IMG/VR virus record: IMGVR_UViG_3300027566_000346
Span: 1-53,223 of that record
Strand: one strand, 5' to 3'
DNA: 53,223 nucleotides
DNA from: a virus
Taxonomy: Duplodnaviria > Caudoviricetes
Part shown: in pieces, positions 1-53,223 of the stretch
How positions within the stretch are numbered: the first letter of the stretch is position 1
Layout: each line of letters opens with the position of its first letter
The notes under the pieces: generated by a model
Database searches by the model: none
Told to the model about the DNA's origin: nothing
What the model saw: the letters and a program-made list of their open reading frames with translations, nothing else
Translations under genes and position numbers: made by a program

Positions 1-777
1 TTAAAAATAACATTTGGGGAAATTAAAACAACCCCAAAATTCGCCATATGGTCCTTTCCGTAAAACCAAAGCGGTTTTACATACAGGGCAACACATGAAC
101 GGGTTAAATTTAACTGGAGATAGCTCCCAGTTTGCAACATCGAACTTAACTGCATGGCCATTTTTACATATTAATGTGCGGCCGCGATAATCAATTGGAA
201 AATCGACAGTTTCTCCGCATTCCAAGCACATAATTTTAAAGAACATATCTTGTTCCGGTTCTAGTTCATTCAGAAGCCAAATAAGAATTGCCCCATCCAC
301 TAATTCAATATTATTTTCAATTGAATATTCATAAGCTGTATGTGAAAAATAATCGTTTGTTACAAAAACGCCTTTATTAATGAGTTTCTCCTTCATGACA
401 GAGGAAAACTTTTGTAATTGAGAACGTCCTAATTTTCTATTAGAGTCCCACTTCTTTACCTCAAAAAGGCGAGAATTAGGTCCGTCAACCAAAATAACGT
501 CGTTATGACTATTCGAAACTAATTCTATGAGCTCAAAATCATGATTTGAATATAGGCTGACAACAACTTTTTTAAAATCATCTGAATTTAATGAGTCAAT
601 TCGGTCAAGTTTAGGAGATAACATATTTGTTATTCTATCTATCTCGTCTCGCTTTAGTTCATTTGCACTTAATCTAATATTCCAGGATTCAATTTTTTTT
701 GCTTTTTCTTTATCATCTATTTTCATTAAGAAAATGATCAGGGAGGCCACAACTATAATAATAACAATCGTCGTCAT
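1..777 (-). CDS. Membrane-anchored Mrr-family restriction endonuclease with C-terminal Zn ribbons (topoisomerase C4-type)
   Basis: N-terminal hydrophobic helix; D...EVK, 'GVFVTNDYFS..A......IELVDG' Mrr_cat pattern; CPVC..LVLRKGPYGEFWGC..FPKC. Confidence 0.8.
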   Translation of the reverse strand: MTTIVIIIVVASLIIFLMKIDDKEKAKKIESWNIRLSANELKRDEIDRITNMLSPKLDRIDSLNSDDFKKVVVSLYSNHDFELIELVSNSHNDVILVDGPNSRLFEVKKWDSNRKLGRSQLQKFSSVMKEKLINKGVFVTNDYFSHTAYEYSIENNIELVDGAILIWLLNELEPEQDMFFKIMCLECGETVDFPIDYRGRTLICKNGHAVKFDVANWELSPVKFNPFMCCPVCKTALVLRKGPYGEFWGCFNFPKCYF

Positions 778-1007
778 TCATCTCACAGCCTCCTTAAGTC
801 TAATAATGTTACCTGGTAACTCCTGTCCGAGTAAGCGTCTTGTACAATTGCCATTTCCTACCCCTCCTCTCGTCCATTCACTCTATTTTACTCTAGAACA
901 GTCTTTGTAAATTTTGCGAATTCACCATTATCCATTTTTCTTGAGTTCGGGCAAAAGTACTCCCTTACAATTTCTACATCCTTCTTCCTTTTCCTGCCAT
1001 ATAATGC

Positions 1008-1379
1008 CTATAATCCACAATTATTATCCTGGTATTGCAGCCATTTGTTTTCGAGAAGACTCTTTTTGGCGGCCGAGGCAATTTCATAAATGATCCGTTT
1101 TTCATAGCTGGTGCAGCCCTCTATAAGCCGTGTCAGATCTGTCCGATATTCTGCCGAATCGTTTGCTTGATTGCCGTTTAAAAAATAATCCACTGTAACG
1201 CCAAGAACATTCGCAATTCGTACCAGTGCTTCCAGACTTGCCTGCTTTTTTGCCGTTTCGATATGGCTTATGTAGGTCACAGACATATCAATCCGTTCTG
1301 CCAATACCGCCTGGGACATTCGATGATGTATACGAGATTCTTTGATCCTTATCCCAATAATTTTAAAATTAACTGACAT
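1008..1379 (-). CDS. XRE-family helix-turn-helix transcriptional regulator
   Basis: IGIRIKESR..MSQAVLAE..MSVTYISHIET.K..ASLEALVRIANVLGVTVDYFL. Confidence 0.92.
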   Translation of the reverse strand: MSVNFKIIGIRIKESRIHHRMSQAVLAERIDMSVTYISHIETAKKQASLEALVRIANVLGVTVDYFLNGNQANDSAEYRTDLTRLIEGCTSYEKRIIYEIASAAKKSLLENKWLQYQDNNCGL

Positions 1380-1512
1380 TCTTTGCCCTCCTACTGTGTA
1401 AAAATCTCCTATATTCTACCCAACAGGCAAGGGCTTCAGGCTTCGGTATAAAAAGCAAAATCCACATCGAATAAAATCCGTTTATGATAATATCTGAATT
1501 AATTTCACCTGG

Positions 1513-1552
1513 AAATGAACCACAGGTAAATTTGTTGACCTGTAGTTCATTT
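1513..1552. promoter_or_regulatory. Imperfect inverted repeat (15-bp arms, 10-bp spacer) between divergent XRE and recombinase genes
   Basis: AAATGAACCACAGGT-N10-ACCTGTAGTTCATTT, 14/15 complementary; candidate operator or recombination site. Confidence 0.5.
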
Positions 1553-1611
1553 TCTTATCCTCCTGCGCCTTATAAAATTGGGGAAATAACTATATCCACG
1601 GAGTGTTTGCA

Positions 1612-3492
1612 ATGAAAGAAGCCGAGAGTCAGAAGGCACGTATTCGCGAACGATATAAAGGTATTGACTTGGATGAACTTGACGTCATCCCAGCTGTTGC
1701 GCAGGAGAATTTCTTCGACAGCATAAATATAAAGCGCGTTGCGGTGTATGCGCGGGTATCTACCGACGATCCACGACAAACATCTTCGTATGAACTTCAA
1801 AAAAACCACTACAAAGATCTTGTCAGCCGTCATCCAAACTGGAATCTGGTGGATATTTATGCCGATGAAGGTATTTCCGGAACGTCACTCCAACATCGCA
1901 ATGCTTTCATTAAGATGATAAAAGATTGTCAGGATGGCAAGATTGACCTTGTAGTGACAAAGACGGTTGCACGTTTTGCGAGAAATATTCTGGACTGCAT
2001 TGGTTATGTACGTCAGTTGGCGGCTATACAACCGCCCGTCGGCGTTTTTTTCGAAACGGAGAATATCTACACCCTTAACAGCAACAGCGAAATGCTCCTA
2101 TCCTTTATGGCTACTATGGCACAAGAGGAATCGCACAACAAAAGTGATATTATGAATTCATCTATCGAAATGCGTTTCCGAAGAGGTATATTCCTGACAC
2201 CTCCGCTGCTAGGTTATGATCTGGACGCAGACAGGAACCTTGTTATCAATGAAAACGAAGCCGAGACAGTACGTTTGATCTTCTTCATGTATCTCTACGG
2301 GTATACCTGTACCCAGATTGCCGATACCTTGACCAACCTTGGACGCCGAACAAAAAAAGACAATGCATCGTGGTCACCGGGTTCTATTCTTCAGATTCTA
2401 CAGAACGAGCGGCACTGCGGGGATGTTCTGGCCCGCAAAACGTGGACACCAAATTACCTTGATCATAAATCTAAGAAAAATAGGCAGAACAAAAATCAAT
2501 ACCGAAAACGGAACCACCATGAAGCAATTATCCCAAGGGACGATTTTATAGCGGTCCAGCGACTCATCAGCAACGCCAGGTATGGCAATAAGGGAATTCT
2601 GCCAGAACTGCAAGTCATTCGTGACGGCGTCCTAAAGGGATTTGTCTCAGTAAATCCACGGTGGATGGCTTTTGGCGCTGATGATTATCGAGCGGCATCC
2701 AGCAGTGTCGATGACAATGGAAACAGACTACAAGCAGAAAGATTTGAGATTGAGGCTCAGTCCGGCGATTTTGATTTGCGCGGTTATGAAATCGCACGTT
2801 CGCAATTCTTTGATACCGCCCGAAAGCTATGTGTCACCTTATCAGCTGATTGCATCGTGTTCAGTACTGAGTGCATCCGGAAATTTGATAAGGCTCTCTA
2901 TATAGAAATGCTGGTTCAGCCAAGCGAGCAGCTTCTTGTGGCACGCCCTTGTACGAAAGAGACAAGGAACGCTGTCCGGTGGGCTAATCTCCATGAAGGC
3001 CAGTATTATTCCCGACCTGTCAACTGCGCCGCATATATCAAAACCCTGTATGGACTTTTCGGCTGGAAATCAGGTTGTAAATATCGCGTGCGCGGTATAT
3101 ACAGGCAAAAAGATAACGAGGCGGTCGTAATATTTGATATGAGGGAAACTGAAATATTCATACCACAGGATACTCTTGGTTTGGCCAGAGAGGAAACAAT
3201 GATGGATGATTTGCTTCCAAATGACGTGCGTCCTTTCACTGCCGGTCCCAAAAAGGATATTATGGCGTATCCCTCGTCATGGGCGAACACTTTTGGCAGT
3301 AACTTTTACCGACATGCGCAAGCACGAGAATTGGCAGCCTTTGTTAATCAGGGCATATGGAATGTAAATGAAGAAGGAGAGCCGTTTTGTGATTCTCAGG
3401 TGTTGAACGTGACAAATCCCGAAGTTGTCGGCAGTAAAATTGAGCAGATGATCAGCAATATGGAACAGGAGACTATTAGAGATGGAGAGTGA
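1612..3492 (+). CDS. Large serine recombinase with an extra C-terminal domain of unknown function
   Basis: AVYARVSTD catalytic Ser, DEGISGT, RFARN, AQEES, LLGYD, HEAII motifs; GGAG RBS favours ATG 1612. Confidence 0.92.
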   Translation: MKEAESQKARIRERYKGIDLDELDVIPAVAQENFFDSINIKRVAVYARVSTDDPRQTSSYELQKNHYKDLVSRHPNWNLVDIYADEGISGTSLQHRNAFIKMIKDCQDGKIDLVVTKTVARFARNILDCIGYVRQLAAIQPPVGVFFETENIYTLNSNSEMLLSFMATMAQEESHNKSDIMNSSIEMRFRRGIFLTPPLLGYDLDADRNLVINENEAETVRLIFFMYLYGYTCTQIADTLTNLGRRTKKDNASWSPGSILQILQNERHCGDVLARKTWTPNYLDHKSKKNRQNKNQYRKRNHHEAIIPRDDFIAVQRLISNARYGNKGILPELQVIRDGVLKGFVSVNPRWMAFGADDYRAASSSVDDNGNRLQAERFEIEAQSGDFDLRGYEIARSQFFDTARKLCVTLSADCIVFSTECIRKFDKALYIEMLVQPSEQLLVARPCTKETRNAVRWANLHEGQYYSRPVNCAAYIKTLYGLFGWKSGCKYRVRGIYRQKDNEAVVIFDMRETEIFIPQDTLGLAREETMMDDLLPNDVRPFTAGPKKDIMAYPSSWANTFGSNFYRHAQARELAAFVNQGIWNVNEEGEPFCDSQVLNVTNPEVVGSKIEQMISNMEQETIRDGE

Positions 3493-4207
3493 ACATGTTT
3501 TGCTCAGTACTATAAGCGATTCGATAGAATTAAAAGAACAGGTAACAGAAGCAGCGGCAGACGAACAAGCTATACAGGACGATTACTTCACTTATGATGG
3601 TTATCAAGTAGTTCGCCGCGAATTTTTCGCTCATATGTATGAGCCCTCTATTACTTTCAATAACTGCAAGCTTTCACTTAATAAAGCGTGCCTGACTCGT
3701 CTGCCAGATGTAGATTATGTTCAGATACTTGTAAACCCGGAACAAAAGAAGCTTGCCGTCCTTCCCAGCAGTGAGGACGAAAAAGACTCATTCCTTTGGT
3801 GCAGCACCCGGGGTGAAAAAAGAAAACCAAGACAGATAATCTGCCGCATGTTCTTTGCCAAGGTTATTCAATTGATGGGTTGGAATCCGGATTATCGTTA
3901 TAAGATGCTTGGGAAGCTGATTCAAAGCGGCAGTGAGCAACTGTTTGTCTTTGACCTTACGGCAACAGAAATCTACCAGCGCTTTCTAAGCGACGGAGAG
4001 AAGATTAAGACCTCACGTACCCCTGTCTTCCCTGCGGAGTGGCAAACTCAGTTTGGTTTGCCGGTTGAAGAACACCGCCGACTGCTTCAAGTAAACATAT
4101 TCGACGGTTATACCGTTTTTGGCATCAAAGATAAACCGGTTGCTAGTCCAGAAAATACATCCGAGGGACAATCTGTTCTGTCAGGAGGGATGATGAAATA
4201 TGACTGA
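3482..4207 (+). CDS. Hypothetical protein paralogous to the recombinase C-terminal domain
   Basis: Overlaps upstream gene; F...GY...R..FF, Y...LV.P, GW..., FD...TEI, P..W...FG..H shared with the upstream protein. Confidence 0.8.
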   Translation: MESEHVLLSTISDSIELKEQVTEAAADEQAIQDDYFTYDGYQVVRREFFAHMYEPSITFNNCKLSLNKACLTRLPDVDYVQILVNPEQKKLAVLPSSEDEKDSFLWCSTRGEKRKPRQIICRMFFAKVIQLMGWNPDYRYKMLGKLIQSGSEQLFVFDLTATEIYQRFLSDGEKIKTSRTPVFPAEWQTQFGLPVEEHRRLLQVNIFDGYTVFGIKDKPVASPENTSEGQSVLSGGMMKYD

Positions 4208-4580
4208 TAATAGCACAGCGAGGCCGGCTATACTGGTAGACCTTAAAAAGTATCGTATCAGGATACACAAAAACACGCTTCGCTCTATTGGTACCCCAAA
4301 TTACGTTCTGCTGTTGGTAAATCCGGAAGAACGCACATTAGCGATCCTTCGCAGCGATCGTTCTGATCCGCGCGCACACCATATAAACATGGCTTTATTT
4401 GAAAATAATAAGGCATCATTCGAATTATACAGCAGGCCCCTTATAAAGAAACTGCGTGATGTATGCAGTAGCTGGCAGGACAGTCAATCATACCGCTTGT
4501 ATGGGGAAATAATCCCCCATGAAGATATGGCTCGGTTTTATATGTCTGAAGCTGTTCCGATGAATGGAGCTGAAACATAA
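4200..4580 (+). CDS. Hypothetical protein, minimal third copy of the same domain
   Basis: GGAGG RBS; NYVLLLVNPEERTLAI resembles DYVQILVNPEQKKLAV. Confidence 0.75.
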   Translation: MTDNSTARPAILVDLKKYRIRIHKNTLRSIGTPNYVLLLVNPEERTLAILRSDRSDPRAHHINMALFENNKASFELYSRPLIKKLRDVCSSWQDSQSYRLYGEIIPHEDMARFYMSEAVPMNGAET

Positions 4581-5538
4581 CGCCATGGCAGAACAATGCA
4601 TTTATAAATTGAAAATCGACGCTGGTTTCAAACGGTTGATTCCGCCCTTGTCTGCTGAAGAACTGAAGCAGCTTGAAGATAATATTATTCACGACGGGTG
4701 CCGTGAGCCAATTTGTGTTTGGAACAATACGATTTTGGATGGCCATAACCGTTATGAAATATGCACACGACAACAAATACCATTTATGATCCAACGCATA
4801 TGTTTTAATAACCGTGAGGAAGCAATAACGTGGATCTGTGCTAATCAGCTTGGCCGCCGCAACATCACAGAAGAAACACGTAAATACCTGATCGGTAAAA
4901 GGTACGAGATGGAGAAAATAATCGGTGCCCATAATGCTGCTGGGATCAACCAGCACACGAAAAAAGAGGTTAGGGCTAAAATGTTGCCCGAACCACCTTT
5001 TGGTATAACAGCCGCTCGAACAAGAGAACGGCTTAGCGAGGAGTACAAAATTTCACATGCCACCGTTCAATCTTATGAAAAGTATTCTCAATCACTAGAC
5101 TCGTTATCGAGAGTTGCACCTGAATTAGTTCCGAAGATATTATCAGGCGAGGTAAAGATATCCATTGAAAATACTGTTGAGTTGTCTCGGTTACCCGGGC
5201 TGGAAATCAAACGTTTGAGCCAGCTTATATCAGACGATACCTCTAAATTTATCGAGAATCTACGCAGGGTTCTTCCCAAAAAACAAAGTTCAACAGAGAA
5301 ACTCTATTTTCCGGTACCCGCTGGCTCCGTTAAAGACATACCTGTTTATGACCCAGATGCAGAAATATCCAGCCTTGCATTAACCATTCCATCCTGGATC
5401 AGTTCAATTAACCGCACCTGCTCCGCTGCTGACCTCAGTAGTACAACCTATAACGCACGCAGCAAGCTCGAGAAGCAACTGTTGGAATTGAAAGTAACCA
5501 TCGACTCTATGCTTGCGGCAATAAGGGAGGAGATCTGA
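4564..5538 (+). CDS. ParB/Srx N-terminal domain protein with probable HTH
   Basis: LIPPLS.EE..QLE.NI..DG.REPI.VW...ILDGHNRY..C; NQLGRRN. Confidence 0.8.
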   Translation: MELKHNAMAEQCIYKLKIDAGFKRLIPPLSAEELKQLEDNIIHDGCREPICVWNNTILDGHNRYEICTRQQIPFMIQRICFNNREEAITWICANQLGRRNITEETRKYLIGKRYEMEKIIGAHNAAGINQHTKKEVRAKMLPEPPFGITAARTRERLSEEYKISHATVQSYEKYSQSLDSLSRVAPELVPKILSGEVKISIENTVELSRLPGLEIKRLSQLISDDTSKFIENLRRVLPKKQSSTEKLYFPVPAGSVKDIPVYDPDAEISSLALTIPSWISSINRTCSAADLSSTTYNARSKLEKQLLELKVTIDSMLAAIREEI

Positions 5539-6407
5539 TGGACGACTACAGTGCTTTTGTCCCTAAAGTACATTTTGAGCAAATTCCTATTAAAAATCTG
5601 GTTTCTAATCAGGAGTATCAAAGGAATCTGTCTATTACGCATGTCAAGCGCACGGTTGATAACTTTGACTTATACCAAATTAATCCGGTAAAGGTCAGCC
5701 GCCGCAATGGCGTCAATTATGTTTTCAACGGCCAGCACACAATTGAAATCATTGCAATAGTATCCGGATCACGTGAAACCCCGATTTGGTGTATGATTTA
5801 TGATGATCTGGAATACACCATGGAGGCAGATATTTTTGCAAACCAACTAAAATATGTTAAACCGCTGCTGCCCTATGAAATTTTTATGGCAAATATTGAA
5901 GCCGGCAACGATGAACAGCTTATTATTAAATCACTGGTTGAATCATACGGCTTGTTTATTTCATCAAATAAAGTGCCCGGCGGTATATGTGCCGTGTCAT
6001 GCCTGGAATATATTTATCAGAAATATGGATTTCATGTGCTTGATCGCACTCTGCGTCTTTGCATTGGAACATGGGAGGGAGATAGCAATTCATTTTCAGC
6101 TAATATGCTGAAAGGAATAGCTCATCTGATTGTTGCCTTTGGCGATGTCCTGAAGGATGATGCTTTCAAGGAAAAAGTCGGTAAGTTTTCATCGCGAGAG
6201 ATTGGGCGTATAGCAAAGGATCGAAAAGCCGGATCTCTTGGTTATACTGAAGCCATGCTTATCGCCTACAATAAGAAAATGAAATCCCCATTAAAATGGG
6301 CCAAATTATATATGACCAAATCTACTGCGCCTGATGATGACTTTTACACAGATTATGAAGAAACCGACTTAGATGCAACAGAAGAAATAGAAGCCGATGG
6401 TATCTGA
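5538..6407 (+). CDS. ParB-superfamily DGQHR/DndB-like protein (DUF6551-like)
   Basis: YQR motif and FNGQHT variant of DGQHR; TGATG coupling; acidic tail. Confidence 0.7.
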   Translation: MDDYSAFVPKVHFEQIPIKNLVSNQEYQRNLSITHVKRTVDNFDLYQINPVKVSRRNGVNYVFNGQHTIEIIAIVSGSRETPIWCMIYDDLEYTMEADIFANQLKYVKPLLPYEIFMANIEAGNDEQLIIKSLVESYGLFISSNKVPGGICAVSCLEYIYQKYGFHVLDRTLRLCIGTWEGDSNSFSANMLKGIAHLIVAFGDVLKDDAFKEKVGKFSSREIGRIAKDRKAGSLGYTEAMLIAYNKKMKSPLKWAKLYMTKSTAPDDDFYTDYEETDLDATEEIEADGI

Positions 6408-6490
6408 ATCACAACTATGGATATGATCTACCTTCTCTTACTAATCTGATTGCATCAGACTAAAATTCTTCAGTGTATCGCTTCCCATTT

Positions 6491-7876
6491 TTATTCATCT
6501 TTGAATCCCTCCACAGTTGTTATTTGACCTACATCTGTGTGTTCGACAAATTGAGTATAAGTCAACCTTTTGGTTACAATAGCTTTGACCTCATTAAGTA
6601 TATCTGTAACCGGATCACAGTTTTTAGCCTTTCGATGAACTAAATCGATGTAAGACAATAGCAGCTCCTTATTTGTTTCATTGTCCGTTGCTAAGGCGTA
6701 TACTTCTAACTCCTCTGCATATTTGCGGAGCCTTTGTGACATAAACCAGCTTTCCATTTGTTGTTCAATATTCTCCATTAAATGATTCCTGCGGCGTTTC
6801 TGTTCTTCTGTCTGTTGAACTCGTTTTCTTTTTTCTTCTTCAATGGCCTGAAGCCGTTTCCTCTCGATCTCCATTAGTTCTCTCTCACGTTCATGTTTAA
6901 GATCAGCCATAAAAGATTCGTTGGCCATTTTGCATAAAGCTATGAAGATATCTCCTATTTGCTTCTCAATGGGATTATCATCTGAATCCACAAATTTGAC
7001 TCCTTTTGGAGTTTTGACTTTTTGCCAGGGATCCAGAACTTCCTCAAATTCTATTTCGAATCTCCCGCTAAATACTTTTTCATACATTGGTTTAAAATCG
7101 GTTGGATAATTGTCCGGTTGACTTGATAATAAGGTGCGCCTTTTTACCATGATTTCAAACAGCTGAAATGAAAAATTATATCCAAACAACTTAAAACTGG
7201 CATTATCCTTTACTCCCGAACCAACAGTCACATTCCCGCCTAATTCCTCAACTGATTTAATTAATGCTTCAACTAATCTATATGCACGATTAGCCTGTTT
7301 GTTCGATACGTATATCGGCAGGACTGCTTTATTATCCCGATATTTTATTTTTGTATTATCCAACGTATAATTCAAAGAGAAACTAAATTTGTCATGGAAT
7401 CTATGGACTTCATCACGCTTTTTTCTATATTCCATTTCCTCCTGGTAATTAATAATTAGTTGATTATACTGAGCTACCCGTTTCGGAACTTCAATTTTCT
7501 TACACCAACTTAAAAATCTTTCCTTTGACTCAGGAGAAAGTAAGCCCAGTCCTTCTAGTTCTTGTAGTTGCTCGGAAGTATTTTCGGTAATATCGATTAG
7601 CTCCAGCTTCAGGCCTGGTTTTTTATCAGTATCAATGGAGACACCAGCTTGTTTGTGAATAAATAAGGCTTTATAAGGAGGAAGTTCAGGCTGGGCTGGA
7701 ACTGATTTTCCGGCTTGTAATTTTGCCCAGTATCCGGCGGGGGGAAGTGGTATCTCAAGTTTCACGCACCTTTTGCGAAGGCCATTATCAGATATTTCGT
7801 AGCGCTTGGCTACAGTTGTCATTGGTTCTTTCCAGACTTCGTCAAACAGTTTTTGCCTTTCCTCTTCAAAATTCAT
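6491..7876 (-). CDS. Hypothetical protein with N-terminal HTH-like motif and C-terminal coiled coil
   Basis: 461-aa ORF; LFDEVWKEPMTTVAKRYEISDNGLRKRC...P.PPAGYWAK. Confidence 0.7.
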   Translation of the reverse strand: MNFEEERQKLFDEVWKEPMTTVAKRYEISDNGLRKRCVKLEIPLPPAGYWAKLQAGKSVPAQPELPPYKALFIHKQAGVSIDTDKKPGLKLELIDITENTSEQLQELEGLGLLSPESKERFLSWCKKIEVPKRVAQYNQLIINYQEEMEYRKKRDEVHRFHDKFSFSLNYTLDNTKIKYRDNKAVLPIYVSNKQANRAYRLVEALIKSVEELGGNVTVGSGVKDNASFKLFGYNFSFQLFEIMVKRRTLLSSQPDNYPTDFKPMYEKVFSGRFEIEFEEVLDPWQKVKTPKGVKFVDSDDNPIEKQIGDIFIALCKMANESFMADLKHERERELMEIERKRLQAIEEEKRKRVQQTEEQKRRRNHLMENIEQQMESWFMSQRLRKYAEELEVYALATDNETNKELLLSYIDLVHRKAKNCDPVTDILNEVKAIVTKRLTYTQFVEHTDVGQITTVEGFKDE

Positions 7877-9513
7877 TATGCCCCCTCCTGACTGCGGAAT
7901 GAAAATCCGCTTCTCAGAAGATCATCGACTAGTTCTTCGAGTTCGTACTCGTTATTAACCTGTTCAGGCACAAAATAACGGCATTGATTATCATTGAATA
8001 GAGCAGAAATACAACTTAGAAAATCAGGTATTTCGTGATAATCAAATTTATGAAGTACTTTATCATCATGGGCGATTCTTATATTTCGGGAGAAGATCTT
8101 GGATAGATGCACACCCACTATTGCATTGCGCATTTCACTCAAACGATTAAAATCTTCTTCAAACTCACTTCGATAGTTTTTCCTTTTTATTAGCAATGAA
8201 AGATCGACTGCAAATTTTATTTTAAACTTCATTTCCTTTGCAATATTTCTGATCCTTATAATATCCTCAGCGGTTTGCATAAGATATGGTAACTTTGAGC
8301 TCTGCTTAAAAGGTCCGTTCACCAGGGCTATCTTCATGCTTGTATATTTTTTCAAGCTTTTTTCCAATATGCGATATTGGGCAAAAAATTCTTCTTCGTT
8401 ATATATCTGTGATCTCAGCGGAGATAATAGTTCCAGAGCATAGGGTACGCCATGATCGGCAAAGGTCTTCTTAAGATTACTGATAACTAAGTCCAACTCA
8501 TTTGCATTTTTCCACATGGCGTCATTATCTTTGTTGTAACTCAGCCTTAATATATATGGACCATCCGGTTTGGATTTTATAGAGCCATTGGTCGTTTCAA
8601 GGAACTTAATTGTGCTTGGGATGTCTGCAGGATAGGGAATATCTTTAATCTTTACCGGGAGAATAATATTGATATTATCAACTATGCTTACCCTCCCGGT
8701 TGTCACACATAAATTAACGTATTCAGGCCAATAGTCAGTGTCTTTAACATTCTCGAAAAGCCATACATACATGATAAGCATTTCGAGTTCACCTTTGCGG
8801 CCATTAATAAACGGTCGATGGATATTATCTTCATATATTTCATTTATCCCGAACGGGTTATTATTATATCTGTGGTTGTAGCGGTTAATACGGTAAGAAC
8901 TGTCATAATCCCTGTCAAAAACGTGTTCAATATATTCATCATAAAAGGAATACGTTAGATTCTGGGCATACTCAAACAAATTTACACCATAACCACGATA
9001 CGTTTCCTTGACCCAATCAACTAATGAATTATCCAGCAGCTTGAAACCTGAAATAGAAGGTTTTCCCACCCGTCTCTCCTTTGATTCCCTGGCTAGGATT
9101 ATTAGCTCATCTTTGTATTGCTCAACTTCTGTATTTTTCATTTTTGTACTTGCACAGAATTGATTAACGGTTTTTTCGTAATCATCCTGACAATAAAATA
9201 AATCCAAATATTCTTCCCCTTTAAGCCAGTTATTTATTATCCTGTCTATCCGGGTCTTGTATTTTTTATAGTACTCAATGATAAAGGCTTTACTTTCAGG
9301 ATAATCATCCGCTATCTCCTGTTCGATCTTTACAGCTGTCTGCTCTAATTTTATATTTTCGTAGTCGTAGGCTTCTGGATTTAGATAATTATTGAAGTAC
9401 TCCATGACATATCTAATAACCGTTGCCATATTCTCGGCATGATTTTTGAAGTTGAACTCGTCCAACTTGTCCTTCTTTTTCATCTGGGAAATGTACTGTT
9501 CAATGGTAAGCAT
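7876..9513 (-). CDS. Hypothetical protein: helical N-terminal domain plus degenerate AP-endonuclease/xylose-isomerase-like TIM barrel
   Basis: 545-aa ORF with RBS; KFAVDL, IVGVHLS, FVPE strands suggest the barrel (fold is inference). Confidence 0.55.
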   Translation of the reverse strand: MLTIEQYISQMKKKDKLDEFNFKNHAENMATVIRYVMEYFNNYLNPEAYDYENIKLEQTAVKIEQEIADDYPESKAFIIEYYKKYKTRIDRIINNWLKGEEYLDLFYCQDDYEKTVNQFCASTKMKNTEVEQYKDELIILARESKERRVGKPSISGFKLLDNSLVDWVKETYRGYGVNLFEYAQNLTYSFYDEYIEHVFDRDYDSSYRINRYNHRYNNNPFGINEIYEDNIHRPFINGRKGELEMLIMYVWLFENVKDTDYWPEYVNLCVTTGRVSIVDNINIILPVKIKDIPYPADIPSTIKFLETTNGSIKSKPDGPYILRLSYNKDNDAMWKNANELDLVISNLKKTFADHGVPYALELLSPLRSQIYNEEEFFAQYRILEKSLKKYTSMKIALVNGPFKQSSKLPYLMQTAEDIIRIRNIAKEMKFKIKFAVDLSLLIKRKNYRSEFEEDFNRLSEMRNAIVGVHLSKIFSRNIRIAHDDKVLHKFDYHEIPDFLSCISALFNDNQCRYFVPEQVNNEYELEELVDDLLRSGFSFRSQEGA

Positions 9514-9572
9514 TGTTCACTCCCCCTACATTCCAACCATCCACTTCATTCAATATAAATGCCAAAGGGTTA

Positions 9573-10265
9573 TTATTTACTTTCTGAACACTTATTAATA
9601 ACAGAGAGCGTTCTGTCTTGAAGACGCTCCAATAATTCCTTCTTCTTTTCATTAGTAGCGAGCCATAAATCTCCGTACTGATTTGCGAAAGCCTTAAATA
9701 ATATTTTCTCGTCTTCTGTTCCTTCTATTTCCAGTATCTCAGACATCAGTTTCTTATCCTTTATAACATTCAAAAAGCCATAAAATATGTTACCTAATCT
9801 TTCACCTGCATATTTATTAACATTTTCTTGTGTGTATGGCAAACTCGGCACTATACAACTAACTTTCATTCTTTGTTTATTCTTACCTCTACCTGTTAAA
9901 AAACTGGGTTCGGAATCATCCTCGGAAATATCAATCTTTATAATATTCTCTGCATCCAAACAATCCCCTTGAATGGTCGTGGAATACACTTCAATCCCAT
10001 TTTTGTTAAGAACCTCTTCTAGTTCTTTCAACTGAAAACTCAATACATCGGAGATTTTATCCTCTTTCGTTCCCTTATTGGTTTTGCGTGGAACTACAAC
10101 AAATTCCTCGAACCTGTGGTCGTACAACAAATTTACATGAAAGCTTACTATCATTTTATAGGCCGTGCCATTAACGAAACTATCTTTACTCCTTTTTATT
10201 ACCTTGTTAAGCTTTGAGCCAAGTTTCTCATCAAAAATATCCGTTTTCCGCAAAACTAATTCCAT
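9573..10265 (-). CDS. Hypothetical protein
   Basis: ORF; GGAGG RBS places start at 10265 (MELVLRK). Confidence 0.7.
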   Translation of the reverse strand: MELVLRKTDIFDEKLGSKLNKVIKRSKDSFVNGTAYKMIVSFHVNLLYDHRFEEFVVVPRKTNKGTKEDKISDVLSFQLKELEEVLNKNGIEVYSTTIQGDCLDAENIIKIDISEDDSEPSFLTGRGKNKQRMKVSCIVPSLPYTQENVNKYAGERLGNIFYGFLNVIKDKKLMSEILEIEGTEDEKILFKAFANQYGDLWLATNEKKKELLERLQDRTLSVINKCSESK

Positions 10266-10350
10266 TAGACAACAACCTCCTAACCGGTAGTAAATCATTA
10301 ACAATTTCTTACATTTTAACATATACTGCCATTTTATGTGCCCCTGTTCA

Positions 10351-10403
10351 AATAAAAAAAGCCGATCAAGATCGTAATTAAAACAACCCCAACCGACAAT
10401 TTT
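10351..10403 (-). terminator. G-U-rich intrinsic terminator (copy A)
   Basis: 15-bp stem fully paired only in - strand RNA, followed by U7. Confidence 0.7.
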
Positions 10404-10427
10404 GTCTTCTTCAATTTTACAGTCAAT

Positions 10428-10735
10428 CTAGATCGCCGTATAACCAAATTCCTTTAGTCTTTTCCTACACATTTCGCGTTCTTGATCTATAAATAATTCG
10501 CTATACTCCGGCTTAAGAACAAACGCTTCTACCGAAAGATCTAACTTTTATGGTCCCAAAGTACTTCAAATCCATCAGTACCGCCATCCTTTGATATAAG
10601 TATTTTTGCAGCTTGCAAACCGCCTTTTTCTGAAACAAGTTGCAAGAAGCGTGTGGCTTTATAGCCTAGTTCCTTCTTAGCAATGATATAAATATTCTGC
10701 ATATCACCATTAAATTTGCTCTCCAATGCCTCCAT
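10428..10735 (-). pseudogene. Frameshifted ~102-aa conserved hypothetical protein
   Basis: ORF stops at WDHKS*, but the -1 frame continues LDLSVEAFVLKPEYSELFIDQEREMCRKRLKEFGYTAI*. Confidence 0.75.
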
Positions 10736-10750
10736 GATTAGCACCTCCAA

Positions 10751-11353
10751 TTATTTCAAAACATCCCAATTGTTCAAATGGTCAGTAACATTAATAGTAT
10801 TTTCGCGAACCTCGGTTGCTTTACCATCCTTTACAACAAAGTAAAGATGAAGAATTTTATTATTTGTAGACGAACGATTTTCATCCGAATACGCACCTAA
10901 TTCACCAGGCTCATATAAAAAGAAATTCCAATTTCCATTTTTGTCAGCAACCGAGAACAGGCAATAGGCAAAAATGGTCCCTATTATCTCATCCAAATTC
11001 ACGGTATGCCATCCATGTTCAAGCCCTCCGGTTTTATGGTCATAAGTTTTGCTATGAAAGAACTTGATAATAATCGCATTTTTTGAACCCAGGTCAGGCT
11101 TGATTACCTTAATGCCACTTCCTTCTCGGCGAGAAGCTATATCAACCAGATAATCAGGGAATTTACTTCGGATTATTTTCATTGCTTTGTCTCTCGCCTG
11201 TGAGCGGGTAAAGTCTCCTTGCTCATTCTCAATGCTATCATCTTCAAATTCTTCACTACGAGACGCTAGTTCAGTCTTAACTTCAACCATCTGTTCCTCT
11301 AGAGTTTGAACCCGACTCATCAATTCCAATATAATTCTATCAAAATTCATCAC
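10751..11353 (-). CDS. Hypothetical protein with N-terminal coiled coil
   Basis: 200-aa ORF with AAGGAG RBS and its own promoter. Confidence 0.75.
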   Translation of the reverse strand: MMNFDRIILELMSRVQTLEEQMVEVKTELASRSEEFEDDSIENEQGDFTRSQARDKAMKIIRSKFPDYLVDIASRREGSGIKVIKPDLGSKNAIIIKFFHSKTYDHKTGGLEHGWHTVNLDEIIGTIFAYCLFSVADKNGNWNFFLYEPGELGAYSDENRSSTNNKILHLYFVVKDGKATEVRENTINVTDHLNNWDVLK

Positions 11354-11380
11354 ACCATCTCCTTCGCTGATATTAAATTT

Positions 11381-11409
11381 ATCATAGTTGATAAATTGCG
11401 ATATGTCAA
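11381..11409 (-). promoter_or_regulatory. Sigma-A promoter of the two-gene cassette
   Basis: TTGACA-N17-TATGAT. Confidence 0.75.
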
Positions 11410-11461
11410 TGATATAATCTCGACAATATTATTCTATCATTACGAAGTATTAATGGTGCGG

Positions 11462-11511
11462 AATAAAATAAGCCGGTCAAGATCGCATTTAAGCAATCCC
11501 AACCGGCTTTT
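11462..11511 (-). terminator. G-U-rich intrinsic terminator after the recombinases (copy B)
   Basis: GCCGGUUGGGAUUGC-loop-GCGAUCUUGACCGGC plus U-rich tail. Confidence 0.75.
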
Positions 11512-11517
11512 ACTCCC

Positions 11518-12933
11518 CTATTCAATTACACAATCAATATCTGACCCATCAAGCAAACTAACAACCAGTACTCCAGAATCATAAACCACTATCTTTTCTA
11601 CCAGTTTAAAGTACAAGTCCACTTCAAACTGGTCAATTGGTTCGGCCTTGGAAAAGATCTTTATGAACCTTTTAGCGGTAACTCTCTTGAGAATATCATC
11701 CTCACTCTCCATCACCTGCTGCCACTTTTCCATGAAATATTCCTTGTTCTCAACCACCGCATTAGATGCATTTATAAAAGCCTGATATAATACATATTCA
11801 TCAATATGCCTGCTCTCACAGCCTTTTTCACCTTTAACCTCGTACTTGCCATTACACCGCCACACTATCCTGCGTAACCTCTCATCCGTAGAATTCCATA
11901 CCTTCCTGCCAAAGGCTTTGCCGCATTTGCCGCAGATTACCTTTCCTGAAAAGGGACTGTTAACCGTTGCATAATCAATCAAACCTATTCCATGCTTTTC
12001 AGCAAAAACTTTTCTTCTCTCCATTTCAAGTTGCACTGCTTCCCATGTATCCTTATCAATTATTGCTGGATGGCTATCTTCAACATAATACTGTGGAACT
12101 TGGCCGTCATTCTTAACTCGCTTCTTGTTTAAGAAATCTACTGTATAGGTTTTTTGAAGCAGGGCATCACCTTTATACTTTTCGTTACTAAGCATTTTTC
12201 TAATGGTGCCGTGGTACCATTTCCCTTTTCCATTCCAGTGCATAACTCCTTCCGTCTCAAGATCTTTAGCTATGCGGTTGGCCCCTTTTCCCTCCAGGAA
12301 CTCAGTATATATCCGTCTGACTATTTTGGCCTGCTCCTCATTAATAATGAGGTTCCCGCTATCGTCTTTATCGTAACCAAGAAATTTAATATGGTTTACT
12401 ATAATTTTTCCCTGTTCAAAGCGTCGGCGGATTCCCCAAGTACAATTTTCTGAGATGGAGCGGCTTTCATCCTGAGCAAGTGAGCTTAAGATCGATAGCA
12501 GAACTTCTCCCTTGCCATCCAGAGTATTAATATTTTCTTTCTCGAATATGATCCCAATACCTAAGCCCTTGAGCAGTCTGACGTAATTAAGGCAATCTAA
12601 TGTGTTTCTAGCAAACCTGGATATGGATTTGGTTATTATCATATCTATCTTTCCTGCCTTGCAGTCCTCAATCATTTTGTTAAACTGCTCTCGCTTTTTA
12701 GTATTGGTTCCAGTGATGCCCTCATCTGCATAGATACCCGCCAGGTCATAGTCGAGATGCCCAGTTATGTATGTGGTGTAGTAAGTAACCTGGGCCTCAT
12801 AACTTGTCTGCTGCTCCGCCTGGTCGGTCGATACTCTGCAGTACGCCGCCATTTTCTTTTTCTTTGGTTCCAATTCTTCTGCCAGGTTAGATCTGTTCGT
12901 TCTTGCTGGAATAACTGTAATGTTTCTTGCCAT
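11518..12933 (-). CDS. Large serine recombinase/integrase
   Basis: AAYCRVSTD, SISRFARN, FLGYD, Zn ribbon CGKCG. Confidence 0.95.
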   Translation of the reverse strand: MARNITVIPARTNRSNLAEELEPKKKKMAAYCRVSTDQAEQQTSYEAQVTYYTTYITGHLDYDLAGIYADEGITGTNTKKREQFNKMIEDCKAGKIDMIITKSISRFARNTLDCLNYVRLLKGLGIGIIFEKENINTLDGKGEVLLSILSSLAQDESRSISENCTWGIRRRFEQGKIIVNHIKFLGYDKDDSGNLIINEEQAKIVRRIYTEFLEGKGANRIAKDLETEGVMHWNGKGKWYHGTIRKMLSNEKYKGDALLQKTYTVDFLNKKRVKNDGQVPQYYVEDSHPAIIDKDTWEAVQLEMERRKVFAEKHGIGLIDYATVNSPFSGKVICGKCGKAFGRKVWNSTDERLRRIVWRCNGKYEVKGEKGCESRHIDEYVLYQAFINASNAVVENKEYFMEKWQQVMESEDDILKRVTAKRFIKIFSKAEPIDQFEVDLYFKLVEKIVVYDSGVLVVSLLDGSDIDCVIE

Positions 12934-14083
12934 CCTTTTTGACCACCTTTATTATGGTTTCGCCCTGAATATTGACCTTAGCGAGTTCCTTCTCATCAAT
13001 ATTAGTGCCTGTGCAGGTGAGCTTACCTTTTTTCACATGATTACTGCACTGCCAAACATACTTTTTGCAGGGTTTGTTCACATTCCATACCTTTCTCAGG
13101 AGTACTGCTCCGCATTTGCTGCAATATAGTAAGCCTTTATAGGGATATTTATAATTGTACTTCGGGTCATTAGTTTTACTTTTGTGTTTGTACTTGCGTT
13201 CAGCAATGATCTGCTGGGCCTTGTCCCAGACTTCCCGAGATATTATTGCAGGATGGTTATCCTTGATATAGTACTGATTTAATTCTCCACGGTTAGGTAC
13301 GGATTTTTTACTTAAGTGGTTTGCAATATAAGTTTTTTGGCACAACACATCGCCCTGGTACTTTTCATTTTTCAAAATCTTGATTATTGAAGAGTTGTCC
13401 CACTTGTCTCTGCCGCTAAGGGTTTTTATCCCTTCCTCGGCAAAAATTCTGGTGATAGCAGTGCAGCCTGTTCCGCTTACATATAAATCAAAAATCCGCC
13501 TAACTAATTCTGCTTCTTTTTCATTGATCACTAAATTTCCATTCTTGTCTTTATCGTATCCGAGGAACCGGTTGGTATGAATGTGTATTTTGCCTTTTTG
13601 ATAATCCCTTCTTATACTCCATTTAATATTCTCACTCGCACTCCGGCTTTCTTCCTGGGCAAATGAAGAAAGGACGGTAAGCATTAACTCACCGTCCCCT
13701 GACAAGGTATTTATATTCTCTTTTTCAAACCTAACCTCAACGCCAATATCCTTAAGCTCTCTTACCACCTCAAGCATCACCGTGGTATTTCTTGCAAATC
13801 TGGAGATGGACTTGGTTATTATTAGATCTATCCTGCCTTGTCTACAAAGCTCAAGCATTCGTTGAAACTCTGGTCTGTTGTCCGTAGTGCCGGTTATACC
13901 CCGGTCAGCAAAGACTTCTACATATTCGTAGTCGGGGTTACTGGTAATGAGTTTTTCGTAGTAGGTCGTTTGGTTTTCTAGCGACTCCCCTTGTAGATGA
14001 TGGTCAGTTGAAACCCTGGCATAAGCACAGGTTCTTAGTTTCCTAAGGTTTTTCTGGGTAGGCCTAATAATCCTTACATGCAC
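12887..14083 (-). CDS. Large serine recombinase/integrase
   Basis: CAYARVSTD, SISRFARN, FLGYD, CSKCG. Confidence 0.95.
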   Translation of the reverse strand: MHVRIIRPTQKNLRKLRTCAYARVSTDHHLQGESLENQTTYYEKLITSNPDYEYVEVFADRGITGTTDNRPEFQRMLELCRQGRIDLIITKSISRFARNTTVMLEVVRELKDIGVEVRFEKENINTLSGDGELMLTVLSSFAQEESRSASENIKWSIRRDYQKGKIHIHTNRFLGYDKDKNGNLVINEKEAELVRRIFDLYVSGTGCTAITRIFAEEGIKTLSGRDKWDNSSIIKILKNEKYQGDVLCQKTYIANHLSKKSVPNRGELNQYYIKDNHPAIISREVWDKAQQIIAERKYKHKSKTNDPKYNYKYPYKGLLYCSKCGAVLLRKVWNVNKPCKKYVWQCSNHVKKGKLTCTGTNIDEKELAKVNIQGETIIKVVKKDGKKHYSYSSKNEQI

Positions 14084-14116
14084 GGCTTTTCCTCCCTTCT
14101 ATCAAATTGGCACTAC

Positions 14117-14148
14117 CATACATCACTCTGCTCTTGATAGAAGTCAAG
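14117..14148 (-). promoter_or_regulatory. CTTG-N14-AGAGTGAT promoter-like motif upstream of the recombinases
   Basis: Same motif and spacing at 36430, 37088 and 38629. Confidence 0.65.
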
Positions 14149-14450
14149 GCAATAGCGGTTAAGCTGTCTCATAGAAAGTCCTTCATCATTATTTTCAATC
14201 AGTTCTTCCTTAGCCTCCTATCTACTTAGCAAATGCTGGTTTTCATTATCCTGAAAATGAGCTATCTTTTTGCTAATATAATATCTTCGTTCAAAGCACT
14301 CAATTCTGTCGGTAATGCTCTAGGATTCCATAACCCAGAATTAAATCTATGCATAGTAATTTGTTTAAAAGGCTATTTGTATTTTAATAAGTTTATTATA
14401 ATGAAATGAGCTGCTTGAAAATGTATAACCTCATAAGGGAGATAATTGCT

Positions 14451-15221
14451 ATGAATCTAAGGGATCTGTTCACCGACATAAGTGGTATTTGTTCAATTAC
14501 TGGCATTGTAGCTTATTTTATTAGTGATACACCAAAGAGAAAACATTTTTTCCAAGCCTTTATTATAGTTAGTTTTCTCTGTTTTGTAGGGTTAACCATT
14601 AACTCACACAACTTTATTAATAAAATAGAACTCACCTTTTCTAAACATTCTTTAAATAGCGATCAGTCTGATATCACTGATCCAGCTATTATTTCTCCTC
14701 CAGATGTCTCGCAGATTAATATCCCGGACAAACCTGTAGTTTCTTTACCCAATGCAAATGATAAAACAACTACTCCTAATCCAGAATTGGCAACTCCAAC
14801 AGGGAATACCCAAAACCAACTCTCGTTAGAAGTAAACTTTGAAGGGAATAAAGCGATTTTTACTTCTGGTTCAAACCAGTATAAATACAATTCACAAATA
14901 AGAACTATGAAAGCGCCGGCCATTCGTAAAGGTGAAAATATCCTTGTCCCGCAAGAAAGTATATGTGAGGTTCTTAATGCAAAGTTCACTTGCGAAAACA
15001 GGATAGCTTTTGTTAAAGGAACTAAAGCAGTCGAAGTACCAATGAATGCATTACATATTTACGATGATGTATATGATTCTAATAAAGGGTATTATATAAA
15101 AATAAATGAATACACAATTAATACGGGTGTGGAGCCAATATTTGAAACAAATACTTGGTATTATCCAATTAATTGGATATGTCAGCCATTTGGAGGAACA
15201 AGTAGAATAATCCAATCTTAA
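14451..15221 (+). CDS. Membrane protein with Pro/Thr linker and copper-amine-oxidase-N (stalk)-like domain; moron
   Basis: Two N-terminal TM helices; APAI..GENILVP..I.EVL motif; AT-rich, opposite strand. Confidence 0.65.
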   Translation: MNLRDLFTDISGICSITGIVAYFISDTPKRKHFFQAFIIVSFLCFVGLTINSHNFINKIELTFSKHSLNSDQSDITDPAIISPPDVSQINIPDKPVVSLPNANDKTTTPNPELATPTGNTQNQLSLEVNFEGNKAIFTSGSNQYKYNSQIRTMKAPAIRKGENILVPQESICEVLNAKFTCENRIAFVKGTKAVEVPMNALHIYDDVYDSNKGYYIKINEYTINTGVEPIFETNTWYYPINWICQPFGGTSRIIQS

Positions 15222-15235
15222 TTCTAAGTTTTATG

Positions 15236-15439
15236 CTAATTATCATTGTCTAATATAATAATAGTCCTAACTCTTTCTAGCTTGTCCATCTGCCAAAGTT
15301 GCAGATACTGCAGCTCTTTTAACCTGGACAGTATTTTCTTTTCATGTCGAGGATCCGTTGTCTGCTCCAGCTGTTCTTTGACGTGATAGATCTCCTGCTT
15401 GGTTTCTTCTATTGCCTCCAATAATTCTTTCCTGGTCAT
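15236..15439 (-). CDS. Small coiled-coil hypothetical protein
   Basis: 67-aa ORF, ATGA overlap with upstream gene. Confidence 0.55.
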   Translation of the reverse strand: MTRKELLEAIEETKQEIYHVKEQLEQTTDPRHEKKILSRLKELQYLQLWQMDKLERVRTIIILDNDN

Positions 15440-15906
15440 AAACCTAACCTAACGGATAATGTCAGTCCGTTCATATAGATAACCCCATATGCCAGTAATA
15501 GCCAAACTGCAATGCAGATGTCAATGCTCCAGCGTTCTTTTTTGGTTAAACGGCGCCACCTAATGATCAGGAATAGTAACATACTGGCCGAAGCAATTAC
15601 CAACGCCAAAAGTGCTGTAAAGAAATATATGGTATAAGGTAGCGAGATATAAAACATTACTATAATAGCCAGCACTATTGAAACAATCGAGAGTACTACG
15701 ATCACAGGATTTATCGATTTCATTCTAATAAATGCATCTCGATTAGCTTTATTTAGAAACTCACCTTGATCATAATAACAATCCTCGGCAGATATATAAC
15801 CATCATCAAAACCTTTGTCGTAACCTACCTCTTTCCCGCTAATGTATCCTAAAACATAGGTTAATATTGAAACTACCAGCAAAATAAGTGTTGTCACTAA
15901 ATCCAT
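15436..15906 (-). CDS. Multi-pass membrane hypothetical protein
   Basis: GGAGG RBS; about four hydrophobic segments; GYDKGFDDGY repeat. Confidence 0.6.
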   Translation of the reverse strand: MDLVTTLILLVVSILTYVLGYISGKEVGYDKGFDDGYISAEDCYYDQGEFLNKANRDAFIRMKSINPVIVVLSIVSIVLAIIVMFYISLPYTIYFFTALLALVIASASMLLFLIIRWRRLTKKERWSIDICIAVWLLLAYGVIYMNGLTLSVRLGL

Positions 15907-16046
15907 AACATATCCTCCAGGAACTATCTCTACCAATATTATAAGATATGACAGATCTCCAGTTTTGCGAAGGTAAAAAGAAGGATGCTAAAAAAGATAC
16001 TAATGGAAATTCCGAGATTTCATAAGCAAGGTACTCTACAAGCAAA

Positions 16047-16391
16047 TTACGCAGCCTTCATAATGCTGTCATTCATAAGCTTAACCGCGGATTCGATAAG
16101 TCCTTTAATTTGGTCAGTAGTCAAATTAATTCCGATGGATTTAGTCTCAGTAGCCAGCCATTCTGCTGCCTTAGCATATTTTTCTTCACCAGATAGTTCC
16201 TTATATACCTGTTCAACAAAAGTTACAGCAGTCCACGCCAGGCCGCTTTTTGTTTCCAGTTGAGTTTTGATTTTATCATAAGTTGCTGTATCCATTTTCT
16301 TTTTTAGATAGGCAATCCCTATAGTAACCAGAGCAGGGACTAATACGGCCAGTATATCCAACCCAATTTGAATAATCATGTCACTGTTCAA
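16047..16391 (-). CDS. Phage holin, LL-H family-like
   Basis: N-terminal TM; AV.FVEQ....GEEKY..A....I.GLIESAV. Confidence 0.8.
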   Translation of the reverse strand: MNSDMIIQIGLDILAVLVPALVTIGIAYLKKKMDTATYDKIKTQLETKSGLAWTAVTFVEQVYKELSGEEKYAKAAEWLATETKSIGINLTTDQIKGLIESAVKLMNDSIMKAA

Positions 16392-16417
16392 AATACCTCT
16401 CCTCTCCTATTAGCCAA

Positions 16418-17227
16418 TTAAACTACGATAACCGTGTTATTAGGAGCATCCCAACTAACCTGATGCCCTAGAGCTTCTGCCAGGGCGCGAACCGGAGCAT
16501 AAGCCCTTTCTCCCACCATAACTGCAGGGATAAGGTTGCTAACCAATGCAAGATTAACGGCAGACTGGCTGCCCACCCCTTGAGGCAGAATAACCACCAT
16601 ATTTTCTTCGGCCCACCATTTAACCTGTCTGCCCAGAGCTTCCGAAAGAGCCCTGACCGGAGTAAAGGAACTGTTGTCGATTATGACTCCATCAAGAACT
16701 ATGCTACCTATCTGGATTTTTACTGTAGTTGTTTGGCCAGTGCCTGTTAAATCACTGAATAGTCTATCCCATGGAAATGCTGGTCCAGGATCATTAGCCC
16801 GGTTCACTGAATCCAATCGGTAGTGGCCAATGATATGATCCGGGTCTTTCGCTATACCCCATTTTGCCTCCAATTGCTGATGTAGCCAGAGCGTTGCCTG
16901 GTATTGAGCCTCGGTAAGTTCTCCGCCGGCTAAACACTCATGTTCAATACCAATTGTATAAGAGTTAGGGTTGCTACCATCATAAAGAGACCAATTTGGT
17001 TTATTTACAAGGCCTGCATGCCAAGCAGTATCCTCATCTTTGACTAATTGATATATCCCGCCAGCCTTTGTAACCAGGTAATGAGAACTGGCTTGAGCGG
17101 CAGGATTTCGTAACCAGGACAGCGTTCCCGGCATAAGACCGGCAGTAATGTGGTTGACTATAGCAATGATAGACTTACCTTTTCGCCCCGTGCTGTAATT
17201 GGGACTCAGAGCTTGTTGTATTTGCAT
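16418..17227 (-). CDS. Endolysin: N-acetylmuramoyl-L-alanine amidase (Amidase_2) plus two stalk-like repeats
   Basis: IVNHITAG, SSHYLV, AWHAG, IGIEH, IIGH, DPG; PVRAL.EALG repeats. Confidence 0.92.
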   Translation of the reverse strand: MQIQQALSPNYSTGRKGKSIIAIVNHITAGLMPGTLSWLRNPAAQASSHYLVTKAGGIYQLVKDEDTAWHAGLVNKPNWSLYDGSNPNSYTIGIEHECLAGGELTEAQYQATLWLHQQLEAKWGIAKDPDHIIGHYRLDSVNRANDPGPAFPWDRLFSDLTGTGQTTTVKIQIGSIVLDGVIIDNSSFTPVRALSEALGRQVKWWAEENMVVILPQGVGSQSAVNLALVSNLIPAVMVGERAYAPVRALAEALGHQVSWDAPNNTVIVV

Positions 17228-17242
17228 AATCTGTCTCCTTTC

Positions 17243-17563
17243 CTATAGCGGCCCTGCTTCTCCCTGCTCTACCTGAACAGGATCCGATACGGGGACCGAA
17301 CTAACAGCTGCAACTTTTTCTGTACCATAATATTGTTGCTGGGTCGTATTAGTTCCAAGGTTTCGCGTGAAGTACATTGAAGCCCCTTCCTGTACGAAGT
17401 ACCCGCCCAGGATGATACCTATCAGCGAAACAAGCGTCTTTACTAGCTCTAATACCTGATTATCATGTAGTGCTTTCAAACAGAAAAAGAGAAAAGCCCC
17501 GATAAACATCAAGGCCACCATGTCTTTAAAGCTGAATTTATAGGGTTGATTGAAAAAGTTCAT
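17243..17563 (-). CDS. Two-TM membrane protein, holin-like
   Basis: Two hydrophobic helices; lysis-module position. Confidence 0.55.
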   Translation of the reverse strand: MNFFNQPYKFSFKDMVALMFIGAFLFFCLKALHDNQVLELVKTLVSLIGIILGGYFVQEGASMYFTRNLGTNTTQQQYYGTEKVAAVSSVPVSDPVQVEQGEAGPL

Positions 17564-17808
17564 TAGACGCACCGCCTAACATAAGCAACTACTTCATCCA
17601 GCTTAGCTTCCTGCCGGGCAAAGTTGACCTGCAAAGCGCTGATTAACTGATCTACAGCCCGAGTGTTATTTTCAACCACCTGTGCTAGTGCTTCCTTGCC
17701 TGGGTCTTCCTTTCTATATGCAGGCGGCAGCACTTTCACCAACACGTACCCCATCATGGCCACGCATGCCACTCCAATGCTTACCTGCGTCCAATCAAGA
17801 TTTTGCAA
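17563..17808 (-). CDS. Single-TM BhlA-like holin/lysis accessory protein
   Basis: TM then coiled coil (VENNTRA); lysis module. Confidence 0.5.
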   Translation of the reverse strand: MQNLDWTQVSIGVACVAMMGYVLVKVLPPAYRKEDPGKEALAQVVENNTRAVDQLISALQVNFARQEAKLDEVVAYVRRCV

Positions 17809-17841
17809 CTCCCATCTCCCCTCTCAAATAAAAATACCGCC

Positions 17842-18108
17842 CTACTTGGCGGCTACAGTTTCCGTTATACTTGGTTGCTCTGCTACAATATATTTATTTG
17901 CGGCTTCCTGTGCCTCAAGTGGCACGGCGACTAGCACCTTTGCAATCTGACCAACAAGAGCATCTAAAGCTATCTGGCGGTTATTTAGTATTGCTTGCAT
18001 CTCAGTCCGTAGTCCCTCAGGTGCCTGGGTGACGCAGGCTTCCAGCCATTGCACTTCCACGCGCAGTTTTTGTTCGACCAAACTGGCCTGTATTAAATCA
18101 AGTTCCAT
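17842..18108 (-). CDS. Hypothetical protein (possible fibre chaperone)
   Basis: AAGGAGG RBS; ORF between tail and lysis genes. Confidence 0.6.
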   Translation of the reverse strand: MELDLIQASLVEQKLRVEVQWLEACVTQAPEGLRTEMQAILNNRQIALDALVGQIAKVLVAVPLEAQEAANKYIVAEQPSITETVAAK

Positions 18109-18118
18109 GATTACCTCC

Positions 18119-18838
18119 TTAAAATTCAGCAAATAGGCAGGTTGGCAGATAAGTTAAACAATCGGCCATGTAGAGATTGCACGGGCTCATTAAATAGTTT
18201 GTTCCCTTCAATAGAGTGGCTACGGTCAGAGAATGACTAATATTAAATAAATCGGCGATTGTTGCTAGGCCCCCATCCCCGTTCACCTCTGCCGATCCGT
18301 CGGATTTTACGATAATTACGTTTTGCTTGTATAATGTACCTGTGCTTGATGTAAATTTACTGTTTAGAGTAACAAATTTTAAATCTGTAGCATCTGTGGT
18401 ATTCCTGCCCTTGCTATTGGCGTTGTACGCAGCGGTAGAGGTACCAATTAAACCAATGCATATATAGTCGTTGTTTGACATTTTTGCAATTATAGCAACC
18501 ATAGAATTTATTGAAGAACTTAGTAACGCTAGATAAAAAAGATTGGTTCCTAACACCAAATGTATTTCTGAGGTAGTGCCCAGATTATGGCCTGCAAATT
18601 GCACCTCATTGGTGATTGTACTTCCAGAAGTCCATGCATCTCCATAATAAATTCGCAATTGAGATGATGCCCAGTAAATTTTTATAACCTTATCAGCAAT
18701 GTCGGTACAACCAAAGATTAAATATGCCGTAGTCTCATAGTGAACTGTAACGTTGCCCCCACCATATTTAGCAATCAATGCTGCCTTTATGTCAGCTATG
18801 GGCGTGGTTAAACTGATTGAAGAATATGCATTAGCCAT
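18119..18838 (-). CDS. Putative tail fibre/receptor-binding protein
   Basis: Beta-rich, S/T/G-rich 239-aa ORF downstream of the Mtd-N gene. Confidence 0.5.
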   Translation of the reverse strand: MANAYSSISLTTPIADIKAALIAKYGGGNVTVHYETTAYLIFGCTDIADKVIKIYWASSQLRIYYGDAWTSGSTITNEVQFAGHNLGTTSEIHLVLGTNLFYLALLSSSINSMVAIIAKMSNNDYICIGLIGTSTAAYNANSKGRNTTDATDLKFVTLNSKFTSSTGTLYKQNVIIVKSDGSAEVNGDGGLATIADLFNISHSLTVATLLKGTNYLMSPCNLYMADCLTYLPTCLFAEF

Positions 18839-18849
18839 TCTCTCCCTCC

Positions 18850-19377
18850 TTATACAGGCTTATTTATGGTTGTGACGGTGAAGCCCACGTCCAATATCTC
18901 CGGGTTCCAGCCTATTGTAAAACCACCACTCCCCCCGCCACCTACATTAAAAAAACACCGGTCATCCTGTACTGATGTAATCCCACCACTAGCAGTTATT
19001 ACTGTGTATAATGGTATTCTTCCCGAAGTATAGCCGGTGGTATTAACAGACACTACCCCAGCCGTTGTAACCTCAATATAGTTGGTAGTATCGTCTGCCA
19101 GCGTTACCGACCCACTATCTATTCGTGTGATTACGTTATCGGCCTTGGCTGTCCCAATTCCGTAGGCAAAATTAAGCCCGGAGTGATCACCCGGCTTAAA
19201 AGGGTCTACAACTCTTTGGTTTCTGTCCTCTCTAGCTAGTGGTATGCCTCCTAGAGTAGCCCCGTCATGGACAACTAACGTATCTTTGGTAATATCAACT
19301 GTGACCTCGCCCTCTGCGCCTGTAAACACACTATGTTCCGCGGTTGTTCCTCGTCTTAATTTAACCTCTATGCTCAT
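18850..19377 (-). CDS. Tail fibre protein with major-tropism-determinant N-terminal (Mtd_N) domain
   Basis: LRRGTTAEH..FTGAEGEVTVD..K.TLVVHDGAT.GG.PLAR matches the BPP-1 Mtd N-terminal pattern. Confidence 0.8.
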   Translation of the reverse strand: MSIEVKLRRGTTAEHSVFTGAEGEVTVDITKDTLVVHDGATLGGIPLAREDRNQRVVDPFKPGDHSGLNFAYGIGTAKADNVITRIDSGSVTLADDTTNYIEVTTAGVVSVNTTGYTSGRIPLYTVITASGGITSVQDDRCFFNVGGGGSGGFTIGWNPEILDVGFTVTTINKPV

Positions 19378-19670
19378 GTTAGGCTCCCCCAGTCCTGAGT
19401 AATATCTACGGCAGATGTGATCATCCCAAAATCAAAAGCGCCAGAACCTCCACTGCCTAATGCCGCCAGTAATGCATCAACTTCCGTTTCGGTATAATAC
19501 CTACCGTCATGGTCGCCGCTAGTTTTATGGGCAATCAAATCGAAGGGCGGATTAAATGAACTTCCTCCGCCGCTTGTGTCCTCGCTAAACACTACATTTT
19601 TCGCAGGGCTAAGTCTCTGCTGTCGGAAGGCCGCATCCCTCTGTCTTTTTGTTGCTTCCGCTAGTTTCAT
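19374..19670 (-). CDS. Small tail-fibre-associated protein
   Basis: HDGRYYTETEVD fibre motif; AAGGAG RBS. Confidence 0.65.
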   Translation of the reverse strand: MKLAEATKRQRDAAFRQQRLSPAKNVVFSEDTSGGGSSFNPPFDLIAHKTSGDHDGRYYTETEVDALLAALGSGGSGAFDFGMITSAVDITQDWGSLT

Positions 19671-19683
19671 TCGACCTCTCTCC

Positions 19684-22059
19684 TTAAATTGGTGCGTATC
19701 CATAATGATAAGTCTGCAATTCAGTTCTAAAGCCATCCGTGGCAGACATGATATGCCTCAATGAAAATACCCGATAAATCTCGGATATAGTACTACTGGA
19801 TTCAATCACCTGAATACAGTCCCCCACTTGTATATATGGATTGCCTACCGCGCTAAACGAAGCCTGTCTCACTTTAGTTAAAGAGGCCGCATCGGTTCGT
19901 TCGGCTATCGAAAGGCATTGGGCATTGCTTGATGCCAGATCCCCCGCCTCTACTATCAGGACTTTACCGCCCAAAATATTATAATAATCAGCCGCAGCCC
20001 CATCTACATCGCCTCTGCAAAACACCCCGTCAGCATCTTGAGATATAACAATAATATGATCATAAACATCCTGGTCGGATATGGTGTAATCAAGGCTGAA
20101 TATATCCTCACCCTCGCGAAATACCCATGCGGCATACACACAACTAACTAGCACAGTTGCTCCGCTTGGAATAGTACTACCAGCCGTGCGACAAATGGCT
20201 GCATTGCCTGTACTCCCACCCAGCCTGACCGTATAATCAATATCTTTGGTATATGTGACCGTTCCATCTGAGTTGGTAACAATCACCGAATTGTCTGACA
20301 TTGGGTGCCCTGCCGGTATGACTGCTATTGCGGTGTAGGCAGTACCGGTTAGGACGGTTGGTGCTGCCGTAATTGCCGGTTGCCTATCAGTAGCGTAGTA
20401 AAAATACAACTTGCCGGATTCATCGCAATAATATTCAAACCCGCACAATTCGCAAAGCCGCTGGAAAGCATCTGCATAGCTTTCATGGGTGAATGTTATT
20501 GATTCAATTGTTATTCCTGATATGCCGGTGAACACATCCTCATCCTGCCAGCCAGCTTTGATAGCCAGATCCCTAAAGATATACTCAGCGGTCTGCCCCT
20601 GGTACTCAACCGTATATGCGTAGTGATCAACCCACCAAGCTCTAACAAGCTGGTCAAGGGCTAATTTCAGATAGTCACGGCAGGTAAACTCAATCTCCTG
20701 TGGAGGTCCCGCTTTCATGGTTATGGTATCGATCAGGCCTTTAAACACCTCTTGTTGAGTCAGGCCGTAGCCGAGTTTAACTGTTACCACCGTATTGGGC
20801 CAAATTACCTCCTGCCACTCTCCCTCTTTGTCTGGAGAATAGACGCCGTTTTTGTTATCAATTACTACCGTGGCTTGTGATGCCGCGCCCTTCGTCATGT
20901 CAACATCCACTGATTTGACTTGTAGGCGATAGGTCTCGGCTGAGATACCTAAAACTGCGTACTTGCGTGTGTAGATTAATTTATTGTCTATCGCAACCGC
21001 GCAGGAGTTATCACCGCCGGTTACAAAGCTGCCCCAGTCAGGCAGATCTCTTATCAGGGTATAGGCGGTACAGTCTGTGTCTGGATCAGCAAAGTTATAT
21101 GCCTTGCAAGTCCCAGAGTTTAGTGCACCAACTAGCAAGATAAAACCGCCGAGCTTATTGTCTGCAACAGTAAAATAATAGGCTACGTTCCAAAACTCAT
21201 CATATGCATTTACTTCCCAAACCTTTGTCCAAGTAGTTCCGTTATCTGTACTTTTAAGCAGCTTAAAGGGCGCACCGGCTATTCCTACTACATAACAGGC
21301 GTAAAGATTACCTGCAGGGCTAACCCAAATGTTCTTACTTACAGAACCATAATAATCGTTCGGTGAAACATAGGCCGACAGCATATATCTATCTGTCCAA
21401 GTTATTCCGTTGTCATCAGACGTCCTAATATAGGCATTTTGCATAAAGAACGTGTACGTAGACACGGTATAAATACGCCATTTTCCCGCTACCATTACCC
21501 ATCTGCCCGAATCCAGCACGACTGGAATACCTGTTAAATTTAAAGCATGAGAAGCGTATTCTTGGGAAACAGGAGAATAAGAAAGCGACTGAACCGTTGA
21601 ATATAGCTCCCAATCTCCCCCGTTCCCGCTAGGTGACTTATAAATCAGTTGCCGCGCAGGAGCCTCTGAGGGAGCACCAGCATCGGAAAAAGTCATATAT
21701 AGCCCGCCATCCAAATTCCAAACGCACGCCCAAGCATGACTAAGGGATGATAAGCCGGTAGATACCCAACCATATGCAGAGTTATCCATGCCCGTCAGAT
21801 CATCCACATTAGTACACTCGGCCTCGTAAATAGTGTTGTTGACAGAATTGCAGACAATCAGTTTGCCGTTGGCTTTTTTAGCTACGCTAACACCATACTC
21901 CTTATATGTGGTCGACGGAGTTTTCCAGTCAGTTGCGGTTTCCCATTGATATTTGCCGCTGGGTACACCAGTTATTTCCACTTCTGCTGCAGGCCTGTTC
22001 TCACCGACAAAAACCTTTGATTTTAAGAGCGTACGCATCGCATCAGGTATAGCAATCAT
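19684..22059 (-). CDS. Tail tip/baseplate hub protein with inserted BNR/Asp-box beta-propeller
   Basis: Position after Dit-like gene; SDDNGITW and STDNGTTW boxes; C-terminal GNPYIQVGD.I.V hub motif. Confidence 0.7.
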   Translation of the reverse strand: MIAIPDAMRTLLKSKVFVGENRPAAEVEITGVPSGKYQWETATDWKTPSTTYKEYGVSVAKKANGKLIVCNSVNNTIYEAECTNVDDLTGMDNSAYGWVSTGLSSLSHAWACVWNLDGGLYMTFSDAGAPSEAPARQLIYKSPSGNGGDWELYSTVQSLSYSPVSQEYASHALNLTGIPVVLDSGRWVMVAGKWRIYTVSTYTFFMQNAYIRTSDDNGITWTDRYMLSAYVSPNDYYGSVSKNIWVSPAGNLYACYVVGIAGAPFKLLKSTDNGTTWTKVWEVNAYDEFWNVAYYFTVADNKLGGFILLVGALNSGTCKAYNFADPDTDCTAYTLIRDLPDWGSFVTGGDNSCAVAIDNKLIYTRKYAVLGISAETYRLQVKSVDVDMTKGAASQATVVIDNKNGVYSPDKEGEWQEVIWPNTVVTVKLGYGLTQQEVFKGLIDTITMKAGPPQEIEFTCRDYLKLALDQLVRAWWVDHYAYTVEYQGQTAEYIFRDLAIKAGWQDEDVFTGISGITIESITFTHESYADAFQRLCELCGFEYYCDESGKLYFYYATDRQPAITAAPTVLTGTAYTAIAVIPAGHPMSDNSVIVTNSDGTVTYTKDIDYTVRLGGSTGNAAICRTAGSTIPSGATVLVSCVYAAWVFREGEDIFSLDYTISDQDVYDHIIVISQDADGVFCRGDVDGAAADYYNILGGKVLIVEAGDLASSNAQCLSIAERTDAASLTKVRQASFSAVGNPYIQVGDCIQVIESSSTISEIYRVFSLRHIMSATDGFRTELQTYHYGYAPI

Positions 22060-22062
22060 ACG

Positions 22063-22419
22063 CTACACCTCCAGCCAGGTAATATCGAAAAAGACTGCAT
22101 TACTCTGGATAAATTCCGGATCGCCCAGCGACTCGATCATATATGTGTCGCTGATGCCGGTATCATCAAGGGCAAGTGTGGCCTCTGTACCTGCGTTCAG
22201 GTCGGCCACAAAAGAATCATAGGCACTCACCGACGGTACATAGAGTTTGGCCTTAACTCGGCGACGCTTCCTGCCCTGCTGCTGTATTACGGTCGATACT
22301 GCTGACAGGTTCGCCGGGTCAGGCAGCAAGTCTACCTCGGTCAAAGATGAGGATGTGACTCCGGGCTTTAATGAGCCGATTAATATTTTTAATGCTGTGC
22401 TTCCCCATGTGCTGGCCAC
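22063..22419 (-). CDS. Distal tail (Dit-like) protein
   Basis: Position directly after tape measure; beta-rich 118 aa. Confidence 0.55.
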   Translation of the reverse strand: MASTWGSTALKILIGSLKPGVTSSSLTEVDLLPDPANLSAVSTVIQQQGRKRRRVKAKLYVPSVSAYDSFVADLNAGTEATLALDDTGISDTYMIESLGDPEFIQSNAVFFDITWLEV

Positions 22420-22431
22420 TGAGTCACCTCC

Positions 22432-24048
22432 TTACGCCATGCTGGGCATGGTTGAGATCCTGCTCGGTATTCTGCGGTTACCGCGCTCAAATTCCTCGGC
22501 TATCCGTTTTACAACTTGGCCGTCATTGGTTCTAAATTCGTGGATTACTGTACCGGAATGGATTACTTGCTGGTTTCCGCCTACCGCCGCCATGCTCTTG
22601 TTATTATTTAGCACCTGTGCCCCCCGAGGTAGGTTGACCAACTCAGGGCCATTCTCGCCCACCCATGACAGGCCGCCCTTCCAGAAGTCGGTTCCAGATG
22701 CTAGATGTGATCTGTGTTCCATAGCGATCCCTAATGGTTTATATTGTTCTACGCTTGCTTCATATCGCAACTCTGATGCTTTTTCGGTTTGGCCTGCAAA
22801 CTGAGCGACTGCCGCCATTGCATCTAATATTTTGCCCTTAATGGCTGACCAGACACTTATAATCGCATCGCCAGTGGCCTGCATCCCTGCCTTAAGATAA
22901 ACCATGTTATTGTGCCAAGTTATCGAAATGGAGTTCCACATACTTATCCCAAAGGCTTTTACTTTATCCCAGTTTTTATAGAGCAGCACACCCGCAATAA
23001 CTAACCCTGCAACGATAGCTACCATCCATCCCACGGATATCCCCACGGCTGCCGCCAATGCTTCAAAAGCCCCTGCAATAATTGGCCAAGCCCTAGTAAC
23101 CCAGCTTGTAACCGAACCCATGACTGTGCCAATGGAAGCAATAGCCCTGGCTATAGATCCAAATACTATAAGCACTGGGCCGACTGCTGCTGCTATACCA
23201 GCTATTGCTATTATGGTTTTCTGAGTTGCCGGACTCATCTGCCCGAATTCCTTAACGAGATTATTAAGCCCGGCAATAATAGGGGTGATCACCGGCAAAA
23301 GGTTTTCACCCATGGTGGCCCCTAGTTCTTTGAGCGACTCCCCGAATATTCTCATCTGGTTGGCTGCCCCGTCACCCGTTCTTACAAAGTCACCCTGAGC
23401 ATTTTTTGTCATGGCTAAAACATAGTTATAGCGCAGCTGTACCTGCTCAGCCTGGGTCAGGTCCTTGGTTTTTTTCTTGATTCCTTGCGAGAGCGCAAAT
23501 TCATCGAGATTGGCCTGGGTCATCACGATACCCAATTGCTTTAATGACTCAGTTTCACCGGTAAATATCGAAGTTAGGGCTGTATCGGCTATATCGATGC
23601 CGATATTTTTGAATGATGCCAAGTCCCCTGCCAATCCTACCAAACTGGTGCTCATATCGGCTGCCTGGCCCGTATTTAGCCCCATACTGGTTGCCATGTC
23701 ACCATACTTCGCCGCCATGTCCAGAGCGGTACCTTTGGCAATACCAAAACTGTTAAGGGTAGTTTTAGACCAGGCTTTTACCTGTCCGGCATTATCCTTG
23801 AAAGCCACATCTACTTTGTTTATGGACTCACTCATGTCAGAGGCCAGTTTGAAAGAGGCTGCCGCCGCACCGACAATAGGTAAGGTTACAGCGGCGGTCA
23901 TTGTTCTGCCAACACTACTCATCTTGTCGCCCATAGCCTTCATCTTTTCGCTGGTAGTTAACATTTTTTGTTGGGTTGTATCCAGCCCCTTAGTAAGTCC
24001 TGATACATCTGCGCCTATCTTTACGATTAGTTGTGCTAATGTCGACAA
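22432..24048 (-). CDS. Tail tape measure protein
   Basis: L.VKIGAD start, GETESLKQLGI, hydrophobic repeats, VGENGPELV. Confidence 0.93.
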   Translation of the reverse strand: MSTLAQLIVKIGADVSGLTKGLDTTQQKMLTTSEKMKAMGDKMSSVGRTMTAAVTLPIVGAAAASFKLASDMSESINKVDVAFKDNAGQVKAWSKTTLNSFGIAKGTALDMAAKYGDMATSMGLNTGQAADMSTSLVGLAGDLASFKNIGIDIADTALTSIFTGETESLKQLGIVMTQANLDEFALSQGIKKKTKDLTQAEQVQLRYNYVLAMTKNAQGDFVRTGDGAANQMRIFGESLKELGATMGENLLPVITPIIAGLNNLVKEFGQMSPATQKTIIAIAGIAAAVGPVLIVFGSIARAIASIGTVMGSVTSWVTRAWPIIAGAFEALAAAVGISVGWMVAIVAGLVIAGVLLYKNWDKVKAFGISMWNSISITWHNNMVYLKAGMQATGDAIISVWSAIKGKILDAMAAVAQFAGQTEKASELRYEASVEQYKPLGIAMEHRSHLASGTDFWKGGLSWVGENGPELVNLPRGAQVLNNNKSMAAVGGNQQVIHSGTVIHEFRTNDGQVVKRIAEEFERGNRRIPSRISTMPSMA

Positions 24049-24052
24049 GTTA

Positions 24053-24696
24053 TCACCTCCTCAAATCCTCCCCGCCGAAAGCCTTATTGAGCCTTTCTAT
24101 AATACTTAACTGCTCCTGCCAATCCTGTTTAAGTGGGGTCTTTTCATCTGCCTGGCCCCGTGTCGGCATGAAATCTTGGGGAGTAAAAGGCTTTTTATGC
24201 TTTCGAGCGTCCCGGTTCGGTTCGGCAATCACCGCACACAATAGGCCGATGCGGTAATCCTCCATCTCCTGCCGTTTGACTGAGGATTCTATCTCTATAC
24301 ACAGTTCAGCCGGAGTAAGCTGCCAAAAACGCTCGACAGTCACTCCGGCCACAGTCGCACTCCGCAAGGCTTGTCCCCAATCCCAGGGAGTGCTCTCTAG
24401 TTTGGGTCTGATTCCTCCGCTTTTAATCCCATAGCAATAGTTATAGCCTCGCCTACTTTAGTGCTGACATACTCAAATCCCGCCTCATCGATGAGATCGC
24501 CCACATCTTCCAGGCTGAGTTTTCTATCTTCATGCAGCAGACCTGCCCAGAGCATAGCGCGTATTTCCTTTAAGCCAAATGCTGAGCCGAACTCAGACAA
24601 AGGCTTGCCCAATACTTCCTCAACCTTAACTAGGGCATTAGTGTTCAGCCGAATATTTCTAGGGTGGTCTAATTCAATTAATATCGATGGTTTCAT
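24053..24696 (-). CDS. Tail assembly chaperone G/GT pair (G = 24397..24696; GT via -1 frameshift to 24053)
   Basis: C CCA AAC slippery heptamer immediately before G stop; -1 frame open (LESTPWDWGQALRS...FWQLTPAE). Confidence 0.88.
24400..24406 (-). other. Programmed -1 ribosomal frameshift heptamer CCCAAAC
   Basis: X XXY YYZ form, in G reading phase, joins G to T frame. Confidence 0.85.
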
Positions 24697-24707
24697 TTAA
24701 TACCTCC

Positions 24708-25421
24708 CTAGCTCGCTGCTCTAACAAGTTGGATGGTGTAGGCCTTAGGAGCCTTACCTGTTTCCGTTACAACTATTTTGATAGAAGTAATACTTCCTGG
24801 TGCACCCAAAGTAATAGCGCTGGATGCTACTCCCGATGCTACGATATTGCCATTGACGGTTATGTTGCCGGTGCTTGCAGTCGGGGTTACGGTTACAGAA
24901 GTCACCCCGGTCAGTACGTTGGCGACATATTCGTAGACGGCTCCCGAAGGTGCCGGAGTAATAACTGCTGACTCGCTAATAGCGAAAAACGGAGTAGTTA
25001 ATCCTGTACTGACGTTGATGCCCAATGTCGGCTTGCCGGCAATCTTTAAGGTTGCTGAAAATCCCATCTGCTTTTCCAAGGGTGAACTGATCGAGAATTT
25101 TGACACTACCGCTGTAAATGTCCAACTCGTGCCTTCTGGAAAGGTGATAACAAAATTCTGCACTGTTCCGGCTTCCAGGTCAGTTTTTAATCCGATTTGT
25201 CCATCTGTATCGGTAGCCAGGAAGTTGCCCTCAATAGCTACTTCACCGGCCTCTCTTATTTTAGCGGCGATAAACTCACGATAGCCGCCCGTGGAATCAT
25301 GGGTAGTGACATCGATAAACTCCTGGCTTAGTTCAATGTCTCCGATATTATTTAACTCGGCAATTTCGCTGCCATTTCGGGTTAATATAGTCCCGAATGC
25401 CGCTGTTGCTGCGGTGGTCAT
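24708..25421 (-). CDS. Major tail tube protein with C-terminal cadherin/Ig-like domain
   Basis: IDVTTHDS.GGYREFI, FS.TLKI.GKP; VTSVTVTPTA..ITVNG. Confidence 0.9.
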   Translation of the reverse strand: MTTAATAAFGTILTRNGSEIAELNNIGDIELSQEFIDVTTHDSTGGYREFIAAKIREAGEVAIEGNFLATDTDGQIGLKTDLEAGTVQNFVITFPEGTSWTFTAVVSKFSISSPLEKQMGFSATLKIAGKPTLGINVSTGLTTPFFAISESAVITPAPSGAVYEYVANVLTGVTSVTVTPTASTGNITVNGNIVASGVASSAITLGAPGSITSIKIVVTETGKAPKAYTIQLVRAAS

Positions 25422-25436
25422 ATCTCAACTCCTCCT

Positions 25437-25820
25437 TTAGTCTGTATAGAATATGTCAAAATCCATATCGATCTCATATAATTTCAGGTCCTCACGCCAG
25501 GTACTGTTCTCATCCTTCTGATAGGCAAACCCTATCTTGCGGTTGGCTGCCGGATAGCCTGCCATCGCCGCAGCCACTTGATCGGCAATTGATCTGACCT
25601 CATCATCTGTGGCTGCATAGGCACTAATCTGCATTGAATATATACTAGTTCCGTTATAGCCGTTATAGGTGTAGTTCTTCTCCCTGTATACCTGAAAGTA
25701 CATCAGGTAGGGGGCTACTGTGGTTTGGGGCACTTTGTTTGGATAGACCTTTGAACCTATATAAGCCGACAAACCTGCGTACCCGCTTAAATGCGTATAT
25801 AGGTCTGCTGTGAAACTCAC
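25437..25820 (-). CDS. Tail terminator/completion protein (DUF3168-like)
   Basis: KVYP..VP....PY, QISAYA; synteny. Confidence 0.75.
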   Translation of the reverse strand: MSFTADLYTHLSGYAGLSAYIGSKVYPNKVPQTTVAPYLMYFQVYREKNYTYNGYNGTSIYSMQISAYAATDDEVRSIADQVAAAMAGYPAANRKIGFAYQKDENSTWREDLKLYEIDMDFDIFYTD

Positions 25821-26308
25821 TTAACCGCCCCCTTTAAAGCTCCCTTAATGCGGTTTTCAATGATCAGAGCAACCTGTTTTTTATTGTTTTTATAGGCGGG
25901 GCGCATAAATGGGCGCGCCCTGACGGCCTTTTTGCTCTTTTTGCGCTTACCGCGCTTGGTTTTTTCGATGTTCATTGCGGCACCCGGCCCCCGGTGGCCA
26001 TATTCCACAGCCGAGGGTATGTAATAACGCGCTCCGGCCTTGGTAGTGACCGCGAATTTGTCATTCATACGACTATCCATACCTGCCCCGGCAAAGGCTT
26101 TGCTGGCATTTTTGTCCCAGGTTATCTGGCTGATGATTCCTTTGGAGAGTTCACCACTAATATTGTGGATACGGCTCCTGGCATCGTCCCTAATCAGATC
26201 AGCGCCTTCTTTTACTGCTGGACCGAGAGACTTTTTAACAGCATTAGCTACCTGCTGACAATTGCGCATCGCTTCCTGGAGTCCTTCAATCTCGGTTTTT
26301 ATCCTCAT
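25817..26308 (-). CDS. HK97 gp10-family morphogenesis protein
   Basis: IEGLQE, SGEL..GI, VEYGH, ARPFMRPA. Confidence 0.85.
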   Translation of the reverse strand: MRIKTEIEGLQEAMRNCQQVANAVKKSLGPAVKEGADLIRDDARSRIHNISGELSKGIISQITWDKNASKAFAGAGMDSRMNDKFAVTTKAGARYYIPSAVEYGHRGPGAAMNIEKTKRGKRKKSKKAVRARPFMRPAYKNNKKQVALIIENRIKGALKGAVK

Positions 26309-26643
26309 GACTGGACCACCTCTCTGCAGAGCAAATACATTTCACCCCGACGAAGCTTCGAATGATCGACGAAGAGTATGTCTAAAATATGATCCGACCA
26401 GTTGATCCGCATGGTCGGTTCTACTCCGCTTAGGTAACGGATCTTGATTTTGTGACTGGCCTCTGCGACCAGTTGCGAGCTATATAGCTTCTCGGTGCCG
26501 GAACTGGTTTGCACTTGCGCCCAGACAGTTTTCCAGGTTGCCCAGGCAGCGATTTCTTCTCCTGAACTACCCCGCACCGTTGTATTGTCTTGAATGATGA
26601 TCCGTTGATCTAGCTCCCCGATCTTCATGCAATTTTTCACCAC
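26305..26643 (-). CDS. Head closure / head-tail adaptor (SPP1 gp16-like)
   Basis: IGELDQRI.IQ, W.TVWAQV, IRY..GV...MRI. Confidence 0.88.
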   Translation of the reverse strand: MVKNCMKIGELDQRIIIQDNTTVRGSSGEEIAAWATWKTVWAQVQTSSGTEKLYSSQLVAEASHKIKIRYLSGVEPTMRINWSDHILDILFVDHSKLRRGEMYLLCREVVQS

Positions 26644-26921
26644 CCCTCTTGGCGGTAGGCAAACAAGAGCCTGGCCATAACGTCCAGCACTGCTCTTATG
26701 TCCACGTTCTCCCGTTGCTCGTAAAGATTGGCCACCGCATAAAGGATGGACTGTTTAACTGCTTCCGGGATTACAGTAAAGTCGGAGATTGGACAGCGCA
26801 GAATCCCCTCACACAATTCTTCGGCAGTAGAAATAAAATTGGTGATGAGCGTATTTTCCTCATCACCATCTACTCTTAAATATAGCTTGGCTTCATCAAG
26901 GGTAACGACCAATACGCCCAC
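26637..26921 (-). CDS. Head-tail connector (HK97 gp6-like)
   Basis: TLDEAKLYLRVD.DEE..LI, LYEQRE. Confidence 0.9.
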   Translation of the reverse strand: MGVLVVTLDEAKLYLRVDGDEENTLITNFISTAEELCEGILRCPISDFTVIPEAVKQSILYAVANLYEQRENVDIRAVLDVMARLLFAYRQEGW

Positions 26922-26933
26922 CTCCTTTAATTA

Positions 26934-27263
26934 TTACTCTGCTGCCATTAGCCCTGCTGCTATGAGCTTGGCCAGCAGGGCATTAATGTCTGTAACAAGA
27001 CCTGCGATATCGAGAGCTGTACTATCTGCCTGGTTCGCAGCGGTTTTGGCAACAATTGCATCGTTTAAGACCTTGCCCTGTTTGGCCGAAAGTGCGCTGG
27101 TAGCTGAGGTTGAATTCAGAGCATCAACCACAGGAGCAGTCACAACTCCCTCAACAGTTGCACCTTCCATAATAGTTAACTTACCGCCGCTGGCGATCTC
27201 AAGCGACCCACCAATGACAGTTTTTTCTCCGCCTTGCTCGGTATAGTTTTTTACATTGCTCAT
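26934..27263 (-). CDS. Head fibre/decoration protein
   Basis: NYTEQGG..TVIGG.L, ALSAKQGKVL, NALLAKL.AAGLM. Confidence 0.75.
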   Translation of the reverse strand: MSNVKNYTEQGGEKTVIGGSLEIASGGKLTIMEGATVEGVVTAPVVDALNSTSATSALSAKQGKVLNDAIVAKTAANQADSTALDIAGLVTDINALLAKLIAAGLMAAE

Positions 27264-27273
27264 TTCTGTTCAC

Positions 27274-28470
27274 CTACGCTTTCATCTGCAGAACCTGGAT
27301 GGCCTCAGCCAAAATGAGTTTACCGTCAACCCGTTGAGTAGCCCGGAAACCAACTTGCCCATTTACCGCGTAAAGTTCGTTGAGCCGTTGGAAGGATCTA
27401 CCCTGCCGGTCAGCTACCCAATAGTAGCTGAAGTCACCAAAGGCTATGGTCTTTTTAGCCGAAGCAATACCCGGGACAAAGGCCGACATTTTAATGGGTA
27501 CGTTTAGAATGGTATCGGGCTGTCCGGCAGCTATGGAAGGCTGCCAAATGTACTGACCGTTGCCATCTTTTAGCTTCCTTATGGCTTTGACGGTAGTGTC
27601 ATTCAAAACGAATACCGCTTTTTTCCGATAAGGGGTTTTCAAACTGTGATAGAGATCAATCACCTCATCCACTGTAATAGCGCTTGCAGATGCTGCCGTA
27701 ACCCCTACAGTCGCACCGCCGGTAGCATTGAAAATTCCGATAGGCTTCCCAGTTCCGTTACCGGTAAAGAAGGCTTCCTCCTCCGCGGCTCCGATTCGGC
27801 GAGCAAATTCTCGGGCGATATAGTTCTCAAGATTGAAGACACTGTCGTTTAATAACTCTTCAGATACTTTAATGATGGTCGCCAGTTTGTATGCACCGAT
27901 TGATACCTGCCCGAAGGCATCGTCAGATTCGGGGATTATCCCTTCTTCCTCCACCCATGAGGCGGTTCCTTTGCTTGCAACTATAGGTATCTTCTTATCA
28001 CCGGATGAGGTATTAATGATGGTGGCCAGTTGCCGGAAGATGTTTTCTTCCTGAAGGGCTTCAACTAGGGTGCGCTCAAATTCATCTGGTACCAGGTACC
28101 CCCCCTCTGAATCAGTACCCACCTGAAGTGCATTTTGTATCTCGAAACTAGTCTTGTTACGCATAGATTTCCAGAATGCATTTCTGTATTCGTTGCTGGC
28201 TCTGCCTTGCTTGCCTTCATCGAGAGCTGCATTAGGGTTATTCTTGATAGCAGTGTTAACTGGCTTTGATAGTTCCATGTCCAGCGCCGCTTGTCTTTCC
28301 ATTCTGTCTATTTCTTTGCCCAGGTTCACGACATCAACTTCCATCTTTTCATAGGTAGCGGTGTCCTCCGCCGACAGAAGGCCCTCTTCCGTCCTTTTAC
28401 TATCTAGAAAAGCTTTTGTGCTCTCCCACAGTTTGGCTCTTTTCTCGCGCAGTTCTAATACTTTACTCAT
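27274..28470 (-). CDS. Major capsid protein, HK97 family
   Basis: GGYLVP, VSEELLNDS, FGDFSYY, RVDGK; N-terminal delta domain. Confidence 0.96.
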   Translation of the reverse strand: MSKVLELREKRAKLWESTKAFLDSKRTEEGLLSAEDTATYEKMEVDVVNLGKEIDRMERQAALDMELSKPVNTAIKNNPNAALDEGKQGRASNEYRNAFWKSMRNKTSFEIQNALQVGTDSEGGYLVPDEFERTLVEALQEENIFRQLATIINTSSGDKKIPIVASKGTASWVEEEGIIPESDDAFGQVSIGAYKLATIIKVSEELLNDSVFNLENYIAREFARRIGAAEEEAFFTGNGTGKPIGIFNATGGATVGVTAASASAITVDEVIDLYHSLKTPYRKKAVFVLNDTTVKAIRKLKDGNGQYIWQPSIAAGQPDTILNVPIKMSAFVPGIASAKKTIAFGDFSYYWVADRQGRSFQRLNELYAVNGQVGFRATQRVDGKLILAEAIQVLQMKA

Positions 28471-28486
28471 TTTGTTTCCTCCAATT

Positions 28487-29206
28487 CTAATGTTTTAATA
28501 GGCTCAGTCTCTTTTCCAGATGACTGAGGGGGGTGGTTGTTTCTTGCGCAGGAATGTCCTTTTGCTGTTTTGGTTTATCAATGGGAAGCTTTTTAATCAG
28601 CGCATTAGTGACCGTCATTTTGTCAAAAATAAAAGCCGCACTTGGCGGCTTAGTTTCACTATCTTCTTTTTCATAAAGCACTTTGTCAGCAAATCCCAAC
28701 TCAACAGCTTTCCACGCATTAAACCAGCTTTCCGCATCCATCATGCGTGATATTTTGGCTCTTGCCAGTCCGGTTTTCAGTTCATAAGCATTGATGATGC
28801 TTTCTTTGACCTCCGAAAGCATGGCAATGCCACTTTCCAGGTCGGCCACTTCACCAATCACAACCGTCGCTGGATTGTGAATCATCATCATAGCTACCGG
28901 GGAAATGTAGACTTCATCTGCTGCCATAGCAATCACTGAAGCTGCACTGGCTGCAATCCCTCCAATTTTCACTGTGATATTTCCCGGATATTCTTTTAGC
29001 ATGGTGTAAATTTGACTTGCTGCGAACACATCACCTCCCGGAGAATTAAGCATTACAGTGACGTTACCCTCAGATGCATAAAGTTCTGCTTTAAACTGCT
29101 TAGGTGTGATCTCATCATCAAACCAGCTGTTTTCCGCAATGTATCCATCTAAATAGAGCGTTCTATCATTCTCGTTTTTAATCCAGTTCCAAAATCGTTT
29201 GTTCAA
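28487..29206 (-). CDS. ClpP-type prohead maturation protease
   Basis: NSPGGDVF, AASAASVIAMA, MMIHNP, GFAD. Confidence 0.93.
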   Translation of the reverse strand: MNKRFWNWIKNENDRTLYLDGYIAENSWFDDEITPKQFKAELYASEGNVTVMLNSPGGDVFAASQIYTMLKEYPGNITVKIGGIAASAASVIAMAADEVYISPVAMMMIHNPATVVIGEVADLESGIAMLSEVKESIINAYELKTGLARAKISRMMDAESWFNAWKAVELGFADKVLYEKEDSETKPPSAAFIFDKMTVTNALIKKLPIDKPKQQKDIPAQETTTPLSHLEKRLSLLKH

Positions 29207-29218
29207 GGTTTATTCCTC

Positions 29219-30442
29219 CTATCCACCTGTATTTTGATTTGCCCAAGTGCCTGCATGGGTGATGTCCACCATGTTTCCGTTGACTAGGTATTTATCACCG
29301 CCGCTGCCATTAGGCAGTTTGTTCATATCTTCAAGCTCTCTAATGTCATCGGCTGAGAGCCATCCGTTTTGTCTACCCACTGCGTAGCCCTGCATTCTAC
29401 TCTGGTAATCACCCCGAAGTAGCCCGTTAACATTAAACTTGGTAAAGTATTCTCTCTTTTCTGATGGCGAGAATAGGGCTCTATGAATTGCCTGCTCCCA
29501 CCGAATGACCCAGGGGTCAAGGGTATACATGACAAACTCCAGTGACTGCTGCTCAATGTTTGAAAAGCTGGACTTTTCAAGGTCACCTACCATGTGTGGA
29601 GGTACCCGGAAGATCCTAGCAATCTCATTGATTTGGAACTTTCGTGTTTCTAAAAATTGAGCTTGTTCCGGGGGAATACCGATACTTTGAAATTTCATCC
29701 CTTCTTCAAGCACTGCTACTCGGTGAGCATTACCGCTTCCTTGATAGACCGCGTTCCAGCTTTCTCTGATTCGGGCCGGGTCTTTCACAACTCCGGGATG
29801 TTCCAGAACCCCACCGGGATTGGCACCATTAGCGAAGAACTTCGCGCCGTATTCCTCGGTGGCAATGGCCATACCGATAGCATTTTTCGCCATGGCAATG
29901 GGTGAATACCCGACAATGCCATCAAACCCAAGGCCTGGTATGTGTAGGACCTCATCACTTCGGAGGGGGTAGATTACACCCTCTTTGTTGTAAAGGTAGT
30001 AAAGCTCTCCTTTTTCAGCGCGGTCCACTGTCATCTTATCCGGCATCAGGGGGTAAAGAGCGATCACCTTCCCTCTTCCATCTCGAATGATCTGGGCATA
30101 GGCATTTCCCCATAATAAAAGATGACCCATCAGTGTTTCTCGGAACACAAATGAAGTCATCTCGGGATTGGGCTCGCTATGCAATAAATAATAGAGCGGA
30201 TGGTCAATCGCCTTTTCCTTACCTCTATCAGTGTATCTGTAGGTGTGAACCGGCAATGACGCTATCGCTTCGGCCAGTACCCTCACACAGGCATAAACAG
30301 CGGTGGTTTGCATAGCGGTTCTTTCATTGACCGTTTTTCCACTGCTTGTGCTGCCAAAGAAAAAACTATATGTGTTCCCCCATAAGGTGTTTATCGGGCT
30401 GGCTCTTGGTTTTAATAATCCTGATAGGATCGGTATTTTCAT
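29219..30442 (-). CDS. Portal protein, HK97 family
   Basis: VYACV..LAE.IASLP, PNPEMT, IARIFRVPP, FSNIEQQ. Confidence 0.96.
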   Translation of the reverse strand: MKIPILSGLLKPRASPINTLWGNTYSFFFGSTSSGKTVNERTAMQTTAVYACVRVLAEAIASLPVHTYRYTDRGKEKAIDHPLYYLLHSEPNPEMTSFVFRETLMGHLLLWGNAYAQIIRDGRGKVIALYPLMPDKMTVDRAEKGELYYLYNKEGVIYPLRSDEVLHIPGLGFDGIVGYSPIAMAKNAIGMAIATEEYGAKFFANGANPGGVLEHPGVVKDPARIRESWNAVYQGSGNAHRVAVLEEGMKFQSIGIPPEQAQFLETRKFQINEIARIFRVPPHMVGDLEKSSFSNIEQQSLEFVMYTLDPWVIRWEQAIHRALFSPSEKREYFTKFNVNGLLRGDYQSRMQGYAVGRQNGWLSADDIRELEDMNKLPNGSGGDKYLVNGNMVDITHAGTWANQNTGG

Positions 30443-30653
30443 GATTCTACCTCCTGAAAATGGGCACAAAAAAACCGCACATATTGATGAGCGGTCAAAG
30501 CCTTTATTATTTTCTCCAGTTTCAAAACCTGATGTATATATTTACAGCGATTACTTTGTTGGTAGTGCAAATTAATGATTAAATAGTTATTCTAACATTT
30601 TATCTATTCACATATGTTTGAGCTAATAATTGATATCAAAGGAGAATAAACAA

Positions 30654-31289
30654 ATGACCCTAAGTAGTCATAAAGTCTATAAACTAGATAAGATTTTTAC
30701 GGAAGAGTATTTTTACTTAATGTTACCCAAACCTCCTGTTCTTAGAATTAGTAATTTGCAGGATTTTCTATCCCACTATAAAAAGCAGATTCAAAAGCAG
30801 GAAACATTTGAGAAGTTCTTAAATTTTAATGCTGAACAAATATATACAGCTGAATTTTTCTTTGGTGATAATCAGTTCTATAGAATATCTTGGAACATAG
30901 CAAAAGCAGAGGCGGTAATTATCGAAAACAATGTTCCTGTGGTTAAACTTGAACTTGAAAAGGTCTCTAATTCAATTTTCGAAAAAGATATAAATTTCAG
31001 TCACCTAGAAATTGCAAAACAAAATAACAAGCCAATCATTGCTGCATTCTACGAACCCACCCAAGAACTAATACCTATTGACGGCAATCATAGGGTCTAT
31101 GTTCGATTACAAGAAAATGAGAAAACAATTGATGCATATCTGTTGTCACCTCGAGGTCACATGCTTGCAATGTGTAGTGCCCTAGATCATCTTCTATACA
31201 TGTTTGCCCATAATCTAAACGTATTGGGTTGCTATGTTTGTGGCGAAATAGATTATGAAAGATTAGAGAGAGGAATGTATGTGTTATAA
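30654..31289 (+). CDS. Moron protein with ParB/Srx-like motif
   Basis: AAGGAG RBS; KPII...IPIDGNHRV; AT-rich, antisense to late genes. Confidence 0.65.
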   Translation: MTLSSHKVYKLDKIFTEEYFYLMLPKPPVLRISNLQDFLSHYKKQIQKQETFEKFLNFNAEQIYTAEFFFGDNQFYRISWNIAKAEAVIIENNVPVVKLELEKVSNSIFEKDINFSHLEIAKQNNKPIIAAFYEPTQELIPIDGNHRVYVRLQENEKTIDAYLLSPRGHMLAMCSALDHLLYMFAHNLNVLGCYVCGEIDYERLERGMYVL

Positions 31290-31317
31290 CCCATTACAAC
31301 ACATACATTCCTCTCTC
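31266..31317. repeat. Perfect 20-bp inverted repeat (12-nt spacer)
   Basis: GAGAGAGGAATGTATGTGTT ... AACACATACATTCCTCTCTC. Confidence 0.95.
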
Positions 31318-31407
31318 ATCATAAACGCTGGTCTTATTTTTATTCCTTATAGACCTATCCACCATAATAAGGGCAACAGCACCGTACATGCGCTAGGTGC
31401 TTTTTTT
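31294..31407 (-). pseudogene. Relic 3' end of a terminase large subunit gene
   Basis: Translates KKST*RMYGAVALIMVDRSIRNKNKTSVYDERGMYVL* versus TerL KEKSTERIDGAVATIMALDRTLRNQSNRSDSVYDERGLLIL*. Confidence 0.88.
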
Positions 31408-31493
31408 GATAATCACCAAATGATTAGTTTACAGTAACCTTAAAAATGACAGTGCTCAGCGGTCCATGATCTTTACAAAAGAAGCTTCCCATT

Positions 31494-31685
31494 TTAACGA
31501 CCAAACTTTGAAGTATGCTTTGCTTTTATCTTTGCAAGAGCATCCTGGCCACTTATTTTACCTTCAAGGTAGAGTGCTCCGATTTTTTGGGCATACAAGC
31601 TTGGTTTTAGTCCTTCAAATTCCATTGAAGCTTTCACGCTGGAAGCAATTCGTTTATTAGTAATCGTTGAAGCTTCATTTTTCAC
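31494..31685 (-). CDS. VbhA-family antitoxin-like protein
   Basis: ASMEFEGL = (S/T)xxxE(G/N) inhibitory motif; Y..GKIS; AAGGAG RBS. Confidence 0.75.
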   Translation of the reverse strand: MKNEASTITNKRIASSVKASMEFEGLKPSLYAQKIGALYLEGKISGQDALAKIKAKHTSKFGR

Positions 31686-31783
31686 CAATATCACTCCTTG
31701 GTATTATTACTATTATTTTATTTTGGATGAGTGGCAAAAAAGATGGTGTACAATTGCCATATCTGTCTGCGAAGAACTTCGTG

Positions 31784-32857
31784 CTATTCAGTATCTATAT
31801 TGGGCAGATCCATATTCCTAATATAGGCAGTATTTTTACCTGCACCAGTCTTAAATATATAGCCTTCTTTCAAAAGCGACGCCAAGGTTATCTCTACCGT
31901 CGATGTACTTATGTCAGGACATTTTTCCAAAATCATACGCTTCGACAGCTTTTGTAGGCTACTGTCAAACAGCTTGCGGATTCGCTCCGGCTTGGAAAGA
32001 CTGCGATTTTGCATCAATTCTACCCGCGCCGAAAACTCTTTGTAGGCATTTAATATGACCTCCAAGTAATACCTGACAAACGGCAGGTAAGAGTTCTTCC
32101 CTTCGTACCATTCAGCTGAGCTATCCAGTAGTACCTCGTAGTAGGTTTCCTTCGTTTTTTCAATAATCATCTCTATACTGATATACTTACCAACAATGTA
32201 CCCTGAACGGTACAGGAGCAGCAGGGTTAATAGACGGCTCATGCGTCCATTACCATCGTTAAAGGGATGAATGCAAAGAAAATCCAGAACGAACATGGGG
32301 ATCAAGAGCAATGGATCGTATTTTTCAGCGTTGATTGCATTTATAAAGGTGTCGGTCAGGCGATCAACAGCCTCAGGGGTTTCAAATGCCGTCAAGGGTT
32401 TAAAGCGTATTTTGCTTTGGCCGAATGTATCTGTTTCAGTGATAAGATTATCCGAATTTTTGAATTTACCACCGATAGACGACGGACTGAACTGGTACAG
32501 ATCTCTATGCAGCTGTAGTATTACATTGGTACGCGGTGCCATATAATCATAGCTTTCATGGATCAGTCTCAGCACTTCCCGATAACCAGCGATTTCGCGC
32601 TCGGAGCGGTTGCGCGGCTCCGCCTTAAGCTTTACCAAAGCATCCAAGCGCTCATCGGAAGTATAAATTCCTTCGATTCTATTGGAGGCCCCGGTACTTT
32701 GAATTATGGCAATTTCAAGCATGGCCTCTAATACATCGGCCTTCGCTTCAATAAACAGTTCTTGCTTCCCTTTATATTCATGAATTGCAGAGACCAGATT
32801 CATTAATTCATGGTTCATTAACCCACTCGGAATGGATGTGTAATCAAAATCCCTCAT
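31784..32857 (-). CDS. Fic-domain protein (class II) with C-terminal winged helix
   Basis: HPFNDGNGRMSR catalytic motif; N-terminal SNRIEG inhibitory motif. Confidence 0.93.
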   Translation of the reverse strand: MRDFDYTSIPSGLMNHELMNLVSAIHEYKGKQELFIEAKADVLEAMLEIAIIQSTGASNRIEGIYTSDERLDALVKLKAEPRNRSEREIAGYREVLRLIHESYDYMAPRTNVILQLHRDLYQFSPSSIGGKFKNSDNLITETDTFGQSKIRFKPLTAFETPEAVDRLTDTFINAINAEKYDPLLLIPMFVLDFLCIHPFNDGNGRMSRLLTLLLLYRSGYIVGKYISIEMIIEKTKETYYEVLLDSSAEWYEGKNSYLPFVRYYLEVILNAYKEFSARVELMQNRSLSKPERIRKLFDSSLQKLSKRMILEKCPDISTSTVEITLASLLKEGYIFKTGAGKNTAYIRNMDLPNIDTE

Positions 32858-32869
32858 CGCCAACACCCT

Positions 32870-33029
32870 TTCTGCCTAAAAAATTATGGTTCTGCACAAT
32901 ATTATCCATAAAATATGCAGAAGTCAATCAATTCATGGCAGAATAAAAGTTTTTCTTCCTACACAATCTAACGGTGTTCTGCATTTTTATATAATATTTT
33001 TGTGCATAACCAAGAAAAATAATGCAGAA
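32870..33029 (-). promoter_or_regulatory. Fic promoter with repeated TTCTGC/GCAGAA boxes
   Basis: TTGACT-N17-TAATAT at 32899-32927; six hexamer copies. Confidence 0.55.
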
Positions 33030-34589
33030 TCACAAAATTAACAATCCTCTTTCATCATATACAGAATCACTTCTATTACTTTGGTTTCGAAGCGTTCTAT
33101 CCAGTGCCATAATAGTAGCCACTGCACCGTCAATCCTTTCAGTAGACTTTTCCTTATCCGGTTTTATATTGCCGGCAGGGTCGGTCCTCACAAAAATGTT
33201 ATCCATCATCCAGCGCAGCACTGGATTACCTCCATGGGCAATCTTCTTCTCCAGGGTGAGTTTCATCAGTTCTTTTGAAGATGGGGACATATCTTTATAA
33301 CCTTGACCAAAGGGAACAACTGTAAATCCCATACCTTCAAGATTCTGTACCATTTGCACAGCACCCCAACGGTCAAAGGCTATTTCCTTGATATTGTAAA
33401 TAGTCGCTAGTTCCTCAATAAATGTTTCAATAAATCCATAGTGGACGACATTGCCTTCAGTGGTTTTAATATATCCTTGCTGCTCCCATACATCATAGGG
33501 AACATGATCACGCCTTACCCTTGTTTTTAGATTATTGTCTGGTATCCAAAAGTAAGGGAGGATTATAAATTTTTCATCTTCACTCCTGGCCGGAAAAACC
33601 AGCACAAAAGCTGTGATATCTGTGGTGCTGGAAAGGTCTAACCCTCCATAACACTCCCGCCCTCTTAGACTTTCTATATCAATATTAAAATCGCACTCAT
33701 CCCAAGCGTGCATTGGCATCCAACGGACTGATTGTTTCACCCATTGGTTAAGCCTTAGCTGACGAAATATATTCTCCTCGGCTGAATTCTCTCGGGCACT
33801 GTTATATGCATTTCTTACTTTTTCAATATCGATGGTATGTCCCAGCGAAGGATTGGCTCTATACCAATTTTGTTCATTGCCCCAATCATCATTATCATCA
33901 ATTCCATAAATAACAGGATAAAAGGTAGGATCAATTTTCCTACCTTCAATAATGTCCTGTGCCTTCTGATGCTGTTCATAACAGATAGAATTTCTATCGG
34001 TACCTGCGGTTGTTATTAAAAAAAATAGCGGTTGGAGTCTTGCATCACCGCTACCTTTGGTCATTACATCAAATAACTCTCTATTGGGCTGGGCATGAAG
34101 TTCATCAAATACCACAGCGTGAACATTCAGTCCATGTTTGGTGTAAGCTTCAGCTGATAACACTTGATAGAAGCTGTTTGTCGGTTTATATACTAGCCGC
34201 TTAACAGATATAATTGGCTTGATTCTTTTCTTCAGAGCCGGACACTGGTCAACCATATCAACCGCCACGTCAAATACAATGGATGCCTGCTGCCGGTCTG
34301 ATGCGCATCCATAAACTTCAGCGCCCCATTCGTTATCACCACAGGTCATAAGGAGCGCTACTGCGGCAGCAAGTTCGCTTTTACCGTTCTTTTTTGGTAT
34401 TTCTATATAGGCGGTGTTGTATTGGCGATAGCCGTTATCTTTAACTGTCCCGAATACATCCCGGATGATTTTATCCTGCCATGGGAGAAGATCAAAAGGT
34501 ACTCCCCTCCACTGCCCTTTGGTATGTTTTAAGTAATTAATGAAACTGGCGGCATGCTGTGCTTTTTTCTCATCATACAACCTTGCCAC
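33030..34589 (-). CDS. terL: Terminase large subunit
   Basis: LLPWQ, IPKKNGKS Walker A, VFDELH, ITTAG, GGLDLS, RIDG; exact start uncertain (about 34580-34592). Confidence 0.95.
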   Translation of the reverse strand: MARLYDEKKAQHAASFINYLKHTKGQWRGVPFDLLPWQDKIIRDVFGTVKDNGYRQYNTAYIEIPKKNGKSELAAAVALLMTCGDNEWGAEVYGCASDRQQASIVFDVAVDMVDQCPALKKRIKPIISVKRLVYKPTNSFYQVLSAEAYTKHGLNVHAVVFDELHAQPNRELFDVMTKGSGDARLQPLFFLITTAGTDRNSICYEQHQKAQDIIEGRKIDPTFYPVIYGIDDNDDWGNEQNWYRANPSLGHTIDIEKVRNAYNSARENSAEENIFRQLRLNQWVKQSVRWMPMHAWDECDFNIDIESLRGRECYGGLDLSSTTDITAFVLVFPARSEDEKFIILPYFWIPDNNLKTRVRRDHVPYDVWEQQGYIKTTEGNVVHYGFIETFIEELATIYNIKEIAFDRWGAVQMVQNLEGMGFTVVPFGQGYKDMSPSSKELMKLTLEKKIAHGGNPVLRWMMDNIFVRTDPAGNIKPDKEKSTERIDGAVATIMALDRTLRNQSNRSDSVYDERGLLIL

Positions 34590-35055
34590 CACCGTGAAAT
34601 AGAATGAATTCCATCGGGTCATCAGAATCATTCGACTTATCGGTAACAATTCTGCTTCTCGCAGATGGAGTGAGTCCAAACTGCTCACAGCATTTATTCA
34701 TAATCTTTAGATAGGTCTGAGCGATAGATACCTGTGGCACCTGTTGCCAGTATCCGGATGGGGTTTTCACAATCGTGCCATGCTTGGAGATAAACTCCTC
34801 AGCTTCTTTCCATCTTGCATAGGCTTGGCAATAACCTGCAAATGCAGCCATATCTACTTCTGTGAGAATGCCCAACTGTTCCAGCTGTTTAGCGATTCTG
34901 CGCCATTCCTTTTTGGCTTCAGCTTCAAGCCACATTGGACATTTGGGAGCTTTCTTCTCAGGCTTAGGCTCCTTTATATTGAGTTCTCTTTTACCGGGGT
35001 TGCCTTCCAGTACCTTTATTGCTGTAGGTATTGGTTTTCTTCCTCTTTGTGCCAT
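34573..35055 (-). CDS. terS: Terminase small subunit, P27 family
   Basis: GRKP.PT..KVLEGNPGKR, AKKEW, FGLTPSARSRI. Confidence 0.95.
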   Translation of the reverse strand: MAQRGRKPIPTAIKVLEGNPGKRELNIKEPKPEKKAPKCPMWLEAEAKKEWRRIAKQLEQLGILTEVDMAAFAGYCQAYARWKEAEEFISKHGTIVKTPSGYWQQVPQVSIAQTYLKIMNKCCEQFGLTPSARSRIVTDKSNDSDDPMEFILFHGGGKVV

Positions 35056-35087
35056 AGGTATCACCTCCTTTACAAAAAAATGGACAT

Positions 35088-35134
35088 AAAAAAACCTGCT
35101 AACAACTATTTATTGCACTTAGCAGGTTTCTTTT
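35088..35134. terminator. Intrinsic terminator, possibly bidirectional
   Basis: AAACCTGCTAA...TTAGCAGGTTT flanked by A and T tracts. Confidence 0.7.
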
Positions 35135-35178
35135 AATTGATTACTTATAAGAATATTTGAACTTTTTCATTTTTTGGG

Positions 35179-35607
35179 TTATAGGAATTTCTTTAACTGT
35201 TGGATATTGTCCTCTTCAAATTTAAGTAGCTTTTCCATAAGATCAGTAATGTCCTTTTCGGCTCCTGCATATTTCTTTAAGTTTTTGACAGCATCTATTA
35301 CACCCATATTACTTCCTAAAATTAACATTTCGGAAATATGAGAAGACGTTTTGTTGGTCAGAGTTTGCATGTTAATCATCATATAGGTTTTGATTTTTTC
35401 TAGTGTACTAAGCCCTTTTTCGTCATAACCATTGGTATTTAGTAAAGTCTCGGCTGTAGTATGGATTTCTTTATACCCATTATATTGAGCCTCTAAATGT
35501 CTTTTGAATTCATTATCCTCGGCAATCCCTATCAATTGTTTTATTGTATCTACGCCCATTTGAGAATTCTGATAGATAAAGTTTAATAGTTCTGCATTTC
35601 CATTCAT
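35179..35607 (-). CDS. Ferritin-like four-helix hypothetical protein (moron)
   Basis: GGAGGTG RBS; all-helical pattern; AT-rich. Confidence 0.6.
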   Translation of the reverse strand: MNGNAELLNFIYQNSQMGVDTIKQLIGIAEDNEFKRHLEAQYNGYKEIHTTAETLLNTNGYDEKGLSTLEKIKTYMMINMQTLTNKTSSHISEMLILGSNMGVIDAVKNLKKYAGAEKDITDLMEKLLKFEEDNIQQLKKFL

Positions 35608-35679
35608 ACTTATCACCTCCATAGGATAATTTACCCTATTTGATGCAAAGTATTATTAAGAAACCCCAAAATTGGTATC

Positions 35680-36420
35680 TTAATTTATTCTGCCTCCTCT
35701 AAACGCCCCGTTTCCCTCGAGGTTGGCAAGAAGTGTTTTCCTGGTAGCTTTGTACTCATCACCGATCATCCCCAGCCTTATAAGCCAGGTTCTGAAGGCA
35801 TACTTTTCATTATCTGTTTGACCAGGCTTACTTGAAGCGTGTTTTTGGGTCTTGGCATTTTCGTTAATAAGGGCTAGCAGATCGCTTACTGCCTTGATCT
35901 GTTCTGCAGAGGTTATTCTGAATTTGAAGGTGATAAGCTCCTGCTCAAAATCAAAGCTAATGCCTATACATTTATCACGTCCTGCTTCCAGCAGCAGCGC
36001 GTTGAAATCCTCCTTGGATTCAAGCTTATTCTTGTTTAGTAGCGTGACCAATCCCTCGTCTATCAGCATTTCTTCAATGTTGAGGGCTTTTTGTATCATG
36101 GTTTGTTTGCTGAAAATCATGTTCACCAGATTCCTCAGACTGGTTCCAGTGTGACCTGCCAGCGGGAGGCTTATCTCCACCGCATAAAAACCCTGTACGG
36201 CATCGCTAATATCTGTTTCTGTGTTTGCGGAATTATTGCTGGCAATGATTGAGTCCAGGTCAATTTGCCTGCCGCCTGCATCCTCTATGATTCCCTCTCT
36301 GGTAATCGTGTAGATCTCATCCCCCGTTTGAATCTGGTAGGCAAAAGTCGGTACACCCATGTACTTTGCCTTAGCCTCAAAATGCTGTTCCAAAACCTTA
36401 ATGATTTCCTTCTTGTCCAT
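35680..36420 (-). CDS. Amidoligase-related hypothetical ('virulence-related') phage protein
   Basis: NEKYAFRTWLIRLG.IGDEYK..RK.LL.NL.G..AFR, paralogous to the amidoligase C-terminus. Confidence 0.7.
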   Translation of the reverse strand: MDKKEIIKVLEQHFEAKAKYMGVPTFAYQIQTGDEIYTITREGIIEDAGGRQIDLDSIIASNNSANTETDISDAVQGFYAVEISLPLAGHTGTSLRNLVNMIFSKQTMIQKALNIEEMLIDEGLVTLLNKNKLESKEDFNALLLEAGRDKCIGISFDFEQELITFKFRITSAEQIKAVSDLLALINENAKTQKHASSKPGQTDNEKYAFRTWLIRLGMIGDEYKATRKTLLANLEGNGAFRGGRIN

Positions 36421-36429
36421 TCCTATGCA

Positions 36430-36484
36430 CCTCCTGTGTTTTTTGGTAGTACATACATCACTCTAAACACAAGTAATAGCAAGG
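36430..36484 (-). repeat. 55-bp promoter+RBS repeat, copy 1
   Basis: 52/55 identical to 37088..37142. Confidence 0.9.
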
Positions 36485-36575
36485 TTCATTGGAGATAAAT
36501 ATGCGCTTTCATTTTTAAGCAGAGAAAAGGAACCCATTGCCAGGTTCCTCATCAATATTAATTATGTTGTTGACC

Positions 36576-37079
36576 TTATTCCGTTAGAAGCTTGCTGGTA
36601 TCCGGCAGGTAAGCTGAGTACCTTGCGTAATAATAACCTTCGCCTTGTACCAGAATGCCATCTTGCTGGCCCTTCCCTTTTACAAGAATGCAATGCCAGT
36701 GTCCATCTGAATCTACGCACTGATAATTGACCATTTCCTCAATGAAATTGTAATCATCTAAAAGGTGCTGGGAGAACTTATCATATTCTTCAGGCTCAAG
36801 CTCTATAAGCTGTTCCACAATGCAGGGAACCTGATTTTGTTTATTGCCGGGTAGCCTTTTAAGCTCCTCAACATTAACTGCTTTTCTATGAAAATGTGCC
36901 GTGGTTCTCAGCATTCCGTCTCCTTCCGGTGCTGCTTTCCAAGCTTTAAAGTTCCGCTGCACTTCTTCAGTTTGGCAGCTGTCGCAAAGGCGTCCATCGT
37001 CGCAGGGTCGTTTGCCGGTAACCGGGTTTTCCTTGCAAAGTCCTGATTCATCTAAAAATCTACTCCATGTTTTTGCCAT
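36576..37079 (-). CDS. Cys-rich N-terminus plus DUF6329-like domain protein
   Basis: LLDDY.FI, HCILVKG....GILV.GEGY.YARYSAY. Confidence 0.65.
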   Translation of the reverse strand: MAKTWSRFLDESGLCKENPVTGKRPCDDGRLCDSCQTEEVQRNFKAWKAAPEGDGMLRTTAHFHRKAVNVEELKRLPGNKQNQVPCIVEQLIELEPEEYDKFSQHLLDDYNFIEEMVNYQCVDSDGHWHCILVKGKGQQDGILVQGEGYYYARYSAYLPDTSKLLTE

Positions 37080-37087
37080 TATTAATC

Positions 37088-37142
37088 CCTCCTGTGCTTT
37101 TTGGTAGTACATACATCACTCTAAGCACAGGTAATAGCAAGG
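37088..37142 (-). repeat. 55-bp promoter+RBS repeat, copy 2
   Basis: 52/55 identical to 36430..36484. Confidence 0.9.
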
Positions 37143-37153
37143 CTTTTAAGCTT

Positions 37154-37624
37154 TTACTCCTGATAGTTATTGAAAGCCAGGCGTTCCCCTTCCACAGAAT
37201 TGCTGACCGCTTTGCGCAGTATTTCCTCATCAAATCCAGCCAACTTGTATCCCTCCAAAATGACGCTGTAATAATAACAGCCTGGCGAACCCAACGGTCT
37301 GCCTTCATTCATAATATATACCATAGCCTTGATTTGCTTTCCGTTTAGCCTTATCTTTAATTCTTCCTTGTGGTAAAGAAAAGGCCAGCCCTCATAACGG
37401 TCGAGAGCAGCAACATCTGCCGGGGCAACCTCCCAAATTAGCACAGGAACTTTTTCATCTTTGGCTGGTTCAATCGTTGCCACCGCTGAGTCATGGCCGC
37501 CTCGGAACAAAAGATGATAGTTTTCTATAACCGATTCTCCAACCACAGTGGCAGTAGGACATCGCCCGGACATCTGCTTCAGGTTGAGATTGGAACCGTA
37601 GGATGCGTAATATGTTTTATCCAT
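37154..37624 (-). CDS. Gamma-glutamylcyclotransferase (AIG2-like)
   Basis: YGSNL...QM..RCP, LDRYEG.P..Y. Confidence 0.9.
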   Translation of the reverse strand: MDKTYYASYGSNLNLKQMSGRCPTATVVGESVIENYHLLFRGGHDSAVATIEPAKDEKVPVLIWEVAPADVAALDRYEGWPFLYHKEELKIRLNGKQIKAMVYIMNEGRPLGSPGCYYYSVILEGYKLAGFDEEILRKAVSNSVEGERLAFNNYQE

Positions 37625-37694
37625 GCAGGGTTTCCTCCTTTGCATAATGCCGTGTTAGCCCAGGGTTTTCGCCCTGGGGCTCTGTTCTGTTTAT

Positions 37695-38597
37695 CTAGGC
37701 TGCTGAGCGAAACCTCCAGGCCGCTGAGCCTGCAAGGTGTTTGCAAAGGTGCTCTCTGCAGTTTTTGAATTCTTCGCCAATAAAGCCGATTCGGTTTAAG
37801 TAGGTTCTCATCGCGAACTTTTCGTTTTCAACCTGTGGCTTTCTGGCACTGGCGCTCCTTTGGGTTAATGCTTGCTTGTTTATGGCTAGGGCTAAAACAA
37901 TATAGCTTCTGATTTTGCCAGCGTGCAGTTCGCTGTTGAAGCCTCTGAGTTCAACCGTTTTGCACCCGTTGAAAAAGCTATGTAAGTTCAGGAAATGGTA
38001 TCGGCTGTCGTGGTAGTGGTGGTTGCGGCTTTCACAGTAGCCTTCGTACCAAAGCTCCTCAATCCCTCGCATGTTTTGGGGCTTTCTAGCGTTCATCTTA
38101 CCCACCAGGGCTGCATCCATTTTCTTGCAAAACCTCATCCGCTCTGGCTCTATTTGCAGGGCTTTGTAGAAAAGGTCGTTCTTGCTGGCTATTATGTTTA
38201 TGAAGTTGCAAATGCTTTTGTGCGTGTGCGCCGCTCCGTCCAGGTGAATGTGAATCCCACAAGAGGGGTTGGTAAACGCTCCCGCTTTGCGAAGTTTCCT
38301 GATCAGCCCCTGCAGAGTTTCAATGTCCTCGCGGTAGGTAAGTATCGGGCTGACCAGCTCTACGCTGTAGGTGCTTTCGGCGGTTATCTTTCTGCCGTTC
38401 AGCTTTATTTCCCTGCGGATGCTTCCGTCGCTCATGAACTTCCAGGTGCGTCCGTCTGGGGTGTGCACCTTTTGGGTATTGTAGTAATCGTTGCAGTTTT
38501 CAAGCCTTCCGTTTAAGAACTCAGTCGCTACCTCAGCAGCCTGGCTTCTGGTTATTCCGGTGAACTCAATCTCGATTCCAAACTTCGCTGTAAACAT
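37695..38597 (-). CDS. Putative amidoligase (Amidoligase_2, COOH-NH2 ligase fold)
   Basis: FGIEIE, DGSI, ELVSPIL, SCGIHIH, RYH.LNL, TVELR. Confidence 0.92.
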   Translation of the reverse strand: MFTAKFGIEIEFTGITRSQAAEVATEFLNGRLENCNDYYNTQKVHTPDGRTWKFMSDGSIRREIKLNGRKITAESTYSVELVSPILTYREDIETLQGLIRKLRKAGAFTNPSCGIHIHLDGAAHTHKSICNFINIIASKNDLFYKALQIEPERMRFCKKMDAALVGKMNARKPQNMRGIEELWYEGYCESRNHHYHDSRYHFLNLHSFFNGCKTVELRGFNSELHAGKIRSYIVLALAINKQALTQRSASARKPQVENEKFAMRTYLNRIGFIGEEFKNCREHLCKHLAGSAAWRFRSAA

Positions 38598-38628
38598 GCT
38601 GTCTTGCTCCTTTCAGGTGTGTTTTTTC

Positions 38629-38666
38629 GTAGTACATATATCACTCTGAAAGGCCTATATAGCAAG
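38629..38666 (-). promoter_or_regulatory. CTTG-N14-AGAGTGAT promoter-like motif upstream of amidoligase
   Basis: CTTGCTA-tataggcctttc-AGAGTGATATATGTACTAC. Confidence 0.7.
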
Positions 38667-38680
38667 AGTTTATTGCTATT

Positions 38681-39907
38681 TTATACATCTTTATAAGATA
38701 TTTTTTTGCCATCTCTTAGAAGGAAAACTCCACTATCAGAACCAACCTGCTCAATATATCTCTTTACAATAACATCTGAGTATTTTTCATCCAGTTCAAT
38801 AGTGTAGCAGATACGGTTTGTCTGCTCACAGGCAATCAGCAGAGATCCGCTGCCGCCAAAGGGGTCAAGAACAATGCAGTTACTCATGCTGCTGTTTTGG
38901 ATTGGGTAAGCACAAAGAGCTACCGGCTTCATAGTCGGATGAAGTTCGTTCTTGGATGGCCTGTCAAAGTTCCAGATGGTGCTTTGCTTCCTGTCACCGT
39001 ACCAGTTATGTTTGCCATCCTTACGCCATCCAAAGAGGATCGGCTCATGCTTCCATTGGTAGGGGCTCCGTCCAAGAACCAGGCTTTGCTTCGCCCAGAT
39101 ACAGACGCCTGATAAATAGAAGCCAGCATCTTTAAATACCTTTCTAAAATTGTAGCCTTCCGTATCGGCATGAAACACATAGATGGATGCATCCTTTTCC
39201 ATGCTCTCGAACATATTTTTGAAAGCTTTAAGTAAAAAGTTGTAAAACTCCTCATCCTTCATATTGTCATTCTTGATGCTGCCGGCTTGAGCTGAGTAGT
39301 TAACATTATAGGGCGGGTCAGTAACCACTAGGTTGGCTTTTTGACCATCCATCAGCACCCTATATACTTCCGCATCTGTGCTGTCACCACAAACCAAACG
39401 GTGCCTGCCAAGCAGCCAAAGGTCACCGGGTTTAGTAATCGCCGGTTCGGCCAGTTCTTTTTCAACATCAAAGTCATCTTCCTTGATTTCTTTAGAGTGA
39501 ACATCATTAAACAGCTGATCAATCTCCGGAGGCTCAAAACCAGTAAAGCCAAGGTCATAGTCAAGTGACTGTAGATCCATAATCAGGTCTGCCAGCAGCT
39601 CTTTATTCCACTCGCCACTGATTTTGTTAAGAGCTATATTCAGAGCTTTTTCCTTGGTCTTATCAATATCAATAACCACGCAGTCAATCTCTGTATACCC
39701 TAGTGTCTTTAATACAGAAATTCTCTGGTGGCCACCAATTACGGTATAGTCCTTATTAATGATCACGGGATCGACGTATCCGAACTCGGTAATGCTATTC
39801 TTGATTTTTTCAAATTCGCTGTCCCCAGGCTTCAGCTTTTTTCTTGGGTTGTAACTTGCCGGGATTAGATTATCTATTGGCAGTTTCTTGAATTCCATCT
39901 TCTTCAC
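38681..39907 (-). CDS. ParB-N fused DNA methyltransferase (N6-A/N4-C)
   Basis: YNPRK, GGHQR; TDPPYN, HPTMKP, LDPFGGSGS. Confidence 0.93.
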   Translation of the reverse strand: MKKMEFKKLPIDNLIPASYNPRKKLKPGDSEFEKIKNSITEFGYVDPVIINKDYTVIGGHQRISVLKTLGYTEIDCVVIDIDKTKEKALNIALNKISGEWNKELLADLIMDLQSLDYDLGFTGFEPPEIDQLFNDVHSKEIKEDDFDVEKELAEPAITKPGDLWLLGRHRLVCGDSTDAEVYRVLMDGQKANLVVTDPPYNVNYSAQAGSIKNDNMKDEEFYNFLLKAFKNMFESMEKDASIYVFHADTEGYNFRKVFKDAGFYLSGVCIWAKQSLVLGRSPYQWKHEPILFGWRKDGKHNWYGDRKQSTIWNFDRPSKNELHPTMKPVALCAYPIQNSSMSNCIVLDPFGGSGSLLIACEQTNRICYTIELDEKYSDVIVKRYIEQVGSDSGVFLLRDGKKISYKDV

Positions 39908-40325
39908 TCCAAAATCTAGATTTTATATAACAGTCATGGCTGCAGTATTTTCTTTTTTTATTCCCGTAGCAACTGAACTCCTTCCCGCAGTGAGGGCAGC
40001 TGTATTTGTAGGTAGCGGCATCGTTTCTATTCCGCTCCTGGGGATTATCGTTCCACCACTTCCGGCGGCATTCATCAGAGCAGAACCGTCTAGCCCTTCC
40101 ACGGTCATTTTGCTTGATAGGTTTGCTACAGCAGGTGCAGAGAAGATGATTCTTTTTCTTTTCCTCTACATTGAGGGATATGACTATTGAATCCCCTTCA
40201 AGGCCATTACGTTTGCAATAACCTCTTACGGTATCTCTGGACATACCCAGCACAGCAGCGATTGCCTTGTAGCCAACACCCTTTATTCTTAATTCCTGTA
40301 TCTGCTGCTTTTCTATATCAGTCAC
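39870..40325 (-). CDS. HTH plus Zn-finger protein
   Basis: GYKAIA..LG.SRDTV..YC; C..C, FCSDECR, CPHCGK, YCSHDC. Confidence 0.75.
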   Translation of the reverse strand: MTDIEKQQIQELRIKGVGYKAIAAVLGMSRDTVRGYCKRNGLEGDSIVISLNVEEKKKNHLLCTCCSKPIKQNDRGRARRFCSDECRRKWWNDNPQERNRNDAATYKYSCPHCGKEFSCYGNKKRKYCSHDCYIKSRFWSEEDGIQETANR

Positions 40326-40555
40326 CAACCACACCCCCATCTGCTTTAACCGCATTAAAAAAACGCCTAAAGCAATGGGTTTAACACTGCTTTCAAGCGT
40401 TTTGAGCTTGCTATATTAATTTCCAGGAAATCTTTGCAAAACCTTATACCATAAAGGTTTGTTTAGGTTTTTTCATTCCTTACTTTTTCGCAATTTAGAA
40501 ATAGCCATAACCCCTAGTGTCTACTGGTATCCTTATATATTGCTCAACCCTCAGG

Positions 40556-40652
40556 AGGACCCCCCTTAATTTATTCTGCGAAATTTCACACGAAGGGTCG
40601 CTGCGGTCCCCCACCCCATGGTTCCGGAGATTCGCATACCCCCTGGGGGGAA
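40556..40652. other. Candidate cos/packaging region
   Basis: GC-rich noncoding segment bounded by G/C runs just downstream of HNH, the usual cos position in HNH/P27-TerS phages; cut site not determined. Confidence 0.4.
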
Positions 40653-40672
40653 CGCTTCTACCTTTTCTTGCA

Positions 40673-41026
40673 TCAATATTTATATTCCGGATGCTGGTCC
40701 TCTGTCCTCGTCTTTCGGTCATGACATTTCTTACAGAGTGGCTGCCAGTTGCTTTCATCCCAGAATAAAGTTTGATCTCCTCTGTGAGGTATAATATGAT
40801 CCACTACCTCAGCAGCAGTTAGCTTCCCTTCTCTTTCACAGTGCCTGCATAGAGGATTGTATTTTAAATATAGCTTGCTGGCTCTCCTCCACCGACCGTC
40901 ATAGCCACGTTCTCTGGCAGTAGGTCTTTCATTGCTGTAAAGTCTTATATGAAACTCGCAGTATTTATCCTCAGTTAATAATGGACATCCCCGATGCTGG
41001 CAGGGTTTCTTTGGTTTCATGGGCAT
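40673..41026 (-). CDS. HNH endonuclease (packaging-associated)
   Basis: PLC..C, VDHIIPHRGD..LFWD.SNWQPLCK.CH. Confidence 0.93.
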   Translation of the reverse strand: MPMKPKKPCQHRGCPLLTEDKYCEFHIRLYSNERPTARERGYDGRWRRASKLYLKYNPLCRHCEREGKLTAAEVVDHIIPHRGDQTLFWDESNWQPLCKKCHDRKTRTEDQHPEYKY

Positions 41027-41131
41027 TGGCATCAACTCCGTGATAATTAATTTAGGCATAAGAAAACCCCAAGAGATCAAACTCTTGAGGTTCTGATGCA
41101 TATCTGCAGTTTAATAATATTACAGATCGAG

Positions 41132-41181
41132 TATCAATTACTATCAACTTTTATCAACTGTTTTAAATTTATTTTTTGTAA
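41132..41181 (-). repeat. 50-bp repeat with triple TTGATA boxes, copy 1 (upstream of HNH)
   Basis: 48/50 identical to 41975..42024. Confidence 0.92.
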
Positions 41182-41203
41182 ACAAATACTTACCCTCGCT
41201 TCA

Positions 41204-41752
41204 CTAAGAAAATAATCCAACCTTTCCGTAAGTTTTGTTAACATTTTTCACTGCCATATTAATTTTACCTTCATTTTCAAGTAATTTGCATAGTCCGGGC
41301 CAGGCCTTTCTAGGAGCGATGACATTTAGTATCATCCTTTCGTTGCCGTTTATTCCGTAACCTTTGAAGGTGGTTACGGAATAACCTCTTTCTCTTAGTT
41401 CATCTGCCAGAACAACCCCATCATCCATATGCTTGTTAATGGTTATTTCTATTATTCCCATAGCTACCTTCTCTTCAATCATATCACCTAACCAAACTCC
41501 AAATAATCTTCCGCAGGCGAAAGCCATTATCACGGCAGGTCCCGATGAATTAGCAATTAGTTTTAAGGCATAAGAGGCCAACAGTGCATCCAAAAAGGTT
41601 GTCAAATATACTGGGGCCATAACTTTTTTGGAAAGATAAACGGATTTAAGATTGCTAATCGCTGCACCAACGGTGTTAAGGAAAAATATCATAAAGATCC
41701 CGAATATTAGTGACTGATGTAGTGTGATCCACGAAAAAATCTGATGTAACAA
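41204..41752 (-). CDS. DUF2179/DUF5698-like membrane protein (moron)
   Basis: TM bundle, G...G.WLG..IEEK.A.G, LRERGYSVT...GYG..G. Confidence 0.75.
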   Translation of the reverse strand: MLHQIFSWITLHQSLIFGIFMIFFLNTVGAAISNLKSVYLSKKVMAPVYLTTFLDALLASYALKLIANSSGPAVIMAFACGRLFGVWLGDMIEEKVAMGIIEITINKHMDDGVVLADELRERGYSVTTFKGYGINGNERMILNVIAPRKAWPGLCKLLENEGKINMAVKNVNKTYGKVGLFS

Positions 41753-41974
41753 AAATAATGCCCCTTTATAAAGTAGAAATTTGACTCAGTGCAATTTTAG
41801 AGACATTAACTAAGATATTCATGAAGCTGATAAATATTACTTTGTTTTTAGTAGATTTGGATATTTTTTTAAGCCTGCATTTGGGGCCATATTAAACAAG
41901 CCATAAAAAAACCTCGGGAAATATGTTCTCCCGAGGTTAATCATATTGGCATCTTAATCATATAAAACCTTGAC

Positions 41975-42024
41975 TATCAATTACTATCAACTTTTATCAA
42001 CGGTTTTATATTTATTTTTTGTAA
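41975..42024 (-). repeat. 50-bp repeat, copy 2 (3' end of activator gene)
   Basis: 48/50 identical to 41132..41181. Confidence 0.92.
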
Positions 42025-42405
42025 GGCCTTTTTATGCAACGAATGAATCCATTGAAAAGTAAAACCCATAGCAGTAGCAATTTCTACCCAGGTCTTGAAG
42101 TTTAAATATCTCAGTTCTAATAGTAATTGACTATCGGCATCATTTACATTTCTTATTATTGTGGTTATTTCTATTTTTAGATCCACCAGTCTGTCAATGT
42201 CTGCGTCAATTTCATTCTCATAATCTATAATCTTTACAAGTATATTCTCCTTCGGGCTGCGTTGTTTGGTGCCATCAACCCGATCAGGCGAATAGCTGGC
42301 GGTTATCTTGGCAGCCAGGTCTCTTAGGGAACTCACCTGATCTAATTTACTGTTTATTCTCTGATCCAACCTGAAGGCCTGGGATAAATATTCTTTAGCG
42401 TTCAT
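41977..42405 (-). CDS. Late transcriptional activator, RinA/ArpU/DUF1492-like
   Basis: AKEYLSQA..LD.RI.SKL, LLELRYL....W.EIA..M.......H.KAL. Confidence 0.82.
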   Translation of the reverse strand: MNAKEYLSQAFRLDQRINSKLDQVSSLRDLAAKITASYSPDRVDGTKQRSPKENILVKIIDYENEIDADIDRLVDLKIEITTIIRNVNDADSQLLLELRYLNFKTWVEIATAMGFTFQWIHSLHKKALQKINIKPLIKVDSN

Positions 42406-43756
42406 TGGTTACACCTCCAATCCTAGCTCTTACTGCATCAATTAGTGCTGCTTGTCCTGTTTCCTTATTGGCAAGTGCCAACATGACCTGCTCATCAATC
42501 GTACCTTTGGCAATAATATGATGAATAACAACCGTATCTTTCTGACCCTGCCGCCAGAGCCGGGCATTGGTCTGCTGGTAGAGTTCAAGGCTCCAGGTCA
42601 GCCCGAACCATACCAGAGTGGAACCGCCCGCCTGCAGATTAAGTCCATGCCCGGCGGATGCCGGGTGAATCACTGCCAGCTGGATTTCGCCGTCATTCCA
42701 TCTTCTGATAGAAGCAGCGCTGTCCAGCTTTTCTGCAGGAAAGCGATGAAGTATCCGATCCAGGTCATGTTTGAACCAGTAAGCCACGAGAACCGGCTTA
42801 CCGTTTGCTGCTTCGATTACATCCTCAAGGGCATCCAACTTGCGGTCGTGTATCTTTACCACAGCACCGCGCTCATCATAGACTGCGCCGTTTGCCATCT
42901 GCAAAAGCTTGCCCGACAGCGCTGCGGCATTAACAGCGTCAATCTCCCGGCCTTTAAGAGACAGTACCAGCTCGCGCTTCATTGTCTGGTAGCAATCCAT
43001 ATCCGTTTCTGATAGCTTGACGGAGATCTCATTCATAACCAGTTCCGGCAATTTCAGATAGTCGGTGTTCTTCATGCTTATGGTAATATCAGAGATCAGT
43101 TTATAGATGGCTTCCTCCGCACCAGGCCGAGGCTTATATGAAAACACCATCTGCTGGTTGCGCTTGTCCGGCAGAAAATAGCTGCTTCGGAAATGGGTAA
43201 TGTACCGCCCAAGCCGTTGCCCCATGTCAAGGATTCCGATTTCAGCCCATAAATCCATCAGACCATTGGATGAAGGCGTTCCAGTAAGACCGACCATCCT
43301 TCTTATGCCGGGGCGAACCTTGCGCAGAGCTTTGAAGCGTTTTGAACTGTAAGCCTTGAAAGAACTCAGTTCGTCGATAACAACCATGTCATAATCAAAG
43401 GTAAGCCCGCTCTTGTTCATCAGCCAGTCCACGTTTTCCCGATTGATGACGTAGACCTGCGCTCTTTGCAGAAGCGCAGCTTTCCGCTGGGCTTCGCTTC
43501 CGATTGCGATGGAGCATGTAAGCCCATTCAGGTGATCCCATTTTTCAATTTCGGCAGGCCATGTGTCCCTTGCTACTCGCAGCGGAGCGATGACCAGAAC
43601 CTTCCGAATCTCGAAACTGTCCAGTGTAAGATCGAAGATAGAGGTTAGCGTGATGACGCTCTTACCGAGACCCATCTCTAGAAAAACAGCTGCGACAGGA
43701 TGCTCAAGTATGAAGGTTGTGGCAAACGTCTGGTATTCATGAGGATTGTATTTCAC
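42395..43756 (-). CDS. SNF2-related helicase
   Basis: MGLGKS, VIDELS, GLTGTP, GHGLNLQ, QTNARL.RQGQ. Confidence 0.93.
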   Translation of the reverse strand: MKYNPHEYQTFATTFILEHPVAAVFLEMGLGKSVITLTSIFDLTLDSFEIRKVLVIAPLRVARDTWPAEIEKWDHLNGLTCSIAIGSEAQRKAALLQRAQVYVINRENVDWLMNKSGLTFDYDMVVIDELSSFKAYSSKRFKALRKVRPGIRRMVGLTGTPSSNGLMDLWAEIGILDMGQRLGRYITHFRSSYFLPDKRNQQMVFSYKPRPGAEEAIYKLISDITISMKNTDYLKLPELVMNEISVKLSETDMDCYQTMKRELVLSLKGREIDAVNAAALSGKLLQMANGAVYDERGAVVKIHDRKLDALEDVIEAANGKPVLVAYWFKHDLDRILHRFPAEKLDSAASIRRWNDGEIQLAVIHPASAGHGLNLQAGGSTLVWFGLTWSLELYQQTNARLWRQGQKDTVVIHHIIAKGTIDEQVMLALANKETGQAALIDAVRARIGGVTNER

Positions 43757-44018
43757 CGAGTATCCCTCCAATCTGTTCTGTGCTGTCCATCGTATAGACC
43801 TTTAAGCCAAGCTTCTCAAGTTGCCTTTTCCGTCTTGCCTGTAAAGGACGCATCGTTTTACCCGGCGCTTTCAGTTCAATGAAGGCTATTTTGCTTTCTG
43901 GCAGGAGTACCAGTCTGTCCGGCACACCGTCAAAGCCAGGCGATAAGAACTTAAGCGCGAGACCTCCGGCGGAGCGGACTGCCGCCACAAGTTTTTGTTC
44001 TATCTGTTTTTCTCTCAT
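43737..44018 (-). CDS. VRR-NUC domain nuclease
   Basis: EKQIE, GVPDRLVL, FIELKAPG..RPLQ. Confidence 0.92.
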   Translation of the reverse strand: MREKQIEQKLVAAVRSAGGLALKFLSPGFDGVPDRLVLLPESKIAFIELKAPGKTMRPLQARRKRQLEKLGLKVYTMDSTEQIGGILGEIQSS

Positions 44019-44038
44019 AAATTCCTCCGACACGTCCT

Positions 44039-44302
44039 TGTTACCAGGAATCAAAAAATCTCTATACGCGCGCATTTGCGTGGTTGCGTTTCATTTATCT
44101 AATAAATTCCGTATAATTATTTTTATTGATATTTCTCGTAACACTTGTAACAAAGAATTACATTTCATTGCTCTACAAGGGGCTACCGCCTGTTACAACT
44201 GGGTGATACAAGGAGCTATTTCTGTCACACTGTAACAGGCGATGGTTGTTACCAACTTAAGTAGTGATACCAGTTTTTTCGCTGGTAACGCCGTCTGTAA
44301 CA
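44039..44302. repeat. Cluster of TGTTAC/GTAACA hexamers with AT-rich core; candidate replication origin
   Basis: Seven exact and at least four 1-mismatch copies at the primase 3' end. Confidence 0.6.
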
Positions 44303-46632
44303 TAAAGTCTCTGCTGCCCGTAAAGTGGAATGCGCTCCGCTTTGCCGAGTCCACTCCAGCCGCTTAGCCGTGCCATGATTGCGGATATCTCATTGCTGTC
44401 CATGCGCTTGAAGTTTGAGCGGTCTTTACCGAAGCACTCGCACCAGATTTCCATGTTGGAGACTGAGGTGCGCTTAACCTTGCCGATACGCTTGCTCTCG
44501 CCAAACTCCGTACCATCCAAATACGCGCGCCGTTCAAATATGTCCATGCTATCCCATGCTTCCGGCAGAAGTATGTCCAGATAATCGCGTACCAAGCCCT
44601 CACGCTCATCTGATTCCATCGCTTCCCGCTGTTCGTCTTTGGCTAGTTGCTCCATCCCCACGTCAAGATAGAGTTTTTCCCCGGCTTTTACGTAGGTGAG
44701 TGTCTCCGCCCATATCTGTAGGACTTCCTCTTGCGTGAGTTGCCACGACTGTTTATTACCGCCGACCGGCGTTTTCACCGGCCAGAATCTGCGATTTCCA
44801 GTGGTGTCGCGCAGATAACCTTTTTCCGCATTGGTGGTACCGACGAACACGCACTGGCGTAAATGTGGTGTAGCGCGTCGTCCAAAGCTGGCGCGGTAGA
44901 TATCGTTCTGCCGCGAAAGGAAGCTGCGCAGGGTCTCCACCTCGGCTTTTTTTAGACCAGCCAGCTCGCCTATCTCCAGAAGCCAGTATCCTTGCAGTTT
45001 TTCGGCAGCGGTCTTGTCTTTGGTATCCGAAAGGCTCAGGCTGTCTGAAAACCACTCGCCGCCGAGTTTAGAAATCAGGGTGCTTTTGCCTACGCCCTGC
45101 GGGCCGTTCAGTACCAGCATGGAGTCGAACTTGATGCCAGGTGTTAACACCCGGGTGATTGCCGCACACAGGGTTTTTCGCGTGACTGAGCGCACATAGG
45201 CATTGTCAGCGGCGCCGAGGTAGTTAATTAGTAGGGTATCCACTCGGGGAACCTTATCCCATTCCGGCAAGGAACTAATAAACTCACGGATGGGATGGTA
45301 GGATCGGTCATCGGCAACCTTCGTTACCGCGATATCGTAGTTTCTCGCTGAAAAAGCACCATAGTGCGTGTCGATGTAGCTGATAAGCTGGGCGTCGTCT
45401 GCGTCCCGCCAGAACCTTGCCGGATGCACCCATGGGACATCTCCCTTGATTTCCATGCCATCACTAAGTTGGTTAAAAACAATGCTTCTCAATTCGATGT
45501 CGTTCACCAGAATTAACGTAAGGTTGCGAAGGTTGTTCTTCAGCGCGCCTGTTTTCTCCAGGTCAAGCTGGTTCTGCCAGTCCTCATTCGAAAACTCGCT
45601 ATCCGCCTGGGTCTTTCGTTCCTCGGCAAACTGCTCCTTGACCCGCACATCCTTTACCGCAAGTTCTATCATCGCCTTGAAAGATGGTAGCTTGCCGGGT
45701 GGCGTATCCAATACGGTCTTGTCATCTTGTTCGCGGAATAGATGAATCCGTACGAGGTCAAATGCGTTGAGCAGCCTGCCACAGGCAGGATCGGTAGCGT
45801 GATGGCTGTACGCAAATTTGCCGTCATAGAGCACCAACCCGGCGGATGAGTCAGCGGGGATATAGTCGTAGCGACCATTTATTGCGCTGGGTTCGTAGAT
45901 GTCGGATAGAAAAGCTTCGATTGCATCCTCAATTGAGTACGCCCTGCAGAACGCGCCGACCGCGCCTTCCTTTGCGAGCGGATCTGCCTGCTGGGTGATC
46001 TGCCGCCGAACCACCTCCGACTGACGCGAGGATACAGGCCAAATAGAAGTATCCCGCCAGTCAGCGTATTTCCCAAGATACAAATCGGGGTTGAGCATTT
46101 CGCCGTCTTTTTTTTGAAAAACAAACTCACCGGCAGACGGCGTAGACGGCCAATACATCAGCCGTGATGGCTCATAGGTAGTGTCATCGAATAAATCGAG
46201 GCCGATATCCTTGGCCACCATTCGGCCAAGGGCGGGGTACTCGTCCTCACTGACCTCGCGGGACAGCGGGATGACAAGTCGCAGACGCGGCGCTTCCGGA
46301 GTGTGTTTGTGGGTAGAGTAAACGCAGCACTTGAAATCGTGGAGCATGATAATTTCATCCCATATTCCAGGCGTGGCATAGTCCATATCCAGTGTTAGCA
46401 TGGAGCGGCAAAGAACATTGCCGTTTCTGCGTTTGCCCTCGCGCAGGGCTCCGCCTACGAAGCCGCCCACATCCTTGATGGTATCCTGCTGTGCGCGGCT
46501 CATCTTACGGAATTCCAACACCGTTTCAGTGGTACGGATCGTCGCACTGACACGGGTGAGGAAGTCCTCCCAGGATATTTCTTTGTTTTTCCATTTTTTA
46601 TCCATGCGGCTGTTGCCGACAGCGATTTTCAT
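44257..46632 (-). CDS. Primase-helicase, VapE/virulence-associated E family
   Basis: LDMD, STHKH primase-like motifs; GPQGVGKST Walker A; D.TGNRRFWPV. Confidence 0.92.
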   Translation of the reverse strand: MKIAVGNSRMDKKWKNKEISWEDFLTRVSATIRTTETVLEFRKMSRAQQDTIKDVGGFVGGALREGKRRNGNVLCRSMLTLDMDYATPGIWDEIIMLHDFKCCVYSTHKHTPEAPRLRLVIPLSREVSEDEYPALGRMVAKDIGLDLFDDTTYEPSRLMYWPSTPSAGEFVFQKKDGEMLNPDLYLGKYADWRDTSIWPVSSRQSEVVRRQITQQADPLAKEGAVGAFCRAYSIEDAIEAFLSDIYEPSAINGRYDYIPADSSAGLVLYDGKFAYSHHATDPACGRLLNAFDLVRIHLFREQDDKTVLDTPPGKLPSFKAMIELAVKDVRVKEQFAEERKTQADSEFSNEDWQNQLDLEKTGALKNNLRNLTLILVNDIELRSIVFNQLSDGMEIKGDVPWVHPARFWRDADDAQLISYIDTHYGAFSARNYDIAVTKVADDRSYHPIREFISSLPEWDKVPRVDTLLINYLGAADNAYVRSVTRKTLCAAITRVLTPGIKFDSMLVLNGPQGVGKSTLISKLGGEWFSDSLSLSDTKDKTAAEKLQGYWLLEIGELAGLKKAEVETLRSFLSRQNDIYRASFGRRATPHLRQCVFVGTTNAEKGYLRDTTGNRRFWPVKTPVGGNKQSWQLTQEEVLQIWAETLTYVKAGEKLYLDVGMEQLAKDEQREAMESDEREGLVRDYLDILLPEAWDSMDIFERRAYLDGTEFGESKRIGKVKRTSVSNMEIWCECFGKDRSNFKRMDSNEISAIMARLSGWSGLGKAERIPLYGQQRLYVTDGVTSEKTGITT

Positions 46633-47051
46633 AGGTCATGCACCTCCTCGCAGCTTTCCGTGAAATACCTGACGGGTATGTTCGTTTTTCTCGCCCCCGC
46701 GATTTCCGCGCTCATCCCGCCGGAAACACGCCTGCCAAACACCCAGAGTTCATCACATTTGCCGAGCCAGACCATACCAAAGCCCAGACCTAGTTCCCGT
46801 TCTCGGGGATCAAGGTCGTCTAGAACCTGTGGATAGAGCAGGTGGGGCGCGAAAGGGATCGCTCCTATATCCACAGCAAATTTCAGGTACCGCCTGGCAT
46901 TCTCGAGATTGCGCCGGGTATCTCCGGCAAAGGGTGAGCAGATGAACACACAGGGTTTGAAATCACTGGCTTTTTCTTCTTTCGCTATATTGACCATTGA
47001 TTCAGCGAAGGTGGGGTTCGGGTAGCCCTCGGAGTTGTATTCGGCCATCAC
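46629..47051 (-). CDS. DUF4406-like (nucleoside deoxyribosyltransferase-fold) phage protein
   Basis: FICSPFAGD, APHLLYPQ, CDELWVFG..S.GM..EI. Confidence 0.8.
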   Translation of the reverse strand: MMAEYNSEGYPNPTFAESMVNIAKEEKASDFKPCVFICSPFAGDTRRNLENARRYLKFAVDIGAIPFAPHLLYPQVLDDLDPRERELGLGFGMVWLGKCDELWVFGRRVSGGMSAEIAGARKTNIPVRYFTESCEEVHDL

Positions 47052-47818
47052 TACACCACCTTTGTACCCAGAAACCGGCTGATGAAATACTGCTGACCGC
47101 GCCCGGTCACCTTTGTTGTCTTACTGATAGTGACGTGGCCATCTGAATGAGTAATGGCAGTCTCCTTCACCTTAAACAGCCCCAGTTCCATCGCCATCTG
47201 TGTCGGCGCATTAAAATCAGTACCCTTGCGCTTGATCAGGTAACCCTCCTGACGGAGCTTTTCAAACATTCGGTTTTGCCCGATATTGATTCCGTTACCT
47301 TTGAGGATTTTCGCGAGTTCACCGATGAGAATCGTACCGTCGGACACGGATACAGCGTCGGCGAAGATGACTTTAGGTTTGTCCTCTTCGGCCTGAAGCT
47401 GGAGCCGCGCCTTCTGCTGCCGTTCTTCTTTAAGTGCGGTTAGCAGCTTGATCCATGCGTCGGGATCGTTCATGACTTCTTCCAGCTTATCGGTGGTCAT
47501 ATAAGCGCCGTGTTTGCGAAGGGCAGGGAGAACCTCATGTGTCACCCAGCGTTTGAATTTCTTGGCTTCTGGTTTGCGGGAGAGTAAAATAACATTGTAC
47601 AGCCCGCTTTCGTTGATAATGGATACTTCCTGTTTGCCGCCAAGGGTGTCGATAATACCGACTCCCTTTTCGTCATCATCCAGACGAGCGGTAACGTCGC
47701 GGCTGTTTCCGATTTCAAGTACGCCGCACACGTCTTTTAACACCCACCACGGCTCTCTGTCTTTTTGGATAGTCCTGATTTCGTTGCCCTCAAAAGAAAA
47801 AATGGATAATTCGTTCAT
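47051..47818 (-). CDS. Phage antirepressor (BRO-N plus ANT/KilAC)
   Basis: PWWVLKDVC, INESGLY, AK.FKRWVTHEVLP, KVTGRGQQYF. Confidence 0.93.
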   Translation of the reverse strand: MNELSIFSFEGNEIRTIQKDREPWWVLKDVCGVLEIGNSRDVTARLDDDEKGVGIIDTLGGKQEVSIINESGLYNVILLSRKPEAKKFKRWVTHEVLPALRKHGAYMTTDKLEEVMNDPDAWIKLLTALKEERQQKARLQLQAEEDKPKVIFADAVSVSDGTILIGELAKILKGNGINIGQNRMFEKLRQEGYLIKRKGTDFNAPTQMAMELGLFKVKETAITHSDGHVTISKTTKVTGRGQQYFISRFLGTKVV

Positions 47819-47871
47819 GTTGAACCTCCCTAATAAATGATTTTGTGAAGCGCTCATAGCAGCTTCCATCT

Positions 47872-47903
47872 ATAAGCGGAATAGAAGGCTAAACCGAACC
47901 CCC
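47872..47903 (-). promoter_or_regulatory. GGGGGTTCG-N17-GCTTAT promoter-like motif (copy 1)
   Basis: Identical boxes and spacing at 52196..52227. Confidence 0.7.
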
Positions 47904-47920
47904 TTTTAGATAAAAAGGTG

Positions 47921-49855
47921 TTAATCTTTTTTATAAAATTGGCATTCATACCCGTCGGCGCGAAGCAGAAGCCCCTTAGCCCAAGGCAGAGTCTGGCCCA
48001 TGTAGCGGCAAATCTCCTCAAGCGAAAAACCAGGCGATGCCTCAATGACCACCTCGTCATGGACATGTATCACGATGTTGCAGCCAAAGGCGTCGAGCCG
48101 GCGCATGGCGTGGCAGAGGATGTCTCTTGAGATTGCCTGCACAATGTTCTCCACGAATTTCGGCCCGTAGCTTTCGATGCGCTCCCACTTCTTTGTCGCG
48201 CCCACGCCTTCATAGGTTACCGATTCGCTACCGAAGCGGTTTAACTCAATCCTGGGCTTTACATAGCAAAGCTTTCTCCCGGATGGCAGGGTGATGAACA
48301 GGATTCCACTGCGGTATTCAAATCTAATTCCGTGTGTTTCCGTAGTCGTGCGTTCCCGAACCGCTGTCATGGCAGCACGGTCACTGTCCCACCAGAGCCG
48401 CACGATTTTAGGGTTAGCCTTTCGCCATGCGGTCACGAGCGGCTGAAGTTCTTCTTTAGAAAGCCCCATTTCGAGCGCGCCCATCGCAGTCAAAGCGCCT
48501 ACCGAGCCGCCGTAACCAAGTGCTAATTCCGCAATTTTGCCTTTTTGCCGGAGCGGACTGCCTTTGGTTACCTCCTGAATGGGGACACGAAACATCTGCG
48601 CAGCTGACGCTTCATAAATTTTGCCGTGGGTGGCAAACACCTCATTGCGCCATGTTTCGCCCGCAAGCCAGGCTATGACCCTTGCTTCGATCGCGCTGAA
48701 GTCGGCAACGATGAACTTGAATCCCTCTTTTGGGATAAATGCGGTGCGGATAAGTTCAGATAGAACGGAGGGCACAGAATCGTAGAGCATCTCCACTGCG
48801 TCACACTGTCCGGAGCGGACGAGTTTTCGCACCTGCTCCAAATCCGGCAGATGATTTTGCGGGAGATTCTGTACTTGGATCAGCCGCCCAGCGAAGCGCC
48901 CTGTGCGGTTAGCGCCGTAGAACTGCAGAAGCCCGCGCGCCCTGCCGTCGGAGCAGACGGCGTTCTCCATCGCGGTGTACTTTTTCACGCTGGACTTGGC
49001 GAGGTTCTGTCGCAATTCTAAAACACTCCCCAGATTTCCGGGTGCGGTTTTGAGTAATTCCTTAACCGCCGCCTTGCCCAAAGTGTTGGTTTCAAGCCCA
49101 TGGTCAGCGAGCCAGGACTTCATCTGCGCAACTGAGTTGGGATTATCCAAAGCAGTCAACTCTCGCATCAACCGCATCAATTCCGTCCGGGATTGCTCGT
49201 CGCAGCGGGTCGCCTGTCTGACCAGCGTCATGTCCAGCAAGATACCCCGGTCATTGATTTCTTGATCGAGAATATAGTTCTTCCACTCGTCCTCCATCAC
49301 AGGAAATTTCGCCAGCTTTGCCTGTATTGCCAGCTCCGTTTCCACATCGCGGGCGTTGTAGGCTTTGAAGCGTTCCCACTTTTCAGAGGCGTGTTCAGGA
49401 AGATTGCGTGTACGCTGGCCGTTCGCTTTCGTGGGCTTGCAGGGCATGGAAAAGTAGCGGATTAGGTCTTTGCCCTCGGTCAACTTTTGCTTTTCCGCAC
49501 CCGTGACCAGCGCTGCACCCTCCAGCGACAATGGCAAGCCTAGGGTTGCCGCCCACACCATCGTGCATCTCCAAGAAACAGGTTTCAGCCACTCGCCCAG
49601 GTAGCGCGACAGGCAGACACGCTCGAACTGCGCGTTGTACGCCCACTTCATGACGGTTTCATCTAAGAGGGCGTTGCGGATTTCATCCGGTAGTTGTTCG
49701 CCGTTCGCGAGATCAACCACCCGCACCAGCTTGCCGTCAGCAGAATAGCTGAATAACAGGATTTCAAAATCCGATGATTCGCTATAGCGGTACACACCAG
49801 CTTTGGAAAGGTTGGTGCCGCTGTAGGTTTCAATATCTATACTGAGATTTTTCAT
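47921..49855 (-). CDS. Family A DNA polymerase (phage type)
   Basis: DIET exonuclease, TGRFAG, ADFSAIEAR, K..ELALGYG, HVHDE. Confidence 0.94.
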   Translation of the reverse strand: MKNLSIDIETYSGTNLSKAGVYRYSESSDFEILLFSYSADGKLVRVVDLANGEQLPDEIRNALLDETVMKWAYNAQFERVCLSRYLGEWLKPVSWRCTMVWAATLGLPLSLEGAALVTGAEKQKLTEGKDLIRYFSMPCKPTKANGQRTRNLPEHASEKWERFKAYNARDVETELAIQAKLAKFPVMEDEWKNYILDQEINDRGILLDMTLVRQATRCDEQSRTELMRLMRELTALDNPNSVAQMKSWLADHGLETNTLGKAAVKELLKTAPGNLGSVLELRQNLAKSSVKKYTAMENAVCSDGRARGLLQFYGANRTGRFAGRLIQVQNLPQNHLPDLEQVRKLVRSGQCDAVEMLYDSVPSVLSELIRTAFIPKEGFKFIVADFSAIEARVIAWLAGETWRNEVFATHGKIYEASAAQMFRVPIQEVTKGSPLRQKGKIAELALGYGGSVGALTAMGALEMGLSKEELQPLVTAWRKANPKIVRLWWDSDRAAMTAVRERTTTETHGIRFEYRSGILFITLPSGRKLCYVKPRIELNRFGSESVTYEGVGATKKWERIESYGPKFVENIVQAISRDILCHAMRRLDAFGCNIVIHVHDEVVIEASPGFSLEEICRYMGQTLPWAKGLLLRADGYECQFYKKD

Positions 49856-49920
49856 ACACCCTCCAATAGAAACTGGGCGGCAGAAATCGTTCATACCGCC
49901 GCCCAGATTCCTTTCTTTCG

Positions 49921-50499
49921 TTATGACAGGAAATCGTCATCCACATCCGTGGTGAAATCATCGGCGGCGTTCGTCCTACCACCCAGTGGTTCCCCATCGC
50001 TAATTTTCTGGATATTTCCCAGTCCGCATGCGATTCCGCGATTCCCATTGGAGTTGAAGGCGTAAAAGTTGATACTAACCCTCGCATACACGCCAGAGTA
50101 GACTTCCGAACGGTCGAGAATGGGGTTGACCTGTTTATCTACAATCTGGGGGGCGGTGTTGCTGTTGGCGTTGACGAAATAGCTGTCCGCATATGCCTCA
50201 TCGTCCGGACGGTCTATGTCACCGTCGCGGAGGGGTAGCTTGAGCGCGGCCTTGTTAGGAACCTTGCCACCGAATTTGCCCTTGCCTTCCGCAATAGCAG
50301 CATCCACGGCGGCGTTGATTGCCGCGATTGTCTTGGTGTCTGACTTAGGGATAATTAGGCTGACACTGTATTTCTCTGCGCCACCATTTATGGACTTAGG
50401 TTCCCATACGTTCGCAAAGGACAGACGTACGATGCCTGTGATAACCTTGGTAGGGGTCTTACCAGCATTGGGATTGACTTTGTTTGCAGTGTTTGACAT
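49921..50499 (-). CDS. DUF2815 family ssDNA-binding protein (T7 gp2.5-like)
   Basis: RLSFA.VWEP, LRDGD, YSGVY.R, acidic DDDFL tail. Confidence 0.88.
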   Translation of the reverse strand: MSNTANKVNPNAGKTPTKVITGIVRLSFANVWEPKSINGGAEKYSVSLIIPKSDTKTIAAINAAVDAAIAEGKGKFGGKVPNKAALKLPLRDGDIDRPDDEAYADSYFVNANSNTAPQIVDKQVNPILDRSEVYSGVYARVSINFYAFNSNGNRGIACGLGNIQKISDGEPLGGRTNAADDFTTDVDDDFLS

Positions 50500-50503
50500 A
50501 ATA

Positions 50504-51631
50504 TTAAACCTCCATAAATTCATTTTTTGCGCTAGATGTACTCATAGCCAGTCGCTTATCCGAAAGCGGAACCAGTGTCGGCTTGCCAGGCGGCTTCTGA
50601 ACCAGTCCGCCAAGGACTTCATTAAACTTGGATTTGCTCATGAGCCTTTCCATCTCTGTGATAGCAATAAGGCTCTGCTTATAGATGTCGCGGTATCCGG
50701 CGGCTATTGCAGCTTCCGCGACCGCTTCTTCATCGGTGTATCTCCGGTTGGAACGCCCCTCAACAACCTTGAAGCCTGCCCATTCCTTGCCGTGATTCAC
50801 TGCAGTGTCGGTGGCATAAGCCATGATCTCATTTGCCCAGCTTGTTAGGTCGCCTATAGAAGTGAGAACCTCTCCTATTTCCTCATCCGAAAGTAGCGGC
50901 GGGAGGGCAAACTCAAGGGCGGCCAGCTTCAGTTTGGCTTCAGCTCTGGCTCGGCACTTCACCGCAGCCCGGCAGAACTGGCACCACTCTCCGGGGAGGT
51001 AATCGCCCTCACCGTCAAAGGCCAGCTTAGCCGTTGGCTTCAGCACCGTTTCTGCCCAACCCTTGAGTTCCTCCACGGAGATCGTCCAGGTACTGACGTT
51101 CTCTCGCCGGGGTTGGTAGATAGTCAGCGAAGCATCGTCAACGTCGTACAGTCTATCAAACATATCCAGTGCGCTGAGAGCATATAACTTCATCTGCGGG
51201 TTGTCTTCGGCGTTCACCAATAGGCCCTGACCATACTTGAAATCGATGATGTGGATCGTTCCGTCACCAACGATGATGCAATCCCCAGTACCGAAGCCCT
51301 CCGGCACATATCTGGAAAAGTTCAGTCTTTGCTCAATTAGCACTAGCGGGTCTTTGCACTTCAGCTTTGCCTGGGTGACGGTTTCGAGTACGAACTTCAC
51401 ATAGTCATCGGTATAGGTATCCATCTCGTCGCAGTCATACTTGGAAACCGGCTTCTTTGAGCGCATTTTCAGCGCTCGGCGAAGCTTGTGTTCACAGAGT
51501 GCGTGAGCGGCGGTACCCTCGGCGGCGGCTCCACTTTCACGGTCATCAAACTCTAGTTCCAGCCTCGCGGAAGGGGTACAGCTCATCCAGCGGTGCGCAC
51601 CGGAAGCGGAAAGGATTGCGTGTTTGCTCAT
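50504..51631 (-). CDS. DUF2800 family PD-(D/E)xK (Cas4-like) nuclease
   Basis: HA.LSAS...RW..C, GFGTGD, IDFKYG, QM.LYA, C.FC....C. Confidence 0.88.
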   Translation of the reverse strand: MSKHAILSASGAHRWMSCTPSARLELEFDDRESGAAAEGTAAHALCEHKLRRALKMRSKKPVSKYDCDEMDTYTDDYVKFVLETVTQAKLKCKDPLVLIEQRLNFSRYVPEGFGTGDCIIVGDGTIHIIDFKYGQGLLVNAEDNPQMKLYALSALDMFDRLYDVDDASLTIYQPRRENVSTWTISVEELKGWAETVLKPTAKLAFDGEGDYLPGEWCQFCRAAVKCRARAEAKLKLAALEFALPPLLSDEEIGEVLTSIGDLTSWANEIMAYATDTAVNHGKEWAGFKVVEGRSNRRYTDEEAVAEAAIAAGYRDIYKQSLIAITEMERLMSKSKFNEVLGGLVQKPPGKPTLVPLSDKRLAMSTSSAKNEFMEV

Positions 51632-51951
51632 TTCAAGCCCTCCGCGTCCACCAGAAGCGCGGCATAATTCGCGGGATTGATCTCGCTGAGTCTCGATCCG
51701 CCGTGTTTTTCCAGCAGCGTGCGAACCTCAGATGTAAACCCGTCATGGCTTTTCGCAGCCAACACAACCCGGACTGCCTCCAGCGTTACTGCCTTGGGCG
51801 CCGGCACCGTTTCTATGACCGTAGCGGGTGTTTCTGCCTGACTGCCGGATGCGGATTCAACGCAGGCAATTGCATCGGCAACCGCCTGCACGCTGTCCGC
51901 GAGACTGCGCAGATCAGATACCACATGTAGAAGAAGCTTGATTTTGCTCAT
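51628..51951 (-). CDS. Conserved phage hypothetical protein
   Basis: TLE.VR.VLA.KS..G....VR.LL.K.G...LSEI pattern; coupled to DUF2800. Confidence 0.75.
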   Translation of the reverse strand: MSKIKLLLHVVSDLRSLADSVQAVADAIACVESASGSQAETPATVIETVPAPKAVTLEAVRVVLAAKSHDGFTSEVRTLLEKHGGSRLSEINPANYAALLVDAEGLK

Positions 51952-52153
51952 GTTCCGCGTCTCCTTTCCTAATTTCTTTGATTTCCACCGTCTCTACTGA
52001 ATCGCCGGGCGTTATCACGATGACTCGCACTTTCTCGCCAAATAACAGATTCAGTAGCTTGTGATGGATTTTTCGCGACCCACTTTGCAGCACCGGGCTT
52101 CGGATACCGTCGGGTCGGGTCACGTTGATTGTGACTCTGTGTTTCAGACCCAT
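51914..52153 (-). CDS. Small hypothetical protein
   Basis: AAAGGAG RBS; LFGEK...I.PGDSV.TV.I.E. Confidence 0.7.
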   Translation of the reverse strand: MGLKHRVTINVTRPDGIRSPVLQSGSRKIHHKLLNLLFGEKVRVIVITPGDSVETVEIKEIRKGDAEHEQNQASSTCGI

Positions 52154-52195
52154 TTTTATGTCTCCTTTCCAGAGGCAATTTCCTACCCCTCACCG

Positions 52196-52227
52196 ATAAG
52201 CAAAAACCCGAGTCTATTCGAACCCCC
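52196..52227 (-). promoter_or_regulatory. GGGGGTTCG-N17-GCTTAT promoter-like motif (copy 2)
   Basis: Overlaps the end of the sigma-like gene and precedes the replication operon. Confidence 0.7.
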
Positions 52228-52720
52228 TGTCGGGGAAAAATTTACGGAGTTTTTCGTGCATTTTCTTTAGGCGGTTGCGGATAGCTGTCTCAGTAACACC
52301 TTGCTCGACGGCGATATTAGTGTTGGTACGCCGTTCGACATAGACCTTTTTGAAGAGTTCCAGCTGTTGAGGCAATAGAGATTCCATAGCTGCGGTTAAG
52401 GTTATAAGACGGTCCTGATGGGCCTTTTCATCTTCGTTATCAATTAGAACGGATTCCGGATTGGTGCTATCATCCGCAAGATAAGAGTTACGGTCATTGG
52501 CTTCTTCGTTTTCACCGTTGTGGTAGGCGTCAAGATGTGATGTTCGGTAATCAGTGCGTCGCTGCTCGTCCACTTCTGCGTCATCCCAGGAATGGAGAAA
52601 TTCGATGTCTGCTTCCGTTACGTCGTTTTCGCTTGGCGTAATGATGATTTTTGAGCCCTCTGCGGTGTAATAGATATAATGGGTACGATTTTTTTTACTG
52701 GTTTTGTAGTTTTTTGACAT
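52214..52720 (-). CDS. Sigma-70 region 4 (ECF-like) regulator
   Basis: L..AM..L.PQQ.EL...Y......IA..QGVTE.AIRNRLKK...KLRK. Confidence 0.82.
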   Translation of the reverse strand: MSKNYKTSKKNRTHYIYYTAEGSKIIITPSENDVTEADIEFLHSWDDAEVDEQRRTDYRTSHLDAYHNGENEEANDRNSYLADDSTNPESVLIDNEDEKAHQDRLITLTAAMESLLPQQLELFKKVYVERRTNTNIAVEQGVTETAIRNRLKKMHEKLRKFFPDRGFE

Positions 52721-52724
52721 GTTT

Positions 52725-52860
52725 TGGCTCCTTTCAAATTAAGGAGCCAGGCGGAGATATAGAAAAAGCCGGACGCTTACAAAACACAAATGACCGGATG
52801 ATTACGAATTTGCGTTTCGTATATCATCCGGCCATTTGGTAGCTCGCGCTCGGCTCCGTT
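52725..52860 (-). ncRNA. Candidate structured cis-regulatory leader RNA
   Basis: 9-bp stem covering the RBS (52725-52749) and a ~22-bp stem (52787-52838) with a G-U pair only on the - strand. Confidence 0.5.
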
Positions 52861-52886
52861 GCTCGGTATGAAGTATGATTAAGTAT

Positions 52887-53033
52887 TTATTTTTTCTTAG
52901 GCGATGGCCTAGTTTGAGACAACGCGCTACCTGCCACTGACTTGGTCTTGGCGCTGGTTCTACCATCTCTAAGCAGGGAAGACGCCTTGCGAGCAACTGT
53001 CTTTGATGTTTGTTTGTTGTTGCCTTTTGTCAT
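52887..53033 (-). CDS. 48-aa basic small protein (not in ORF track)
   Basis: GAAAGGAGGTGAT RBS; MTKGNNKQTSKTVARKASSLLRDGRTSAKTKSVAGSALSQTRPSPKKK. Confidence 0.75.
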   Translation of the reverse strand: MTKGNNKQTSKTVARKASSLLRDGRTSAKTKSVAGSALSQTRPSPKKK

Positions 53034-53067
53034 ATGTATCACCTCCTTTCAAGAGTGCCCCGGATTA

Positions 53068-53223
53068 TCATGGCGATATCATTACTGACTTCGAAGTACA
53101 AGGAACCGTGACTAATTTTTTGCATTGTGGGCATTTTAACTTTACGTCAATCTGTTCCTTGGGCAGCTTAGAAACATCAAATGCCCGCCGCCCACAATTC
53201 GGACACTTCATCTTTTTATCCAT
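53068..53223 (-). CDS. 51-aa zinc-ribbon protein (Com-like; not in ORF track)
   Basis: MDKKMKCPNCGRRAFD...KCPQCKK; two CxxC. Confidence 0.7.
   Translation of the reverse strand: MDKKMKCPNCGRRAFDVSKLPKEQIDVKLKCPQCKKLVTVPCTSKSVMISP

Follow-up and report, generated by a model that had tools for sequence, protein, structure and literature searches.

What task falls to a serine recombinase that is encoded together with two further copies of its own C-terminal domain and two ParB-like proteins? The question is raised by positions 1008–6407 of a tailed-phage sequence (Caudoviricetes; IMG/VR record IMGVR_UViG_3300027566_000346), whose whole analysed stretch of 53,223 nucleotides is called the window here. 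Our reading, to which we assign a probability of roughly 0.4 as a whole, is that this segment may be a self-contained, horizontally exchanged site-specific recombination cassette with an accessory enzyme.

A six-gene block and its boundaries

The left end of the block is an XRE-family helix-turn-helix regulator gene on the minus strand (1008–1379; Pfam HTH_3, 1.7e-14). It is followed on the plus strand by five genes that overlap successively by 11, 8, 17 and 1 nt: the serine recombinase (1603–3492; 629 aa from the GTG at 1603, or 626 aa from the ATG at 1612 in the version of a public protein collection), a 241-aa protein (P241; 3482–4207), a 126-aa protein (P126; 4200–4580), a 324-aa protein (ParB324; 4564–5538) and, at the right end, a 289-aa DUF6551 protein (5538–6407). 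An earlier note on this DNA had given the same genes and coordinates, an XRE gene and five tightly coupled ones, and these were confirmed. Its description of the operon as divergent from the regulator holds in the window but not across loci, where XRE orientation varies by lineage: a window-type XRE gene lies on the minus strand in 34 loci and on the plus strand in 29 and was undetected in 20, with too little upstream sequence in 6 further loci.

DNA similarity to the 12 best-matching loci starts at 1009–1078 and ends at 6312–6412. Among the closest relatives it begins at or just inside the XRE stop codon, and in four of the nearest its right-hand end falls at 6407–6412. Nothing was found to be conserved outside either outer stop codon in the compared loci, nor did we find terminal direct or inverted repeats. 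Judged from these alignments, the six genes are a sharply bounded cassette in which DNA similarity stops at both outer stop codons. In sequencing runs from landfill and peat, positions 1001–6500 and 11501–14500 are covered and depth is much lower between 6500 and 11501 and to the left of 1001; the read-level data gave no evidence of a recombination product and no read joint that removes the cassette.

As the earlier note had supposed in treating them as a block, the operon genes are co-conserved. Gene order is kept, as far as the contig extends, in 28/28 loci chosen via P241, and 83 of 106 related loci have all five genes. The four junctions, in operon order, overlap or are at most 10 nt apart in 63/87, 88/91, 89/95 and 95/104 cases. 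A distant variant with a recombinase only 32% identical retains the two paralogues (p280 scores 99.2% to both P241 and the tail, and p192 97.4% to P126), and neither ParB324 nor the DUF6551 protein was detected in it; conversely, in three loci (L045, L071 and L078) the ParB pair remains although the recombinase and P241 are absent. By this comparison, the recombinase with its long and short paralogues is the deeply conserved core, and the ParB pair stands outside the deepest part of it. The cassette is widespread in phages of the gut and of anaerobes. No description of the block was found in the literature, in agreement with its earlier designation as a candidate for an undescribed system.

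The recombinase tail and its free-standing paralogues

The enzyme has the features of its class: a Resolvase catalytic domain that retains the serine nucleophile and the conserved arginines (PF00239, 8e-25, aa 46–195) and a Recombinase domain (PF07508, 9.1e-24, aa 217–323), after which Pfam matches nothing. R51, S53, R124 and R127 are invariant in 49/49 recombinase sequences, and among solved structures the SPbeta integrase is one of the closest in sequence (9dxh, 1.2e-11 over aa 35–324). Both domains are shared with large serine integrases such as those of phiC31, Bxb1 and SPbeta (SprA/SprB). In contrast to those systems, the cassette enzyme has neither zinc ribbon nor coiled coil: PF13408 gave no match in it at E ≤ 0.1 and none in the 120 recombinase homologues listed, and a long coiled coil is absent from the mostly-beta model of the homologous P241, our stand-in for the recombinase tail. 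Both neighbouring recombinases carry the PF13408 zinc ribbon. The same tail occurs on 776 recombinase clusters. From its sequence, then, the enzyme is intact and represents a separate subclass of serine recombinases: in place of the classical zinc-ribbon/coiled-coil module it has a new beta-rich domain whose N-terminal arm is highly conserved.

That the tail, P241 and P126 can be aligned had been proposed by eye, and profile comparison shows them to be homologous. With hhalign, the tail scored 100% against P241 (E 2.6e-39, 198 columns) and 98.5% against P126 (2.5e-15), and P241 scored 98.0% against P126 (2e-13), compared with 0.1–0.3% for three unrelated control pairs. BLASTP gave E-values of 3e-17, 7e-4 and 4e-6 for the same pairs, and each of the three copies was also found independently when the window was searched in six frames. 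The region shared by the recombinase is real but spans aa 380–597 (2740–3393, plus strand, by hhalign to the P241 family), about 218 rather than about 240 residues. Whereas P241 has the arm and the full core, P126 is a core-only copy that matches P241 residues 56–163 and lacks the N-terminal F..GY...R..FF arm.

The P241 family comprises 3470 clusters at E ≤ 0.001, or 1460 representatives at 50% identity; no Pfam domain was found among the 120 clusters listed, and some members are called "integrase" by NCBI. An AlphaFold2 model of P241 (pLDDT 85.3) is mostly beta and yielded 0 matches at E ≤ 0.001 in a Foldseek search of the PDB. The best structural match of the triplicated domain was MraZ (1n0e; Z 3.6, rmsd 3.9, 97 residues aligned) and B3 domains reached Z 2.1–2.8, against a typical chance best Z of 7–8, so that the modelled fold appears to lack a clear solved relative. 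Median pI is 5.3 for the recombinase tail, 5.6 for P241, 9.1 for P126 and 8.1 for ParB324. It is scarcely credible that the two free-standing copies are functionless, decaying remnants of recombinase gene duplications. P126 is indeed the shorter and is missing from 4 of 106 loci, which have no room for the gene (L050, L095, L102 and L110); yet both copies are intact and syntenic in most loci and persist at 32% recombinase identity, the junction overlaps are conserved, and P241 has its large family.

The arm (aa 388–408; 2764–2826, plus strand) is the predicted P241 interface. Its mean top-residue frequency is 0.82, against 0.55 in the rest of the domain and 0.80 in the catalytic domain, and the predicted interface takes in recombinase residues 388–390, 392 and 394–408. 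Complex prediction docked the recombinase arm on P241 with an ipSAE of 0.70, versus 0.00 for the best of three controls; at least 79% of contacts agreed between runs and partner pLDDT was at least 66. In calibration, the mark was reached by 58 of 80 solved complexes and by 2 of 110 mismatched pairs. The model thus favours and supports binding of P241 by the recombinase tail, as had been suggested. The predicted complex joins paralogues, and an arm that packs in cis on its own core could be modelled in trans. As in large serine integrases with their directionality factors (RDFs), a small partner is predicted to bind the C-terminal module; here, however, the partners are paralogues of the new beta-rich module and not unrelated proteins. 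According to PMC11795197, RDFs have no structural theme in common.

Two ParB-like proteins and an upstream palindrome

ParB324 had been described as a ParB-N protein with a DGHNR motif. The fold stands: its AlphaFold2 model (pLDDT 86.2) is predicted to begin with a ParB fold, to continue into a helical middle region of DNA-binding type and to close with a helical hairpin, and all 7 Foldseek matches in the PDB at E ≤ 0.001 are ParB-family chains, with ParB, Noc and KorB among the structures matched. The best is the pNOB8 ParB-N chain 5k5d_B (3.6e-7, 249 columns, TM 0.39/0.48). The nearest named clusters in the Atlas are ParB/Srx (0.97) and a PF02195 cluster (0.96). In sequence the relationship is faint: unlike in known ParB-CTPase systems, ParB324 is below the Pfam threshold for ParB_N (PF02195) in 49/49 family members, 0/49 matching at E ≤ 0.05, and a PF02195 search of the window at E ≤ 10 returned 39641–39895 alone. 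With hhalign, the weak score against a certified ParB_N domain is 5.0%, DGHNR, a candidate for the phosphate-binding box II-type motif (GxxR), aligning with GGHQR. The motif fares less well than the fold: its residues D, G, H, N and R are kept in 37, 38, 36, 29 and 36 of 49 orthologues, and by this count roughly one orthologue in four has lost the nucleotide motif.

The 289-aa protein is the most conserved of the five operon products (62–88% identity; 60 invariant columns in 49 sequences). Its YQR and NGQHT motifs, noted earlier, are kept in 48–49 of 49 sequences, but the label "DGQHR/DndB-like" did not hold: the protein belongs to Pfam DUF6551 (PF20188, 4.8e-29; 102 bits against a cut-off of 26.8, aa 25–246), and TIGR04172 (DndB/DGQHR) gave 16.8 bits against a cut-off of 450, over aa 52–122 only. 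It matches phrog_1033, "ParB-like partition protein" (3.2e-12), and by tblastn is 23–30% identical to actinophage and staphylococcal phage genes annotated as ParB-like. Against a certified ParB_N domain it reached only a weak 2.4% in hhalign, with NGQHT on GGHQR; it has no PDB match by sequence or profile, and profile similarity between the ParB324 and DUF6551 families is 0.1%. Other phage ParB-CTPase-fold proteins with DUF6551 bind CTP or ATP, according to the accessible part of one report (10.1101/2025.10.10.680097). The cassette also departs from ParB-CTPase systems in that both ParB-like proteins are translationally coupled to a recombinase and that neither a ParA partner nor a parS site was identified here.

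Between the regulator and the recombinase lies a 40-bp near-perfect palindrome (1513–1552), 51–90 nt upstream of the recombinase start, with 18-nt arms that are 89% complementary and a 4-nt spacer. It is a single copy in the window and a candidate operator or recombinase site. Of 89 loci, 48 have a palindrome that exceeds the shuffled 95th percentile, and every one of these begins within the bins from -110 to -81; none was found in the other 41. The sequence is lineage-specific and the symmetry is kept. It may be merely the operator of the XRE regulator. The resolvases of Tn3/gamma-delta and RK2 repress and recombine at a site in their own promoter, and RK2 parCBA is a multimer-resolution operon with the serine resolvase ParA and the nuclease ParB. 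The cassette resembles Tn3/gamma-delta res and RK2 parCBA in combining a recombinase operon and a ParB-superfamily protein with a single dyad-symmetric site upstream and, in the window, a divergent regulator. It differs from them in its large-type enzyme, which has a Recombinase domain and no C-terminal HTH, in its domain paralogues, in that no three-subsite res was identified, and in its hosts, which are integrated prophages and islands instead of plasmids.

Place in the host element and competing explanations

The cassette lies at the edge of prophages, two of which split comEC, and of a 22-kb island. The comEC junction is 2–3 kb away in G002 and G003, comEC is 280 nt away in G001, and the island boundary of G006 is within about 460 nt. 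Outside the cassette, the window encodes a tandem overlapping pair of zinc-ribbon serine recombinases on the minus strand (471 and 398 aa; 11518–14083; both PF13408), probably the prophage integrase. At E ≤ 1e-60, 144 phage records contain the pair, and the 40 listed come without exception from Streptococcus phages, phi-m46.1 among them, at ~54% identity; members of this Phi1207.3/phi-m46.1 family have three serine recombinases and target comEC or rum. The available description of Phi1207.3 includes such a tandem pair, integration into comEC and a third recombinase across the attachment site. In contrast to the streptococcal prophages, the triplicated domain appears in 18 and 21 phage records with no Streptococcus among them, and the available accounts of Phi1207.3 and phi-m46.1 do not report a ParB324/DUF6551 pair. 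Streptococcal ICEs likewise have several serine recombinases and a disrupted target gene; as far as the consulted part of their description goes, their triplets are three adjacent, co-oriented paralogous integrases, most with a zinc ribbon (Ambroset et al. 2016, PMC4701971). An ICE-type triplet was rejected for the window, where the third recombinase differs from the pair in both strand and tail, is separated from it by four genes and 5 kb of cargo, and is accompanied by four accessory genes.

Every delimited element has another recombinase, either the tandem zinc-ribbon pair or tyrosine recombinases, and the cassette recombinase is therefore probably accessory and not the primary integrase. 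A less favoured possibility, which we nevertheless take seriously, is that it is a true integrase/excisionase, alone or with the tandem pair in the manner of three-recombinase systems, with P241 and P126 as directionality factors and the attachment site beside the cassette. Its Resolvase and Recombinase architecture is typical of integrases, the cassette lies 0.1–3 kb from the host junction in the four elements named above, and the attachment point is found on either side of the cassette among phages that share a circular gene order; the third recombinase of Phi1207.3, too, is placed at the comEC-proximal end in the available account. G007 showed no large serine recombinase besides this one, and the enzyme could therefore be an integrase there; tyrosine recombinases are encoded elsewhere in that genome. 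However, an attachment half-site would be expected just past the outer stop codons, where nothing is conserved. Serine integrases carry out attP × attB integration, which a directionality factor reverses; no junction attributable to the cassette enzyme was seen. The sole conserved non-coding site lies between the XRE and recombinase genes, and no integrated copy is split there. Moreover, relatives of the tandem pair integrate phages without the cassette, and the enzyme lacks the zinc ribbon and coiled coil that serve attachment-site discrimination.

It is unlikely that the cassette moves on its own, as a small integrative element that travels within phages and islands, inserts next to their attachment sites and relies on the ParB-like proteins to maintain itself. 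DNA identity is 72–88% within the cassette while the flanks are unrelated and the adjacent tandem recombinase has 42–52% protein identity; the cassette is found in Helius-type prophages of two layouts, in the 22-kb island and beside an IS and polA, and only a minority of tandem-pair phages have it. The same boundaries are nonetheless expected from ordinary mosaic exchange of phage modules, and neither terminal repeats or conserved end sequences nor reads with the cassette removed were seen. Less likely still is a role in conflict (defence, superinfection exclusion or anti-defence) for an operon expressed in the lysogen from the variable prophage end, with the recombinase fold turned to a task other than moving the element. 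The neighbourhood would suit it, with an Mrr-like nuclease at 1–777, low-GC cargo of unknown kind at 6491–11353 and an operon strand opposite to that of the lytic genes in the window, and with two C5 methylases plus AAA_5 in L055 and HsdM in L076. Against it, 0/5 operon proteins matched PADLOC models at E ≤ 0.01 and the catalytic recombinase residues are invariant; we know of no defence system of such composition.

The reading of an exchanged recombination cassette with an accessory enzyme can be set out as a mechanism. The carriers would be temperate phages and genomic islands from Clostridia and related anaerobes, with the cassette at their edge. Its three domain copies would form hetero-oligomers, the arm of one copy docking on the core of a partner, and these would set the assembly state of the recombinase, a role played in classical integrases by the coiled coil and the directionality factor. 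DNA contacts that the acidic recombinase tail lacks may come from the short basic paralogue and the ParB/HTH protein, with the invariant DUF6551 protein, presumably of ParB fold, as a putative nucleotide-dependent partner. The earlier note's picture of a shared-domain hetero-oligomer with ParB-like partners, suggested there to control targeting, directionality or maintenance, finds partial support in the homology, the modelled docking of the tail on P241 and the ParB fold, but has to accommodate a ParB pair that is outside the deepest core. As its DNA site, the recombinase would most likely use the palindrome of its own promoter region, whose position is conserved. This site, akin to those of the Tn3 and RK2 resolvases, suggests that the function could be to resolve or maintain an excised or replicating circular element, or to control excision.

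A bolder and doubtful claim is that the locus embodies a new form of control over serine recombination. Arms and cores would be exchanged between the copy fused to the recombinase and the two free ones, and ParB-fold proteins switched by nucleotides would mark the DNA. If true, this exchange, in a fold not seen before, would stand in for the gate that coiled coil and RDF form in classical integrases. The cassette would then be a portable unit with which the phages and islands found in gut anaerobes alter or control whether they are attached, perhaps by leaving comEC reversibly, as in "active lysogeny".

Cassette layout and a recombinase lacking the zinc ribbon

The window is an IMG/VR provirus record that, from ~11.5 kb to beyond 53 kb, consists mostly of a tailed temperate phage on the minus strand encoding a terminase, portal, major head protein, tape measure, amidase endolysin, DNA polymerase, primase-helicase, exonuclease and annealing protein. 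At the left end of this phage lies the cassette, in which an XRE regulator (1008-1379, minus strand) is followed by five plus-strand genes: a 629-aa serine recombinase (1603-3492), the 241-aa P241 (3482-4207), the 126-aa P126 (4200-4580), the 324-aa ParB324 (4564-5538) and a 289-aa protein (5538-6407) assigned to DUF6551 with 102 bits. Successive operon genes overlap by 11, 8, 17 and 1 nt, and across related loci, with start codons assigned by a script, the same junctions overlap or are at most 10 nt apart in 63/87, 88/91, 89/95 and 95/104 cases. The recombinase coordinates are those of the longest ORF, from GTG at 1603; the public protein collection holds a 626-aa form starting at ATG 1612.

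Pfam identifies a Resolvase domain (aa 46-195) and a Recombinase domain (aa 217-323) in the enzyme and nothing C-terminal of them. The zinc ribbon has been lost; the window also encodes two overlapping tandem serine recombinases (the tandem pair; 11518-14083, minus strand), both with a zinc-ribbon domain. Residues R51, S53, R124 and R127 are invariant in 49/49 orthologues, so the catalytic site is intact. A search with the tail alone (the C-terminal domain, aa 380-597) returned 776 clusters at E<=0.001 among 1675 candidates; the 120 matches listed are annotated in Pfam with Resolvase and/or Recombinase and no other domain, apart from one that has none. The domain content, the invariant residues and the number of clusters together define a sizeable, intact, zinc-ribbon-less subclass of large serine recombinases. 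One orthologue, in a Blautia metagenome-assembled genome (L064:3552-4906), is interrupted by an insertion of ~1.35 kb between match residues ~269 and 265, which could be an intron or an insertion sequence.

The domain that the earlier note had aligned by eye in the recombinase tail, P241 and P126 proved to be genuinely triplicated. Pairwise BLASTP among the three copies gave E-values of 3e-17, 7e-4 and 4e-6, and P241, used as query against all six frames of the window, recovered both other copies. Profile-profile comparison of family alignments drawn from 106 related loci matched the tail to P241 at 100% (E 2.6e-39, 198 columns; recombinase 380-597 against P241 27-224), the tail to P126 at 98.5% (E 2.5e-15) and P241 to P126 at 98.0% (E 2e-13; P241 56-163 against P126 12-119), while three control pairs scored 0.1-0.3%. 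From the alignment range, P126 comprises the core only, without the N-terminal “arm” (F..GY...R..FF) common to the other two. The P241 family numbers 3470 clusters at E<=0.001 and has 1460 representatives at the 50% identity level; among 120 matches listed none has a Pfam domain and a few bear the NCBI name “integrase”. Two distant P241 relatives in viral contigs, P0218 and P0203, yielded no loci.

An AlphaFold2 model of P241, built from a 68-sequence alignment, is mostly beta, with a mean pLDDT of 85.3 and a core above 90. Foldseek returned no PDB match for it at E<=0.001, and the best score in an exhaustive VIA-align search was Z 3.6 (MraZ, 1n0e), with plant B3 domains at Z 2.1-2.8, well below the Z of 7-8 that, by the tool's own account, chance commonly reaches. 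Against BFVD the model had two matches at E<=0.001, Gp105 of Lactococcus phage KSY1 and one unnamed protein, followed at weaker E-values by small uncharacterised phage proteins. Judging from the model, the shared domain has no clear solved relative; we do not claim the newness of the fold as proven. The median pI is acidic for the recombinase tail (5.3) and P241 (5.6) and basic for P126 (9.1), values more expected of a module for protein interaction than of one that binds DNA.

The earlier note had proposed that the shared domain builds a hetero-oligomer on the recombinase. Consistent with this, complex prediction for the tail (371-629) and P241 (25-230) gave ipSAE values of 0.68, 0.71 and 0.70 in three runs, against 0.00 for the best of three controls, with contacts agreeing by at least 79% and partner pLDDT of at least 66. 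In the calibration of the tool the mark was reached by 58/80 solved complexes and 2/110 mismatched pairs, counts that are only rough with user-made alignments. The predicted interface is asymmetric, recombinase 388-408 (the arm), 499-501 and 545-568 packing on P241 81-127 and 147-154. No part of the tail is better conserved than the arm (mean top-residue frequency 0.82, versus 0.55 in the rest of the domain and 0.80 in the catalytic domain). We therefore predict from the model that the arm binds the core of its partner; since tail and P241 are paralogues, arm packing in cis could have been modelled in trans. The model favours the proposed association of the two proteins, and the step from association to gated assembly would be a further inference.

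ParB-like proteins of the operon

Structure comparison also bore out the assignment of ParB324 to the ParB superfamily. By sequence, ParB324 has no Pfam match, and 0/49 family members reach ParB_N at E<=0.05. Its AlphaFold2 model (pLDDT 86.2) has a ParB fold: all seven Foldseek matches at E<=0.001 are ParB-family chains, led by pNOB8 ParB-N (3.6e-7), then Noc and the Myxococcus ParB with CDP, with Spo0J and KorB just below and 208-263 columns aligned. A protein atlas agrees with this assignment. The DGHNR motif of ParB324 is kept in just 29-38 of the 49 orthologues.

Conservation within the operon peaks at the DUF6551 protein, in which 60 alignment columns, YQR and GQHT among them, are invariant; close relatives of its gene were found in 254 species genomes. 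In a preprint, phage proteins combining a ParB-CTPase fold with DUF6551 are reported to bind CTP in one instance and ATP in another (bioRxiv 10.1101/2025.10.10.680097). We rejected ParB324 and the DUF6551 protein as mutual paralogues (hhalign 0.1%). The internal reference for ParB comparisons was the only Pfam-certified ParB domain in the window, which belongs to a ParB_N–DNA methyltransferase fusion (38681-39907, minus strand; phrog_498, 5.5e-186; PF02195, 36.7 bits, 39641-39895). Against it ParB324 (5.0%) and the DUF6551 protein (2.4%) scored weakly, with their motifs aligned in register. Searches with single sequences or profiles found no solved-structure relatives of either protein. The early region of the phage carries two amidoligase-like genes (35680-36420 and 37695-38597, minus strand; phrog_2443, 4.9e-47 and 9.1e-92).

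Conservation and boundaries of the cassette

The five genes are co-conserved. In 28/28 loci chosen via P241 (two deposited phages and 26 IMG/VR contigs), gene order was unchanged and no gene that the contig could hold was missing. By script, the complete operon was recognised in 83/106 loci, comprising those 26 contigs and 80 cellular genomes chosen via DUF6551. Nine of the 23 exceptions were inspected: six actually have all five genes, missed because of a masked stretch, a probable frameshift, the 1.35-kb insertion in L064 or the script's own thresholds, and in L045, L071 and L078 the recombinase and P241 are absent despite ~7 kb of upstream DNA. L050, L095, L102 and L110 have no room for P126. 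Contig truncation is suggested for nine of the 10 remaining exceptions, in which the block begins no more than ~1 kb into the locus. In a distant variant, MT838295, the recombinase is 32% identical and carries the fused domain; a 280-aa protein matches both P241 and the tail at 99.2%, a 192-aa protein matches P126 at 97.4% (E 1.4e-11), and an 87-aa protein and a metallophosphoesterase follow. Neither ParB324 nor the DUF6551 protein was detected in this variant, so the recombinase, P241 and P126 form the ancient core, to which the ParB pair is a lineage-specific addition. The Subdoligranulum plasmid OY725878 was discarded as an independent example, being the same element (99-100% identity).

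The ends of the cassette are sharp. When window 1-12000 was compared with all loci by blastn, similarity to the 12 best-matching loci (72-88% identity) began at 1009-1078 and ended at 6312-6412, four of them reaching 6407-6412; these limits correspond to the stop codons of the two outermost genes, XRE and DUF6551. In one locus, L046, the XRE segment is reversed. Beyond these limits the DNA is unrelated, and the tandem recombinase next to the cassette reaches only 42-52% protein identity. In contigs from landfill and peat metagenomes coverage is concentrated on 1001-6500 and 11501-14500; depth is much lower between these segments and to the left. No terminal repeats were found at the cassette ends, and no sequence is conserved beyond either outer stop codon. 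To the left, the gene at 1-777 (minus strand) combines an Mrr-type restriction endonuclease domain (PF04471, 1.8e-15) with a C4 zinc ribbon of the topoisomerase type and is matched in PADLOC to type IV REase and ZorD-like entries; the record begins exactly at the stop codon of this gene, so the provirus boundary is a gene edge, not an attachment site. To the right, four minus-strand genes of low GC (35-39%) occupy 6491-11353 (461, 545, 249 and 200 aa), between the cassette and the tandem pair. None has a Pfam match, the 461-aa and 545-aa proteins have no PHROG or PADLOC match and the 249-aa protein no PHROG match, and the segment has no similarity in the closest relatives; these genes are variable cargo of a junction prone to recombination.

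The only conserved non-coding element of the cassette is a 40-bp palindrome (1513-1552). A palindrome exceeding the shuffled 95th percentile occurs in 48/89 loci, in all of which it starts in the bins spanning -110 to -81 from the recombinase start; its sequence varies by lineage while its symmetry is kept, and its position is unchanged whichever direction the XRE gene points. The window holds no second copy within three mismatches, and among the loci an extra half-site occurs only in L040.

Within -1500 to 0 of the recombinase start in loci L009-L111, the window-type XRE gene occupies the same position in both orientations (34 minus, 29 plus). Some loci add a second XRE gene, unrelated to the first and belonging to one of two types, and the far regulator of L086 and L104 is unrelated to the near regulator of L015, L022 and L059. 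Plus-strand type-A copies are 58-62% alike, versus 40-58% when compared with minus-strand copies, and no inverted repeats were found flanking the gene. An invertible-regulator switch was rejected on these three grounds, and we read the two orientations, from sequence comparison, as an old fixed rearrangement rather than a live switch. In the one sample with the full window, probably its source, no contig joint bears on excision, inversion or cassette loss, and no RNA data containing the window are listed. The probable source run, X1, also holds a variant contig of the XRE-recombinase intergenic region (1230-1559, 34 differences, depth 4) and, at 10370-11518, a 7-kb contig in which the tandem recombinase runs on, past its 3' end, into different DNA; related phages therefore coexist in the sample.

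Genomic settings and possible roles

The block is present in deposited Ca. Heliusvirales phages, a widespread intestinal lineage (PMC11283538); in the paper describing them, “recombinase”, “integrase” and “ParB” have 0 occurrences and only a “DNA invertase” is mentioned. In [Ruminococcus] torques (G002:C39:391290-449147) and Jutongia (G003:C3:159274-221648), comEC is split at residue ~250-263 by a 56-60-kb Helius-type prophage; the cassette, 2-3 kb in from the junction, is followed directly by the convergent tandem pair and then by the terminase. Anaerocolumna (G001) and Kineothrix (G004) share this circular gene order with the genome opened elsewhere. In Anaerocolumna the 3' end of the cassette is 280 nt from an intact comEC, with the terminase ~34 kb and the tandem pair ~57 kb off at the far end; in Kineothrix the terminase comes first, ~20 kb from the cassette, and a tandem pair follows at ~38-40 kb. 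The two layouts place the attachment point on either side of the cassette.

This edge position raises the alternative that the cassette encodes a true integrase with paralogous directionality factors. The cassette does occur apart from the tandem pair: in Bilifractor (G006), where synteny with a relative delimits a ~22 kb insertion, it sits at the edge, within ~460 nt of a Tad ATPase gene, on a contig with no tandem pair and no Helius-type terminase, and in G007 it lies beside an IS and polA in a genome where no other large serine recombinase was found. Near its other end the Bilifractor island carries three tandem tyrosine recombinases (G006:C12:426963-430707), with an HsdM type I methylase between. 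At E<=1e-60, relatives of the tandem pair turn up in 144 phage records, 81 of them Streptococcus by organism name, and every one of the 40 listed, phi-m46.1 among them, is a Streptococcus phage (~54% identity); the triplicated domain occurs in just 18-21 phage records, none streptococcal, and one plasmid record. comEC is also the target gene of streptococcal Phi1207.3, which integrates at a GA dinucleotide within comEC and has three serine recombinases, an overlapping tandem pair at one end being proposed for integration/excision (PMC4260502). The comEC prophages resemble it in both target and overlapping pair. On this distribution and the Phi1207.3 precedent, the comEC prophages are more likely integrated by the tandem pair, with the cassette enzyme in an accessory role, an assignment that falls short of proof.

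Of the remaining explanations, an autonomous hitch-hiking cassette is favoured by the sharp ends amid unrelated flanks and disfavoured by the lack of terminal repeats; a conflict system is favoured by the neighbouring restriction gene and disfavoured by the invariant active-site residues and by a PADLOC search that matched no operon protein. Against P241 and P126 being functionless remnants stand their conserved gene order and their persistence in the distant variant. Our preferred reading, at a probability of roughly 0.4, is an accessory recombination cassette in which the enzyme hetero-oligomerises with its two domain paralogues and is thereby controlled. The arm-core contact would gate recombinase assembly, replacing the coiled coil and directionality factor; P126 and ParB324 might supply DNA contacts, and the DUF6551 protein could act as a nucleotide switch, in line with the nucleotide-gated partners first proposed. 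Were the palindrome the site of the enzyme, it would imply a resolvase-like role on the circular form, for which we take Tn3 res and RK2 parCBA to be the fitting comparisons.

Large serine recombinases are a model for directional DNA rearrangement and serve as genome-engineering tools, and their directionality is thought to rest on the zinc-ribbon/coiled-coil module. The subclass of 776 clusters dispenses with that module and travels with two paralogues of the replacement domain. Literature drawn mostly from non-subscription journals yielded no description of the enzyme subclass, the paralogues or the operon, in keeping with the suggestion that the system is undescribed, and we rate the cassette as a serine-recombinase system with a new regulatory architecture. 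The splitting of comEC by Helius-type prophages makes it conceivable that reversible excision controls competence. Once worked out, the function of the cassette would test the gating of recombinase assembly by domain paralogues, would assign roles to two large “hypothetical” families and to DUF6551, and might explain the keeping or release of abundant Heliusvirales prophages.
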